Assembly (NCBI GenBank): GCA_947630945.1
Contig: CANRJN010000002.1
Span: forward strand, 1-50,567
Source: an uncultured Bacilli bacterium
Lineage (GTDB): Bacteria; Bacillota_I; Bacilli_A; RF39; UBA660
Length of the DNA: 50,567 bases
Direction of reading: 5' to 3'
The notes under the pieces were generated by a model. It saw only the letters and a list, made by a program, of their open reading frames with translations, searched no databases and was not told the origin of the DNA. Shown piece by piece: positions 1-50,567 of the stretch. A program made the translations under genes and the position numbers. Within the stretch, counting starts at the first letter, position 1. Each line of letters begins with the position of its first letter.

Positions 1-50
1 AAAAAACTTTATGATCTTTTTTTCTTTTAATTTTCATAAAGTTTTTCTTT

Positions 51-2024
51 TCAAATTAATTTATTCTTTTTTGCTGTCATATCTAATAATTCACTCTCAC
101 TAATTATTTTAATACCTAATTCTTTTGCTTTTTTATTTTTAGTAGACATTGATGTAACATCATTATTAATTAAGAAATTTACATTACTTGATATTGCACT
201 AATAACTTTTCCACCAAAACTTTCTATATATTCTATTAAGGCATCTCTATTTTCAAAATTATTAAGTGAACCTGTTATTACAAATACTAGACCCTCTAAT
301 TTATTATTTTTATTTTTTATATCTATGAATTCTACTTCTTTTAGTAAACTTTCAAATGATTTAATAAAGTCTTCATTATTAAATGTTTCTATCCATTTAC
401 TCGCGATAATCTCTCCTACACCATCTATTGCGCTTAATTCTTCGAGTGTAATATTTCTTACTTTTTCTATATCATAATCACATTTTTTAGCAATTAATTT
501 TGCTCTTGAAAAACCAATATCTGGAATACCTAATGCATATATAAAATTAGCAAGTTTTACTTTTCTAGATTTATTAATACTATCAATCATATTTTCATAA
601 GATTTTTCACCAAATCCATCAAATGCAATTATATTATCTTTATATTTATCTAAATGATATAAATCAGAATAATCATTTAAAAATCCTTCATTAAATAATT
701 TATATAATATTTGATCACTTATTCCATCTATATTCATAGCATTTCTACTTGTAAATAAACTAAGTCTTTTAATAAATTTAGCATGACAAAATTCATTTGT
801 ACAATATAAATATGCAACTCCATTATTTTCTTCTATACTTGTTTCATGATTACATACAGGACAATACTTAGGTATTTCAATATTATCAGTTTTATCTAAA
901 TTGTTAGCAATTTGTGGAATAATCATATTTGCTTTAAATACTTCAATAGTATCTCCAATACCTAATTTTAATCTTTTCATAATTGATAAATTATGTACTG
1001 ATGCTCTTGAAACTATTGTACCCTCTATTTCAATTGGTTCAAATACTGCAACAGGATTAATTGTTCCTGTTCTAGATACACTCCAATCTACTTTAATAAG
1101 AGTGCTTTCTACTGTTTCATCTTTCCATTTAAAGGCTATTGAATGTTTTGGTGCTTTTGCAGTAGTTCCAAGAGACATACCATAAGCACTATCATCATAT
1201 GTAAGAACTAGCCCGTCACTTGGTATATCATTTGTTTTTATTTTATCTTTAAATTTAAGTACTTCTTCGCCTACATTATCTTTTATTACTTTTACTCTTT
1301 CTACTGCTTCAAAACCTAGTGATTCTAACCATTTAAATTGTTCTAATTTTGAATTTGGTATTTCATCGCTTGCACTAATTAATGCAAATATTATACAGTT
1401 TACATTTCTTTGTGCAGTTATTTTACTATCAAGTTGTCTTACTGATCCAGAACATAAATTTCTAGGATTTTTATATATTATATCATCTTCATCTCTATCA
1501 TCATTCATTTTATTAAAATCACTATATTTAATAATTGCTTCTCCTCTTACAACTAAATTACCTTTATATGGTATTGTAAAAGGTACATTTTTAAATTGTT
1601 TTACATTTTCAGTTACAACTTCTCCAATTATTCCATTTCCTCTTGTAACTCCTCGTACTAGTTTACCATTATCATAAGTTAAAACTATTGTAAGTCCATC
1701 TAATTTCCAACTTAAAACTCCTTCTTTATCACCCAAGAATTCTTCTAAATCATCAATACTTTTAGTTTTAGAAAGTGATAACATTGCAGATGGATGCTCT
1801 ACTTTTTCAAGAGTATCTGATACTTCTGTTTCAACATTAATTGTTGGACTATTTGAAAATGTTGTATTTGTTTCTTTTTCTAATTTTACAAGTTCATCAT
1901 ATAGTTTATCATACTCGTAATCAGTCATAATTGGATCACTATTTTGATAATACATTTTAGAAGCATAATTTAATTGTTCTATAAGTTCTTTCATTCTATT
2001 TATTTTGTTATCCATACGTATCAC
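51..2024 (-). CDS. ligA: NAD+-dependent DNA ligase LigA
   Basis: 657-aa ORF. It has the N-terminal Ia region (YYQNSDPIMTDYEYDKLY), the adenylation KxDG motif (SWKLDGLT), a four-Cys Zn finger (CPVCNH...YCTNEFC), an HhH region and a BRCT-like C-terminus (LVFVITGSL). The stop codon is TGA. Confidence 0.95.
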   Translation of the reverse strand: MIRMDNKINRMKELIEQLNYASKMYYQNSDPIMTDYEYDKLYDELVKLEKETNTTFSNSPTINVETEVSDTLEKVEHPSAMLSLSKTKSIDDLEEFLGDKEGVLSWKLDGLTIVLTYDNGKLVRGVTRGNGIIGEVVTENVKQFKNVPFTIPYKGNLVVRGEAIIKYSDFNKMNDDRDEDDIIYKNPRNLCSGSVRQLDSKITAQRNVNCIIFALISASDEIPNSKLEQFKWLESLGFEAVERVKVIKDNVGEEVLKFKDKIKTNDIPSDGLVLTYDDSAYGMSLGTTAKAPKHSIAFKWKDETVESTLIKVDWSVSRTGTINPVAVFEPIEIEGTIVSRASVHNLSIMKRLKLGIGDTIEVFKANMIIPQIANNLDKTDNIEIPKYCPVCNHETSIEENNGVAYLYCTNEFCHAKFIKRLSLFTSRNAMNIDGISDQILYKLFNEGFLNDYSDLYHLDKYKDNIIAFDGFGEKSYENMIDSINKSRKVKLANFIYALGIPDIGFSRAKLIAKKCDYDIEKVRNITLEELSAIDGVGEIIASKWIETFNNEDFIKSFESLLKEVEFIDIKNKNNKLEGLVFVITGSLNNFENRDALIEYIESFGGKVISAISSNVNFLINNDVTSMSTKNKKAKELGIKIISESELLDMTAKKNKLI

Positions 2025-2097
2025 CTTAATTAATTTATTAATAATATTATATCATATTTGACTTAATTTAAACTAAATTTATGTAAGAAAAAAAGAA

Positions 2098-2616
2098 TTA
2101 TATATTTAATTCTCTTTCATAACCTTTTTCTTTATCTATCAAAACTAATTTATGATATATCTTATAGAAATTATCTACCATTTCTTTTTCTTCTTTTGTT
2201 GTTTTATCATAAATTGGTCCTTTTCCTAATTCTTGAATTCTTTTTATATCTCCACTATTAAGTAAACTATTATAAATATCTATCCAATTTATTCCTTCTA
2301 ACATTACTTCACTTCTAATTTCTTCATCTGTTAATATATTGTATCTTAAATATAAATTTTGTGTTTTAACATAATAAGCATAAAGCAACAATATTTTAAA
2401 GCAAGAATTGAATTCATCACTTAATTTTTTTAAATGGATTTGTTCTCTTTCTTTACCTAACTCTGTTATTTTAAATACTTCATCAAGTGTATTATTATCT
2501 ATATTTCTTAAAAATCCATATAATATTTGCATTTGATATAAAATTATATGAACAGGTTTTAAAATTGATAATTTCATTAGTTCTTCTCTTAATTTATTTT
2601 TGTCATCATATTTCAT
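2098..2616 (-). CDS. hypothetical protein
   Basis: Long ORF in the co-directional gene string. I prefer the start at MKYDDK (ATG at 2616), which is preceded by GGGGGA 4 nt upstream, over the track start at 2628. No recognisable motif. Confidence 0.6.
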   Translation of the reverse strand: MKYDDKNKLREELMKLSILKPVHIILYQMQILYGFLRNIDNNTLDEVFKITELGKEREQIHLKKLSDEFNSCFKILLLYAYYVKTQNLYLRYNILTDEEIRSEVMLEGINWIDIYNSLLNSGDIKRIQELGKGPIYDKTTKEEKEMVDNFYKIYHKLVLIDKEKGYERELNI

Positions 2617-2688
2617 AGTATCCCCCAATTAATGTTTAAGTACTCTTCATAGAGTAACATAAATATTTATTGGTGTCAATTTTATTCA

Positions 2689-2714
2689 AATTAAAAAGTA
2701 GATTTCTCTACTTT
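2689..2714 (-). terminator. rho-independent terminator after the CPYC protein gene
   Basis: 8-bp stem aaagtaga/tctacttt (2695-2702 and 2707-2714) with a 4-nt loop, followed on the minus strand by TTTTAATTT. Confidence 0.55.
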
Positions 2715-2719
2715 ATTAA

Positions 2720-3349
2720 TTATTTTGCTTTTTTAGAATAAATTGCTGATAGTAAACGTTTTTTATCTAACTCAGATTTAACAACATATGTTACTAGGAA
2801 TATTAGTAATACAATTACCATTAGTCCACTTGCATCATTATCACTTGATGAAGTTGTAGTAGTAGTACCTGTTGTAGTACCTGTGGAATCATCAGTAACT
2901 GGATTAGGATTCTCTCTTACACAATTATCTTTTCCAGCGGCTACACAACTAACAGCATCTTTATCTCCTTCTTCATATGCTTGATTAATGATAGATTCTA
3001 AATCTTCACTGTAAGTAGCATAAGCATAAATATCACTAATTACAACAAAAGGTGTACCAGATAATTGAGAATTATATTTTGCATTAGTAAAAGCTTGTGC
3101 AACATCCATTCCTAATTGATAATCTTTTCCTGGTTTCCAATCAACGTGATCTATAAATGCTTCTTTTCTTACAATTTCAAATTTTTTATTATAAGAATCT
3201 AATTTTTGTAGATATTCTACTTGCATTTCACAATATGGACATCCACCTGCTTCAAAAATATAAACTTTTACTTTTTTATTTTCAGCACCAAATACTGTAA
3301 ATGGTACAAAACATAAAATTGTTAAAACTGCTACTAATAATTTTTTCAT
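2720..3349 (-). CDS. exported thioredoxin/glutaredoxin-fold protein with a CPYC active site and a C-terminal membrane anchor
   Basis: N-terminal signal-like segment (MKKLLVAVLTILCFVPFTVFG). GGCPYCEMQ redox motif. T/S-rich linker (TGTTTGTTTTTSSS). C-terminal hydrophobic helix (LMVIVLLIFLVTYVV). Confidence 0.7.
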   Translation of the reverse strand: MKKLLVAVLTILCFVPFTVFGAENKKVKVYIFEAGGCPYCEMQVEYLQKLDSYNKKFEIVRKEAFIDHVDWKPGKDYQLGMDVAQAFTNAKYNSQLSGTPFVVISDIYAYATYSEDLESIINQAYEEGDKDAVSCVAAGKDNCVRENPNPVTDDSTGTTTGTTTTTSSSDNDASGLMVIVLLIFLVTYVVKSELDKKRLLSAIYSKKAK

Positions 3350-3451
3350 TATTAACCTCCTTCAAACAAAACATTTTTTACTAGCAAATAAATTATACCA
3401 TATTTTTTTAAATGATACAAATTTTAGCAAAAAATTCACAATAAAATCACA

Positions 3452-4894
3452 TTAGTTATTAACTTTATGATGAATCTGTGTTGTATCCATAGTAATTTTA
3501 TCAAATGTGTATCCTTTTGAAAGAGCATATTTAATCATATCATCAAGTTTACTCGCGGTATATGATTTTACATCATGCATAAGTACAACATTCATTTTGC
3601 TTTTAGATATTCCTTTTACAAAATAGTTATAAACACAATTTTCTTTTTCACTAGTAGTTTTCTTTTTAGTACAACCCCCAGCATCTTCTACACTTACATT
3701 CCAATCAAAATAATGATATCCTTTTTCTAATACTTCATTTGTAAGAATAGTCATAATTCCTTTATTAAATTTACTTACTGTATTTGATGATCCTCCTGGA
3801 AATCTTATAATTGTTGGAGTTTCATTTGTTATTTTTTTTACTCTATTTTGTACAGTTTCTAAATCTTTAAAATAACTTTCAACACTTGCATATACTTTAC
3901 TATAATTGTGAGTTGATGTGTGTAGTGCAACAGTATGACCTTCTTCAAATTCTCTTTTAATAGCACTATCACTTCCACTACTTGTTACAAAGAATGTGGC
4001 TTTTATATCATATTTTTTTAATGTATCTAATATTTTAGTTGTATATGTTGATGGTCCATCATCAAATGTTAAATATATTACACCTTTTTCAGAACCTGTC
4101 ATATTTTGAGAAGTCTTTGGGTTATATACATAAACATATCTTTTAACACTACTTTGATTATTACTAGAATCGGTTGCTGTATAAGTTATTGTATATACTC
4201 CTACTTTTGTAGTATCAACTTTGTTATCTATTTTTATATTTGTAATTTCACTATCACAGTTATCTTCTATAATATAACCACTTTCTTTATATGTATCATT
4301 AAGTAAAATATATACGTTTTCTTCACCTTTAAGTTTAATACTAGGTCCTTCATTATCTGTAATATTTATTTTTCTTGTAACTTTTGTTTCATTATTAGAT
4401 GAATCTTTTACTTTATAAATTCTTTCATTTATATTATTTTCAATTGTTACTTGACTAGTAATATCTCCATCATAATTATCAATTGCATTATACCCTTCTT
4501 CTATATAACTATTTGAACTACAAGCATTACTTTCAGTATTACCATTAAGAGTTATTACAGGTGGTATTTTATCTATAACATTTACTACTACTTTGTTTTC
4601 TAATTTATATATAAATATTCTAGTAGAATATGTAAGTTCATAACTTCCCACTTTACTAGTATTTACACTACCATTTACTTTTACTTTACTTGATATATTT
4701 TTATTTAAATATTTAATCTTATATGTTGGATTTTTAAAACTCTCATTTAATTCAATATTTATACTATTAACTTCTTGATTATTATATATTATAAGTAATT
4801 TTGGTCTTACAAATAAAAGAAAGAAAAATATTATTATCAAAAATATTAATATAATTAAAAGTATAATATTTTCTTTAAATAATTTTCCTTTCAT
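3452..4894 (-). CDS. membrane-anchored polysaccharide deacetylase (NodB domain) with two Ig-like (DUF5011-type) domains
   Basis: N-terminal TM helix. Two P-x-I-x-L-x-G...Y-x-E-x-G-Y...D-x-x-D-x-x-I-T modules. NodB motifs LTFDDGPS and ALHTSTH in the C-terminal half. Confidence 0.85.
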   Translation of the reverse strand: MKGKLFKENIILLIILIFLIIIFFFLLFVRPKLLIIYNNQEVNSINIELNESFKNPTYKIKYLNKNISSKVKVNGSVNTSKVGSYELTYSTRIFIYKLENKVVVNVIDKIPPVITLNGNTESNACSSNSYIEEGYNAIDNYDGDITSQVTIENNINERIYKVKDSSNNETKVTRKINITDNEGPSIKLKGEENVYILLNDTYKESGYIIEDNCDSEITNIKIDNKVDTTKVGVYTITYTATDSSNNQSSVKRYVYVYNPKTSQNMTGSEKGVIYLTFDDGPSTYTTKILDTLKKYDIKATFFVTSSGSDSAIKREFEEGHTVALHTSTHNYSKVYASVESYFKDLETVQNRVKKITNETPTIIRFPGGSSNTVSKFNKGIMTILTNEVLEKGYHYFDWNVSVEDAGGCTKKKTTSEKENCVYNYFVKGISKSKMNVVLMHDVKSYTASKLDDMIKYALSKGYTFDKITMDTTQIHHKVNN

Positions 4895-4952
4895 ACTACA
4901 TTTACTCCTATAATATTAGTATAACACTTTTAACTTTATTTATAAAATTAAA

Positions 4953-5165
4953 TTATTCATTTTCTTTTTTATATTTTTTTAAATAATAAAAGAAGAATAA
5001 CATTAATAATATAGTAAATACAAAATCCAATATGGTTATATAATAATTACCATCATACAAAATATTTATAACCGCACTTATTACTAAACAAATCGCTGAA
5101 AATAAATATAAATATGAAATATGTTTGTTACTTATTTTTTTCATTTTTCTTCTCCTTTTCTTCAT
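4953..5165 (-). CDS. small two-helix membrane protein (hypothetical)
   Basis: 70-aa ORF with two hydrophobic segments. It overlaps the 3' end of the ASCH gene. The real start may be the internal MKKISNK. Confidence 0.4.
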   Translation of the reverse strand: MKKRRRKMKKISNKHISYLYLFSAICLVISAVINILYDGNYYITILDFVFTILLMLFFFYYLKKYKKENE

Positions 5166-5529
5166 AATTCCAAAGCCCTAATTTACCACTAATTGGTATA
5201 GGATTTTTTAGCATCTCAACATCTTCTATTTTCCAAGCATAGCATCCAATATAATTATCTTCATAGACTACACTATCTAACTTTTTTAAATATTTATCCA
5301 TTTTTTCATCTACCATTATACAATCTACTATATTTACTTTTGCTATAATATAACCATTTTTATAATTTAAATTATATTTTTTAAACTTAGAAATATTTTT
5401 ATTGGGTACTTTACTAGTATGAATATATATAGGACCTCTATAATTAGTTTTCCAAGTTCTAAATTCATACTTTTTATAATTATTTGCAATTAGAGATGCA
5501 TATGGTTCTTTTATTGTTAATACTTTCAT
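5128..5529 (-). CDS. ASCH (PUA-like) domain protein
   Basis: The N-terminus MKVLTIKEPYASLIANNYKKYEFRTW and the size (133 aa) match the ASCH domain pattern. Confidence 0.7.
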   Translation of the reverse strand: MKVLTIKEPYASLIANNYKKYEFRTWKTNYRGPIYIHTSKVPNKNISKFKKYNLNYKNGYIIAKVNIVDCIMVDEKMDKYLKKLDSVVYEDNYIGCYAWKIEDVEMLKNPIPISGKLGLWNYEEKEKKNEKNK

Positions 5530-5554
5530 GATACTCTCCTATAAATAATTATAT

Positions 5555-5577
5555 CAAAAAAGAACTCAAATGAGTTC
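5555..5577 (-). terminator. rho-independent terminator after the M13 peptidase gene
   Basis: Stem gaactc/gagttc (5562-5567 and 5572-5577) with a 4-nt loop, followed on the minus strand by TTTTTT. Confidence 0.65.
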
Positions 5578-5608
5578 AATTTTAACAAAAATATTAAATT
5601 TTTAACAA

Positions 5609-7576
5609 TTACCAAACTTTAACTCTGTCTTCTTTATTTATAAACATATCATCACTTTTCTTAATATTATATATTTCATAAAATTTATCATTTGATGATA
5701 AAACAGCATTTACTCTTATTTTATCTGGTGAATGAGTATCTTCTAGTATTAAAATTTTAGTATAACTATCTAAGTACTCACTTGCCCAAAATTTAGCATA
5801 TGATGAAAATAATTTTTCATAGTCTTCATTAGATGCACCTTTTTTCTTACTAATATTAACTATACAGTTAATAGCGCCTAAATCTGCTATATTTTCACCT
5901 ACTGTTTTTTTACCATTAACATATATTCCATTTAAAACTTCAAAATTATTATAATATTCTATCACTTCATTTTGAACATTTTTAAATTTTTCATTTTCTT
6001 CTTTTGTCCACCAATCTGCTCTATTTCCATTTTCATCAAATAGTGATCCATTATTGTCAAAAGCATGAGTTATTTCATGTGCTATTATAAAACCTATACT
6101 TCCTAAATTTTCATAATATGAATTTTTTAAATCATACATTTCAACTAATGCAGCTGGAAAATTTATTGAATTATCTTGTGGATTATAATATGCATTAACA
6201 GTAGTCAATGAAAAATCCCATGAGTTATTATTATCATTTTTTAATCTATTTAAATAATAATTATTTAATACAGAATTTATATTAATAATATTTTCTATTA
6301 AATTACTTCCATCTTCATAAGTTTTTAAATTATATAAACTACTATAATTATCAAACTCTTCTGGATATCCAACATTAACTTTCATATTTTTTAATTTTAA
6401 TATTGCTTTTTCTTTTGTTTCTTTACTTAACCAATCTATATTATTAAAATTATCTTCATAATATGAAAGGATATCATTTATCATATTTTCAATAAATTCT
6501 TTATTTTCTTTTGTAAAATATTTATTTGCATATATTTTATCAATATCTTTTCCAAAGTAATTACTTACATAAGTTACTGCATCATCTTCTACATCATATT
6601 CATCTTCTATACCCATTATTTTATTCTGAAAATCACTTATTAATTTTGAATATTCAATAGATGTAAATTGTGATAGATTTTCTAATAATTTTACTTTTAC
6701 GTAATCTTTTAATAAATCTAAATTTTCATTTGTTAAATATTTATTTAATGTTTCATAATTTCCTTTATCAACAATACTATAATATTCTTGATTATCTATT
6801 TTTAAACTTTTTAAATATTTATTTATATCTAAATTAGTATATATTTTTTGTAATTCATCTTTATTAATTTTATTATATAAATTATCTACATTAGATAATT
6901 CTTCACTTGTTTTTGAATTTGATGCAATATCTGTAAATAAATCATTTATTCTATTAGATATTTCTTTTGCTTCATTTTTATCATATCCATATAGTTTTAA
7001 TAATTTAATTCTATATTGTTTAATTAAAGCTAAATATCTACTATAATCTTCATTTATATAATAGTCTGCATTTACTCCAAAATCAAAACTTATTGGATAA
7101 AAATATACTATTTTTTTAGATGTATCCTTAAAATCATTACCTATATTTGATTGCATAAATATATCTATACCTAATGTATTCTCTATTTCAATTGAATTAT
7201 TTATAAATTCATTAATATTTTTTGAATTATCAATTTTATTAATATATTTTTGTAATGGTTTAAGTCCTAATTTATTTCTAACTTCTACATTTATAATATT
7301 ATTATAAAGTATATTTAAATTAGAATTAGTATTATTATTTCTTAATTCATCAATAATATCATTAATTTTATCATCAACTTTATCTTGCGCTATCATAAAA
7401 TTACTATACCCAAATTCACCATCTTCTATATCTGTTTTATCAAATAAATCTTTATTTATATAAGTGTAATAATCATTAATTTCACCTTTTAAAGAAAATA
7501 TATAATAACTTACACCAACAGCAATTATAAATAGTAATATATCACTTATTATTTTTAATGTTTTCTTCTTGTTCAT
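5609..7576 (-). CDS. pepO: M13 family (neprilysin/PepO-like) zinc metalloendopeptidase, membrane anchored
   Basis: N-terminal TM helix. Motifs NAYYNP, HEITHAFD (HExxH) and GENIADLGA (the third zinc ligand region) in the canonical M13 order. Confidence 0.9.
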   Translation of the reverse strand: MNKKKTLKIISDILLFIIAVGVSYYIFSLKGEINDYYTYINKDLFDKTDIEDGEFGYSNFMIAQDKVDDKINDIIDELRNNNTNSNLNILYNNIINVEVRNKLGLKPLQKYINKIDNSKNINEFINNSIEIENTLGIDIFMQSNIGNDFKDTSKKIVYFYPISFDFGVNADYYINEDYSRYLALIKQYRIKLLKLYGYDKNEAKEISNRINDLFTDIASNSKTSEELSNVDNLYNKINKDELQKIYTNLDINKYLKSLKIDNQEYYSIVDKGNYETLNKYLTNENLDLLKDYVKVKLLENLSQFTSIEYSKLISDFQNKIMGIEDEYDVEDDAVTYVSNYFGKDIDKIYANKYFTKENKEFIENMINDILSYYEDNFNNIDWLSKETKEKAILKLKNMKVNVGYPEEFDNYSSLYNLKTYEDGSNLIENIININSVLNNYYLNRLKNDNNNSWDFSLTTVNAYYNPQDNSINFPAALVEMYDLKNSYYENLGSIGFIIAHEITHAFDNNGSLFDENGNRADWWTKEENEKFKNVQNEVIEYYNNFEVLNGIYVNGKKTVGENIADLGAINCIVNISKKKGASNEDYEKLFSSYAKFWASEYLDSYTKILILEDTHSPDKIRVNAVLSSNDKFYEIYNIKKSDDMFINKEDRVKVW

Positions 7577-7584
7577 AAACTCAC

Positions 7585-8745
7585 CTATAAAGAAAATAAT
7601 ACTTTTTCTGATTTATATTGTTTTGAAATTAGAATTATTAATGCAATAATATATACAATTGATGATGCAATCATAATAATTAAATAAGTAATGTTTATAT
7701 TTGATGCGTATATATCATTTAATATCATCCCTTGTGAAATAATTGGCACAAATGATAGTATTAAACTTGTTTTAACACCAAACATAGGTAAAAACATAGG
7801 AATCATAGGAATTAAATTTAATGATGCAAGTGAACTATCAGCTTCTTTATAACTTTTTGCATTACTAGCAAGAGCAATACCTATACCTGATAAAATTAAA
7901 GCACTACATAATAATATTATTAATGTTAATAAAACCTTTCCAAATGATATTGAAAATACAACATTTTCAAATAGTTCAGTAAAATTCATTGTTACTATTT
8001 TTATAGAGAAAATACATATTGCAAAGCATATAAATCCACCAACTAATGATGTTAAAAATATACTTAAATATTTACCAAAAATAATTTCTTCACTTTTAAG
8101 TGGGAAAGTAAGTAATGTTTCTAGTGTTCCTCTTTCTTTTTCTCCAGCAGTTAAATCACCTGTACAAACCATAACTATCATAGCAATAGATACAACAATA
8201 TATGGAACTATAAACTGAATTATATAATTTGACATAAAATTACCTTGTGTTGCGTTTTCATTTATTTCATGTTCTTCATATTTAATAATATTATAAACGT
8301 TTTCTGGTTCAATATCTTCACTTAATAAATAATTTTCTGATAAAAATCTATTATAATTTTCTAAATATGTCACTGCTTTTTGACCTACAACACTGCTTGC
8401 CATACTAACAGTATCAGCATATATATCGTATTTGTTATTGGCTTTTAAAATATATAATTCTATTTCTCCTTTTTTATATGCTTCATCTAATTCTTCTTTA
8501 CTATTATACTTTTTTGTTTCTAAATTTAATTCTGATAAAATACTTTGCTCGTTCATATTTATATCATAATTAATACCCATAATATTTTTACTTTCACCAG
8601 TTTCATTATTGAATAAAAGAGTCATTATAAATATAAATATTGGAGGTAAAAATAAAAATGCTACCATTTTAGTTAAAGATTTTTTATCTCTTAATATTCC
8701 CCTCATTTCTTTTTTTAATATTAAATATATATTTCTAAATTTCAT
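7585..8745 (-). CDS. ABC-2 type (NatB-like) transporter permease
   Basis: N-terminal TM helix, a large extracytoplasmic loop, then 5 C-terminal TM helices. It overlaps the upstream ATPase gene by 11 nt. Confidence 0.8.
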   Translation of the reverse strand: MKFRNIYLILKKEMRGILRDKKSLTKMVAFLFLPPIFIFIMTLLFNNETGESKNIMGINYDINMNEQSILSELNLETKKYNSKEELDEAYKKGEIELYILKANNKYDIYADTVSMASSVVGQKAVTYLENYNRFLSENYLLSEDIEPENVYNIIKYEEHEINENATQGNFMSNYIIQFIVPYIVVSIAMIVMVCTGDLTAGEKERGTLETLLTFPLKSEEIIFGKYLSIFLTSLVGGFICFAICIFSIKIVTMNFTELFENVVFSISFGKVLLTLIILLCSALILSGIGIALASNAKSYKEADSSLASLNLIPMIPMFLPMFGVKTSLILSFVPIISQGMILNDIYASNINITYLIIMIASSIVYIIALIILISKQYKSEKVLFSL

Positions 8746-9493
8746 TTTCTACACCACCTATCAAACTCATAAATGCATCACGTAAATTTGTTGTATTAGT
8801 ATTTTTTTCTATTTCTTTTGGAGAACCTGTTGCTATAATTGTTCCATGATGTATTAATATTACTCTATCACAAATATTCTCTGCTTCTTCCATATAATGT
8901 GTAGAATATAAAATACATTTTCCATTATTTTTTTCTTCTTTTACAAAATCTAATATTACTTGACTAGACATAATATCAAGTCCACTTGTTGGCTCATCAA
9001 ATATATAATATTTTGGACTATGTACAAGACATCTTGAAATACTAACTCTTTGTGTTTGACCTGTTGATAAATTTGATATTTTTTGTTCTTTAAATGACTC
9101 CATATTAAATTTTTTTACTATTTCTTCTATTCTTTTATCTAATACATCATTTGGAACTTTATAAAATTCTCCACACATTCTTAATAATTCTACTGGTGAA
9201 ATATCTTTATATAATTTTGTATTACCTGTTAAAAATGCTATTTTATTTTTAATTTCTGTTTCATTTTTAGTATAAGTAAGCTCATCTATTACTATTTCTC
9301 CACTAGTAGGCTCCATAATACCTGCGATTATTCTTAATAGTGTAGTTTTACCAGCACCATTTGGTCCTAGAATACCAACTACTTCTCCTTCTTTTGCATC
9401 AAAAGTTATTCCATTATCAGCGTAAAATTCAATTTTTTTTCGTTTAGAAATATTTTTTACAAATTTCTTTTTAACATCTTTTACTTCTATCAT
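8735..9493 (-). CDS. ABC transporter ATP-binding protein (NatA-like)
   Basis: Walker A GPNGAGKTT, signature LSTGQTQR, Walker B YIFDEPTSGLD, H-loop STHYM. Confidence 0.92.
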   Translation of the reverse strand: MIEVKDVKKKFVKNISKRKKIEFYADNGITFDAKEGEVVGILGPNGAGKTTLLRIIAGIMEPTSGEIVIDELTYTKNETEIKNKIAFLTGNTKLYKDISPVELLRMCGEFYKVPNDVLDKRIEEIVKKFNMESFKEQKISNLSTGQTQRVSISRCLVHSPKYYIFDEPTSGLDIMSSQVILDFVKEEKNNGKCILYSTHYMEEAENICDRVILIHHGTIIATGSPKEIEKNTNTTNLRDAFMSLIGGVENEI

Positions 9494-9599
9494 AAACTTC
9501 CCTTTCTACCTTATTTTCTTATAAAATTATACTAAACTTTTAATTTTTAGTAAAGTCTATCCTTTTATAATTATATATATATTAAGTCAATAAAAAAGA

Positions 9600-11003
9600 T
9601 TAATTGAAAAAATCTTCCCATGGATCTTTTCTTTTTAATCTTTTAATTGCTTCTTTAATATCTATTTCATTTGGCTCTATTTTATCAAGTTCTCTATAAC
9701 TGATTGGCATAGATACACTGCATCTGTCTCTTAATCTAATTGAATATGGGCAAACACTAGTAGAACCTCTTGTATTTCTTACCCAATCTATAAATATTTT
9801 ACCTTTTCTTTTATCTTTTCTCATATTACTTGTATATTTATCTGGCCATTTTTCTTCCATTAAGACCGCGATTTGTTTTGATGTTTCTCTAAATTTTTTC
9901 CAAGTCATTCTTTTTTTAATTGGAACTACTACATGAAAGCCTTTTCCTCCACTAGTTTTTAAATATGATTTTAATCCAAGTTTATCTAAAATACTTTTTA
10001 AATCTTTAACTCCTTCTCTTAATTTATCTATATCTAATTTTTCATCTGGATCAAGATCAAATACCATGATATCTGGTGTTTCTAATTTTTTAACATTGCT
10101 TCCCCAAGTGTGAAATTCAAAACTATTCATTTGAACTTCACCAATAATTCCACTACTATCTTCTATATAATAGTAGTCTTCCTTTTTATTAGAATCATTT
10201 TTTATTTTAATTTTACCAAGTCCATCATTTTGAGGATTTAAATGTTTCATAAAGAATTTATCTTTACCATTCGGACATCTTATTGTACTAATAATTCTAT
10301 TTTTAACAAGTGGTAACATTCTTTTAGACACTTTATGATAATAATCTGCAATATCAAGTTTAGTTATTTTATCTTTTTTAAATATTATTTTATCTGGATG
10401 TGTTACTTTTATATCTTCTATTATTGCATCTTTTAAAGAAGTAACTTTATTTTTATTTTTCTCATCTTTTTCTATTTCTTTCATAGTTCTATTAGTTCTA
10501 ATACTAGTTTTAATTTTAGTAATATCACTAAACTCATTATATTCATCCCTATCTTTTATTAATAAATAATTATCATCTTTAAAATGAACAAGGGTCCACT
10601 GTCCTTTTAATCTTTTACCATATAGTTTAAACTTAATAACTTTAAATTTAAAATTTTTTGGAAATTTAGTTACTTCTTCATAGTACCCTTCATCAAATAG
10701 CATAACACTCCCAGCACCATATTCACCTGCTGGTATACATCCTTCAAAATTTCTATATGAATATGGATGGTCTTCTACTTTTACTGCTAGTCTTTTATCT
10801 TTTGGATTATATGATGGTCCTTTTGGAACAGCAAAACTTTTAAGAACACCATTAAATTCTAATCTAAAATCATAATGATCTTTTCTAGCAATATGATGTT
10901 GTACTACAAATCTTAATTTCTTATGTTTTTTACTTACTTTTCCACTTGGTTCATTTGTTTTATTGAAATTTCTTTTATTATTATATTTTTTTAAATTACT
11001 CAT
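9600..11003 (-). CDS. LigD-type 3'-phosphoesterase (PE) plus AEP primase-polymerase (Pol) fusion, with no ligase domain
   Basis: The N-terminal segment FVVQHHIARKDHYDFRLEFNGVLKSFAVPKGPS...VEDHPYSY..FEG.IPAGEYGAG matches the LigD PE domain. The C-terminal half (THPDKIIF, MVFDLDPDE, KTSGGKGFHVVVP, IFIDWVRNTRGSTSVCPYS) matches LigD PolDom. There is no adenylation KxDG domain. Confidence 0.85.
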   Translation of the reverse strand: MSNLKKYNNKRNFNKTNEPSGKVSKKHKKLRFVVQHHIARKDHYDFRLEFNGVLKSFAVPKGPSYNPKDKRLAVKVEDHPYSYRNFEGCIPAGEYGAGSVMLFDEGYYEEVTKFPKNFKFKVIKFKLYGKRLKGQWTLVHFKDDNYLLIKDRDEYNEFSDITKIKTSIRTNRTMKEIEKDEKNKNKVTSLKDAIIEDIKVTHPDKIIFKKDKITKLDIADYYHKVSKRMLPLVKNRIISTIRCPNGKDKFFMKHLNPQNDGLGKIKIKNDSNKKEDYYYIEDSSGIIGEVQMNSFEFHTWGSNVKKLETPDIMVFDLDPDEKLDIDKLREGVKDLKSILDKLGLKSYLKTSGGKGFHVVVPIKKRMTWKKFRETSKQIAVLMEEKWPDKYTSNMRKDKRKGKIFIDWVRNTRGSTSVCPYSIRLRDRCSVSMPISYRELDKIEPNEIDIKEAIKRLKRKDPWEDFFN

Positions 11004-11077
11004 AAAAAATCACTCTTTATTAGTATGAGTGATTTATTCACTTTTTATTACGAGTTAATAAATTTTTAGAGAAATAA

Positions 11078-11106
11078 TTGACTAAATCAATAATTTATGC
11101 TAATAT
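11078..11106 (+). promoter_or_regulatory. sigma-70-type promoter of tRNA-His
   Basis: TTGACT (11078-11083), a 17-nt spacer, then TAATAT (11101-11106), about 20 nt upstream of the tRNA 5' end. Confidence 0.5.
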
Positions 11107-11125
11107 TAACGATGTAATTTGAAAT

Positions 11126-11202
11126 GGCGAAATTGGTGAAGTGGTTAACACGGTGGATTGTGGTCCCATTATGCAAGGGTTCGATTCCCTTATTTCGCCC
11201 CA
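11126..11202 (+). tRNA. tRNA-His (anticodon GTG) with encoded G-1 and CCA
   Basis: Hand-folded. Acceptor GCGAAAT/ATTTCGC. An extra 5' G (G-1) sits opposite the discriminator C. Anticodon loop TTGTGGT. T-arm AAGGG-TTCGATT-CCCTT. 3' CCA is encoded. There is one A:C mismatch in the anticodon stem. Confidence 0.88.
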
Positions 11203-11212
11203 CTATAAAAAT

Positions 11213-11240
11213 AACTCACATTGATTTGTGAGTTTTTTTA
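11213..11240. terminator. bidirectional terminator between tRNA-His and the convergent helicase operon
   Basis: Stem aactcaca/tgtgagtt (11213-11220 and 11227-11234). It is followed by TTTTTT on the plus strand and by TATTTTTAT on the minus strand. Confidence 0.65.
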
Positions 11241-11245
11241 TTGTA

Positions 11246-11563
11246 TTAATTTTGTTCACTATATAATATTGCTAATTTAATTATTTTATCAATTAATCTC
11301 ATATTTTGTCCTATTTGCTTTACAAAATTATCACCTAATGAACTTTTAACTTCTTTAATAGCAGTTTCTACATATTTTTCATCTAATTCAAATAATTCTA
11401 AATAATTTAATATAATATCTTGAATAAAATAGAAATCATATTTTTTTAATAATAAATAAATTTTATTAAAGTTATTTTCATCTAATGAATTCAAATAATC
11501 TTCTTCATAATTATCATATATTAAATCTATATAAGTTGAATTTAAATATTTTTCTAAAAACAT
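11246..11563 (-). CDS. hypothetical protein, third gene of the helicase operon
   Basis: I prefer the ATG at 11563, 1 nt after the helicase TAA and preceded by AAAGGTAAAGGTG. The track uses a GTG at 11572. The protein is all-helical and acidic with no recognisable motif. Confidence 0.6.
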   Translation of the reverse strand: MFLEKYLNSTYIDLIYDNYEEDYLNSLDENNFNKIYLLLKKYDFYFIQDIILNYLELFELDEKYVETAIKEVKSSLGDNFVKQIGQNMRLIDKIIKLAILYSEQN

Positions 11564-11564
11564 T

Positions 11565-14500
11565 TTAAACACCTTTACCTTTTTGATTATCTATATAATA
11601 TTCATTTATAATTTCTTCAATTGTAACATTATATTTTTCTTTAAAATCTACACTACTCATAGAAAATATATTAATAAGTACACCATTTTTATCTACAAAT
11701 GATATATTACTTGCTTTTAAAAATTCTATTTTAGAAATTAATTCTTGTTTTGATATTCTCTTTAATATACTTCTATTTTTATTATAATCAATATTATACG
11801 TTAAACAAGTATTTACTATTTCTTCTTGATTTTTTCTAAAACTTAATACAAAACCTATTGATTTTAGCAATTCTTGTTTTTCTTGAGATAGTTTTAAGAA
11901 ATTCCTTCTTTGATTATTAATCCAAATTCCTAATTTAACTCCATTTTCATCATAAGTATATCCATTTGTAGTTTTAAAATTATATGGGATTAATAGATTG
12001 CCATGATGTTCAAAGTATTTTTTTGCAAGACTATAATTATTTTCCCATTGATTTTCTGCAACATTAAATACAAAACCTATTGATTTTAGCAATTCTTGTT
12101 TTTCTTGAGATAGTTTTAAGAAATTCCTTCTTTGATTATTAATCCAAATTCCTAATTTAACTCCATTTTCATCATAAGTATATCCATTTGTAGTTTTAAA
12201 ATTATATGGTACTAGTAAATTACCATAATGTTCAAAGTATTTTTTTGCGAGTTCATAGTTATTTTCCCAAATATCATCATAAACATTTGAAACAAATCCA
12301 ATTGATTTCAATAGTTCTTGTTTATCAGGGGATAAACTTGAAAATTTCTTTCTTTGAGTATTAATCCAAATTCCTAATTTAACTCCATTTTCATCATAAG
12401 TATATCCATTTGTAGTTTTAAAATTGGATTTAATTAATAAATTACCATGATATTCATAATATTCTTTTGCTAGTTCATAATTATTTTTCCATTGATTTTC
12501 TGGAACATTAGACACAAAACCCATTGATTTTAACAATTCTTGTTTATCAGGGGATAAACTTGAAAATCTTTGTCTTTGAGTATTAATCCAACTTCCTAAG
12601 TTAATTCCATTTTCATCATAAGTGTACCCGTCTATTGTTTTAAAGGCTTGTGAAACTAATAAATTACCATAATGTTCATAGTATTTTCTTGCAAGTTTAT
12701 AATTATTTTCCCATTGATTATCTGGAACATTAAATACAAATCCTATTGATTTTAATAATTCTTGTTTATCAGGGGATAATTCTAAAAAATTACTTCTTTG
12801 ATAACAAATCCAAATTCCTAATTTAATTTTTCCATTTTCATCATAAGTATACCCATCATTTGTTCTAAAATTATATGGGATTAATGAATTGCCATGATGT
12901 TCATAATATTTTTTTGCGAAATTGTAATTATTTTCCCAAATATCATCAAAAACATTTGAAACAAATCCAATTGATTTTAATAGTTCTTGTCTTTCAGAAG
13001 ATAAATTTGAAAATCTCTTTCTTTGAGTATTAATCCAAATTCCCAAGTTAACTCCATTTTCATCATAAGTGTATCCATTTGTAGTTTTAAAATTAAATGG
13101 TACTAGTAAATTACCATGATGTTCATAATATTCTTTTGCTAATTTATAATTTTTTCCCCACTTATTATCATGAACACTCAATACTAAGTCTATTGATTTT
13201 AATAGTTTTTGTCTTTCAGAAGATAGTTGTGAAAAATTTTTTCTTTGATGATTAATCCAAATTCCTAAGTTAACTCCATTTTCATCATAAGTGTATCCAT
13301 TTGTAGTTTTAAAATTAAATGGTACTAGTAAATTACCATGATGTTCATAATATTCTTTTGCTAATTTATAATTTTTTCCCCACTTATTATCATGAACACT
13401 CAATACTAGGTCTATTGATTTTAATAGTTTTTGTCTTTCTGGAGACAGTTTTGAAAAATTTTTTCTTTGATTACTAATCCAAATACCCAATTTAATTGTC
13501 CCATTTTCTTCATAAGTATATCCATCTATTGTTTTAAAATTAATTGGTATTAGTAAATTACCATGATGTTCATAATATTTCTTTGCAACGTAGTAATAAT
13601 CTTCCCAAGTCATTGTTAATCTATCACTTACATATCTTAATATCTCAAATAAGTCTTGATTTTCTATTTCAATATCAAATGATGCATCTTTTAATTTTAT
13701 GTTTCTTTTATTTCCTAAACCTTTACTTTGAAGTTCTTTAATTCTATCTTTTAAATTATTTTCTAATTCTTTAATATAATCAAAATTATTAGTTAAATCA
13801 ATAACAATAGGCGCTATTAATTTTTCAATTAAATCTTCTTTTGATTCATTTTCTTTTACTAAGATATCTTTTGATTTACACATTTCAATTAATTCATTAA
13901 TTGAATATTTTTCTAATTCATCAAATTTTTCTTTTGTATTTCCACGAACTGATAGAGCACGACCTAATTGTTCAAAATATACTATATCAGAAGTAGTACC
14001 TCTTCCCATAATAACACCATCTATATTTGGTGCATGCACTCCTTCATTATATTGATTTATAGCAAACATTACACGAAGTTTATTTTCAACTGTTTTTCCA
14101 TCCAAATCTACATCATCATAAAACGCTTCACGATTCTTTTTGCCTTCTTTTCCCATATAACTAGTTGATGTATAAAATATTATGTCTTCTTCTTTTACAA
14201 ATTCTTTAAACCACTTTAATGCTTCACTTTTTATTGTTTCTATATCATTGGTCTTTTCTTCAGACATAGGTGGACAGAAATAAATATATTTTCCATCTGG
14301 CTTTATATTTTTTCTTAAAATATCACTAATGCTAGGAGCTTCATGTATTCTTTTTTTTATATCAGATAAAAGACTCATAAGTTCTTTATATTCATGAGAT
14401 TTCCTATCTAATTTTTGTACTCTTTCTTCTAATTTATTTTCTACATTAATTAAATTAATATAAGCACTTTTATATATTGGTTTTGGTAATATTCCATCTA

Positions 14501-15059
14501 TCATGGCATCACATAAATCATATCTACTTTCTATTTTATTAGAAAATAATTCATCTGTTTCTGGATTTGCCATATCTCTTTCATAAATTGTTCCTCTATC
14601 TCTTACTGTATATGCAGTCATACCAAATATTTTCATTTCAGGATGTGTCTCGATTAAAGTATTTATCCTTTGTCCCCATATAGGAGCACCAATATGATGA
14701 AATTCATCAAGTATTAATAAATCACAATTAATATTTTTTATTTCTTTTCTATTTAATAAAACAAAACTTTGATATGTTCTAAATTCTAAATTAGGAAAAT
14801 CTCTTTCTAAATCTAAATTTTTATTATCATGAATTATTTTTTTAATATGTTCTATTATTCCATTAGAAGGAACTACGTATACTATTTTTTTATCTTTATT
14901 ATCATAAGCTAGTTCTAGTGCATTATATGATTTACCTGTTCCTGTTGCATGAACAATCCCTACTACATTTTGTCCATCATCAAATGCAGATTTTATTTTT
15001 TTATAACTTTCGATATTATGATTATATAAACCAATTTTTTGATATTCATTATTATTCAT
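11565..15059 (-). CDS. SF2 DExH helicase (ResIII-like core) with eight tandem helicase-associated (HA) domain repeats
   Basis: Motif I HATGTGKS, motif II LILDEFHH, motif III GMTAY, motif VI-like EQLGRALS. These are followed by 8 repeats of about 74 aa with consensus W-x-NY-x-LAK-x-YYEHHGNLL-x-P-x-NFKT-x-NGYTYDENG-x-LG-x-WI-x-QR-x-F-x-LS-x-QELLKSIGF, which is the HA (PF03457-type) pattern. I chose the start at MNNNEYQ (ATG at 15059, preceded by GGTGAAG). It overlaps the stop of the 85-aa gene in ATGAATAA. The track extension to 15110 is rejected. Confidence 0.85.
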   Translation of the reverse strand: MNNNEYQKIGLYNHNIESYKKIKSAFDDGQNVVGIVHATGTGKSYNALELAYDNKDKKIVYVVPSNGIIEHIKKIIHDNKNLDLERDFPNLEFRTYQSFVLLNRKEIKNINCDLLILDEFHHIGAPIWGQRINTLIETHPEMKIFGMTAYTVRDRGTIYERDMANPETDELFSNKIESRYDLCDAMIDGILPKPIYKSAYINLINVENKLEERVQKLDRKSHEYKELMSLLSDIKKRIHEAPSISDILRKNIKPDGKYIYFCPPMSEEKTNDIETIKSEALKWFKEFVKEEDIIFYTSTSYMGKEGKKNREAFYDDVDLDGKTVENKLRVMFAINQYNEGVHAPNIDGVIMGRGTTSDIVYFEQLGRALSVRGNTKEKFDELEKYSINELIEMCKSKDILVKENESKEDLIEKLIAPIVIDLTNNFDYIKELENNLKDRIKELQSKGLGNKRNIKLKDASFDIEIENQDLFEILRYVSDRLTMTWEDYYYVAKKYYEHHGNLLIPINFKTIDGYTYEENGTIKLGIWISNQRKNFSKLSPERQKLLKSIDLVLSVHDNKWGKNYKLAKEYYEHHGNLLVPFNFKTTNGYTYDENGVNLGIWINHQRKNFSQLSSERQKLLKSIDLVLSVHDNKWGKNYKLAKEYYEHHGNLLVPFNFKTTNGYTYDENGVNLGIWINTQRKRFSNLSSERQELLKSIGFVSNVFDDIWENNYNFAKKYYEHHGNSLIPYNFRTNDGYTYDENGKIKLGIWICYQRSNFLELSPDKQELLKSIGFVFNVPDNQWENNYKLARKYYEHYGNLLVSQAFKTIDGYTYDENGINLGSWINTQRQRFSSLSPDKQELLKSMGFVSNVPENQWKNNYELAKEYYEYHGNLLIKSNFKTTNGYTYDENGVKLGIWINTQRKKFSSLSPDKQELLKSIGFVSNVYDDIWENNYELAKKYFEHYGNLLVPYNFKTTNGYTYDENGVKLGIWINNQRRNFLKLSQEKQELLKSIGFVFNVAENQWENNYSLAKKYFEHHGNLLIPYNFKTTNGYTYDENGVKLGIWINNQRRNFLKLSQEKQELLKSIGFVLSFRKNQEEIVNTCLTYNIDYNKNRSILKRISKQELISKIEFLKASNISFVDKNGVLINIFSMSSVDFKEKYNVTIEEIINEYYIDNQKGKGV
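11820..13610. repeat. intragenic tandem repeat, 8 units of about 222 bp (the HA-domain array)
   Basis: The period is 222 bp. Positions 11845-11987 are identical to 12067-12209 (143 nt). Positions 13045-13186 are identical to 13267-13408, and the match then continues with one mismatch for about 30 nt more. The other units are more diverged. Confidence 0.9.
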
Positions 15060-15309
15060 TTTCTTCACCATCATATAATTCAATATCAGTAAAATGTTTA
15101 CCTGATACATCTTTATCTATTATTAAAACAGTATCATCTTTCATTATATTTGCATTAAATTCATTTTGTTCTAATTCTATATTTCTAATTTTATTATCAA
15201 CCATTACTTTAAATCCAATATTAGTTCTATCCATTATATCCAAAAGACTACCATTTTTATATTGGTCTGGTATATATACTTCAATTACTTTTCCTATTGA
15301 TTTAATCAT
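15052..15309 (-). CDS. hypothetical 85-aa protein, first gene of the helicase operon
   Basis: The ORF has an AAGGA RBS 8 nt upstream. Its stop overlaps the helicase start. No recognisable motif. Confidence 0.6.
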   Translation of the reverse strand: MIKSIGKVIEVYIPDQYKNGSLLDIMDRTNIGFKVMVDNKIRNIELEQNEFNANIMKDDTVLIIDKDVSGKHFTDIELYDGEENE

Positions 15310-15343
15310 AATTTCACATCCTTATTTAATGCACTACTCTTTA

Positions 15344-15372
15344 TTAATACAAGTGTATCAAATTTCTGACAA
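15344..15372 (-). promoter_or_regulatory. candidate promoter of the 85-aa/helicase/105-aa operon
   Basis: On the minus strand: TTGTCA (15372-15367), a 17-nt spacer, then TATTAA (15349-15344). Confidence 0.4.
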
Positions 15373-15419
15373 AAAGTCTTTATATTATCTAAAATTTACA
15401 AAAATAAATATTGCATAAA

Positions 15420-15450
15420 ATAAAAAGTGTGTTTAGAATTAATAACACAC
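15420..15450 (-). terminator. rho-independent terminator after the 609-aa HExxH protein gene
   Basis: Stem gtgtgtt/aacacac (15427-15433 and 15444-15450), followed on the minus strand by TTTTTATTTT. Confidence 0.6.
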
Positions 15451-15462
15451 CTATTTTACATA

Positions 15463-17292
15463 TTATCTTTTTAATATTTCATTTGTTATATTATTAGCAT
15501 TTTCATATACATAATTTTCATTAATAATTTCACTGTATGATTTTTCTTTATGTCCCTGTGAATTAGAAATAAATGATTTATGAAAATTATATAAATCTAA
15601 AAATTCATGAACCCATTCACATCTAGTTGGATTATTTAATAATTTTAATATAATTTGTTTGCTTTTTTCTTTTTCACACTTACTTTGTATATCTTCTATA
15701 TTTAAATTGTTAGTATAGTAAAAAGTCCTTTTTAAGGCATTAATTACATCTAAATATACATCTTCTAAAGTTTTATCATCAATAGATTCTATATCTGATA
15801 TTTCTTCATCATCTATTTCTTTATTTGTGCAAGAAAGAAACCAATCATATGCAAATAACACTATTTTTTTAATATATTCATCTTCTACAATAAATCCATT
15901 ACTACGAAATTTAACTACTCTTGTTTCGTTTTTATCACTTTCATTATTACTAACATAAAAATTTTCAATAAGAATTTTCATATCACTAAAACCTAACTTT
16001 GAAACTTTATTTGGTAATATTATAGGATTTTTAATTGTATCAGTATTATCTAATTCTCTATAATCATTTGCTAAACAAAATCCACAATTATTTAATTCCC
16101 ATTTAATAGCACAAAATAATTTTCTTCTTTCTAATATATCATTACCAGGAATATTAATATAATTATCCACATCAATTTGAATAAGAAGTTTAAAAATATA
16201 TGATGATAATTCTGGATTTGAACTATAATATAAATCTTTATATATCATTGAAGATAATATTGTACTAGTAACTGCAGAATTTATTTTACCTAATAAATAT
16301 ATTTTTCCATCTCTTGATACAAATAATTTTTTTAAGTAATCATTTCCAATTTCTTTATATTCTTCATAAATAAATGAAGTTGTATTTATTTCTTCTGATT
16401 TTTTTACTAATTTTTTCTTTTCTAAATCAAGTTCATTATCACTAATATTAATATATTTTAATAACATATTTTTTACTTGAAAAGAAAATGCTTCATCACC
16501 ACTTAAATTTAAAAATAAATTATTAATATATTTATTTTTTTCATTAGGATTTAATTTTTTAATATAAGGAATTACTATATTTATTATTAAATCATTTAAT
16601 AAATAATTAACTTTACGAGAATAAATATCTTTTAAAACACTTTTATCAGCACTATTATATTCCTTAGCTATTATTATATTCAAAGCAGATAATTTAATAT
16701 TAAAATCATTATAATATTCTTTATCTTTTGTTAATTCAAAAAATTTTTCTTTTAATAATTTATTATTTTTAAAATATGATTCACATATAATGTCATTACC
16801 AAAAGTTACTCTTAGTATTTTTGCAAATATTTTCATTTCATTATAACTTCTCATATATTTACTTTCTGTATATCCACATATATCATCTGTTAACATTTCA
16901 GTTATACCTTCATTTAATCCCGTATAATCAACTGATGAAGATTTATCAATTAATCCTGAAGAAACAGAACCTTTTGCTGCTACATGTAAAAGTTCATGAA
17001 TTAAACTACGCTCTTCAAATTCAGTTGCTGAAGTAACAAATGATAATAAATTTCCTTTACTATCTACTCTACAAGAAGATGAATTAATAATAATTAATGA
17101 TTCAGGATTGTTAAAAGAAACTTGCATAGCCACATAATTAGGCAAATTATCAATTTTAATTTCTTTTATTTTATTCATTTTATCTACTAACAATTTAGTA
17201 TCTATCCCATACAAAAGAGAACATCTTTGAGATATTTTATTAATATAAGGCTTTAATATATTTAACGGTAACTCTTTAATCATTAATAACAT
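15463..17292 (-). CDS. large protein with an N-terminal gluzincin-like zinc metallopeptidase motif and an uncharacterised C-terminal 450 aa
   Basis: SLIHELLHVA (HExxH) is followed 25 aa later by GLNEGITEML, which resembles the thermolysin-type HExxH...NExxSD arrangement. The rest is helical and low-complexity with no recognisable domain. Confidence 0.7.
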   Translation of the reverse strand: MLLMIKELPLNILKPYINKISQRCSLLYGIDTKLLVDKMNKIKEIKIDNLPNYVAMQVSFNNPESLIIINSSSCRVDSKGNLLSFVTSATEFEERSLIHELLHVAAKGSVSSGLIDKSSSVDYTGLNEGITEMLTDDICGYTESKYMRSYNEMKIFAKILRVTFGNDIICESYFKNNKLLKEKFFELTKDKEYYNDFNIKLSALNIIIAKEYNSADKSVLKDIYSRKVNYLLNDLIINIVIPYIKKLNPNEKNKYINNLFLNLSGDEAFSFQVKNMLLKYINISDNELDLEKKKLVKKSEEINTTSFIYEEYKEIGNDYLKKLFVSRDGKIYLLGKINSAVTSTILSSMIYKDLYYSSNPELSSYIFKLLIQIDVDNYINIPGNDILERRKLFCAIKWELNNCGFCLANDYRELDNTDTIKNPIILPNKVSKLGFSDMKILIENFYVSNNESDKNETRVVKFRSNGFIVEDEYIKKIVLFAYDWFLSCTNKEIDDEEISDIESIDDKTLEDVYLDVINALKRTFYYTNNLNIEDIQSKCEKEKSKQIILKLLNNPTRCEWVHEFLDLYNFHKSFISNSQGHKEKSYSEIINENYVYENANNITNEILKR

Positions 17293-17455
17293 CTATGGAT
17301 TTAAATTCTTTTTGTTCTTTTTCAGATAATTCTTCATAAAAGATTTCGCCATCTTTTTCTATTACTTTAGAAAATATTTCCTTATCATCTTTAAGAAATC
17401 TTGCCACTTTACCATATTTAGTATTTTCAATATACTCAAGTAAAATTAATTCCAT
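17276..17455 (-). CDS. unannotated 59-aa ORF (MELILLEYIENTKYGKVARFLKDDKEIFSKVIEKDGEIFYEELSEKEQKEFKSIDVIND)
   Basis: Not in the supplied track. The ATG at 17455 is preceded by AAAGGAGG with a 6-nt spacer. Its TAA at 17276-17278 overlaps the start of the 609-aa gene by 17 nt. Confidence 0.5.
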   Translation of the reverse strand: MELILLEYIENTKYGKVARFLKDDKEIFSKVIEKDGEIFYEELSEKEQKEFKSIDVIND

Positions 17456-17474
17456 ATATCCTCCTTTTTTTAAT

Positions 17475-17504
17475 ATTATACACTATTTTAACTTCATTTG
17501 TAAA
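17475..17504 (-). promoter_or_regulatory. candidate promoter of the 59-aa/609-aa unit
   Basis: On the minus strand: TTTACA (17504-17499), an 18-nt spacer, then TATAAT (17480-17475). It lies immediately upstream of the GGAGG RBS. Confidence 0.4.
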
Positions 17505-17728
17505 TTCACTCTGTAATTCTTAAGTTTTTCCTTTGTTGCTTTAAATCTCATTGTTATATAAGGGCTGTATTAGATGCACGAACTAAAGCAAAAACATAAT
17601 CAAATTTTGCTTTTGCTCCATCAATTGTAATATAATTATAATTCTTTCCACATTATTCTTATACATTAATAATATAATTCTATCATAATTATGAATGTTT
17701 TAAAAGTAATCTATAATTTAATCCTTAA

Positions 17729-17760
17729 ATAAAAAGAAGAGATAAATTAGTCATCTCTTC
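17729..17760 (-). terminator. rho-independent terminator overlapping the stop of the YugP-like gene
   Basis: Stem gaagagat/atctcttc (17736-17743 and 17753-17760), followed on the minus strand by TTTTTATTT. Confidence 0.55.
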
Positions 17761-18430
17761 TCCCAAATAAAAGTATCAATCTTAATATTTGAATTAATGT
17801 TGTAGCAACACTAGCAACATAAGTAAGTGCTGCTGCTATTAAAACTGTTTTTCCATTTTTTAACTCTTTACTTGTTAAAAAGTGAGAATAGTCTAGTTCC
17901 TTTAATGCACGAGAACTAGCATTTATTTCTACCGGTAATGTTACTAATTGGAATAAAAGAATTACTATTTCTAGCAAAATACCAATCCATATTAAATTAA
18001 AAGCACCAAATATTACACCAAGTAGAATTGCAAAATAACCAGCATAAGATGAAAAATTAACAACAGGTACTAAACTAGATCTTATTTTCATAAATACATA
18101 TCCATCTTTATCTTGAAGTGCATGTCCACATTCATGACAAGCAACACTTACACTTGCAATTGAAGTACCATTATAATTATTTCTTGATAATCTTATTACT
18201 TTTGATCTTGGATCATAGTGATCTGTCAAATATCCATCTACTTCAACAACATCTACATCTTCTAATCCATTTTTATCTAATACATATCTTGCCGCATCAC
18301 GTCCACTTAAATTTCTTTTATTATCTACTTTTAAATACTTTCTATAAGTAGAATCAACAAATAATTGTGCTAATACTGTAATTATAAGGGCTATTATAGT
18401 TAACCCATATGCTATAAAATAGTAATCCAT
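17747..18430 (-). CDS. membrane zinc metallopeptidase (YugP / Zn_peptidase_2 family)
   Basis: N-terminal TM helix, then YRKY...N..G.SG...A, then HECGHALQ, then C-terminal TM helices. This is the typical YugP-like layout. Confidence 0.85.
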   Translation of the reverse strand: MDYYFIAYGLTIIALIITVLAQLFVDSTYRKYLKVDNKRNLSGRDAARYVLDKNGLEDVDVVEVDGYLTDHYDPRSKVIRLSRNNYNGTSIASVSVACHECGHALQDKDGYVFMKIRSSLVPVVNFSSYAGYFAILLGVIFGAFNLIWIGILLEIVILLFQLVTLPVEINASSRALKELDYSHFLTSKELKNGKTVLIAAALTYVASVATTLIQILRLILLFGRRDD

Positions 18431-18442
18431 TTTTTATACCTC

Positions 18443-18685
18443 CTAATTACTTAATAATCTAATATAATTTTTTATTTCTCTATCATTTAATACTTTTCCT
18501 TGACTTACAACTTTATCATTTATTACTAAGGCTGGTGTATTAGAAATATTATAATGAAGAATATGTTTTTCATCTTCAATCAATTCAATTTCTACTTTTT
18601 CTTTACTATCTACCATTACCTTATTTATATTTTTTAATAATTTTGTTCTATTACTTGAATTTTTTCCTAAAACTTTTATTTTCAT
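18443..18685 (-). CDS. thioredoxin_3-like small protein lacking the CxxC motif
   Basis: 80 aa. MKIKVLGK....TKLL.N......... plus STPALVINDKVVSQGKV match the small redox-active disulfide protein family. The position of the CxxC motif reads NSSN, and the protein contains no cysteine. Confidence 0.6.
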   Translation of the reverse strand: MKIKVLGKNSSNRTKLLKNINKVMVDSKEKVEIELIEDEKHILHYNISNTPALVINDKVVSQGKVLNDREIKNYIRLLSN

Positions 18686-18849
18686 TAAATTTCCCTTTCT
18701 TTATTATTATACAAAATATTATAAATTTTATCTACTTATATTATCATCTCCTTTAACTTTACATATTCTATTTTATTATTAATTTATTAACAATCTATGA
18801 TTATTTTATTAAAATTTATTAAAAAGAAAGACAAATTAAATTTATTAAT

Positions 18850-20142
18850 TCATCTTTCTTTTTCCTTATAAACAGGTAACTTTATTTTAATTACAAAACC
18901 ATTATCATTATACGCGCTAATTGTTCCATTATGAATTTCAACAAATTCTTTACAAATTGATAAACCTAAACCTGATATTTTTCTTCCTGCATCTGTTGTA
19001 AAAAAGGGATCAAATATTTTATTTATATTTTCTTCTTCTACACCTTTTCCATTATCACTAATTAGAAATACAATATAATCATCTTGCTTACTTATATCAA
19101 TACTTATTTTACCATTTTCAGGAACAAACTTTATACTATTTGATATTATATTTGAAAATACTCTTTTCATTTTCAAAATATCAACATTTAATTTTTCTTT
19201 TTCACAATTTGTTTTAATTTTAAAATCTATATTTTTATTATTTAATTCTATTTTATAGTCATCATCTAACTGTTTTATTATATCTTTTATACTAATTAAT
19301 GATAACTTTAATTTCTTATTATCATAATTTGCAAGATAATCATCAAAAGTTCCTAGTATATCTTTAATATGTAATGCTTTATCATGTACTTTATTACTAT
19401 ATTCCTTTAATTCTTTTTTTGTTAAATTATCTTCCATTAAAGAAGAATATCCAATTATAGATGTAAGAGGTGTTTTTATATCATGAGATATACTTGCTAT
19501 TATCCTTTTTTGTTCTTGTTTTTCTTCTTCTAATGAATCAACTAAATTAACAAATTCATTTTGAATAACATCAAGTTCATTATTTATTTCATTTCTAATA
19601 GGCTTTTTTCCAAATTTATAATTTCTAATATCATTTATTATTTTTTCTATTGGGGTAATTATTGAATGACCTGCTAGTAAATAAGTAAAAATCATTAATA
19701 AAACTATAATTATAATTTGAAATATAATTAATGATAATATTAAATTAGTAATTCTTACATTATTTGGAAGATATGCACTAATTACATAATTATTATTTTG
19801 TATCTTAATAAATTTATTAAACAAACACATATCATTTTTTTCTAACTTACCTATTTTTAATATTTGATTATTTTCATTAATTATTTCAAAATTAATTTTA
19901 TATTCATTTGATATATTTTTTAAATCTTCTTCTAAATTTATAAATGATTTATAGTTATTATTTAATTTTTCATTCATAACTATTTGTTTTATATTACCTA
20001 TATTTTGTAATGTAGGTTTTATTTTAATTTCATACCAAAAACTAAGAGAAAGAACATTTATAAAAACAATAACAAATAAAGTAATTAAAAAATTTCTTCT
20101 AACTTTATGTTTTTTTAAAATCTTATTCATTTTCATCAACAT
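18850..20142 (-). CDS. sensor histidine kinase
   Basis: Two TM helices flank an extracytoplasmic domain. H-box SHDIKTPLTSI, N-box NIISNSIKF, G-boxes SDNGKGV and GLGLSI. Confidence 0.9.
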   Translation of the reverse strand: MLMKMNKILKKHKVRRNFLITLFVIVFINVLSLSFWYEIKIKPTLQNIGNIKQIVMNEKLNNNYKSFINLEEDLKNISNEYKINFEIINENNQILKIGKLEKNDMCLFNKFIKIQNNNYVISAYLPNNVRITNLILSLIIFQIIIIVLLMIFTYLLAGHSIITPIEKIINDIRNYKFGKKPIRNEINNELDVIQNEFVNLVDSLEEEKQEQKRIIASISHDIKTPLTSIIGYSSLMEDNLTKKELKEYSNKVHDKALHIKDILGTFDDYLANYDNKKLKLSLISIKDIIKQLDDDYKIELNNKNIDFKIKTNCEKEKLNVDILKMKRVFSNIISNSIKFVPENGKISIDISKQDDYIVFLISDNGKGVEEENINKIFDPFFTTDAGRKISGLGLSICKEFVEIHNGTISAYNDNGFVIKIKLPVYKEKER

Positions 20143-20818
20143 TCTTTATAAATTTATAACCATAACCCCATATAGTTATAATATATTTATCATTATCTTT
20201 AAGTTTATCTCTTAAATTTTTAATATTAACAGCAACTGTTCCAATATCACCATATTCACTACCCCAAACTGATTCATAAATTTGTTCTTTTGAAAGTACA
20301 ATTCCTGCATTTTCCATTAAAAATCTTAAAAGTTCAAATTCTCTTGTTGATAAATCTACTTTTTCATTATTACATTTAACTTCATAACTTTCAGTATTTA
20401 GAGTAATTTTTCCAATACTAATTATTTTACCTTTTCTATTATTGTTTGTTCTTTTATTTAATCTTAAATGAGATTTAACTTTTAATACAAGTTCTGTATT
20501 ATCAAATGGTTTAGTAATATAGTCATCTCCACCTATTTCATAACCTACTATTTTATCTACCATATCACTTTTAGCAGATACAAATATTATTGGTATATTT
20601 ACAATATCTCTAACTTTTGAACATAATTCAGTACCACTAATTTCATCCATCATAATATCTAATAAAATTAAATCATAATCAAAGTTTTCACTTTTTATAA
20701 ATTCTAATGCTTCTTTTGAATTGTTAATAATTTTTGAATCAATTTGCTCTTTTTTTAATATTAAAGATATTAATTTAGATATATCTTTATCATCATCTAC
20801 AATTAATACTTTTGACAT
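20123..20818 (-). CDS. OmpR-family response regulator
   Basis: Receiver domain (VLIVDDD, LILLDIMMD, SAK) plus a winged-helix output domain (LSTREFELL..., WGYGYKF). Confidence 0.92.
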   Translation of the reverse strand: MSKVLIVDDDKDISKLISLILKKEQIDSKIINNSKEALEFIKSENFDYDLILLDIMMDEISGTELCSKVRDIVNIPIIFVSAKSDMVDKIVGYEIGGDDYITKPFDNTELVLKVKSHLRLNKRTNNNRKGKIISIGKITLNTESYEVKCNNEKVDLSTREFELLRFLMENAGIVLSKEQIYESVWGSEYGDIGTVAVNIKNLRDKLKDNDKYIITIWGYGYKFIKNVDENE

Positions 20819-20863
20819 ATAATTACCTCCATAATTATTAATGTATTATAACATAAAGTTTAT

Positions 20864-21460
20864 TTATTTTTTTAATTCTTTTAAGTTTTCTTTCATAAGA
20901 TTCATAACAGTATTATATAATTTTTTATTTGCATCTTCTAAACTCATATTATTAACTTTAAATGGTTTTCCAAATCTTATCATTAATTTAGAACCTTTTT
21001 TATATTCTCCTGATATACCAAATGGAACAATAGTTGCATTTGTTTTTTTAGCAAGTGATACAGCACCAAATTTAAATGGTAATAAAAATTCTTTTGTTTT
21101 ATTTCTTGTACCCTCTGGAAATATACCAATAGCGCCATTATTTTTTAATACATTAATTGCTTGTAATTTTGCATTTTCATCTTTAATTTCACGATTTACA
21201 GGAATACAACCTGTTATTTTAAAGAACCATTTAAAATTTCCATCAAAATATTCTTTCTTTGCCATGTAATGAATAATTCGTTTAGTTGAAATAATAACAG
21301 AACATTGATCTAATATATGCATATGATTACCACAAATAATTATTGGACCTTCTTTTACAATATTTTCTTTATTAATAATTATTGGTTTATAATATGATTT
21401 AAATATGAAACCTAATATTGGCTTAAATAATTTATACCCCCATGTTTTTAGTTTTTTCAT
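20864..21460 (-). CDS. lysophospholipid (1-acyl-sn-glycerol-3-phosphate) acyltransferase family protein
   Basis: HX4D motif NHMHILD and FPEGTRN motif. Confidence 0.85.
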   Translation of the reverse strand: MKKLKTWGYKLFKPILGFIFKSYYKPIIINKENIVKEGPIIICGNHMHILDQCSVIISTKRIIHYMAKKEYFDGNFKWFFKITGCIPVNREIKDENAKLQAINVLKNNGAIGIFPEGTRNKTKEFLLPFKFGAVSLAKKTNATIVPFGISGEYKKGSKLMIRFGKPFKVNNMSLEDANKKLYNTVMNLMKENLKELKK

Positions 21461-23201
21461 ATTTTAGTTTTTCCTCATCTTCTAATAATTTATAATTTAC
21501 TTTGTTATATAAAGTAATTGGTAAACTATCTCTAAATTCAAATTCTTTTGGAATAGAATAAACATCTAATTCTTCTTCACATATATCTTTAATTTCTTTT
21601 TTTATTTTGCTAGTTAACTCTACATCTTTCTTTAATACGATAAATGCTTTTGGTACATGTATTTTATATGGATGTGGAATTCCTACTACACATACTTTAT
21701 TTACAGCAGGATGTTTTAATATTGCTTTTTCTATAATAGATGGATATACATTAAATCCAGATACTAATATCATTCTTTTTATTCTTGATGTAAAATATAC
21801 AATTCCATTTGGTGAAATATAACCTACATCTCCTGTATGTAACCATCTTTTTCCATCTTCATCTATTTTAATTACTTTATTTGTTTCTTCTTCATTATTT
21901 AAATAACCCATCATAAGTGTTGGTCCATTTACACATATTTCTCCCTCTTCACCAAAAGGCACCTCTTCCATAGTTTCAGGATTACAAATTTTATAATTAT
22001 TACCAACCATTGGAATACCTATACTTCCAGGTTCATTTGTTCCAGGGAAAGTATATGCTGTTGCTGCAACACTTTCTGTCATTCCATAACCTTTTAAAAT
22101 ATTAACTTTTGCTCCGTGTTTATGTAAAAAATTATTAATTTTTGTTTCTGCTTGAACTGATAAATAATCTCCACCACTAATAATATATTTTAATTGTGAC
22201 ATATCAACATCATCAAATCTTTTATTTGACATCATTCCTTCCCATAAGGTTGGAACACCTAATATTACATGTGGTTTATCTTTTTTCCATATTTTATAAA
22301 ATCTATTCGCGTCATACTCTGGCATAAGAATTGTTTCTACTTTTAAACAAATTGGTGTATGAATACATATACCTAAACCAAAACCATGAAATATTGGAAG
22401 AACTGTAACAATTTTATCTCTTGGTCTTACATCTATAACATTAACTGCACTTTGTTGAGCCATAGCATTAAAACTATAATTTGAAATCATTATTCCTTTT
22501 GGTGTTCCTGTTGTACCACCACTATGAAGAATTAATGCTAAATCATTACAATCTATTTCTGCATGATATTCTCTTAAATTAGAATTTCCATAACTCATAA
22601 ATTCTTTATAACTCATATAAGCAGAATCTTTTAATGATGGTCTTTTAGTTTTAATACTACGAGTTAGAGTATATCCTATATTTAAACCAATTGGCATACT
22701 TTCTTTTGGAGATACAAGAATAGTTTTATATACTAATGTCTCAGGTATTACATCTTTCATTTTTTCATAATCAAAGTCTACTAAAAACAAATATCTTGAT
22801 GCAGATTCATTTAAATAAAATTTTAATTGTTCCCTACTTGATAAAGGATGAATAATATCAGCAACTGCTCCTATCTTATTGATAGCATAAAAAATATAAA
22901 TTGCTTCTGGCATATTTGGTAAGCAAATTGTGACTACATCTTTTTCTTTTACACCAAATTCTCTAAGTGCTCTTGCACAAGTATTAATTTGTTTAAAGAA
23001 ATCATTATAACTAATTTTATTTCCAAAATAATTTAAAACTGTATAATCAAGATCATTACCAACTTCACTTACCATATAATCATAAATTGATTTTTTAGTA
23101 AATTTTATAGTTCTTTCTTTTCTTGAATAATAATCAAGCCAAGGCTTATCTTTCTTTTTGTCCTTAAATAGTCTAATAAAAAAATTACTTATTGTTCCCA
23201 T
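21432..23201 (-). CDS. AMP-forming acyl-CoA synthetase / long-chain fatty acid ligase family protein
   Basis: AMP-binding motifs LHSGGTTGTPKG, GYGMTE, HTGDVGY and the C-terminal IPK. Confidence 0.9.
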   Translation of the reverse strand: MGTISNFFIRLFKDKKKDKPWLDYYSRKERTIKFTKKSIYDYMVSEVGNDLDYTVLNYFGNKISYNDFFKQINTCARALREFGVKEKDVVTICLPNMPEAIYIFYAINKIGAVADIIHPLSSREQLKFYLNESASRYLFLVDFDYEKMKDVIPETLVYKTILVSPKESMPIGLNIGYTLTRSIKTKRPSLKDSAYMSYKEFMSYGNSNLREYHAEIDCNDLALILHSGGTTGTPKGIMISNYSFNAMAQQSAVNVIDVRPRDKIVTVLPIFHGFGLGICIHTPICLKVETILMPEYDANRFYKIWKKDKPHVILGVPTLWEGMMSNKRFDDVDMSQLKYIISGGDYLSVQAETKINNFLHKHGAKVNILKGYGMTESVAATAYTFPGTNEPGSIGIPMVGNNYKICNPETMEEVPFGEEGEICVNGPTLMMGYLNNEEETNKVIKIDEDGKRWLHTGDVGYISPNGIVYFTSRIKRMILVSGFNVYPSIIEKAILKHPAVNKVCVVGIPHPYKIHVPKAFIVLKKDVELTSKIKKEIKDICEEELDVYSIPKEFEFRDSLPITLYNKVNYKLLEDEEKLKYEKTKNMGV

Positions 23202-23778
23202 GTTTTTCTCCTTTTTTAATTAATTTTTTAACTTTTTCTCTTAATTTATTATTTTCATATTCTAAATCATTACTTTGAATTTTATAAGGTTTATCAAAAA
23301 TAATAGTAAGATTATTTTTGAAAAGTTTATATTTTCCTATTATTGCAAATGGAATTATTTCACTATCTGTATCATAAGCCATTTTTACTGCCCCTATTTT
23401 AAATGGTAATAAACATTTTCCTTTTTCAGTAGTTCCCTCTGGGAATATTCCAACGACAAAATTGTTTTCTAAATATTTTTCTGCTTTTTCTAATGCATTA
23501 TGATCTTTTCTATTTCTATTTACAGGAATTAAACCTAAATTTGAAAATATAATTTTTTTAAATCCTTTAAATAATTCGCTTTTAGCAAGAAAATGAATAT
23601 TTCTATTTGTTGAACTAATAAGTAAAATACAATCTAAATTATGAGTATGTGTTCCTGCTAAAACAATTCTTTTGTTTAATGGAATATTTTCTATTCCTAT
23701 ATATTTTGGTCTAAAAACTAAATTTGTAAATATTTTAATAATAGGTCTTACAAAACTATATAACTTTGATTCTTTCAT
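23185..23778 (-). CDS. second lysophospholipid acyltransferase family protein
   Basis: HX4D motif THTHNLD and FPEGTTE motif. It overlaps the downstream ligase gene by 17 nt. Confidence 0.85.
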   Translation of the reverse strand: MKESKLYSFVRPIIKIFTNLVFRPKYIGIENIPLNKRIVLAGTHTHNLDCILLISSTNRNIHFLAKSELFKGFKKIIFSNLGLIPVNRNRKDHNALEKAEKYLENNFVVGIFPEGTTEKGKCLLPFKIGAVKMAYDTDSEIIPFAIIGKYKLFKNNLTIIFDKPYKIQSNDLEYENNKLREKVKKLIKKGEKHGNNK

Positions 23779-23947
23779 ATCTTACACTCTAATTATACAC
23801 TAAAACTTTCTAATATAATTATATAAATTAATTTATTAAATAATTATTTATTTTTTATTAAGAATTATTAAACTAATTCAATCATAAAATTCTTTTAATA
23901 TTCCTATATAATTACTATCTATTAAATAATAAAAGAGCACTCATGCT

Positions 23948-24514
23948 CTATTTAAATCTTTTTTCAAATATACTACTTATTTTCTTAACATCTTTTTTAA
24001 TAATTATCATGTCAATTATATTTAATATTGAGTGAACTATAATCATTATACCAACAAATATAGTTAATGAATATGATGCTGCAAAAGGATTAAATATAAC
24101 AATTATACTTACAATTAAATCTAGAATACCAAATAACATTAATGTAACCCATGGTGCATCCTCATCTTTTAATGATATTGCTAGTTTAATAGAATTAATA
24201 CTTGACACACAAATCCATACACCTATTCCAATTGTAAATAATGTTGGAAGTATACTTGGTTTACTAATAAGTAAAATACCTATTAAGATAGATAATATAC
24301 CAGGTAACATACCATCAAATGGAATATAGTATTTATATGCATTTATGTCTAAGATAACTAAAATAATACCATGTAAAATAATATAAATAGATATTATTAT
24401 TCCAATTGTTTTAATTGACATACTTGGATATATTATCATGATAAGTCCTACAATACACGCAATAATTGATGAAAAAATTATTGAATTTGTTGTTCTTTTA
24501 AATGCTTCTTTCAT
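23948..24514 (-). CDS. HdeD/DUF308-like multi-pass membrane protein
   Basis: Six evenly spaced hydrophobic helices with repeated G-I-x-x-I-x-x-G patterns. The family assignment is tentative. Confidence 0.5.
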   Translation of the reverse strand: MKEAFKRTTNSIIFSSIIACIVGLIMIIYPSMSIKTIGIIISIYIILHGIILVILDINAYKYYIPFDGMLPGILSILIGILLISKPSILPTLFTIGIGVWICVSSINSIKLAISLKDEDAPWVTLMLFGILDLIVSIIVIFNPFAASYSLTIFVGIMIIVHSILNIIDMIIIKKDVKKISSIFEKRFK

Positions 24515-24593
24515 TTTTTTCCTCCATAATATTCATTGTAAAAATTATTTATTATTATTTTTATATAAATTTATTAAGAATTATTAAAATATT

Positions 24594-27143
24594 TTATTCT
24601 CTATTTAGTATGGCATCTATTGGATTTAATTTACTTATTTTTCTTGTATTCATACTTGATATTAGAACTGATATTATTATAGATATAATAATTATAAGTA
24701 ACATAACTATTGGTCTAAATATAAATGCACTAAAATTATAATAAGATTTTTTTATAGATACATTTATTATTATACTTGATATTATAAATAGTATTATAGA
24801 TATTAATGAAGATATAAGACCAATCATTATTGATTCTAAACTAAATATTTTAGATATATCATTTTTATTAGCGCCTAACCCTTTTAGAATTCCTATTTCT
24901 TTTTTACTATTTGTAATTGACATTGAAATATAATTTGTAAATAATAAGAATGCAAATATAAAGAATATAAGTGATACTGCTAGAATTATTAAAGAAAGTA
25001 TACTATATAAATTGGTTACAGAATATATGTCTTCTAACATATAATAATATATTTGATAAGTATAATGAGTGCCTTTTATATTAGGAGTATAAATATCAAA
25101 TTCACCACAACCATAATAATCTAAATAAGTAAGTTTTGATAATGATTTTTTCATATGTGAATAGTCATTATCATAAATAAGTCTTCCTATTATATAACTA
25201 TCTTTAAAATTTGTTATGTTTTTGTGTTCATTTAACTCATCTATGTAAAAACTACTTATATAATCATTTTCATCTTCTGATATACCTATTATGTTAACAC
25301 TAAATTGTTTAGATTCATCATCACTATCATCATTACTACCATAAAGCAATGTAACATCTTTTCTTCTTATATTTTTTTCAAAAAATTCAACTGCAAAATC
25401 TGTTAAAGATTTATTATCATTTTCTTTAATATAGTCCATGTATTCTGTATCAAAATCTTTAAAAAGTTTTCTAACAGAATCTACTGATAAAATTATTTCA
25501 TCTTTATTTAATGAATTTATAGTTTTAATTCCATCACTTGTAATTACTTCTACATCAGTATCTATAAAATTAATATTTTCATGAGTGTATCCATCTATAT
25601 CAAGACCTACATAATTAATTATATTTAACTTATCTAGAATACCCTCTTTAATGATATTTTCTTCATTTTCAATTTCAATTGTATCTACAAAATCTTTTGT
25701 ATAAATCATATCTCTTACAAAGTCTAAACTATAATTAGCATAAAAATCTTTTAATTCTTTATCATTAAAATAACCTTTTTCTTTTGCATCTTCAAATAAA
25801 CTATTATCTTCATTCATTATTCCAACAATAGTAACTTTACTATTTCCAAGTTTAATCTCTTTATTTGATGAAATTAAATCATTATAATCTTTTGGAAAGT
25901 ATTCTTCTTCATTTTCTAATATTATTCCATATTTTATTATGAAATCTGCAAGAAATTTACTTACAACTATCTCATTACTAGTTTGTGGTTTTCTTCCTAT
26001 AACATTATCAAATATTTTATCTTCTTTAACATCTAAAATATATGGATTTGAACCTATACGAAAATATTCACTATCATTATAATTTTTATTTACATATTGA
26101 AATCTAAAACTTTCATCATCATAAAAACTATAAACATTATTTATTTTTGATGAAGTAATTTCTTCAATATATTTATAATCTTCACTTTCAAAATCTAGCG
26201 CGTCAAATTCATCTTTATTTTTATAATCATATTTATCAACTAAATATGTATTAACATTATTATTTTTAATTGTTTGCATTATTAATGAGTTTTTATTAAA
26301 CAAAGAAAAATTCATACTAAGTGATAAAAATGTAAAAGCAATTGCAGTAAGTATAATTGACATTACTAGTTTACTCTTTTTACATTTTAAACTTTCATAT
26401 GCCATATTGAGTGCATACTTAAATGGTAATTTTGATTTTTTTAGTTCTAAATTATTAGATTCATTATTATATGTAACTCCATTATCATACTCTATTTGTC
26501 CATCTTTTATTCCTATTATTCTATCTGCATAATTTCTTGCAGACTCTCTATCGTGTGATACAACTATTACTAGTCTTTCTTTACTGATACTTTTTAATAT
26601 TTGAAATATTTGTGCACTAGATACACTATCTAAATTACCTGTTGGCTCATCTGCTAAAATTATTTGTGGTTTTTTAATTAAGGCTCTTGCTATTGCTACT
26701 CTTTGTTTTTGTCCACCAGATAATTCATTCATTTTTCTATTTTCTAAGTCTTTCATTCCTAAATCTTCAAGTAATTTTAATATTTCTTCTCTATTTCCTT
26801 TTTCACCTTGTAATTCTTTTGCTAATTCTATATTTTCATATACATTATATTTTTCTAAAACATTAAATTCTTGGAAGACAAAACCGACACATGTATTTCT
26901 ATATGCATCATAATCTTTTTCTTTAAAATCATTTGTATTTTTTCCATTTACTATATAGTTACCACTTGTTTGTGTATCTAGTCCTCCTAGTATATTAAGT
27001 AATGTACTTTTTCCACTTCCACTTTTTCCTAAAATAAAGACAAGTCCCTTACTTCCTATTTCTAAATTTACATTTGATAAAGCAGTAACTTTATTATCTT
27101 TTTTTATTTCATAAATTTTAGTTAAATTTTCTAATTTTATCAT
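24594..27143 (-). CDS. ABC ATPase fused to a FtsX-type permease (MacB-like), paralog 1
   Basis: Walker A GKSGSGKST, signature LSGGQKQR, Walker B ILADEPT. These are followed by a TM helix, a roughly 400-aa extracytoplasmic region and a C-terminal FtsX-like 3-TM bundle (GILKGLGA). Confidence 0.85.
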   Translation of the reverse strand: MIKLENLTKIYEIKKDNKVTALSNVNLEIGSKGLVFILGKSGSGKSTLLNILGGLDTQTSGNYIVNGKNTNDFKEKDYDAYRNTCVGFVFQEFNVLEKYNVYENIELAKELQGEKGNREEILKLLEDLGMKDLENRKMNELSGGQKQRVAIARALIKKPQIILADEPTGNLDSVSSAQIFQILKSISKERLVIVVSHDRESARNYADRIIGIKDGQIEYDNGVTYNNESNNLELKKSKLPFKYALNMAYESLKCKKSKLVMSIILTAIAFTFLSLSMNFSLFNKNSLIMQTIKNNNVNTYLVDKYDYKNKDEFDALDFESEDYKYIEEITSSKINNVYSFYDDESFRFQYVNKNYNDSEYFRIGSNPYILDVKEDKIFDNVIGRKPQTSNEIVVSKFLADFIIKYGIILENEEEYFPKDYNDLISSNKEIKLGNSKVTIVGIMNEDNSLFEDAKEKGYFNDKELKDFYANYSLDFVRDMIYTKDFVDTIEIENEENIIKEGILDKLNIINYVGLDIDGYTHENINFIDTDVEVITSDGIKTINSLNKDEIILSVDSVRKLFKDFDTEYMDYIKENDNKSLTDFAVEFFEKNIRRKDVTLLYGSNDDSDDESKQFSVNIIGISEDENDYISSFYIDELNEHKNITNFKDSYIIGRLIYDNDYSHMKKSLSKLTYLDYYGCGEFDIYTPNIKGTHYTYQIYYYMLEDIYSVTNLYSILSLIILAVSLIFFIFAFLLFTNYISMSITNSKKEIGILKGLGANKNDISKIFSLESIMIGLISSLISIILFIISSIIINVSIKKSYYNFSAFIFRPIVMLLIIIISIIISVLISSMNTRKISKLNPIDAILNRE
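26402..27062. repeat. near-identical segment shared with 28840-29503 (ATPase-coding part of the paralogs)
   Basis: By-eye alignment shows about 660 bp, including a run of roughly 300 nt that appears identical. The flanking sequence of the two genes is strongly diverged. Boundaries are approximate. Confidence 0.8.
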
Positions 27144-27154
27144 AATTACCTACC

Positions 27155-29584
27155 TTATTTTTCAAGTATAGCATCTATTGGTTTTTGTTTACTTATTTTT
27201 CTTGTATTTGAACTTGATATTAATATTGATGTCGCGAGTGCAAATATGAATATAAATACTATAACTAATGGACTTAATACAATTGCATTAAATTTAAGTT
27301 CTGTATGTTCAACTAAATATATTACAAGTAATTTATTTACAATTAACCATAAAATAATAGAGAATATTGAAGAAATAATACCTATTGCTATTGACTCCAT
27401 ACTAAATATTCTTGTTATATCATTTGAAGATGCCCCAAGACCTCTTAATACACCTATTTCTTTTTTACTATCATTAATCGATAATGATATAAAGTTTGAA
27501 AATAATAAGAAACCAAATGTAAAGAATATTAGTGATATTATTAAAATTGGTAAATTAAGAAATCTATAAAGGAAAGAAACAAATCCTATTTCTTCATTCA
27601 TATATTCTAATTTATATACATATATTGGTTCATTTGTATCTTGTAATTCATCTTCATATTCATTAAGAAATGTTAAATTTGAAAATGATTTTTTCATATT
27701 TTTATAATTATCATCATATATTAAAAGTGAGTTAACTTCTTTATCTTTATATTTTATTATATCTTTATATATTGAACCTATATAGTTATTGTCATCTAGT
27801 GTTATTCCAACTATTTTAATGGTTTTATCATCAGGTCCATCAATTGAAAAATATTGATAGTAGAATTCTATATTTTTATATAATGGTGTATCTTCTAAAT
27901 ATTTAACAGAGAAATTTATTAAAGATTCATTATAATCACTAGTATTATCATAATAATCCATAAATTTATTATCAAAGTCTTTATATAAATTTCTAAGTGT
28001 GTTAGGTGATACGACTATTTGTCCTTCTTCTAAATCATTTATTTTTTTAATCCCATCACTTGTCATTATATCTATTTCATTTTCAAGAAATTTTATTTTT
28101 TTGATGTCTTCATAATTATTATTAGAATTATTGTAAGCATCTTTTGCACGTAAAAATACTTTATTCATAAGATTATCATTATCTTGATTTAATATTACAT
28201 TATCAACAAAGCCTTTTGTGTAAGCGTATGAACCACCACTCATGATTCCAACAATAGTTATTATATTATCTCCAAATTTTATTTTTTTATTTGATGAAAC
28301 TAATTCTTCATAGTCTTTTGGAAAATACTTTTCTCCACTTTCTAATATAATTCCATATTTAACAATATCATAAGCAACATATCCAGGTATTACTATTTCA
28401 TTAGGTGAAGATGGCTTCCTTCCTATAATATTATCAAATATTTTATCATCTTGAACATCTACTATACCATGTATAAAAGTATTATTTATATCACTATTTG
28501 TATTTTCATCTGGTCTTGCAAGTCTAAGAAATCCAAACATGAACCCATTATCATATAAAGTATATATTTTATTTATTTTTGATGTAATTAAATTTTCTAC
28601 ATTTTTATAGTCCTCTTCTTGGAAATTAAATCTAGGAAAATTACTATTTTCATCTGCATGTGATTCTACTTTTAGAATTTCATATGTATGTGAATTATTA
28701 TCTTTAACAGTTCGCATTATTAAAGGAAGTTCATTAAATAATGAAAAATTCATACCAATAGCAAGAAACATGAAGGCTATTGATATTACAAGTATTGATA
28801 AAAATAATTTTGATGGTTTACTTTTAAAATTTTTAAAAGCCATATTGAATGCATACTTAAATGGTAATTTTGATTTTTTTAATTCTAAATTATTAGATTC
28901 ACTATTATATGTAACTCCATTATCATACTCTATTTGACCATCTTTTATTCCTATTATTCTATCTGCATAATTTCTTGCAGACTCCCTATCATGTGATACC
29001 ACTATTACTAGTCTTTCTTTACTAATACTTTTTAATATTTGAAATATTTGTGCACTAGATACACTATCTAAATTACCTGTTGGCTCATCTGCTAAAATTA
29101 TTTGTGGTTTTTTAATTAAGGCTCTTGCTATTGCTACTCTTTGTTTTTGTCCACCAGATAATTCATTCATTTTTCTATTTTCTAAGTCTTTCATTCCTAA
29201 ATCTTCAAGTAATTTTAATATTTCTTCTCTATTTCCTTTTTCACCTTGTAATTCTTTTGCTAATTCTATATTTTCATATACATTATATTTTTCTAAAACA
29301 TTAAATTCTTGAAAGACAAAACCGACACATGTATTTCTATATGCATCATAATCTTTTTCTTTAAAATCATTTGTATTTTTTACATTTACAATATAGTTAC
29401 CACTTGTTTGTCTGTCAAGTCCACCTAATATATTAAGTAATGTACTTTTTCCACTTCCACTTTTTCCTAAAATAAAGACAAGTCCCTTACTTCCTATTTT
29501 CAAATTAATATTATTTATCGCGGTAGTTTTATTTCCACTAGTGTTTTCTTCATATATTTTAGTTATATTTTCTAGTTCTATCAC
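27155..29584 (-). CDS. ABC ATPase fused to a FtsX-type permease (MacB-like), paralog 2
   Basis: Same architecture as paralog 1. GTG start, preceded by AGGTG. The C-terminal FtsX motif is GVLRGLGA. Confidence 0.85.
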   Translation of the reverse strand: MIELENITKIYEENTSGNKTTAINNINLKIGSKGLVFILGKSGSGKSTLLNILGGLDRQTSGNYIVNVKNTNDFKEKDYDAYRNTCVGFVFQEFNVLEKYNVYENIELAKELQGEKGNREEILKLLEDLGMKDLENRKMNELSGGQKQRVAIARALIKKPQIILADEPTGNLDSVSSAQIFQILKSISKERLVIVVSHDRESARNYADRIIGIKDGQIEYDNGVTYNSESNNLELKKSKLPFKYAFNMAFKNFKSKPSKLFLSILVISIAFMFLAIGMNFSLFNELPLIMRTVKDNNSHTYEILKVESHADENSNFPRFNFQEEDYKNVENLITSKINKIYTLYDNGFMFGFLRLARPDENTNSDINNTFIHGIVDVQDDKIFDNIIGRKPSSPNEIVIPGYVAYDIVKYGIILESGEKYFPKDYEELVSSNKKIKFGDNIITIVGIMSGGSYAYTKGFVDNVILNQDNDNLMNKVFLRAKDAYNNSNNNYEDIKKIKFLENEIDIMTSDGIKKINDLEEGQIVVSPNTLRNLYKDFDNKFMDYYDNTSDYNESLINFSVKYLEDTPLYKNIEFYYQYFSIDGPDDKTIKIVGITLDDNNYIGSIYKDIIKYKDKEVNSLLIYDDNYKNMKKSFSNLTFLNEYEDELQDTNEPIYVYKLEYMNEEIGFVSFLYRFLNLPILIISLIFFTFGFLLFSNFISLSINDSKKEIGVLRGLGASSNDITRIFSMESIAIGIISSIFSIILWLIVNKLLVIYLVEHTELKFNAIVLSPLVIVFIFIFALATSILISSSNTRKISKQKPIDAILEK
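28840..29503. repeat. near-identical segment shared with 26402-27062
   Basis: See the partner repeat. Only 3 amino-acid differences occur across about 210 residues (T/R, G/V, N/S). Confidence 0.8.
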
Positions 29585-29685
29585 ATTTACACCTACCCTA
29601 TACTAATATGATTATATCACAAAAGTATATATATATATATTAAAAAACATTTTTGAAATAATTAATCAATTATTATTTTTTAAAA

Positions 29686-30381
29686 TTATTTTATTTCAAA
29701 TTCAACTGATGAATTAATTTCATAACTATGATTATTATTTTTAAGGAAATTACGAATTATTCTATATCTACCATTTGGTAATTCACCATATATGTTGCTC
29801 CAATCAAGTTTTTCTTCAATTTGTTGATTTGGTCTAAATCCATATGCCATCATTGTACCTGACATTACTCTCATAAGATTCCATTTATTATTTTCATAGT
29901 GTTCAACATAATAAATAGCGCCATAATAAAATTTACTATTTGTATTATTTTTCATAATTAAAGTTAAACCTGTTTTTGTAAGTGAATTATCTTTTATACT
30001 CAATGAAATTATATTATTACTTGTTCTAAATTCTGATCCAATATCTTTATTATCATCATATGTAGGACAATCAAATTTATTAAATTTAAATTGCCAATCT
30101 ACACTAATTGTATCTTTATTCATTTCACAGTAATAAGTATCCATAAGTAGTCCTTTATTAACATAACTATTATCTTTAAGTTCTTTCTTTATACTAAAAA
30201 ATGGACTATTTTTTAAAATTCTTGCTTGAAGTGTATCTATTAAAATTATTAATATGATTAAAGGTATAATAATTATAAAAATTCTTTTAATTGTTTTTTT
30301 ATTTGTATCTTTTTCTTTTATTTCTTCTTTTACAGTTTTTTTATCTTTTGATTTATTTACTTTTTCCTTCTTATTTTCCAT
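29686..30381 (-). CDS. membrane-anchored hypothetical protein with an extracytoplasmic beta-rich domain
   Basis: K/E-rich N-terminus, one TM helix (IFIIIIPLIILIILI), then about 170 aa ending in LPNGRYRIIRNF, which is typical of small Ig-like sandwich domains. No catalytic motif. Confidence 0.6.
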   Translation of the reverse strand: MENKKEKVNKSKDKKTVKEEIKEKDTNKKTIKRIFIIIIPLIILIILIDTLQARILKNSPFFSIKKELKDNSYVNKGLLMDTYYCEMNKDTISVDWQFKFNKFDCPTYDDNKDIGSEFRTSNNIISLSIKDNSLTKTGLTLIMKNNTNSKFYYGAIYYVEHYENNKWNLMRVMSGTMMAYGFRPNQQIEEKLDWSNIYGELPNGRYRIIRNFLKNNNHSYEINSSVEFEIK

Positions 30382-30454
30382 AGTATCCTCCTATAACATA
30401 ATATAATAAAATATAATAAAAGTAAATCACTAAAAATAATGATTTACTTATTAA

Positions 30455-31147
30455 TTATTTTCTATGACGAGATAATACCATTTGTGTTCTTGCTTTTGCA
30501 AAATCATAATCAGTAAGAGTATAATCAATAGGATTTGTATTAGAATCTTGTAATGGTAATATTATATGATCTAACATTATAATATCTTTATCATTATGTA
30601 TAATTACATAATTATCTGTTTTATATACATTTGTATGTACAAAATTAAATTCATGTTTTGGGTTTTTAAACATTAACATTTTAGATAAATCTTCTGGATT
30701 TTTACTTTTACATATTGTAATTACATCATCTCTTTTATCGTATAATTTTTTATTTGGAACTTCAAATCCATATGTTTTTAGCATATAAAGTAAAAATGGT
30801 TTTCTTTGCTTCCTATTTAATCCTAAAAAATCAAATCCATTATTTAAACATAAATCTATCCATGCTGATATTAATAATGATGCAATATTTAAATTTCTAA
30901 ATTCATCTAATACTTTAACACCAACAAAATTACTTGTTTTATTTTCATAATCAAGATAAAAATAAATATAACCTTGTGGTACTAATTCACCATTAATTCT
31001 AGTATATGCTCTTATATAAAATTTAGGTTTATTAGATCCATCATCAATAGATTTTTTAATATATAATTCATGACTATAATCACCTGAATAATAATCAGTT
31101 GAATATAATACTTTTTTATCTTCTTCTAAATTTCTAAAATCAAACAT
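30455..31147 (-). CDS. hypothetical protein (a weak GNAT-like core is possible)
   Basis: 230-aa ORF. The segment VGVKVLDEFRNLNIASLLISAWIDLCLNNGF loosely resembles GNAT motif A. This is not sufficient for assignment. Confidence 0.55.
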   Translation of the reverse strand: MFDFRNLEEDKKVLYSTDYYSGDYSHELYIKKSIDDGSNKPKFYIRAYTRINGELVPQGYIYFYLDYENKTSNFVGVKVLDEFRNLNIASLLISAWIDLCLNNGFDFLGLNRKQRKPFLLYMLKTYGFEVPNKKLYDKRDDVITICKSKNPEDLSKMLMFKNPKHEFNFVHTNVYKTDNYVIIHNDKDIIMLDHIILPLQDSNTNPIDYTLTDYDFAKARTQMVLSRHRK

Positions 31148-31243
31148 ATTAAAAACCCCCTTCTAAAATATGTACTCTTCTAAAAATCTTTTAAATTATA
31201 CCATAAAATCGATAAAATGTCAAAATTTACATTCAAAATATAA

Positions 31244-31280
31244 TACAAAAAGACATATAAACAATAATCATATGTCTTTT
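31244..31280 (-). terminator. rho-independent terminator after parC
   Basis: 10-bp stem aaagacatat/atatgtcttt (31249-31258 and 31270-31279), followed on the minus strand by TTTTTGT. Confidence 0.7.
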
Positions 31281-31290
31281 AAAGATTCCA

Positions 31291-33897
31291 TTATATTTTA
31301 AATTCTTCAAAGAAATCACTCATTGTAAGTTGCTTTTCTTGCTTAACTTCTTCCTTTTTTTCTTTTTTATTTTCAGTTTTGTTTTCCTTTTTTATTTCTT
31401 TTGTGTTTTCTTTTGTACTCTCTTTTGGACTTTCTTTTGCATCATCATCATTATTACTTTCTTTTATATTATCCACTTTTTCTTCTTGTGTAATATCAGT
31501 AAGTCTTGTAACAACAAATACATCTTCTACATTCTTTTTTGTATATGTATTTCCTGTTGATGTTTTATCTAAAATACTAATATCACTAGACTTTAAATAT
31601 CCAATTGTTTTATCTAATATACCAAATATACTTTTACTTCCAACATTAAATGCTTTAATAATTGTATAAGATTTAGATTTTGGACTTTTTATAATTAATG
31701 AACCTTTTTTTGCTCTTGATGTTAAATCTATATCATTAATATGTATTCTTTTAGCAGTATTTCTATCTGTAAATATACTTACATATTCTTTAAGTTCACT
31801 TACTACAAAACCACTTACTACTTCACTCTTTGCATTTAATTTCATTGATTTAACACCACTAGTTTTAAGTCCTAATACAGGTATCTCATCAGATGCATAT
31901 TTAAGAGCATATCCATCTTTACTAATAATTAATACATTTTCACCCATAGTTCTACTAACACTAACAAGTTCATCATTATCTTTTAATTTAATACACGCGA
32001 TTGGTTTAGTATAACGAGATACTTCAAATAAATTAAGAGGAACTCTTTTTACCATACCATTTTTAGTAAATAAAGTAACTAGTGAATCATCAAAATTCTT
32101 AACAGCAATAGATTTAATAATTTTTTCTCCATCACTTACCTTAATTAAATTAGAGATATGAGTACCAACATCTTTAAATTTTGCTTCTGCGATTTCTCTT
32201 ACAGGGACATATAAATAATTACCTAAATTAGTAAACAACAATATTGTATCTAAGTTATTTACTTTATATAACCCTTCAATATAATCTCCCTCTTTAACAG
32301 CAGGATACTCATTTTCATTAGCACTAAACATTTTAATAGAATGCTTTTTAACATAACCAATTGATGATATACAAACTATAAAATCATCTTTACTAACCAT
32401 ATCAAGTTCATCTATTTTAATTTCAGTTATTTCATCTTTAATAACAGTTTTTCTATCTTCTGCATATTTTTTCTTGATTTCTCTAAGTTCACTTTTCATA
32501 ACATTTTTAAGTTCATTTTCATCATTTAAAATATGTTCACATTCTTTAATTAATTCTTTTAATTCTTCACTTCTTTTTTCAAGTACTACAACATCTGTAT
32601 TAGTAAGTTTATATAATTGTAACATTACAATTGCTTCTGCTTGATCTTCTGTAAATTTATATTTATCAACTAAATTATATTTAGCATCAACTTTATTTTT
32701 ACTTGCTCTAATTGTTTTAATTACATCATCTAAAATAGAAATTGCTTTAATAAGTCCAGATACAATATTAAATTCTTTTTGATAAGCAGCAAGATCAAAC
32801 TCAGTTCTTTTAGTAATAACTTCTCTAAAATGTTCAATATAAGCATCTATAATTGGAATAATACCAAGTGTTTTAGGAGTTCTATTAACAATTGCTACCA
32901 TATTATAATTGTATGATACTTGTAAATCTGTGTTTTTAAGTAAGTAATTTAGAACAAGTTCTTTATTAGCACCACTTTTTAAGTCGATTGCAATTCTAAG
33001 GCCTTCTCTATCTGTTTCATCTCTTACTTCTGCTATTCCATCAATTTTTTTATCAATTCTTAGTGAATCTATTTTTTGTACAAGTAAGGCTTTATTAACT
33101 TCAAAAGGGATTTCACTAATTATTATTTGTTCTTTACCTTTTTCTTTTTTAAATTCAGTTTTACTTTTTACAATTATTTTACCTTTACCTGTCGTAAAGG
33201 CATCAATAATTCCTTCTTTTCCTTCAACTATTCCACCTGTTGGAAAATCTGGACCTTTTACTATTTCTAATATAGTTTCAAGTCTACAATTAGGTGAATC
33301 TATTCTTTTAATAGTAGCATCAATTATTTCACCTAAATTATGAGGTGGAATATTTGTTGCATATCCAGCACTTATACCATTTGATCCATTTACAAGTAAG
33401 TTTGGAAATTTAGATGGTAAAACAGTTGGTTCTAAAAATCTATCATCAAAATTTGGTGCCCATTTTACAGTATTCTTTTCAAGGTCTCCAAGTAACTCTT
33501 CACTTATATGAGCAAGTCTTGCTTCTGTATAACGGTACGCTGCGGCTTGATCACCATCCATAGAACCATTATTACCGTGAATATCAATTAGTATAGTATT
33601 TTGTTTCCACCACTGACTCATTCTAACCATAGCATCATAAACGCTTGAATCTCCATGTGGGTGGAATTTACCTAAAACATCTCCTACTGTTGCTGCACAT
33701 TTTATATATCCTTTATCCCAAGTGTTGCCTGCTTTATACATTGCATATAAAATTCTTCTTTGAACAGGTTTTAGTCCATCTCTAACATCTGGTATTGCTC
33801 TATCTAAAATAATTTCTTTTGCATATTTTCCAAATCTATCACCCATTATTTCTTCTAGTGCAAAATCTTGAATTCTTTTTAATATATCGTTTTTCAT
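31291..33897 (-). CDS. parC: DNA topoisomerase IV subunit A with a K/E-rich C-terminal tail
   Basis: RAIPDVRDGLKPVQRRILYAM (the ParC-type VQRRILY), FHPHGDSSVYDAM, and the active-site region AAYRYTEARL. It is paired with a ParE-type gene immediately upstream. Confidence 0.9.
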   Translation of the reverse strand: MKNDILKRIQDFALEEIMGDRFGKYAKEIILDRAIPDVRDGLKPVQRRILYAMYKAGNTWDKGYIKCAATVGDVLGKFHPHGDSSVYDAMVRMSQWWKQNTILIDIHGNNGSMDGDQAAAYRYTEARLAHISEELLGDLEKNTVKWAPNFDDRFLEPTVLPSKFPNLLVNGSNGISAGYATNIPPHNLGEIIDATIKRIDSPNCRLETILEIVKGPDFPTGGIVEGKEGIIDAFTTGKGKIIVKSKTEFKKEKGKEQIIISEIPFEVNKALLVQKIDSLRIDKKIDGIAEVRDETDREGLRIAIDLKSGANKELVLNYLLKNTDLQVSYNYNMVAIVNRTPKTLGIIPIIDAYIEHFREVITKRTEFDLAAYQKEFNIVSGLIKAISILDDVIKTIRASKNKVDAKYNLVDKYKFTEDQAEAIVMLQLYKLTNTDVVVLEKRSEELKELIKECEHILNDENELKNVMKSELREIKKKYAEDRKTVIKDEITEIKIDELDMVSKDDFIVCISSIGYVKKHSIKMFSANENEYPAVKEGDYIEGLYKVNNLDTILLFTNLGNYLYVPVREIAEAKFKDVGTHISNLIKVSDGEKIIKSIAVKNFDDSLVTLFTKNGMVKRVPLNLFEVSRYTKPIACIKLKDNDELVSVSRTMGENVLIISKDGYALKYASDEIPVLGLKTSGVKSMKLNAKSEVVSGFVVSELKEYVSIFTDRNTAKRIHINDIDLTSRAKKGSLIIKSPKSKSYTIIKAFNVGSKSIFGILDKTIGYLKSSDISILDKTSTGNTYTKKNVEDVFVVTRLTDITQEEKVDNIKESNNDDDAKESPKESTKENTKEIKKENKTENKKEKKEEVKQEKQLTMSDFFEEFKI

Positions 33898-33907
33898 ATT
33901 TCACCTA

Positions 33908-35809
33908 CTAATTTCTATAATCATCTTCCATTGTAAATTCAACATTTTCATTAATCCATTCTTTTCTAGGATCAACTTTATCACCCATAAGAACACTTAC
34001 TCTTTTTTCTGCAAGCGCAGCATCTGTAATATTTACTCTAATTAAACTTCTAGTTTCAGGGTTCATTGTAGTTTCCCATAGTTGTTCTGGATTCATTTCA
34101 CCTAAACCTTTATATCTTTGAATAGAAGATTTACCTGTATTTTGTGATTTTATTTCATTTAATTCTTCATCTGTATAAGCATAGAATCTTTTCTTACCAT
34201 AATCTATTTTATATAGTGGAGGCAGTGCAATAAATAATTTTCCTGCTTCTATTAGTGGTCTCATATATCTATAAAAGAATGTTAATAAAAGTATTTGTAT
34301 GTGAGCACCATCAACATCGGCATCAGTCATTATAATTACTTTATCATAATTAGATTCTTTAACATCAAAACTTTGACCTACTCCTGCTCCAATTGTATAA
34401 ATCATTGTATTTATTTCTTCGTTTTTAAATAGTTCATCCATACTTGCTTTATCTGCATTTATAACTTTTCCACGAAGAGGCAGTATTGCTTGAAATTTTC
34501 TATCTCTTCCACCCTTAGCAGAACCACCGGCAGAGTTTCCTTCGACTAAAAATAACTCATTAATTTTAGGATTTTTACTTTGAGCAGGTGCTAGTTTTCC
34601 TGACAAGTTCTTTTCTATTTTACTTTTGTTTTTACCGTTTCTAGCATCCATTCTTGCTTTTCTTGCTGCTTCTCTTGCTATCTTACTTTTAAGTGCTTTA
34701 TCCATTATGGAAGATGCTGTTTCTTTATTTTCTTCTAAATAATAACTTAATTTTTCATATACAAGACTTTCAACTACATTTCTTGCTTGTGGAGTTCCAA
34801 GTTTTCCTTTTGTTTGACCTTCAAATTGAAGTAAACTTTCTGGTACTTTTAAACTAATAATTGCACTAAGTCCCTCTCTTGTATCACTACCATCTAGTGC
34901 ATCAGTTCCTTTTAATAAATTATTCTTTTTAACATAATCATTAAATACTTTTGTAAGACCTGTTTTAAATCCTACTTCATGAGTACCACCATCTATTGTT
35001 TTAACATTATTTACAAATGACATTATATTTTCATTATAACTATCTGTATATTGAAGTGCTATATCTACAACTATACCATTTTTTTCTCCATTAAAACTTA
35101 TTACTTTATGTAATGGTTCTTTTCCTTCATTTATATATTCTACAAAAGATACAAGACCATTTTCATAATAGAATACACTTTGTTTTTCATCTTCTTCATC
35201 AATAACTTCCATAGTAAGTCCATTGATTAAAAAAGCACTTTCTTGCATTCTTTCACATATAGTTGTATAACTAAATTTTGCAGTTCCAAATATTTCCTCA
35301 TCTGGATAAAATTCAACAGTTGTACCTGTTTGTTTAGTAGTACCAATTTCAGTAAGTGGTGTGTCTACTTTACCACCATCTTTGAATGATATTTCATTTA
35401 TTTTACCATCTCTATAAATTGTTACTTTCATCCATTTTGATAAGGCATTAACAACAGAAGAACCAACTCCATGAAGTCCACCAGATACTTTATATCCTGA
35501 ATTTTCAAATTTTCCACCAGCATGAAGCACAGTAAAAATAACTTCTGGTGTTGATTTACCAGAAGGATGTTTACCTGTTGGTACTCCACGACCTTCATCT
35601 TTTACAATAACACTACCTTTTTTAGTAAGAGTTACTGTTATTTTATTACCATATCCATTTATTGCTTCATCTATTGCATTATCAACAATTTCCCATACTA
35701 AATGATGAAGTCCTCTTTTATCAGTAGAACCAATGTACATACCTGGTCTTTTTCTTACTGCTTCAAGACCTTCTAATATTTTTATTGATTTTTCATTATA
35801 TTCTGCCAT
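33908..35809 (-). CDS. parE: DNA topoisomerase IV subunit B
   Basis: ILEGLEAVRKRPGMYIGST, GHKL ATPase motifs (VDNAIDE, LHGVG), Toprim LVEGNSAGG and PLRGK. The ParE versus GyrB call rests on its pairing with the parC-type partner. Confidence 0.88.
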   Translation of the reverse strand: MAEYNEKSIKILEGLEAVRKRPGMYIGSTDKRGLHHLVWEIVDNAIDEAINGYGNKITVTLTKKGSVIVKDEGRGVPTGKHPSGKSTPEVIFTVLHAGGKFENSGYKVSGGLHGVGSSVVNALSKWMKVTIYRDGKINEISFKDGGKVDTPLTEIGTTKQTGTTVEFYPDEEIFGTAKFSYTTICERMQESAFLINGLTMEVIDEEDEKQSVFYYENGLVSFVEYINEGKEPLHKVISFNGEKNGIVVDIALQYTDSYNENIMSFVNNVKTIDGGTHEVGFKTGLTKVFNDYVKKNNLLKGTDALDGSDTREGLSAIISLKVPESLLQFEGQTKGKLGTPQARNVVESLVYEKLSYYLEENKETASSIMDKALKSKIAREAARKARMDARNGKNKSKIEKNLSGKLAPAQSKNPKINELFLVEGNSAGGSAKGGRDRKFQAILPLRGKVINADKASMDELFKNEEINTMIYTIGAGVGQSFDVKESNYDKVIIMTDADVDGAHIQILLLTFFYRYMRPLIEAGKLFIALPPLYKIDYGKKRFYAYTDEELNEIKSQNTGKSSIQRYKGLGEMNPEQLWETTMNPETRSLIRVNITDAALAEKRVSVLMGDKVDPRKEWINENVEFTMEDDYRN

Positions 35810-35844
35810 CTTTTCACCTTATCTTCTTTACTAATTATACAAGA

Positions 35845-35878
35845 AAAAACAAAAAGTGTAAACATTACTTTACACTTT
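35845..35878 (-). terminator. rho-independent terminator after the DUF5684-like gene
   Basis: 9-bp stem aagtgtaaa/tttacactt (35854-35862 and 35869-35877), followed on the minus strand by TTTTTGTTTTTT. Confidence 0.7.
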
Positions 35879-36612
35879 TACAAGTCAAGCATTTCTATTT
35901 TCTGTTCTTTCTTTTCACCATTTTGTTCTTTCATTTCATTTTCGCTTTTCAATAGTTCTTCAATACTCATTCCAGGCTTGCCATCATCTCTATTTGGAGT
36001 ATATGCTTCTTCTACATATGTTGGCTTATTTACAGAATCAATATTGTTATTTGCTAATATATCTATCTTACTTGCTTTATATTTCTCAGGTGGTTCCATC
36101 ATATCATATTCACTTTTAAATATAGAATCTATTGTACTTTGTGCTTCTTCTTCATTTATAAACATATTTTGTGGTGTGGGATTTTCATTAGTCATTAATG
36201 TTGCTTTTCCACCTCTTGCATTATCAAGTGCTTTAAAGTATTCTTCATCACTTACTTTATATTGTTTATTACTAAAACAAAGCATTGGATAAAAAATTAT
36301 AGGTAAAAGTATTAGTCCTAGTTTATATCCTGTACTACAATTAAAAACTACACCTAATTTATATGACATTAACACTAATACTATTAAATTAATAACAGGA
36401 ATAAAAAATAATATTCCAAAAAATGTTGATACATCTACAATTTCTAACATTGTAAATAAATTTAAAATAGGATAAAAAGCAGTTTTTTCACCTTTTGATG
36501 CTTTTCTAAATAACTTATTGCCACCTATCATTATAAGTAGAGATCTACCTAATGATAGTAACCATATCATTATTACTATTCTAAGTATTAATTTTGAAGT
36601 AGTAATTGACAT
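35878..36612 (-). CDS. DUF5684-like membrane protein with an acidic C-terminal tail
   Basis: Multi-TM N-terminal half with the pattern ...LF.KA.....A.IPI.N.......V... that is typical of that family. Family assignment is from memory only. Confidence 0.55.
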   Translation of the reverse strand: MSITTSKLILRIVIMIWLLSLGRSLLIMIGGNKLFRKASKGEKTAFYPILNLFTMLEIVDVSTFFGILFFIPVINLIVLVLMSYKLGVVFNCSTGYKLGLILLPIIFYPMLCFSNKQYKVSDEEYFKALDNARGGKATLMTNENPTPQNMFINEEEAQSTIDSIFKSEYDMMEPPEKYKASKIDILANNNIDSVNKPTYVEEAYTPNRDDGKPGMSIEELLKSENEMKEQNGEKKEQKIEMLDL

Positions 36613-36726
36613 AAGTTTTCCCTCCTATTCTCATAATAATGATACTATATTTATGCATTTTTTGCAATTATTTTAATAAAATGTTAGTAAAATGTTAATT
36701 TTTTCATGGTTTTTATTAAAAAATGG

Positions 36727-36755
36727 TTGCAAATTACATAAAAATATTATAAAAT
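36727..36755 (+). promoter_or_regulatory. candidate promoter of the tRNA-Ile/tRNA-Glu pair
   Basis: TTGCAA (36727-36732), 17 nt, then TAAAAT (36750-36755). The -10 choice is ambiguous in the AT-rich context. Confidence 0.35.
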
Positions 36756-36783
36756 GATAAAGAAACCGAGAAAAAGGCTTTAT

Positions 36784-36860
36784 GGGCTTGTAGCTCAGTT
36801 GGTTAGAGCGTTCGTCTGATAAGCGAAAGGTCGATGGTTCAAGTCCATTCAGGCCCACCA
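36784..36860 (+). tRNA. tRNA-Ile (anticodon GAT), CCA encoded
   Basis: GGGCTTGTAGCTCAGTTGGTTAGAGC... The anticodon loop is CTGATAA, the T-arm is GGTTCAAGTCC, and the acceptor 3' end is CAGGCCCACCA. Confidence 0.95.
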
Positions 36861-36865
36861 TATAC

Positions 36866-36941
36866 GGCCCGTTGGTGAAACGGTTAACACACACGCCTTT
36901 CACGCGTGCATTTATGGGTTCAAATCCCGTACGGGTCACCA
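36866..36941 (+). tRNA. tRNA-Glu (anticodon TTC), CCA encoded
   Basis: GGCCCGTTGGTGAAACGGTTAACAC... The anticodon arm is CACGC-CTTTCAC-GCGTG, the T-arm is GGGTTCAAATCCC, and the 3' end is ACGGGTCACCA. Confidence 0.95.
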
Positions 36942-36952
36942 TATGTGTTTGT

Positions 36953-36977
36953 AAACTCCTTATTAAGGAGTTTTTTT
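36953..36977 (+). terminator. rho-independent terminator of the tRNA pair
   Basis: 9-bp stem aaactcctt/aaggagttt with a 3-nt loop, followed by a T-run through 36977. Confidence 0.75.
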
Positions 36978-36992
36978 GTGGATAAAATGTTT

Positions 36993-37020
36993 TTAAAAAA
37001 GATGTATACATTAATACATC
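36993..37020 (-). terminator. candidate terminator overlapping the stop of the 130-aa gene
   Basis: Stem gatgtat/atacatc (37001-37007 and 37014-37020), followed on the minus strand by TTTTTT. Confidence 0.5.
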
Positions 37021-37403
37021 TTCATTTTAATTGATTTTCTAATCAAACTTAATGATAATCCCTCTTCTTGATGTAAAGAATTTATTAAATCATTTATATA
37101 ATCTATTTTTTCTTTAATTATTTCTTTTTCCTTTGATAAATTATTATTTATAGCATCTAATAAATCTATATTTCCAAGATGATTACATTTTTTAATATAA
37201 TAATATATATCTTCTGGTCCATAAATCATACCAAGTTCATAATTATTGTTATCATATACCACATAATATTTTTCATTTTCTTCGCATATATAATTTGTTT
37301 TAATATATTCATTAACTTTATTAAACAACTTTTCAACATTAATATTTTCTATATTACTAATATAATCTTTATTTTTTAATTCATTTAATACTTCACTAAT
37401 CAT
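37011..37403 (-). CDS. hypothetical protein
   Basis: 130-aa ORF, spaced 2 nt from the upstream gene. No recognisable motif. Confidence 0.6.
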   Translation of the reverse strand: MISEVLNELKNKDYISNIENINVEKLFNKVNEYIKTNYICEENEKYYVVYDNNNYELGMIYGPEDIYYYIKKCNHLGNIDLLDAINNNLSKEKEIIKEKIDYINDLINSLHQEEGLSLSLIRKSIKMKMY

Positions 37404-37405
37404 TT

Positions 37406-37873
37406 TTATCTTCCTCTACCACTACTTAATTCTTCTTCATAATAATTATTATTTAAAAAACTTTCATACATTTTTTGATTATAACTTTTTTTGAATTCTT
37501 CTTCTATTAAAATTAATTTAGTTAATATTGATTTATATTCACTTTCAACCATATATTTTCTATATTTATTTATGATAATACCTTTTAATCTATTTATTTC
37601 ATCAAGTACCATTCCTGTATCATCATCAGTAGTTTCATCATCATTTAAAATACGTAACATAAACTTAATTATTTTATCTAGTTTTCTGTTAATACGTGTT
37701 TTAATAAATGAGTCTTGTAAAGCAGAATCAACTAAAATAACTTTTTTTGCTTTAATATTGAATCCTGAAACTTCATTTTTAGGAGTAATATCAAGACCTG
37801 TCATATTTACATTATAATAAACTAATTTCGTATTTTCGTTATTATTATCTATTATGTATTTCATATAAACCAC
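37406..37873 (-). CDS. hypothetical protein
   Basis: 155-aa ORF, 2 nt downstream of trmD. No recognisable motif. The start may be the internal MKYII. Confidence 0.6.
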   Translation of the reverse strand: MVYMKYIIDNNNENTKLVYYNVNMTGLDITPKNEVSGFNIKAKKVILVDSALQDSFIKTRINRKLDKIIKFMLRILNDDETTDDDTGMVLDEINRLKGIIINKYRKYMVESEYKSILTKLILIEEEFKKSYNQKMYESFLNNNYYEEELSSGRGR

Positions 37874-37875
37874 CC

Positions 37876-38535
37876 TTACATTATATCTTGTCTATATTCC
37901 TTTGTTATTCTCTTTCTTTCACTTTCTCTAAATTCATTTATTAATTTATGATTTCCACTAAGTAATACATCAGGTACTTCCATTCCTCTAAAATCACGAG
38001 GCTTTGTATAAACAGGATAATCTAATAAATTATCATTAAAACTTTCATATTCTAAACTTGTACTAGTAATAACACCATCAATTAATCTTATTACTGAATC
38101 ACTTATCATCATTGCTGGAAGTTCACCACCTGTTAATATAAAATCTCCAATTGATATAAGTTCATCTGCAAGTGAATAAATTCTCTCATCAAATCCCTCA
38201 TAATGACCACATATAATTATTAAATGTTTTTTATCTTTTAATTCATATGCTTTTTTTTCATTATAAGTTTTACCTCTTGGTGTTAATAAAATAACATGTG
38301 AGTCCTTAGTCTTAATACTTTCTACTGCATTAAATACAGGTTCACACATCATTATCATACCACCACCTCCACCAAATTGATAGTCATCAACTTGATTATT
38401 TTTATATGGGGTATAATCTCTAATGTCAATTATATTTATTTCTACTTTATTTTTTTCTATTGCTCTTTTAATAATGCTTTCTGTTTTAAATCCATCAAAC
38501 ATATTAGGAAATAATGTAAGTATATCTATTCTCAT
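37876..38535 (-). CDS. trmD: tRNA (guanine37-N1)-methyltransferase
   Basis: MRIDILTLFPNMF, GGGGGM, ICGHYEGFDER, IGDFILTGGELPAM. Confidence 0.93.
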   Translation of the reverse strand: MRIDILTLFPNMFDGFKTESIIKRAIEKNKVEINIIDIRDYTPYKNNQVDDYQFGGGGGMIMMCEPVFNAVESIKTKDSHVILLTPRGKTYNEKKAYELKDKKHLIIICGHYEGFDERIYSLADELISIGDFILTGGELPAMMISDSVIRLIDGVITSTSLEYESFNDNLLDYPVYTKPRDFRGMEVPDVLLSGNHKLINEFRESERKRITKEYRQDIM

Positions 38536-39011
38536 AAAAACACCTCAATATTATGCATATATATTGATTTATTAGTTTTATCTATTTTACTAATAAAATC
38601 TTTATTATAAGGAATAAATTTATCATTAATTCTAATTACTTTATTACCATTATCATTTCTATATTCTTCTATTTTTCCAATTAAAGTATCATTATTATAT
38701 ACATTCATTCCAATAAATTCACTTTCTAATATTTCATCTTCTTTTAAATGTAATAATTCATAATCAATATATACCGCGTCCCCCTTATATTTTAACACAT
38801 CATTAATATAATCAATACCTACAAATTTTACCATATCAAATTGTTTATGATGTCTATATGTTTCAATTGTTTCTGGGGATTTAAATTGTCCTATATATAA
38901 AGTATTAGTAGGCATGAATACTCTATCTTTAAATTCAAAATTACTAATTATTCTAACCTCTCCTTTTAAAGCATGAGTATTTACTATTTTTCCAACATAA
39001 ATATATTTCAT
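38532..39011 (-). CDS. rimM: 16S rRNA processing protein RimM
   Basis: GKIVNTHALKGEVRI at the N-terminus (RimM signature), PRC-barrel-like C-terminus, and a 4-nt overlap with trmD. Confidence 0.88.
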   Translation of the reverse strand: MKYIYVGKIVNTHALKGEVRIISNFEFKDRVFMPTNTLYIGQFKSPETIETYRHHKQFDMVKFVGIDYINDVLKYKGDAVYIDYELLHLKEDEILESEFIGMNVYNNDTLIGKIEEYRNDNGNKVIRINDKFIPYNKDFISKIDKTNKSIYMHNIEVFL

Positions 39012-39014
39012 ATT

Positions 39015-39743
39015 TTACCTCTTATACATATGATATAAAATAATTCCACAAGATACTCCAACATTTAAACTTTCACAAGAATTATTCATATCAATTCTTA
39101 CTATTTCATCACATTTATCTAATATTTTAGGGTTTACTCCATTTCCTTCATTTCCAAATACTACTGCAAATTTATCTAATGGTTCTATTTCTTCTAAGTT
39201 TTTAGATTTTTGAAGTGATGTTCCAATTAATTTAATATTATTTGATTTAATTTTATCTATTTCTTCATTAATATCACCAATTATTATATTAATGTTGTAT
39301 ATCATACCACCTGTACTTCTTAATACTTTTTCATTATATGGACTAACACTATTTTTAGATAATATTATTGTATCAATATCAAAAGCAACTGCATTTCTAA
39401 TAATAGTACCTGCATTACCTGGATCTTGTATATCATCTAATATTACTATTTTATTGCCTAATGTACTTTTATTTATATATTTTGATACACCTATTAATCT
39501 TGGAGTACTTTTTAAATCACTAATACTTTTCATAACATCTAAACTAACAAAATCATAAGGAAAATCAAAGTTAACATTTTCTCCTTCTAAAACATATAAT
39601 TCTTTTAACAACTTATTTTTAATTGCTTCTTCTATTAAATTTTCTCCTTCGATTATAAAAAGACCTTTATTAATTGAATATTTTTTATCTTGTAATTTTC
39701 TTATTTCTTTTATTCTATTATTACTTTTAGATGTTATTAACAT
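39015..39743 (-). CDS. SpoU/TrmH-family RNA 2'-O-methyltransferase
   Basis: DIQDPGNAGTIIRNA, FGNEGNGV and SLNVGVSCGIILY, which are SPOUT motifs 1-3. Confidence 0.88.
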   Translation of the reverse strand: MLITSKSNNRIKEIRKLQDKKYSINKGLFIIEGENLIEEAIKNKLLKELYVLEGENVNFDFPYDFVSLDVMKSISDLKSTPRLIGVSKYINKSTLGNKIVILDDIQDPGNAGTIIRNAVAFDIDTIILSKNSVSPYNEKVLRSTGGMIYNINIIIGDINEEIDKIKSNNIKLIGTSLQKSKNLEEIEPLDKFAVVFGNEGNGVNPKILDKCDEIVRIDMNNSCESLNVGVSCGIILYHMYKR

Positions 39744-39744
39744 T

Positions 39745-40380
39745 TTACTCCTCCTTTAAAACAATTTGATTTTGTTTATAATCAGGCTTATATTTTTTTA
39801 CATATTTCCAAAACATTTTTGAATGATTAAATTCTAAGAAATGACATAATTCATGTATTACAACATAATCAATTTCATCAATGCTATATTTAATTAATTC
39901 AAAGTTTAGTTTTATTAATTTTTCTCTTTTATTACAGTATCCCCATTTCCTTTTCATTTTTCCAATTAATACTTTTGGATAAGGAATATCTTCTTCAAAT
40001 AAATTATAACATATTTTTACTCTTTCATTAAATATTCTATTTGCTTCATTCTTTAAAAAAGTATCTAAATATTTTTTATCTTTAACAAATACTTTATCAT
40101 CTACAAATTCTATTTTAGATACTGTGTTTAATATTATTACATCATATTTATTTCCTAAGTAATAAAATTCTTCTTTCTTTTGTTCTTTTTTTTGTAGTCT
40201 ATTATAAGCATCTATTATAGATTCTTGATTAGTTTTTATAAAAGATAAAATCATTCCTTTTGTAACTAAATGATTACAAGAAATATATATCCCATCTACT
40301 TTTACTCTTAAATACATATTTTTAATACTTTTACGAGTAATATATACATTAAAATTTATATCTCCAAGAACTATTTGCAT
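39745..40380 (-). CDS. YgjP-like (DUF45 / M48-related) zinc metallopeptidase-fold protein
   Basis: HELCHFLEFNHS and the R..KR.WG.C pattern (KRKWGYCN). I chose the start at MQIVLG (ATG at 40380, AGAGG RBS 7 nt upstream). The track extension to 40494 uses TTG and runs through a structured GC-rich element. Confidence 0.8.
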   Translation of the reverse strand: MQIVLGDINFNVYITRKSIKNMYLRVKVDGIYISCNHLVTKGMILSFIKTNQESIIDAYNRLQKKEQKKEEFYYLGNKYDVIILNTVSKIEFVDDKVFVKDKKYLDTFLKNEANRIFNERVKICYNLFEEDIPYPKVLIGKMKRKWGYCNKREKLIKLNFELIKYSIDEIDYVVIHELCHFLEFNHSKMFWKYVKKYKPDYKQNQIVLKEE

Positions 40381-40454
40381 ATCAAAACCTCTAAATAAAT
40401 TATAACATTTAATCCAGAACAAAAGATAAATTTCAATAATTAAAATTATTTCTT

Positions 40455-40545
40455 TTATCCTGAGTAACTTCACAGTTACTCTTTTCTGCTTCAACGAATT
40501 TTACTTCTCCACAGACCATATTTCCGAACGTCGCGTCCGTACTTT
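40455..40545 (-). ncRNA. unclassified GC-rich structured element in the 5' leader of the ygjP-like/trmD operon
   Basis: There are two strong hairpins. The first is GAGTAACT-nnnn-AGTTACTC (40462-40481), whose loop is the GNRA-type GUGA on the minus strand. The second is CGAACG-nnn-CGTCCG (40525-40539). Local G+C is clearly above the surroundings. The class and the strand of function are unresolved. Confidence 0.35.
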
Positions 40546-40602
40546 TAACTTTTTATCCATTTTTAATTTTCAATTATTACTTTATAATCATCTGATATAA
40601 TA

Positions 40603-40631
40603 ATTATATATTACAAACAAACGTATGTCAA
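40603..40631 (-). promoter_or_regulatory. consensus sigma-70 promoter
   Basis: On the minus strand: TTGACA (40631-40626), a spacer of exactly 17 nt, then TATAAT (40608-40603). The predicted leader is about 215 nt before the ATG at 40380. Confidence 0.65.
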
Positions 40632-40715
40632 TAATGTCTTGTTTTTTTATTTTCATAAAAGAAAATTACAAAAGAAATTATCTGTGATTTATTTTGATAA
40701 GAACTTTCCTATTAT

Positions 40716-40745
40716 ATAAAAAAGGAAGTTCGTTTGATGAACTTC
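40716..40745 (-). terminator. rho-independent terminator after the 609-aa surface protein gene
   Basis: 7-bp stem gaagttc/gaacttc (40725-40731 and 40739-40745), followed on the minus strand by CTTTTTTAT. Confidence 0.7.
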
Positions 40746-40751
40746 ATAATT

Positions 40752-42581
40752 TTATATTTCTTCTCCAACACCTTCAATAGGTTGTTCTTCCCAAACTGCT
40801 TCTAATGTTGTATCTTTATTTTCTTCTGGTTTATAATCTTCTGGTACAACTTCTTCTTTACTTTCTGCTTTTTCTTCTGGTTTCATTTCTGAATTATCAG
40901 TTGAAGTTGTTGGTTCTGTTACTTCTTGTGGTGTAGGTTCTGTTGTTGATTCAGTTGTTGGTTCTGTTAAAGTTTCAGTACCATTTTGTTCAACTTCACT
41001 TGGTGTAGTTTCAGTCTCAGTAGTTGAATTTAATTCATTAGATTTTTGATTTTGTGAATCTACACTTTCAGTTCCTTGTGATGTTTGTGATTTATCACTA
41101 GTTAGTGTAGGCTCTGTATTGCTACTTGGTGTAGTATCACTCATAGTATTAGTATCTTGATTTGATTCTGTTGATTCTAATACATTTTGATTTGAAGAAT
41201 CTGGATTTGTAGTTTCAGAAGTTACAGTATCTTCCAAAGGTTTAGTTTCTGTTTCTTTCCAACCCTTAAATACTTTTTCTTTTTCTTCTACATTATCCCC
41301 TTCTTTTGGAGTATATCCATTTGCTGATTTACTTGAAACTTCACTTAATTTTATTTCATTGTCTTCTAGATATTCTTTATCATCTGAAACAACTTTTTTA
41401 CTATTAAGTGTTTCTTCATCAACAGGAACAAAGTATGTTGGAACTTCCATTCCTAAATCTTCTGGATTAGGAAGTTCATATTCTTCTAATTCTTGTTCAT
41501 TATATCCAACAACTACTTCTTCATCTCCACTTTTATATACTACTCTAGCAGCACCACATACTGCATATAATGATTTATCTACTCTATCTTCTTTTAATCT
41601 TATGTTTGAACTAATATTGTTACTATCACTACTCATAGCCCATCCTAAGAATTTCTCATTTACACTACAATATGCATCATTGCCACTTTGAACGCCATAA
41701 CTATCAAGTGTATCTTTTGTAACTTCATCATGAATTACATTTTTACCTTCATAGTCATAATAATTAACATTCAAATGGTCTACTATTTTTGCTGTTAAAT
41801 ATATTTGATTATTTTTATTAGCATAATTAATTATATCTTTTGTAAGTTTAGTAATTTTATTACTATTTAAATACCAACCTTGGAATATTCCATCATAATC
41901 AATTGGCTCACTTAAAGTAATATTTCCATCTTCTACTGTATATTCAGTAGGATTATTACTTACGTAATTATCATAAATAACTTCATAATGAATTACTTTA
42001 CATACCATATAAATATTTTTATTTTCATTTACAGAAGTATTAAAGTTATATTCATTTTTCATATTTTCATCAGTATAATATTTACAATCAGTATAACCAT
42101 CTGGTGTATATTTACTAACTTTATTACCTTTATTTACTTTTTTAACATTCTCTTCACCATTTAAATAGAATGTAACTTTATATTTAGTATCACTAGTAGT
42201 TTTCTTTGTAGTTGACACAGCAACAACTTTTTTAACTACTTCTTCCTCTTCAACAACCTTTTCATCTTCTTCCTCATCATCGCTTGGTACTACTATTGTA
42301 TCATCTGGTTTCTTAGGTTCTTCTACTTCTTTTTCTTCTTTCTTACATCCAACTAGAAGACCTATTACAGTGGCTACAATAACTAATATTGCTAATGCTA
42401 TAAAAACAATTAATCTTTTATCATCTTCATCATCGTCTAAAAAGTCATCAACATCATTAACTTTTTCTTTTACTTTTTCTACTTCTTCATGAACTTTAAC
42501 TTCTTTGACATTAGAATTTGAAGGTTTATAATTATTCTTTTTAGTATTAGTTTTCTTAGAAGTACCCTTACCTTCTTTCAT
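40752..42581 (-). CDS. membrane-anchored surface protein with Listeria-Bacteroides (Flg_new / InlB B-repeat type) repeats and a low-complexity acidic T/S/E/P tail
   Basis: K-rich N-terminus and one TM helix (LIVFIALAILVIVATVIGLLVG). Repeats of the type Y.V.F...G.........Y....GW (YKVTFYLNGEE, YEVIYDNY...FQGWYLN, FLGWAMS, FKGWKE). C-terminal TEPT/ESTE-rich region. Confidence 0.75.
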   Translation of the reverse strand: MKEGKGTSKKTNTKKNNYKPSNSNVKEVKVHEEVEKVKEKVNDVDDFLDDDEDDKRLIVFIALAILVIVATVIGLLVGCKKEEKEVEEPKKPDDTIVVPSDDEEEDEKVVEEEEVVKKVVAVSTTKKTTSDTKYKVTFYLNGEENVKKVNKGNKVSKYTPDGYTDCKYYTDENMKNEYNFNTSVNENKNIYMVCKVIHYEVIYDNYVSNNPTEYTVEDGNITLSEPIDYDGIFQGWYLNSNKITKLTKDIINYANKNNQIYLTAKIVDHLNVNYYDYEGKNVIHDEVTKDTLDSYGVQSGNDAYCSVNEKFLGWAMSSDSNNISSNIRLKEDRVDKSLYAVCGAARVVYKSGDEEVVVGYNEQELEEYELPNPEDLGMEVPTYFVPVDEETLNSKKVVSDDKEYLEDNEIKLSEVSSKSANGYTPKEGDNVEEKEKVFKGWKETETKPLEDTVTSETTNPDSSNQNVLESTESNQDTNTMSDTTPSSNTEPTLTSDKSQTSQGTESVDSQNQKSNELNSTTETETTPSEVEQNGTETLTEPTTESTTEPTPQEVTEPTTSTDNSEMKPEEKAESKEEVVPEDYKPEENKDTTLEAVWEEQPIEGVGEEI

Positions 42582-42629
42582 TTTACCCTCCTTCTATAGT
42601 CATTATTTATCTTGACTACCCTAATAATC

Positions 42630-42658
42630 ATTATAGTCATCAAAAACAATTAAATCAA
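42630..42658 (-). promoter_or_regulatory. candidate promoter of the surface protein gene
   Basis: On the minus strand: TTGATT (42658-42653), 17 nt, then TATAAT (42635-42630). A strong GAAGGAGGG RBS lies at the start codon. Confidence 0.5.
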
Positions 42659-42681
42659 TAAAACCTGTAAACTTTTTGTAA

Positions 42682-42710
42682 ATAAAAAAGAGTTTTTATT
42701 GTAAACTCTT
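42682..42710 (-). terminator. rho-independent terminator after ftsZ
   Basis: 8-bp stem aagagttt/aaactctt (42688-42695 and 42703-42710), followed on the minus strand by TTTTTTATTT. Confidence 0.7.
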
Positions 42711-43776
42711 AAAAATCTCTATTTCTTAAAAATGCTGGCATTTCTAGTTCTTCCTCTTCCTCAGGAATTTCTTGAACAACACTTTTTTCTCTTTCACCTT
42801 CAATTGAACGATATAAAGGTTCTGTTGAATCTTCAAAACCTGTTGCTATTACTGTAACTACTATTTCATCAGTTAAGGCTTCATTAACAACGGCTCCAAA
42901 TATAATGTTAACATCAGTATTAGCAACTGCTCTTACAACTTCTACTGCATCTTCTGCTTCAAATAATGTCATTGAGTTACCACCTGTAACATTTACAATA
43001 CAATCAGTGGCTCCATTAATAGTTTGTTCTAAAAGTGGACTACTAACGGCTTGTTTTGCTGCTTCTACTGCTCTATTATCACCAAATCCAACTCCAATTC
43101 CAATTAACGCGTCTCCTCTATTTTCCATTACTGTTCTAACATCTGCAAAATCTAGGTTAACAAGTCCCGGAACACTAATTAAATCAGATATTGATTGTAC
43201 ACCTAATCTAAGTACATTATCAACTTCTTGGAATGCAGCATTAAGTGGTGTAGATCTATCAATTAAATCTCTTAATCTATCATTTGGAATTACAACAATA
43301 GTATCAACATGTTTTCTTAATTCATCTAATCCAACTAAGGCATAATCCATTCTTTTTTTACCTTCAAATTTAAATGGTTTTGTAACAATAGCAACAGTTA
43401 AACATCCTAGATTTTGTGCTATTTCTGCTACTACCGGAGCAGCACCTGTACCTGTTCCACCACCAAGACCACAAGTTACAAATACCATATCTGCTCCCCT
43501 TAACGCGTCTTCAATCTCTTCTTTTGTTTCAAGGGCTGCTTCTCTTCCAACTTCTGGTCTAGTACCAGCACCTCTTCCTTTTGTAATTGTTTTACCTAAT
43601 TGAATTTTATGCTCAGCACGAGAAACATTTAAAACTTGTTGGTCGGTATTAGCAACAATAAATTCAACTCCTTTAAGTCCTGAATCTATCATTCTATTTA
43701 CAGCATTACATCCTCCACCACCGATACCAATAACTTTAATATCAGCAATTTGATCCATCTCTAATTTGTTATTCAT
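42709..43776 (-). CDS. ftsZ: cell division protein FtsZ
   Basis: [14 protein letters not shown], tubulin signature [18 protein letters not shown], and the conserved C-terminal peptide ELEMPAFLR. Confidence 0.97.
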
Positions 43777-43786
43777 ATTTCACTCC

Positions 43787-45025
43787 TTAATTATTGAAAA
43801 AATATCCATATATTTTTCCAAGTATTGAACTATTATTTCCTTTTTTATTATTAATTAATTCATTTTGTTCTTGTTCATCTACTGTGTATGCAAGTTTATT
43901 TCTAAAAGACAACTTATCATGATAGTATTTGATAAAACCAAGAGCAGATGAGAATTTATTATGTCTACATCCGATTTCTTTTACTCTATAAACACTCTTA
44001 TCTTCACCAAATACTTCATTAACTACTAAATTAAAATCATTTAATTCACTAGTTCCCCCTGTAAATATTATATAACTAATTTCTAACTTTGTTAAGATAT
44101 TTATTTGTTTTTTAGCAAGTTCTAATATTTCTTTGATTCTAGAATATATAATTTCACTTACCTCATATTGATTAATTTTAATACTTTCTTCACTATTTGT
44201 AAGCATATCTTCACTCCAAGATGTTGATGCATTTCTTTTATGAGCAAGTGCAAATTTTTCTTTAATCATTATCGCGTCTTTTCTACTAATATCATATATA
44301 TAGCAAATATCTCTATCTATATTTTTACCACCAATTTCTATATTTTCTGTGTCTATTAGTATTCCTTTTTTAAATACACTTACTTCTGTTTTTTCCATTC
44401 CAATATTTATTACTACACTATTCTTTTTATCAAATTCTTTTGTCTTAAATTCAAAATAATCAGCAACACTTCCAAAATTTATATCAACTACACTTACTCC
44501 AATATTTTCAAGTAAAGATACTGCTGTATATACATTCTTTTTAGGTACTAAACTTAATACTGCTCTACATTTAAGTTTATTTGCTTTCATACCTTTTGGA
44601 TCTAATATTTTAGTTTCATCATCATCTATTGTAAATTCAATTGGTGTTACTGCTATAAACTCTTTATTTGTTGGTACTTTATTATAAACACACGCTTGTA
44701 ATGTTCTTACAATATCAGCACTACCAACTATTCCCTCTGGATTAGTTATTGTACTAACTCCATCGGTTATTAAAAATTCTGCATAATATGATGGCACTAT
44801 TAATATTACTTTATTTATATTTATACCAAGTGTCTCTTCACATCTTGAAAATACTTCTTTTATTGATATTAATGTTTCTTCAGGATTTACTATAATTCCT
44901 TTTTTTACCCCATTAGATTTTACTTCGGATACTGATAAAACATTTACTTCATTATTGTATACTTCACCTACAACTAATTTTACAGTAGATGAACCTATAT
45001 CTAAACTTGATATTATTTCTTTCAT
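43787..45025 (-). CDS. ftsA: cell division protein FtsA
   Basis: Actin-like ATPase motifs SLDIGSSTVKLVVGE, INIGMEKTEVSV and FTGGTSEL. It lies immediately upstream of ftsZ. Confidence 0.93.
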   Translation of the reverse strand: MKEIISSLDIGSSTVKLVVGEVYNNEVNVLSVSEVKSNGVKKGIIVNPEETLISIKEVFSRCEETLGININKVILIVPSYYAEFLITDGVSTITNPEGIVGSADIVRTLQACVYNKVPTNKEFIAVTPIEFTIDDDETKILDPKGMKANKLKCRAVLSLVPKKNVYTAVSLLENIGVSVVDINFGSVADYFEFKTKEFDKKNSVVINIGMEKTEVSVFKKGILIDTENIEIGGKNIDRDICYIYDISRKDAIMIKEKFALAHKRNASTSWSEDMLTNSEESIKINQYEVSEIIYSRIKEILELAKKQINILTKLEISYIIFTGGTSELNDFNLVVNEVFGEDKSVYRVKEIGCRHNKFSSALGFIKYYHDKLSFRNKLAYTVDEQEQNELINNKKGNNSSILGKIYGYFFNN

Positions 45026-45146
45026 GTATCCTCCTTATAATCTATTAACATTATATCAAATATTATATTTTTTTTAAAGTTTATTTAAAAAACATAATTT
45101 TTAATTATGATTTACTACTTATTTATCTAACTTTTTAATTATATTT

Positions 45147-45653
45147 TTAATTATTTTCAGTATAAATTACTTCATCAAATAAGTAATTTATATTGAAGTT
45201 ATAGTAAGGCGTTATATTTTTATCATTTCCTTTATAATTTATAGTTACATTTAATTTTTTATCACTACTTCCTCTAATTATTTCATCTTTATTTAATGAA
45301 ACTAATACTTCTATATCATTTGAATTAATATTTGTATCAATATTACTAAGTGAATAATTATTTACAATAACATCTTCATTTCCTATATTTTTAACATCTA
45401 AACTAAATGTATTATTGTTTATTTCATTTAAATTAGGAATTTCTATATGTATAGAATCTTTATCATTATCTACTTTTACTATCATATCATTATTATTTAA
45501 TGTAGTATTAACAAACATAATATCATAATATTTTTTAATAAATTTACTTGTGCCTGTTTCACTATTATTAATTACTAAAAAAGTAATGGTAGATGCTACT
45601 ACTAATAAAATAAATACTATAATCATAATAGAATAATAAATTTTATCTTTCAT
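45147..45653 (-). CDS. membrane-anchored hypothetical protein
   Basis: One N-terminal TM helix, then an N/D-rich, beta-looking extracytoplasmic domain. No motif. Confidence 0.6.
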   Translation of the reverse strand: MKDKIYYSIMIIVFILLVVASTITFLVINNSETGTSKFIKKYYDIMFVNTTLNNNDMIVKVDNDKDSIHIEIPNLNEINNNTFSLDVKNIGNEDVIVNNYSLSNIDTNINSNDIEVLVSLNKDEIIRGSSDKKLNVTINYKGNDKNITPYYNFNINYLFDEVIYTENN

Positions 45654-45723
45654 ATAACTCCTTTTCTATTCTATAAAATATAATACCATAAAAACACAAA
45701 AAAAGCATTAGTTTTCCTAATAC

Positions 45724-46287
45724 TTATTTTGTTAAAGATACAACAGAGGTTGATGATGCTACTTTTAACAATTCTTCATTTGTTAGATTATCTCCTATTA
45801 TGTAGTAGTCTTTTCCATCCATAGACCAATTTAATGATGTTTCTGTTAAATTTCCAAGTACATTCTCATAGAATACTAGTTCACCAGATGATGTCGTAAC
45901 TTCAAATTGATCTGGACACGCAGATGCTTCTTCTATTAATATAAATGATTTATCTCCTGTAAATGTTAATATAACTCTTTCTGCTTCATCTGTTTTAACT
46001 GTTTCTTCACTTTTAAATTTAGTACCTGTTGGTAAATACATAGGATATACAATTTCATCTAATGTATTTGAAGTATTTATTTCTTCTTCACTAGCAGTAT
46101 TTTCTACTTCAAAATAATCATCATCAAGTTTACTTCCAAATTCTATTTTAGATATTTTAAATGTTATATTTTCTGTACCATTTTTATCAAATACTTCTAC
46201 AAGTTCTGGTACCATATCTTTATTAAATATTATTTTTTGACTTACAAGTGCACTATTATTTGGATAGTTTACTGTTGATGATAACAT
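45724..46287 (-). CDS. 5'-truncated LolA-like / DUF4367-type lipoprotein-sorting family protein (remnant ORF)
   Basis: The C-terminal half (YLP.G......E........L.F.G......I.E...) looks like DUF4367. The same frame stays open without a start codon up to 46437 (VIVVTPSLNKSFKFQSEWPFNSSQ...), where it meets a TGA. No signal peptide or lipobox is present. Confidence 0.55.
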   Translation of the reverse strand: MLSSTVNYPNNSALVSQKIIFNKDMVPELVEVFDKNGTENITFKISKIEFGSKLDDDYFEVENTASEEEINTSNTLDEIVYPMYLPTGTKFKSEETVKTDEAERVILTFTGDKSFILIEEASACPDQFEVTTSSGELVFYENVLGNLTETSLNWSMDGKDYYIIGDNLTNEELLKVASSTSVVSLTK

Positions 46288-46496
46288 ATATTTATCATCT
46301 TTTTCTTCAAATACAACATTTGAATCGTTTTCTAAATCTTTAAGGAGTGATGATAATATGTATGCTTGACTACTGTTAAAAGGCCACTCACTTTGAAATT
46401 TAAAACTTTTATTAAGACTTGGAGTTACAACTATAACTCACCAAAGTTTTAAACTTCTATCCTTATTATATAGTATCTTATTTTTACTAATTTTAA

Positions 46497-46907
46497 TTAC
46501 TTTTTTATTTTATCTCTTTTTTTATTGATATATTCATAATTTAAGTTACTATTACTAGAAAGTACACTTCTTCCTAGTTCTTTTTCTAAATTATCACGAG
46601 TATTTTTAGCAATTTTTCCACCTCGTTTTGCTATTTCTTTATTTTGATTTAAACTGTAAGGCTTATACTCATTAGCAAGTTCTCTTGTTGCTGTTTCACC
46701 TAAGTCTGTTAAAAGAACTTCTACATCTGTCATATTATCTCTTAAAGATTCTTTACGAATACCTTTAAATTCTTTATATTCACTTGCTTTCATTCCTGAG
46801 TATTCTTTATAAATTTCATTAGTTAGAATAGTATATTCATCAACTCTCTGACTTCCTAAATTAGCAAACCATAATTTAAATGGTTCTCTATTTAAACCAA
46901 TATGACA
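46497..46907 (-). pseudogene. C-terminal fragment of a Bro-N/antirepressor-like (DinD-like annotation family) gene
   Basis: The frame is open directly from the TAG of the DUF1016 gene: CHIGLNREPFKLWFANLGSQRVDEYTILTNEIYKEYSGMKASEYKEFKG..LRDNMTDVEVLLTDLGETATRE...AKRGGKIAKNTR..LEKELGRSV. This matches the conserved C-terminal part of that family but lacks about 60 internal residues. The tracked 98-aa ORF (46497-46793) is its tail. Confidence 0.6.
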
Positions 46908-47927
46908 CTATTTATTTTCTAAATCAATATGTAAATTTAATTCTTCTTCAGTTGGTAATTCTTTTAAAATTTCAGGTGGTAAATATTCTGATAATTCATA
47001 TGAACTCACTCCAATAGGTTTGTGTATATCTTTTAAAGCATACTCAACCGAAAATTTATCTTTATCTCGACAAAGTATTAATCCTATACTTGGATTATCT
47101 TGTTTATCTTTGACTAAATCATCTATTGCTGATAGGTAAAAATTAACTTTTCCTATATATTCAGGTTTAAATTCAGTATTTTTTAGTTCAACCACAATAT
47201 AACAATGAAGTTTAGTATGATAAAATAATAAATCAATAAAATATTCTTTGTTTCCAACTTCTATTTTATATTGGTTTCCAACAAAACTAAATCCATTTCC
47301 TAATTCTAATAATACAGTTTTTATTTTTTCAACCATAGCTTGTTCCAATTCAGTTTCAATGTAGTTTTGTTTTAATCCAGTTAAATTAAGAATAAAAGGA
47401 TCTTTCATCATATCTTTTGCTAAGTCACTTTGAGGTTTTGGTAGAGTTTCATAAAAATTATTTGGCTTGTCTCCAAGAACTTGCCTTTCATACAATTTGC
47501 TTTTTACTTGAAAAGCTAATACATCATAACTCCAACCATTAATTAGTGTTTGTTCCATATACCAAACTCTTTGAATATTATCTTCAATCTTGTCTAAAAT
47601 AAGCATATTATGTGACCAAGGAATTTGTGCAGACGATGTCTGCACTTTTTCACTTTTAGAGCATTCAATATAATATTTCTTCATATTTTTTAAATTTCGT
47701 ACAGAGAAACCTTTAATATTTGGAAATGTCAATTTAAGTTCTATTGCTAATTCATCAATAAATTTATTACCCCAACTAGAATTTTCATTAATTGTTTTTC
47801 CAATATTATAATATAATTTTAATAAATTCATATTAGCATTTTTAAAAATTTCATACTTCGTTTTATTTATCTCTTGCTTTATCTGTTCTACGATATTTTT
47901 AAAATCTTTCATTTCATTTTCTAACAT
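46908..47927 (-). CDS. DUF1016 (YhcG-type) PD-(D/E)xK nuclease family protein
   Basis: Helical N-terminal half with WSHNMLIL, and a C-terminal nuclease core FIDLLFYHTKLHCYIVVELKNTEFKPEYIGKVNFYLSAIDD (D...ELK). GGAGG RBS. Confidence 0.85.
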   Translation of the reverse strand: MLENEMKDFKNIVEQIKQEINKTKYEIFKNANMNLLKLYYNIGKTINENSSWGNKFIDELAIELKLTFPNIKGFSVRNLKNMKKYYIECSKSEKVQTSSAQIPWSHNMLILDKIEDNIQRVWYMEQTLINGWSYDVLAFQVKSKLYERQVLGDKPNNFYETLPKPQSDLAKDMMKDPFILNLTGLKQNYIETELEQAMVEKIKTVLLELGNGFSFVGNQYKIEVGNKEYFIDLLFYHTKLHCYIVVELKNTEFKPEYIGKVNFYLSAIDDLVKDKQDNPSIGLILCRDKDKFSVEYALKDIHKPIGVSSYELSEYLPPEILKELPTEEELNLHIDLENK

Positions 47928-48039
47928 TTTATTTCCTCCATTTTAATTTTTGCAGACATGTCTACAAAATTATTATTTCTATTTTTTTAGCACGAATCTT
48001 ATAGTAGAAAACATATTTTAAAACAGCAATGCCATTCTG

Positions 48040-48350
48040 TACAAAACTCTTCAGCTTTAGAAGTCTATAGGTCTAAATACTCATTCTGTATCCAATGTAT
48101 CAGTTTCTCTTAACTTTCCATCTTGTGCTTTCATTTTCAACTGGTTAGTAATACTAACCAGTTCACTACCTTCTTCATTCAATTTACCTTTTAACCATTA
48201 CCAATAATTTCTAGCTTTAGTATAATCACTATCAGTTAATGAACTAATTACATCTAATAATGTTCTTCTTTATCTTTATCCCAAACACTTCTTATTTCTT
48301 TGTCCTCAAATAAATTTGAAATTGTTTCTAGTTTGTTTTGACTCACCCAT
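48040..48350 (-). pseudogene. N-terminal fragment of a Bro-N/antirepressor-like gene, with multiple frameshifts and nonsense codons
   Basis: Reading across three frames gives MGESKQ / NKLETISNLFEDKEIRSVWDKDKEEHY* / LLDVISSLTDSDYTKARNYW*WLKGKLNEEGSELVSITNQLKMKAQDGKLRETDTLDTE*VFRPIDF* / SKAEEF. There are at least 2 frameshifts and 3 in-frame stops. Confidence 0.6.
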
Positions 48351-48356
48351 ACCTTC

Positions 48357-49949
48357 TTAAATTAACTTAAATTTATAATATATATCAATATTTTTTTCTT
48401 CATCTATCTCTATCCTATCAATTAGTGAACTAATTAATGCACGAGATGGATTTTTCATACTCATAAATTCTTTAATCTTATCTAGATAATAATCATCATT
48501 TACTAACTTATTATTTTCCAAATCATATAAAAGTTTTTCATATTCTCTTTTTTGGTGCTTTGACTCATTTATTTCTAATGTTAAATTGTTATAAGTTCTT
48601 TTATACATTTCTAAAGTTATATTACCATCTAATTTATCGTTATAGCAAATATCTATCTTTCTATTAAGATTTTCTATATTGTTTTCTAATCTAAATATCT
48701 CATCTTTTATACTATTTTTTTTCTTTTTTAATTTATCAGAATTTTTAATTATATTTTCTAAGTTGTTTTTATCTAAATATTTCATTGCCATTTCTCTTAA
48801 ATTTTTCAAAACTATATCTTCTATAACTTGATATTTTACAGAATGGGGAGTACAAACATTTTGCTTTTTTCTTTTTGCCCAATAATTACAATTACCATAT
48901 ACTCTATGAACCAATCCATATTTTTGTGTTTGTTGTAAATGTTCTCTAAATCCTATAGTATGGTGACATTCTTTACAATAAATAAGTCCCCTTAATAATA
49001 GTTTATCTGTTATACCATTTCCCTTAATATAACGATGTTTATTGCTATTAAACATTTTTTGTACTAAATCAAAAGTTTCTTTATCAATAATAGGTTCTAC
49101 TGCACCTTCAGCAACAATCCAATCATTTGATTTTGTATGAACTCTTTTTTTTGATTTATAATTCACTTTTCTATTTCTACATTGAGTTAAATTACCAATA
49201 TAAGTTGGATTTTTTAAAATGCTATCAACTGTTCTTATTGACCATACCCCATAGTGAAGATTTCCTTGTCCTAATTTCATATTTTTATACATACTTGGTG
49301 TTTTAATATGTTCACTTGTTAATGTATCACAAATCACTGTCAAACTATTACCACTTATAAACATATCAAATATTCTTCTTACAACACTTGCTGATTCAGG
49401 TTCTATTTCAAGTTTGTGTTTATCCTCTTTAGATTTTTTATAACCAAAAGGTGCATAACAGCCAACAAATAAACCATTTCTTTTTTTTGTATAAAGTGAA
49501 CTTCTTAGCTTATTTGATATATCTTTAACATACATATCATTAAAAGCACTCTTGAATACCAACATATCATTTGCTGAATTATTACGATTAAAAGTGTCTA
49601 CTCCATCATTTACTGCTACATATCTAATGTTATTTTCTGGAAAATATCTTTCAACATAATATCCAAATTCAATATGGTCACGACCAAGTCTTGATGTATC
49701 TTTTGTAATAATCATATTTATCTTTTTTGTTTCACAATCTTTAATCATGCGATTAAATCCTGCTCTATCAAAAGTAGTTCCTGATACTCCATCATCTACA
49801 TATTCATCAACAAATAATAAATTGTTATCTCTAATATAATTCAATAATAAATCTCTCTGTGTAGAGATACTACCACTTTCACCTAACCTTTCATCTTCTC
49901 TAGATAATCTTAAATATATTCCTACCTTATAGGTTGTATCTGTTATCAT
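48357..49949 (-). CDS. large serine recombinase (integrase)
   Basis: Resolvase catalytic domain (YLRLSREDE..GESGSISTQR, VDDGVSGTTFDR, ITKDTSRLGRD), recombinase domain, Cys-rich zinc ribbon (YCKECHH...GNCNYW...VCTPHS) and a long coiled-coil C-terminus. Confidence 0.92.
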   Translation of the reverse strand: MITDTTYKVGIYLRLSREDERLGESGSISTQRDLLLNYIRDNNLLFVDEYVDDGVSGTTFDRAGFNRMIKDCETKKINMIITKDTSRLGRDHIEFGYYVERYFPENNIRYVAVNDGVDTFNRNNSANDMLVFKSAFNDMYVKDISNKLRSSLYTKKRNGLFVGCYAPFGYKKSKEDKHKLEIEPESASVVRRIFDMFISGNSLTVICDTLTSEHIKTPSMYKNMKLGQGNLHYGVWSIRTVDSILKNPTYIGNLTQCRNRKVNYKSKKRVHTKSNDWIVAEGAVEPIIDKETFDLVQKMFNSNKHRYIKGNGITDKLLLRGLIYCKECHHTIGFREHLQQTQKYGLVHRVYGNCNYWAKRKKQNVCTPHSVKYQVIEDIVLKNLREMAMKYLDKNNLENIIKNSDKLKKKKNSIKDEIFRLENNIENLNRKIDICYNDKLDGNITLEMYKRTYNNLTLEINESKHQKREYEKLLYDLENNKLVNDDYYLDKIKEFMSMKNPSRALISSLIDRIEIDEEKNIDIYYKFKLI

Positions 49950-49960
49950 ATCACTCCAAT

Positions 49961-50116
49961 CTATAAGTTTGAGATTATATCGTTATTCATTATATCATTA
50001 TTCTCAAAATTATTAAACTCTTTATCTAGAAAAGAAATTAAAAATGTACTTACTATTTCATTAAATGTTATACCTGCTTCATCAAATATATTATTTACTT
50101 TATATTCTTTTTTCAT
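49961..50116 (-). CDS. small hypothetical protein upstream of the recombinase
   Basis: I prefer the start at MKKEYKV (ATG at 50116, GGGGTG 4 nt upstream) over the track start at 50149. No motif. Confidence 0.45.
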   Translation of the reverse strand: MKKEYKVNNIFDEAGITFNEIVSTFLISFLDKEFNNFENNDIMNNDIISNL

Positions 50117-50342
50117 AGGACACCCCAATAAATGTATATGCCCTAACATTGAAATTAATTTGTAAAATTTTATTTTTCATCACTAAACACCTCCACTTTT
50201 ATCATTTCAAATATATTTTTTTCTTAACATAATACACTCATTCCTTTCATTAATATTTTTATATAAATTTTTATTTAAAATTAATTCAACTTCATAATTA
50301 AGTTGCTCACTAAATTTTATTATTTTATCTTACTTTCATTAA

Positions 50343-50366
50343 GAAAAAAAGAACTCTATTGAGTTC
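50343..50366 (-). terminator. rho-independent terminator after the partial ORF at the window edge
   Basis: Stem gaactc/gagttc (50351-50356 and 50361-50366), followed on the minus strand by TTTTTTTC. Confidence 0.65.
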
Positions 50367-50367
50367 C

Positions 50368-50567
50368 CTAGATTGTATTAATTTTTAAATTTTGAATTTG
50401 CTTTGCTATATCAAATCCATCTAATTCTAAATATGTATTTAAAAATAATTTTGTACTTAAATAAGTATCATTATCACATCTTATAACTAATTCACTAAAT
50501 ACATCTAATTTTTCATTAAAATTAAGTTTTTCAAAATGTGATTCAAATTTTTTATCTTCTTCATCAA
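50368..50567 (-). CDS. 3' end of an element-borne ORF entering from beyond the window (partial)
   Basis: Open frame ...DEEDKKFESHFEKLNFNEKLDVFSELVIRCDNDTYLSTKLFLNTYLELDGFDIAKQIQNLKINTI, ending at TAG 50368-50370 and followed by a terminator. Not in the supplied track. Function unknown. Confidence 0.45.
   Translation of the reverse strand, partial: DEEDKKFESHFEKLNFNEKLDVFSELVIRCDNDTYLSTKLFLNTYLELDGFDIAKQIQNLKINTI

Follow-up and report, generated by a model that had tools for sequence, protein, structure and literature searches.

A helicase trio and an operon displaced from glmM: two probably independent units next to tRNA-His in an uncultured gut Bacilli bacterium

The 6.2-kb stretch next to tRNA-His in the window (i.e., the whole 50,567-nt stretch of DNA that was analysed) comprises two operons, Unit A (a helicase-centred trio) and Unit B (encoding proteins of 59 and 609 aa), which are very probably independent of each other, Unit A being a conserved, relocatable trio and Unit B a pair displaced from glmM. 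The fuller statement, in which a rearrangement joined two unrelated operons and Unit A is mobile conflict-type translocase cargo, is advanced tentatively, with somewhat less than an even chance of being right.

The five ORFs (11246–17455) all lie on the minus strand at the positions given in the original prediction, and since each has homologues elsewhere, they are real genes. As had also been proposed, they are flanked by a LigD gene (LigD_N and LigD Prim-Pol) on one side and a Zn_peptidase_2/YugP gene on the other, and none of them received a housekeeping assignment. The features of the region are as follows:

11127–11202, plus strand: tRNA-His (GTG), found by ARAGORN, convergent with Unit A, whose 3' end it faces
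11213–11234, both strands: bidirectional intrinsic-terminator-like hairpin (terminator scan, 8-bp stem), common to tRNA-His and Unit A
11246–11563, minus strand: p105, small predicted-helical protein (from ORF and sequence), its start ATG 1 nt after the helicase stop
11565–15059, minus strand: SF2 DExH helicase, 1164 aa (Pfam ResIII and eight HA domains)
11835–13588, minus strand: HA repeat array within the helicase gene, eight units of 74 aa with a 222-nt period (TRF, 7.8 copies at 11845–13588, 83% match)
15052–15309, minus strand: p85, protein with a predicted OB fold (five-strand beta-barrel), overlapping the helicase start with its stop (ATGAATAA)
15344–15372, minus strand: possible Unit A promoter, TTGTCA-17-TATTAA, read by eye
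15420–15450, minus strand: hairpin and T-run 3' of the 609-aa gene, likely the Unit B terminator, read by eye
15463–17292, minus strand: p609, cytoplasmic gluzincin-like protein, 609 aa (alignment A1)
17276–17455, minus strand: p59, small partner ORF with a 17-nt overlap with the p609 start
17475–17504, minus strand: sigma-70-like promoter match, TTTACA-18-TATAAT (scan, 11/12, the best of the region), inside the glmM remnant
17490–17660, minus strand: degenerate glmM 3' stub (equivalent to aa ~391–449 of 455), from the sequence and a blastn alignment to L003 that ends at 17660

Among the four signals originally predicted, the bidirectional hairpin and the promoter inside the glmM remnant were recovered by the scan, whereas neither the Unit A promoter candidate nor the hairpin 3' of p609 was called, both being visible by eye only. 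Promoter-like matches were barely more numerous in the region than in shuffled sequences (85 vs. 70.9 ± 7.3), and its composition did not deviate from the remainder of the window (GC 0.19–0.26). Integration targeted to the tRNA found no support: we detected no integrase and no att-type repeat. The 8-nt match to the tRNA arm does exist at 17343–17350 (ATTTCGCC), but it lies within the conserved 59-aa coding sequence, and the other two ATTTCGCC matches are the tRNA-His acceptor stem itself. A comparison of the locus across relatives showed that the site adjoining tRNA-His varies between them; in L097, it is occupied by Fic and type I HsdM genes.

The helicase gene has a maximal ORF of 11565–15110, but the true start codon is ATG 15059, and the resulting overlap with the stop of the 85-aa gene matches that of called orthologues. 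Its core (aa 1 to ~495; ResIII, E-value 4.7e-13) has intact SF2 motifs, including GTGKS (motif I) and DEFH (motif II), and is followed by eight tandem HA domains (aa ~495–1075; E-value 1.6e-126) and a C-terminal tail of ~90 aa, in agreement with the DExH helicase and eight repeats read originally. The HA domain is described in PMC12191111, citing the NMR structure of Mills 2013, as a DNA-binding three-helix domain. The array is covered by repeat families D1–D4, and its copy number is hypervariable among orthologues (2–11). Homologues number more than 1000 (70–79% identity for the top 120), the core is well conserved between species (57–94%), and PHROG_16 (DNA helicase) also matches the protein (E-value 9e-23). 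The sole solved relative by sequence is the SauUSI-type helicase 7clg (local match, E-value 9e-12) and the only PADLOC match, weak and local, is to a type IV restriction helicase, so that the relatives of the core in these two resources have a conflict flavour.

The partners of the helicase are small. All 299 homologues of p85 are standalone proteins of ~85 aa, and its AF2 model (pLDDT 79) has OB folds as top Foldseek matches (LEF-3, RPA, Mpa and HIN; probability 0.9–0.99, TM ~0.5, E-value at least 0.17). On the basis of this model and these E-values, p85 is predicted to be a small OB-fold protein, and it is probably an ssDNA- or helicase-binding accessory. The maximal ORF of p105 has 108 aa (11246–11572), whereas the helicase TAA lies at 11565–11567 and the start MFLEKYL at ATG 11563 is kept in 37 orthologues, which places the second junction of the trio where it had been read. 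No family match for p105 was found in Pfam, PADLOC, NCBIfam or PDB, nor any catalytic motif, its invariant residues being mostly aromatic or hydrophobic; this 105-aa helical protein is probably an adaptor or regulator.

Unit A is a real, self-contained cassette that is conserved as a unit, as its original description as a tightly coupled trio implied. More than 100 species of uncultured, low-GC Bacilli from the gut carry it, with p85 directly 5' of the helicase in ~65 of 85 loci and p105 3' of it in ~38 of 85, while every other neighbour was shared by seven loci at most. The junctions are translationally coupled in the window, and the gene order can be permuted yet the trio remains intact (p85-p105-helicase in L057; helicase-p85-p105 in L085). 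In the most widespread variant, the trio is translationally coupled or co-operonic with a Schlafen/AlbA_2-HATPase_c_4 protein, beside a GHKL ATPase, these partners matching the PADLOC models mad8 and REase_II. Such SLFN/AlbA_2 and GHKL partners, the variable HA count and the Fic and HsdM genes at the L097 tRNA-His site share the conflict flavour. Unit A itself matched no PADLOC system model, in keeping with the claim that it does not belong to any named defence system.

The genes flanking Unit A differ from locus to locus, over many chromosomal sites, and the trio is repeatedly found inside or beside Tn4451-like integrative mobilisable elements (IMEs) with serine recombinase and Mob_Pre genes. 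A Mob_Pre gene lies at most 7 kb from the trio in six non-redundant loci, and serine recombinases in four. In L008–L010, Mob_Pre is followed after 65 nt by p85-helicase on the same strand, then by HTH genes and a large serine recombinase, and an ABC-3C pair (MC6 and DUF2326) resides in the same element. The p85 variant P0186 (2233 index blocks) belongs to the arrangement HATPase_c_3 / SLFN_AlbA_2-p85-helicase-p107, beyond which come a gene for a 329-aa protein, Mob_Pre, TnpV and a serine recombinase of the large type; the 6.9-kb five-gene block recurs in L181 at 93% nucleotide identity, with an identical p85 but different flanks and another adjoining serine recombinase. No conservation beyond the RBS was seen 5' of p85 between loci. 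Conserved non-coding ends were also lacking, so the trio by itself does not form a transposable unit. The copy in the window is fixed beside tRNA-His and has no mobility genes.

The leading reading of Unit A, still a tentative one, is that of a horizontally mobile, conflict-type DNA-translocase cargo. The 1164-aa protein would be an ATP-driven SF2 DExH translocase/helicase, of which the eight HA three-helix modules arrayed at the C-terminus would bind DNA and recognise that of foreign or mobile origin; the effector may be either of the small partners, or else come from elsewhere in trans. Against a conflict reading stand the lack of a recognisable effector or nuclease in the trio and of a PADLOC system, the mostly housekeeping neighbours and the strong conservation of the core.

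Alternatively, Unit A could be DNA-processing equipment of mobile elements (a helicase with an OB-fold auxiliary) rather than defence, helping with the unwinding, replication or transfer of the excised DNA of mobilisable elements, the copy in the window being a stranded remnant. This is possible, though on balance unlikely. The proteins HelP or OrfL/OrfM of Gram-positive ICEs work with PcrA and the relaxase, and p85 would resemble them by its predicted OB fold. In ICEBs1 and ICESt3, relaxosome and helicase depend on OB-fold proteins as essential auxiliaries (PMC3542172, PMC12614216), while TtrA, the "conjugation helicase" of Streptomyces, has tandem HA domains, like the Unit A helicase, and is implicated in the transfer of replicon ends by conjugation (bioRxiv 10.1101/2024.11.13.623437). 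Moreover, 499 plasmids carry HA arrays, most of them from Streptomyces, Pseudomonas and Rhodococcus, and the 65-nt spacing from the relaxase gene in L008–L010 fits the same idea. However, ~90% of trio loci have no relaxase or recombinase in the flanks examined. In L173-type loci, the trio lies on the strand opposite to the Mob_Pre/TnpV/recombinase module, three ORFs away, and since L007 carries the five-gene block without mobilisation genes, the block could there adjoin an IME instead of sitting inside it. Finally, the helicase core has no close plasmid relatives (six matches at 25–32%, no Streptomyces among them), and 2.9 million viral contigs yielded none, Unit A being absent from viral collections.

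It is rather unlikely that Unit A is a lineage-specific, mostly vertical host DNA-maintenance helicase (for repair, recombination or replication restart), its varied contexts reflecting the low synteny of reduced-genome Bacilli and its IME neighbours being coincidental. The immediate neighbours over 80 loci suit this idea, as they are mostly housekeeping genes (SMC, FtsW, NusB, SRP54, SpoIIGA, RNase J), with only ~5–15% defence- or MGE-like, some of these being SMC/ABC false positives; L019 and L023 share synteny with spoIIGA/sigE. The core is strongly conserved, most MAGs have a single copy, the N-lobe has a weak RadD-like match, and the LigD phosphoesterase/Prim-Pol gene adjoins the trio in the window and L013 (LigD–tRNA-His adjacency recurring in L013 and L097). 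Because helicase core and flanks diverged in step between the window and L013, the trio was apparently inherited vertically in this pair. Yet vertical descent hardly suits the recurrence of the same p85, unchanged, and of a block with 93% identity in two contexts beside recombinases, nor the trio of L008, inside an IME with the relaxase on one side and the recombinase on the other, nor the two copies in one MAG, the tandem helicase paralogues at several loci and the hypervariable HA number. Moreover, among 185,579 species genomes, matches were limited to 128 stretches, a distribution that is suggestive only.

Unit B has a different history. In p609, HELLH (99–103) and LNEG(I/V)T (126–131) are invariant in 10 homologues, which upholds the gluzincin-like motif noticed at the outset; large helical and alpha/beta regions follow. 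The AF2 model has a pLDDT of 79, and p609 had no significant fold or family match. A word search yielded these 10 homologues and an exhaustive HMM search 195 representatives. In relatives, p59 (52–81% identity) always lies immediately 5' of the ~600-aa gene, and the p609-family loci of four other lineages all read glmM-59aa-~600aa-α/β-hydrolase-Mur ligase-ddl (31–80% identity). Window positions 15420–17660 correspond to a segment of the glmM locus (L003) of the closest relative that includes the last ~200 nt of glmM, homology ending at 15420, so that the hairpin at 15420–15450 sits at the downstream edge of the shared segment. Relatives' GlmM sequences matched the window by tblastn only at the stub, which is in two pieces with an internal stop and marks the upstream breakpoint of the displaced segment. 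Since this dead 3' stub was carried along, Unit B must be a copy of the glmM-murF-ddl neighbourhood pair that was displaced and, as such, not the helicase effector; the proposed scheme of a sensor/motor helicase plus effector thereby loses its effector.

The single five-gene module was therefore rejected. The p59/p609 pair is missing from each of the 79 helicase loci of other species, no helicase was found at the p609-family loci examined in the four lineages besides the close relative of the window, and in that closest relative MAG (~88% nucleotide identity) Unit A lies on contig 16 and Unit B on contig 30, i.e., the two do not co-occur outside this genome.

An assembly chimera is an improbable explanation of the A/B juxtaposition and of a ~15-kb block (15,345–30,431, as compared with the closest MAG): the window is the whole metagenomic contig, its closest relative is ordered differently at both junctions and the essential gene glmM is present only as a stub, but the junctions show no shared repeat by which an assembler could have been misled, the stub is degenerate as expected of a decayed real fragment, and because the relative has several further small indels around tRNA-His, this region seems truly plastic. 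Finally, a single new defence-like island of all five genes, inserted at tRNA-His with the trio as sensor/motor and the 609-aa HExxH protein as effector, is very improbable: the genes are adjacent on one strand, have no known-pathway assignment and adjoin a variable site, but the two units are never together elsewhere, Unit B is native to glmM (a stub here) and integrase, att repeat, compositional signal and PADLOC match are all lacking.

A lineage-specific rearrangement would thus have set two unrelated operons side by side. Any role of Unit B is more likely in cell-envelope precursor metabolism than with the helicase, while Unit A, for which a defence-like role of its own is possible, would move from one gut Bacilli genome to another, at times aboard mobilisable elements.

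All five ORFs lie exactly where the original prediction had placed them, as ORF calls show, between a LigD phosphoesterase/Prim-Pol protein and a YugP-type peptidase, in a window that has a G+C content of about 23% throughout and carries almost every gene on the minus strand. The features needed to follow the analysis are these:

9600-11003: "LigD-like" protein, with 3'-phosphoesterase and primase-polymerase domains only and without a ligase domain
11127-11202, plus strand: tRNA-His, which converges with the Unit A operon over a bidirectional hairpin (11213-11234)
11246-15309, minus strand: Unit A, a trio made of p85, an 1164-aa SF2 DExH helicase and p105
15052-15309, minus strand: p85 (85 aa), with the C-terminal end ...GAAAATGAATAA and a stop codon that overlaps the helicase ATG at 15059
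15463-17292, minus strand: p609, the larger gene of Unit B
17276-17455, minus strand: p59, the smaller gene of Unit B
17490-17660, minus strand: degenerate glmM stub, between the YugP-like gene and p59
36784-36941: tRNA-Ile(GAT)/tRNA-Glu(TTC) pair, downstream of gyrB/gyrA-sized ORFs and conserved in L013, the trio locus of the closest relative

The helicase N-terminus is MNNNEYQ, read from the ATG at 15059; a longer ORF of 1181 aa starting at 15110 is an overlap artefact, the called orthologues beginning at the equivalent ATG. The p105 ATG (11563) stands one base past the helicase TAA (11565-11567), and its product is 105 aa long, as the conserved N-terminus MFLEKYL shows. In Unit B, the ORFs of p59 and p609 overlap by 17 nt. 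Of the four transcription signals proposed, a scan recovered one promoter (17504-17475) and one terminator (11213-11234), and the other two can be made out by eye only; in the AT-rich DNA of this window, promoter-like matches are barely commoner than in shuffles.

These five genes belong to two independent units. They had tentatively been read as a single defence-like island at tRNA-His, with the helicase as sensor or motor and p609 as effector. This five-gene module is refuted on the original prediction's own terms, since p59 and p609 are absent from all the helicase loci examined, and no helicase is found at the fetched p609-type loci, which cover four lineages. Relatives of p609 (a word search gave 10, an exhaustive HMM search 195 cluster representatives) have a neighbourhood of their own. 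Every locus fetched from these four lineages (31–80% identity), among them one on a 267-kb contig and one in an NCBI MAG, reads (275-287-aa protein)–glmM–59-60-aa ORF–~600-aa protein–alpha/beta-hydrolase–Mur ligase–D-Ala-D-Ala ligase. The window matches L003, the glmM–p59–p609 locus of the closest relative, at 87% nucleotide identity over 15420-17660 only, i.e., the terminator, p59, p609 and the last ~200 nt of glmM, and the GlmM proteins of relatives match it only at the degenerate stub (aa ~391–449). Intact glmM, hydrolase, Mur ligase (murF) and ddl genes are absent from the window, which implies that glmM must be elsewhere in the genome or that the contig is rearranged. Given the order of the glmM locus in relatives and a match bounded by the stub, Unit B is a segment of 2.2 kb that has been displaced (or duplicated) and that holds a gene pair otherwise linked to glmM. 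Because Unit B belongs to this neighbourhood, p609 is not the effector of the helicase.

The HExxH motif announced for p609 is present, as HELLH, and together with a downstream LNEG(I/V)T it is invariant in 10 sequences (H99, E100, H103, E128). Across p609 and its 275-287-aa paralogues, an invariant HE(L/V)(L/F)H is followed ~25 residues on by an invariant LNEGIT. Gluzincins combine HExxH with a downstream "NE" glutamate, and their third-ligand segments in families M1 (aminopeptidase type, "LNEG") and M4 (thermolysin type, "NEAxSD") resemble this LNEGIT. A gluzincin-type active site is therefore plausible from these motifs, even though p609, unlike gluzincins, has no GxMEN motif and bears an additional C-terminal region of ~400 residues. 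No signal peptide or membrane segment appears in its sequence, so that the protein would be cytoplasmic. Curated peptidase membership was sought in Pfam and NCBIfam, without a match, and a PDB profile search returned nothing. In a Foldseek search with the full-length model, there was no significant match, the best zincins (4l7a, SPRTN 6mdw, ERAP1) all having E > 1; with several domains in the model, the signal of the N-terminal zincin domain is probably diluted. Pfam matches of remote relatives are uninformative (a weak EzrA, and HopA1 at the N-terminus of a single fusion protein). The glmM gene of relatives has HE(L/V)FH...LNEGITD paralogues to either side, of 275-287 aa upstream (L001 7617-8444, L006 3604-4467, L183 4548-5411, all p609-type loci) and ~600 aa downstream, a conserved arrangement at a locus for peptidoglycan precursors.

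How the two units came to be adjacent is best judged from the closest relative, the MAG Lapin-026__bin53 (~88% nucleotide identity). There, the trio adjoins tRNA-His and LigD as in the window (the adjacency to tRNA-His had been correctly foreseen), and the helicase core is 94% identical at the amino-acid level. Since this relative carries Unit B on another contig, at glmM, the adjacency of Units A and B is specific to the present contig. On the other side of its trio, the relative has a single 235-aa ORF and then the equivalent of window position 30431, so that window 15345-30431 (~15 kb of ordinary chromosomal genes, namely a two-component system, two acyltransferases, an AMP-binding enzyme, a DUF308 protein and two ABC/FtsX fusion transporters) stands against L013 8877-9717, with Unit B at the edge of the block. 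Either a genuine rearrangement or a chimeric assembly accounts for this difference. The window being a complete metagenomic contig, a chimera that brought Units A and B together is conceivable, but the junctions carry no repeat and the glmM stub is decayed, both of which speak against it.

The tRNA-His position itself is a variable spot. The relative has extra genes around it, namely 79-aa and 146-aa ORFs without a family match, which lie on the p105 side of the tRNA, and a 354-aa HTH_3 protein, which separates the tRNA from LigD (L013 13801-14519 and 14877-15941), and these indels relative to the window imply local plasticity. In a distant relative (L097 8677-13008), the LigD–tRNA-His adjacency is kept, and a Fic-domain protein and a type I RM methylase (HsdM) replace the trio downstream of the tRNA. 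Nothing points to tRNA-targeted integration. The sole match to a tRNA-derived att repeat is an 8-mer inside the conserved coding sequence of p59, which was discarded, and no recombinase family was found in the scanned ORFs from 9.6 to 30.4 kb, nor were a serine recombinase and Mob_Pre found flanking the trio in the window by family scans. A repeat search for flanking repeats yielded only an AT-rich pair, an imperfect direct repeat (11012-11031 / 15336-15355, 17 of 20 nt) that brackets tRNA-His and Unit A; it is probably a chance match, L013 having extra genes within that span. An empty-site search in metagenome contigs with LigD as anchor gave a closest match at 64% identity and no informative empty site, and an exact-sequence look-up of the window's p609 and LigD matched no record.

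For Unit A, the predicted helicase with eight HA repeats holds: ResIII is recognised in the core (Pfam, E 4.7e-13), followed C-terminally by eight HA stretches (PF03457, E 1.6e-126) encoded by a 222-nt tandem array. The protein opens directly with the RecA1 lobe, motif I starting ~37 residues in, and both GTGKS (motif I) and DEFH (motif II) are invariant in 16 orthologues. Homologues of the core (aa 1–495) number more than 1000; identity is 70–79% in the top 120, whose lengths vary. Among orthologues that are 57–94% identical in the core (L007-L091), the HA copy number ranges from 2 to 11, with a mode of 5–6. Tandem pairs of HA-helicase paralogues occur in six loci, and examples of repeat variation or tandem paralogy can be seen in L051 (9977-14041), L080, L082, L083, L085, L087 and L090; moreover, one MAG holds two separate copies.

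The taxonomic distribution of the helicase was surveyed by scanning one genome per species, which gave 128 matching stretches, 79 loci being kept. Almost every carrier is a MAG from the gut of rabbits, humans (Hadza), goats or deer, filed as uncultured Bacilli, as Tenericutes, or as Clostridium sp. CAG:710 / CAG:433. p85 lies directly upstream of the helicase in ~65/85 loci and p105 directly downstream in ~38/85, and besides these two, no flanking gene recurs in more than seven loci when all flanking ORFs are clustered. Two loci hold the three genes together in an altered order, which argues for functional linkage. When conserved element ends or a promoter were looked for upstream of p85, only the RBS was shared across loci, so that conservation is confined to the operon, which has no ends of the transposon type. 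As an operon of three genes, Unit A is both conserved and horizontally relocatable.

Its vehicles are visible in several relatives. In L008-L010, an ABC-3C pair (MC6, DUF2326) is followed by a Mob_Pre relaxase, p85, the helicase, HTH genes and, last, a large serine recombinase, which places the trio inside an integrative mobilisable element. Mob_Pre is found within 7 kb in six non-redundant loci and serine recombinases in four; a serine recombinase and Mob_Pre surround the cargo in L008-10, L026/27, L031, L089 and L173-L182 (the last being SLFN-variant loci), while L056 has Mob_Pre and no serine recombinase. The commonest p85 variant occurs in 2233 indexed blocks of the assembly collection, on contigs of up to 1.2 Mb, in a block that reads SLFN_AlbA_2/HATPase_c_4–p85–helicase–p107 and is preceded, on the opposite strand, by the gene of a GHKL ATPase (HATPase_c_3); the SLFN gene is coupled to the p85 start, and a 329-aa gene, then Mob_Pre, TnpV and a large serine recombinase lie downstream. 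This five-gene block of 6.9 kb is 93% identical in nucleotides between L173 (4488-11362) and L181 (4492-11317), with identical p85, although the flanks differ and each copy adjoins a different serine recombinase. The SLFN gene of the block is truncated in several strains (383 vs. 444 aa). As L007 has the five-gene block without mobilisation genes, the block may in some genomes adjoin an element rather than lie inside it. A phage origin finds little echo: one weak match was obtained in GenBank phages and none among the 2.9 million viral contigs of IMG/VR, by single sequence or by alignment-derived patterns. Plasmid relatives of the helicase core are distant only (six weak tblastn matches, 25–32% identity), and HA arrays are present on 499 plasmids.

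The two small partners are matchless at the sequence level. Like p59 and p609, p85 and p105 belong to no family in Pfam, NCBIfam, PHROG or PADLOC scans, and PDB sequence and profile searches gave nothing for p85, p105 or p609. The AF2 model of p85 (pLDDT 79) is a five-strand barrel whose top Foldseek matches are without exception OB folds (ssDNA-bound LEF-3, RPA, Mpa, HIN-200), with a probability of up to 0.99 and a TM of ~0.5 but E ≥ 0.17, hence not significant. p105 is conserved, its invariant residues being mainly aromatic. Family scans of the helicase, p85 and p105 revealed no nuclease.

From these components, Unit A would form a DNA-binding, ATP-driven translocase complex, which is possibly defence-like. 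Among three roles, we rank first, tentatively and as something short of an even bet, that of a conflict- or defence-type cargo. This role is favoured by the type IV-restriction-like core, the SLFN and GHKL partners, the cargo position in IMEs and the hypervariable repeat array. SauUSI-type type IV restriction helicases are the sole solved-structure and defence-model relatives of the helicase: 7clg, taken to be SauUSI, matches at E 4e-7 with a single sequence and 9e-12 with a profile, over 55–85 residues only (part of the second RecA lobe), and the PADLOC mREase_IV match (E 7e-8) is local and weak. Both proteins pair an ATP-dependent translocase with a C-terminal DNA-recognition module, but the trio helicase, unlike SauUSI, lacks an N-terminal PLD nuclease and ends in an HA array, not an SRA-like reader. 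Against the same role stand the lack of an effector and a weak neighbourhood enrichment. When the two closest genes to either side were scanned in 80 loci, a span narrower than the usual ±10 genes and thus giving a weak negative, enrichment fell short of what defence genes usually show: housekeeping families dominate the Pfam matches, with HTH, AAA_21, SLFN_AlbA_2, relaxase, TnpV and Mob_Pre in the minority, and PADLOC matches make up ~5–15% of neighbours, SMC/ABC look-alikes included. Apart from the weak mREase_IV match on the helicase, PADLOC v2 models of named systems (Hachiman, Gabija, DISARM, Druantia, Zorya, Mokosh and others) found nothing in any of the five proteins, in line with the original view of the trio as uncharacterised.

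Ranked second, and rather unlikely, is the processing of element DNA, of the TtrA or HelP kind. The HA domain binds DNA and is made of three helices, according to the Mills 2013 NMR structure as cited in PMC12191111, and Streptomyces TtrA, a subtelomeric "conjugation helicase", carries tandem HA arrays (10.1101/2024.11.13.623437). HA-domain helicases are widely annotated, but in the literature searched, no functional study of any other than TtrA was found. The trio helicase shares with TtrA an N-terminal DExH/ResIII core followed by tandem HA domains, as well as a link to mobile or transferable DNA. In contrast to TtrA, it has no linear-replicon or telomere context and has dedicated partners, p85 and p105, such as the literature searched does not describe for TtrA. 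By tblastn, the core has no copy on Streptomyces plasmids at E ≤ 1e-5; the HA region matched 300 of them. HelP (ICEBs1) and OrfL/OrfM (ICESt3) are small OB-fold helicase/relaxosome auxiliaries (PMC3542172, PMC12614216), and p85 is like them in being a small (~85-aa) predicted OB-fold protein coupled to a helicase, with a relaxase neighbour in some relatives. Yet they work with the host UvrD-family PcrA and MOBT relaxases, whereas the partner of p85 is a dedicated SF2/HA helicase, and the relaxases of trio loci, where present, are Mob_Pre (MOBV), most loci having none. Finally, a part in host DNA maintenance comes third, and we consider it less likely still.

The elements themselves resemble the Tn4451/Tn4453 family, which combines the large serine recombinase TnpX, TnpV, the Mob/Pre relaxase TnpZ and cargo (PMC5704250). 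In relatives, the trio sits in or beside elements with a large serine recombinase, TnpV and Mob_Pre, at the cargo position; the likeness is one of gene set, and the window, unlike Tn4451, has no mobility gene at all. A more specific version of the cargo role, which we regard as speculative and rather improbable, would make p85/HA-helicase/p105 the core of an undescribed anti-mobile-DNA system, spread by Tn4451-like elements and devoid of a canonical nuclease. The translocase would read DNA through an HA-module array that expands and contracts rapidly, the OB-fold partner would capture the unwound strand, and the complex would interfere with phage or plasmid DNA without needing a canonical nuclease; a fuller form would add the Schlafen/AlbA_2 ATPase and the GHKL ATPase.

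Separating the two units removes a false lead, as the helicase unit does not include its metallopeptidase-like neighbour, and it brings out another feature: two paralogous HExxH...LNEGIT proteins flanking glmM, an uncharacterised, cell-envelope-linked trait of the conserved glmM–murF–ddl neighbourhood. What is new for Unit A is the partner set of its HA-domain SF2 helicase, which had not been described before. Its helicase clade is widespread among the uncultured low-GC Bacilli that inhabit the gut of humans, rabbits and ruminants and, with two dedicated small partners, moves as cargo with mobilisable elements. The trio offers a compact three-to-five-gene unit for tests of defence, anti-defence and DNA transfer.

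Follow-up and report, generated by a model that had tools for sequence, protein, structure and literature searches.

The structured segment before a ygjP-like/rimM/trmD operon in an uncultured Bacilli bacterium is very probably a tnpB-deleted insertion sequence relic

On the minus strand of the 50,567-nt stretch of DNA from an uncultured Bacilli bacterium that was analyzed here (the window), a perfect consensus promoter and a structured, G+C-enriched segment precede an operon of ygjP-like, SpoU-methylase, rimM, and trmD genes, and the question raised by this locus is whether the segment is a leader that belongs to the operon, perhaps a riboswitch of a new kind, or sequence that has come from elsewhere. 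We consider it very probable that 40710..40417 (minus strand) is a relic of a non-autonomous insertion sequence of the TnpB type (IS200/IS605/IS607 superfamily) that has lost tnpB by deletion, rather than a new riboswitch. This reading is built on repeats in the same genome, homology to tnpB 3' flanks, a covarying fold, absence from orthologous sites, and a deletion junction common to two copies. The features of the locus are collected in Table 1.

Table 1. Features of the element, its surroundings, and a related RNA upstream of folT
Feature	Position	Strand	Basis or remark
Intrinsic terminator of upstream 609-aa gene	40725..40745	-	Context, outside the element
tnpB-less mini insertion sequence, 294 nt, from AGGAAAGTTC start (left end) to TTTTGTTC (right end)	40417..40710	-	Repeats, empty sites, contig breaks
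Left end (LE), including the promoter that drives tnpB in gene-bearing copies	40597..40710	-	Alignment
Sigma-70 promoter TTGACA-17-TATAAT	40603..40631 (-35, 40631-40626; -10, 40608-40603)	-	12/12; identical in C54 copy
Deletion junction directly 3' of -10 box, then remnant of last tnpB codons	40568..40602 (approximate)	-	Alignment to 3' end of C4 tnpB remnant
Hairpin H1, 6-bp G+C-rich stem, 3-nt loop	40525..40539	-	Folding prediction
Kink-turn hairpin H2	40485..40515	-	Sub-threshold RAGATH-18 match and k-turn signature
H2 NC stem	40515-40511 with 40489-40485	-	
H2 G.A/A.G/A.G	40510-40508 with 40492-40490	-	
H2 bulge	40495-40493	-	
H2 C stem, 3 bp	40507-40505 with 40498-40496	-	
Hairpin H3, 8-bp stem, GUGA (GNRA) loop	40462..40481	-	Folding prediction
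A+T-rich right-end hairpin H4	40459-40425	-	75% paired in alignment
Terminal motif UUUUGUUC	40424-40417	-	Conserved in 11/13 homologues, sequences diverge beyond
Flank, would-be guide portion of omegaRNA	40397..40416	-	Predicted from known TnpB guide-RNA layout
Native extended -10 promoter (TGTTATAAT) of ygjP-like operon	40399..40407	-	Arrangement conserved in relatives
folT-upstream RNA, about 115 nt	L083:1545-1651(-), L085:1471-1585(+), L084, L086, L088, L093-L118		Family f23 genomes and one of f5

The operon's own promoter and the inserted element

All genes around the finding lie on the minus strand. The upstream gene ends at 40752, and the element adjoins the T-run of its terminator, being inserted immediately 3' of it; an equivalent hairpin with a T-run also precedes ygjP in relatives. 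The 609-aa product of the upstream gene (40752-42581, minus strand) is predicted to be membrane-anchored, with a weak match to the Listeria-Bacteroides repeat and a long, acidic, low-complexity tail rich in Thr, Glu, and Pro. On the other side of the element, the ygjP-like gene has its first credible start codon in the ATG at 40380, with the -10 box of the consensus promoter 223 nt upstream. In the 211-aa product from this ATG, residues 20-210 make up the Pfam YgjP-like domain, and most of the YgjP orthologues, which are present in 48 of 48 other genomes of the genus, align from residue 1 or 2 of the product, so that the TTG-started ORF 39745..40494, which the preliminary description had already called a spurious extension, is an artefact. 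The ATG is preceded by the Shine-Dalgarno (SD) sequence AGAGG at 40392-40388 and by an extended -10 box that lies 10 nt beyond the right end of the element, and the order TGnTATAAT, short spacer, AGAGG, ATG is conserved upstream of ygjP in relatives. Judged from sequence, the operon's own promoter appears to be this extended -10 box, still present past the right end, and the consensus promoter appears to belong to the element and not to the operon. The latter had been singled out as a strong promoter, the best in the window; its 12 of 12 match to the sigma-70 consensus is confirmed, and its uniqueness is not, as a second 12/12 TTGACA-17-TATAAT site is found at 31195-31223 (minus strand), with a TG immediately 5' of the -10 box. 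Promoter sites with no more than one mismatch number 7 in the window versus 2.63 +/- 1.49 in shuffled sequences.

The genome of the window (G000) is an 85%-complete assembly of 156 contigs, with the window copy on contig C2. A 121-nt core of the element has two further copies in this genome, on contigs C54 (94% identity) and C4 (92% identity), and a covariance model of the scaffold gives exactly these three matches. With the whole intergenic region as the query, the C54 copy (3824-4122) aligns at 88% identity over 313 nt, and the C4 copy (27340-28131) aligns in two blocks that are 467 bp apart. These 467 bp and the adjoining start of the right block encode an in-frame TnpB remnant of 166 aa, which has Pfam matches to HTH_OrfB_IS605 and Cas12f1-like_TNB and in which the N-terminal HTH, the region of the RuvC-II glutamate, the zinc ribbon, and, at the C-terminus, the RuvC-III motif are preserved, with the middle missing. 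The left block contains TTGACA-17-TAAAAT, an SD sequence, and the tnpB ATG, and the right block is the structured RNA; because of this layout of promoter, SD, and tnpB, the perfect promoter in the window is taken to be the tnpB promoter of the element. This mini-TnpB (G000:C4:27481-27981, or L025:682-1182) has both an intact promoter and an SD sequence in front of it.

The LE of the window element can be aligned to what precedes tnpB in the C4 copy, and its start and promoter align with the LEs of full-length elements in four other genomes of the genus (G024, G068, G002, and G034). The boundaries at 40710 and 40417 are each accurate to about +/-3 nt, the left one being placed from the three copies and from diverged empty sites. 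In the window and C54 copies, tnpB has been deleted except for its last codons, of which about 35 nt are left in the window, and the junction is the same in both; because the junction is identical, the gene-less form would appear to have transposed after the deletion. No protein gene is found in the window element. Its only candidate, a 19-codon ORF starting at ATG 40560, was rejected, having no SD sequence and being reduced to 4 codons in C54. The three G000 copies occupy unrelated intergenic contexts, all co-directional with the downstream gene, and together with several full-length relatives they lie 3' of an intrinsic-terminator hairpin and T-run, next to a TTAT-N-TAAT-like word that is common to the left flanks. 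Since elements adjoin terminator T-runs both in the G000 copies and in several relatives, a target preference for terminator-proximal sites is suggested.

At the orthologous position in related genomes the element is missing. Among 29 ygjP loci that were fetched, 28 were measurable, and in 27 of these ygjP is separated from the upstream gene by 53-111 nt, in the remaining one by 200 nt, compared with 371 nt here. The relatives' intergenic regions consist of the terminator hairpin, its T-run, TGnTATAAT, AGAGG, and ATG, and all 28 are without the element; a search upstream of ygjP in relatives with R1, a covariance model of the scaffold family, found nothing, the best score being 13 bits (E 1.1). 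The closest relative, G069, whose YgjP is 93% identical, has an empty site. The conservation at the homologous intergenic region that had been proposed as a check is thus lacking in every measurable genome of the genus, and the segment is not the native leader of the ygjP-like/SpoU-methylase/rimM/trmD operon that it had been thought to be. Public gut-metagenome contigs leave the window sequence at 40416 and near 40719, which are the ends of the element, and contigs of close relatives leave it at 40410/40411 into terminator-like sequence. Empty-site contigs come from runs X6 and X7, contigs with other flanks are seen at 40416, and in the four metagenome runs no contig spans the element, the empty-site evidence being the loose ends of relatives' contigs. 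In run X1 one contig matches the LE and promoter and departs at the deletion junction (40593-40597) into unplaced sequence, and an element variant with other internal content may be present in that sample.

The RNA fold and its class

The G+C island noticed in the preliminary description is real, with a G+C content of 0.38-0.45 in 60-nt windows across 40460-40559, against 0.12-0.22 on either side and a genome average of 0.235. The two hairpins described there both exist, as H3 (40481-40462) and H1 (40539-40525), and a third one between them, H2 (40515-40485), had been overlooked. The minus-strand fold has a free energy of -22.2 kcal/mol compared with -14.28 +/- 2.46 by chance (z -3.22). Across 13 aligned homologous scaffolds, 91.7% of the cells in the proposed helices are paired, versus 37-49% when the partners are slid, and there are 14 double-changed pairs versus 2-6. 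In H1, 97.4% of cells are paired and compensatory changes occur in 2 of 6 pairs, and in H3 they occur in 7 of 8 pairs, with the first G, the U, and the A of the four-nucleotide loop invariant in 13/13 homologues. The H2 C-stem pair 40506/40497 changes from A-U to G-C in two paralogues and in metagenome contigs. A structured RNA downstream of the promoter and on the same strand is therefore borne out, being conserved and covarying, and the homologues among which it covaries are found beside tnpB or solo, and not at ygjP.

The opposite orientation had also been considered, in which the plus strand would form either a terminator of antisense transcription or the 3' end of a small RNA. A consensus scan does list a terminator-like site at 40462-40481 followed by a T-run; however, folding of the plus strand does not stand out from that of shuffled sequences (z -1.31), H1 and the NC stem contain conserved G-U pairs that become A.C when read on the plus strand, every homologue has the scaffold in one and the same orientation to tnpB, and no plus-strand gene ends here. 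The strand is thus the minus strand, and a plus-strand function is highly improbable.

At its gathering thresholds, Rfam identifies only tRNAs in the window. A permissive scan matches 40515-40483 (minus strand) to RAGATH-18 (RF03064) with 28.3 bits (E 0.004), which is below the gathering score of 44.9 and is the highest RAGATH-18 match in the whole genome; the G010 homologue likewise stays below that score with 23.9 bits, and when 13 related loci were compared with Rfam in a larger search at E<=0.1 there was no match. In the alignment this segment agrees with the conserved letters of the core, and 2 nt stand in place of the model's 40-nt distal insert. The k-turn of RAGATH-18 is described as having C:G at -1b:-1n, A:G at 3b:3n, and G:U at 4b:4n (PMC8191799), and each of these, together with the tandem G.A/A.G, is present at 40515-40485. 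RAGATH-18 is reported to form the core of the reRNA, the guide RNA of IS607-family TnpB nucleases (PMC11061315; PMC13085918). In two other families, R1 and a second model, R2, also detect bona fide RAGATH-18 RNAs (72.2 and 67.8 bits) that are located directly 3' of TnpB homologues and have an equal order of parts, and because of this the window RNA is regarded as a short-hairpin variant of the RAGATH-18 type. The Rfam scan recommended in the preliminary description was therefore informative, with the core match pointing to a TnpB guide RNA, and the designation as an unknown class gives way to a sub-threshold RAGATH-18 assignment for a scaffold that is homologous to RNAs 3' of tnpB.

These results also bear on a native riboswitch or leader of an unknown class, possibly one that senses SAM or SAH, which would be in keeping with a structured, G+C-rich RNA placed between a promoter and methyltransferase genes. 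The earlier statement that no known riboswitch matches is upheld, since none appears in Rfam even at E values up to 10, and this absence counts against the idea, as do the 0/28 occurrence upstream of the orthologous operon and the three repeats in unrelated contexts of G000 combined with linkage to tnpB, which speak against an operon-specific leader. The chance that the segment is such a riboswitch is accordingly close to nil. Two other candidates were set aside. SRP RNA, to which the word GAAGCAG had seemed to point, was rejected, the SRP RNA of this genome being at G000:C15:11332-11427 (RF00169, 53.9 bits). Autoregulation by the SpoU methylase, through binding of its L7Ae-like N-terminal domain (MRM3-like_sub_bind) to the kink-turn, was dropped because the element is an insertion that is missing in relatives.

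Scaffolds with and without tnpB, and an RNA before folT

The R1 model was used to search 49 genomes of the genus, with the loci sorted by tblastn, and it returned 29 matches in 11 of the genomes, one to five per genome. Seven matches follow a full-length tnpB (two of them with one in-frame stop), two follow a stop-riddled tnpB, three follow tnpB fragments, one is cut by a contig end, and the remaining 16 have no tnpB, making solo scaffolds commoner in this genus than gene-linked ones. TnpB homologues are present in 10 of the 48 other genomes, and the scaffold begins about 40 nt 3' of the TnpB stop codon in G024, where the protein has 399 aa, and likewise in G068, G002, G034 (two copies), G010, and G030. 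When the regions preceding the 16 solo copies were searched for LE and promoter motifs with a crude regular expression, only the two copies of G000 had them, and the others may be right-end remnants or may have other left-end types. Three solo scaffolds, L149 (G034:C4), L136 (G071:C79), and L153 (G034:C7), have a common cassette about 150-200 nt upstream that contains a TTGACA promoter, GUACCGUA, which is complementary to the scaffold UACGGUA, an SD sequence, and a 15-codon ORF; this cassette may represent a further type of left end, or the guide RNA may extend farther in the 5' direction to include it. In one further genome of the genus (G007, a single contig of 45% completeness), the TnpB copies and the YgjP orthologue are full of TGA, TAG, and TAA stops, and it may be an error-rich assembly or a decaying genome. 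The full-length TnpB of G024 is nearer to ISDra2 TnpB (E 2e-63) than to ISFba1 TnpB (8IAZ; E 4e-30), and because ISFba1 is the one associated with RAGATH-18, the RNA type and protein type agree only imperfectly with the published pairing.

The absence or presence of a TnpB partner is what bears on whether the element could still be active, as a non-autonomous transposon whose guide RNA is used in trans by a TnpB encoded elsewhere and whose transposase also acts in trans. The shared deletion junction of the window and C54 copies would fit with movement of the gene-less form, the helices of the scaffold have stayed intact, compensatory changes being seen from copy to copy, the promoter matches the consensus perfectly, and gene-less PATE-like elements with omegaRNAs have been described (PMC10055086). 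Moreover, the assembly is just 85% complete, and an intact tnpB copy could lie in its unassembled part. Against this, no intact TnpB was found in G000, the only TnpB-like sequence in the assembly being the 166-aa remnant, Y1 TnpA (PF01797) was not found either in G000 or in five genomes of the genus that carry TnpB, and the copies differ by 6-15%, for which reason the last movement is not considered recent. A working transposon is thus unlikely, and the insertion sequence relic is preferred, with its scaffold RNA most likely an orphan, since no intact TnpB is found in the assembly.

A related RNA occurs in a different setting in another family of the same class, where R1 matches 62 of 81 genomes and 24 of 33 genera, with one match per genome. 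In 31 of the 32 R1 loci examined in this folT-RNA set, the RNA is immediately upstream of a gene for a FolT-family ECF S-component (TIGR04518), often after folC. It corresponds to the 5' half of the guide-RNA scaffold, having H1, the GAAUUAACG linker, and the kink-turn hairpin, and is without the GNRA hairpin and the right-end hairpin. The core of this RNA is more than 90% conserved and the FolT proteins are 35-45% identical. It has its own closing helix, which covaries (cognate duplexes, -6.1 kcal/mol; non-cognate duplexes, -3.9 kcal/mol), and the RNA is flanked by CUAC and GUAG, which pair over 4 bp, with the word GUAGCA duplicated. A strong SD-like GGAGGAG is located about 105 nt before the folT AUG, and the AUG is without an SD of its own. 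A model made from the folT RNAs alone matches the three G000 copies back with 43.6-44.9 bits. Five near-complete genomes carrying the folT RNA contain no TnpB-type domain, and in Rfam 15 the folT RNA matches no family, with RAGATH-18 appearing only below threshold. The THF riboswitch RF01831 gave no match in five folT-leader genomes, in a search whose control gave no match anywhere, and in the part of the literature covered no paper was found that links such an RNA with folT. On present sequence evidence, the folT RNA may have arisen by domestication of a guide-RNA fragment, or it may be a new switch related to folate.

Because half of the scaffold is conserved in single copy before folT in that family, takeovers of this kind may occur, and a comparable fate can be considered for the window copy, namely that a solo scaffold has been adopted by the host as a cis-acting leader or small RNA that modulates the ygjP-like/methylase/rimM/trmD operon. 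The copy is indeed co-directional, before the operon, and behind a strong promoter. However, the 28 relatives measured lack it at this site, the same element precedes unrelated genes at C54 and C4, both transposon ends are retained, the native promoter is downstream of the element, and a closing helix of the folT-RNA kind is missing, and host takeover is therefore very improbable. A broader proposal, in which the 5' half of the scaffold is a self-standing domain open to domestication by hosts, acting before folT either as a new riboswitch related to folate or as a switch that binds a protein and fixes the distance from SD to AUG, with the window copy as a possible early stage of takeover that influences the ygjP-like/rimM/trmD operon, has only a slightly better, and still small, chance of being correct.

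Likely history of the element and comparison with known systems

The insertion sequence relic that we favor would have the following history. The element would have come to lie between two signals, the terminator of the gene upstream and the operon's native extended -10 promoter, and an internal deletion would have fused the tnpB promoter to the last tnpB codons and the guide-RNA (omegaRNA/reRNA) scaffold, which comprises H1, the RAGATH-18-type kink-turn hairpin, the hairpin with the GNRA loop, and the one at the right end. In intact elements the scaffold RNA would bind TnpB, and a guide derived from the 3' flank would direct cleavage of the vacated site, with the result that the element is copied back; in descriptions of TnpB guide RNAs, the scaffold is followed by such a flank-derived guide (PMC11061315; PMC10055086), and in the window the would-be guide flank overlaps the native promoter. 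If the element promoter is transcribed, transcripts could continue past the right-end hairpin, which is weak and A+T-rich, into the operon, so that some operon transcripts would carry a leader of about 216 nt, and any present-day effect on the operon is likely to be incidental.

For the window, this interpretation removes a false riboswitch candidate and would correct the annotation, in that the "best promoter" probably derives from a transposon remnant, the operon promoter is probably the extended -10 box, and the TTG ORF is wrong. Beyond the window, it brings to light a short form of the RAGATH-18-type TnpB guide RNA that Rfam does not recognize and that appears to be paired with an ISDra2-like TnpB, and a covariance model for this short variant would keep such relics from being called novel RNAs. 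If the reading of the folT RNA holds, it could be a case in which a transposon guide RNA has turned into a host regulatory RNA across a family, and the folT observation is possibly more novel than the window element.

Structured 5' RNAs between a promoter and its genes are familiar from riboswitch leaders such as those for SAM and THF and the T-box, and several riboswitches contain a kink-turn, as does the RNA described here. Unlike those leaders, it matches no riboswitch family, is not conserved with the operon, is mobile, and is present in multiple copies. A close comparator is the RAGATH-18 reRNA of ISFba1 (Ren et al., Cell Res 2024, PMC11061315, RF03064), which is similar in being located 3' of tnpB and outside the coding sequence, in having a 5' hairpin, a GAAUU-type linker, a kink-turn hairpin, further hairpins, and then the right end and guide, and in the C:G, A:G, and G:U identities of its kink-turn. 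It differs above the kink-turn, where the RAGATH-18 distal hairpin is described as carrying a sarcin-ricin loop (PMC13085918), whereas the window hairpin has only 3 bp and a 6-nt loop, with no sarcin-ricin loop. The left flanks here are also without the published AGGAG/GAGGG TAM, tnpB is deleted in the window element, and, unlike in IS607, no serine-recombinase tnpA is seen beside the copies in the genus (the transposase searched for was Y1, PF01797).

Among TnpB proteins of solved structure, the nearest to the genus TnpB is that of ISDra2 (PDB 8H1J and 8EXA), and the elements resemble ISDra2 in being tnpB-only and in having a guide RNA that ends at the right end. The omegaRNA of ISDra2 is described as overlapping the tnpB ORF (PMC11061315), whereas conservation here begins past the tnpB stop. 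Finally, the PATE-like, gene-less derivatives of IS200/IS605 elements are reported to code for omegaRNAs that are used in trans (Meers et al. 2023, PMC10055086), and the window element is like them in having no protein gene, in keeping both ends and the scaffold, in being multi-copy, and in having apparently moved after the loss of tnpB. It differs from them in that the assembly yielded neither a cognate TnpA nor a cognate TnpB and in that its promoter has been fused directly to the scaffold by a deletion.
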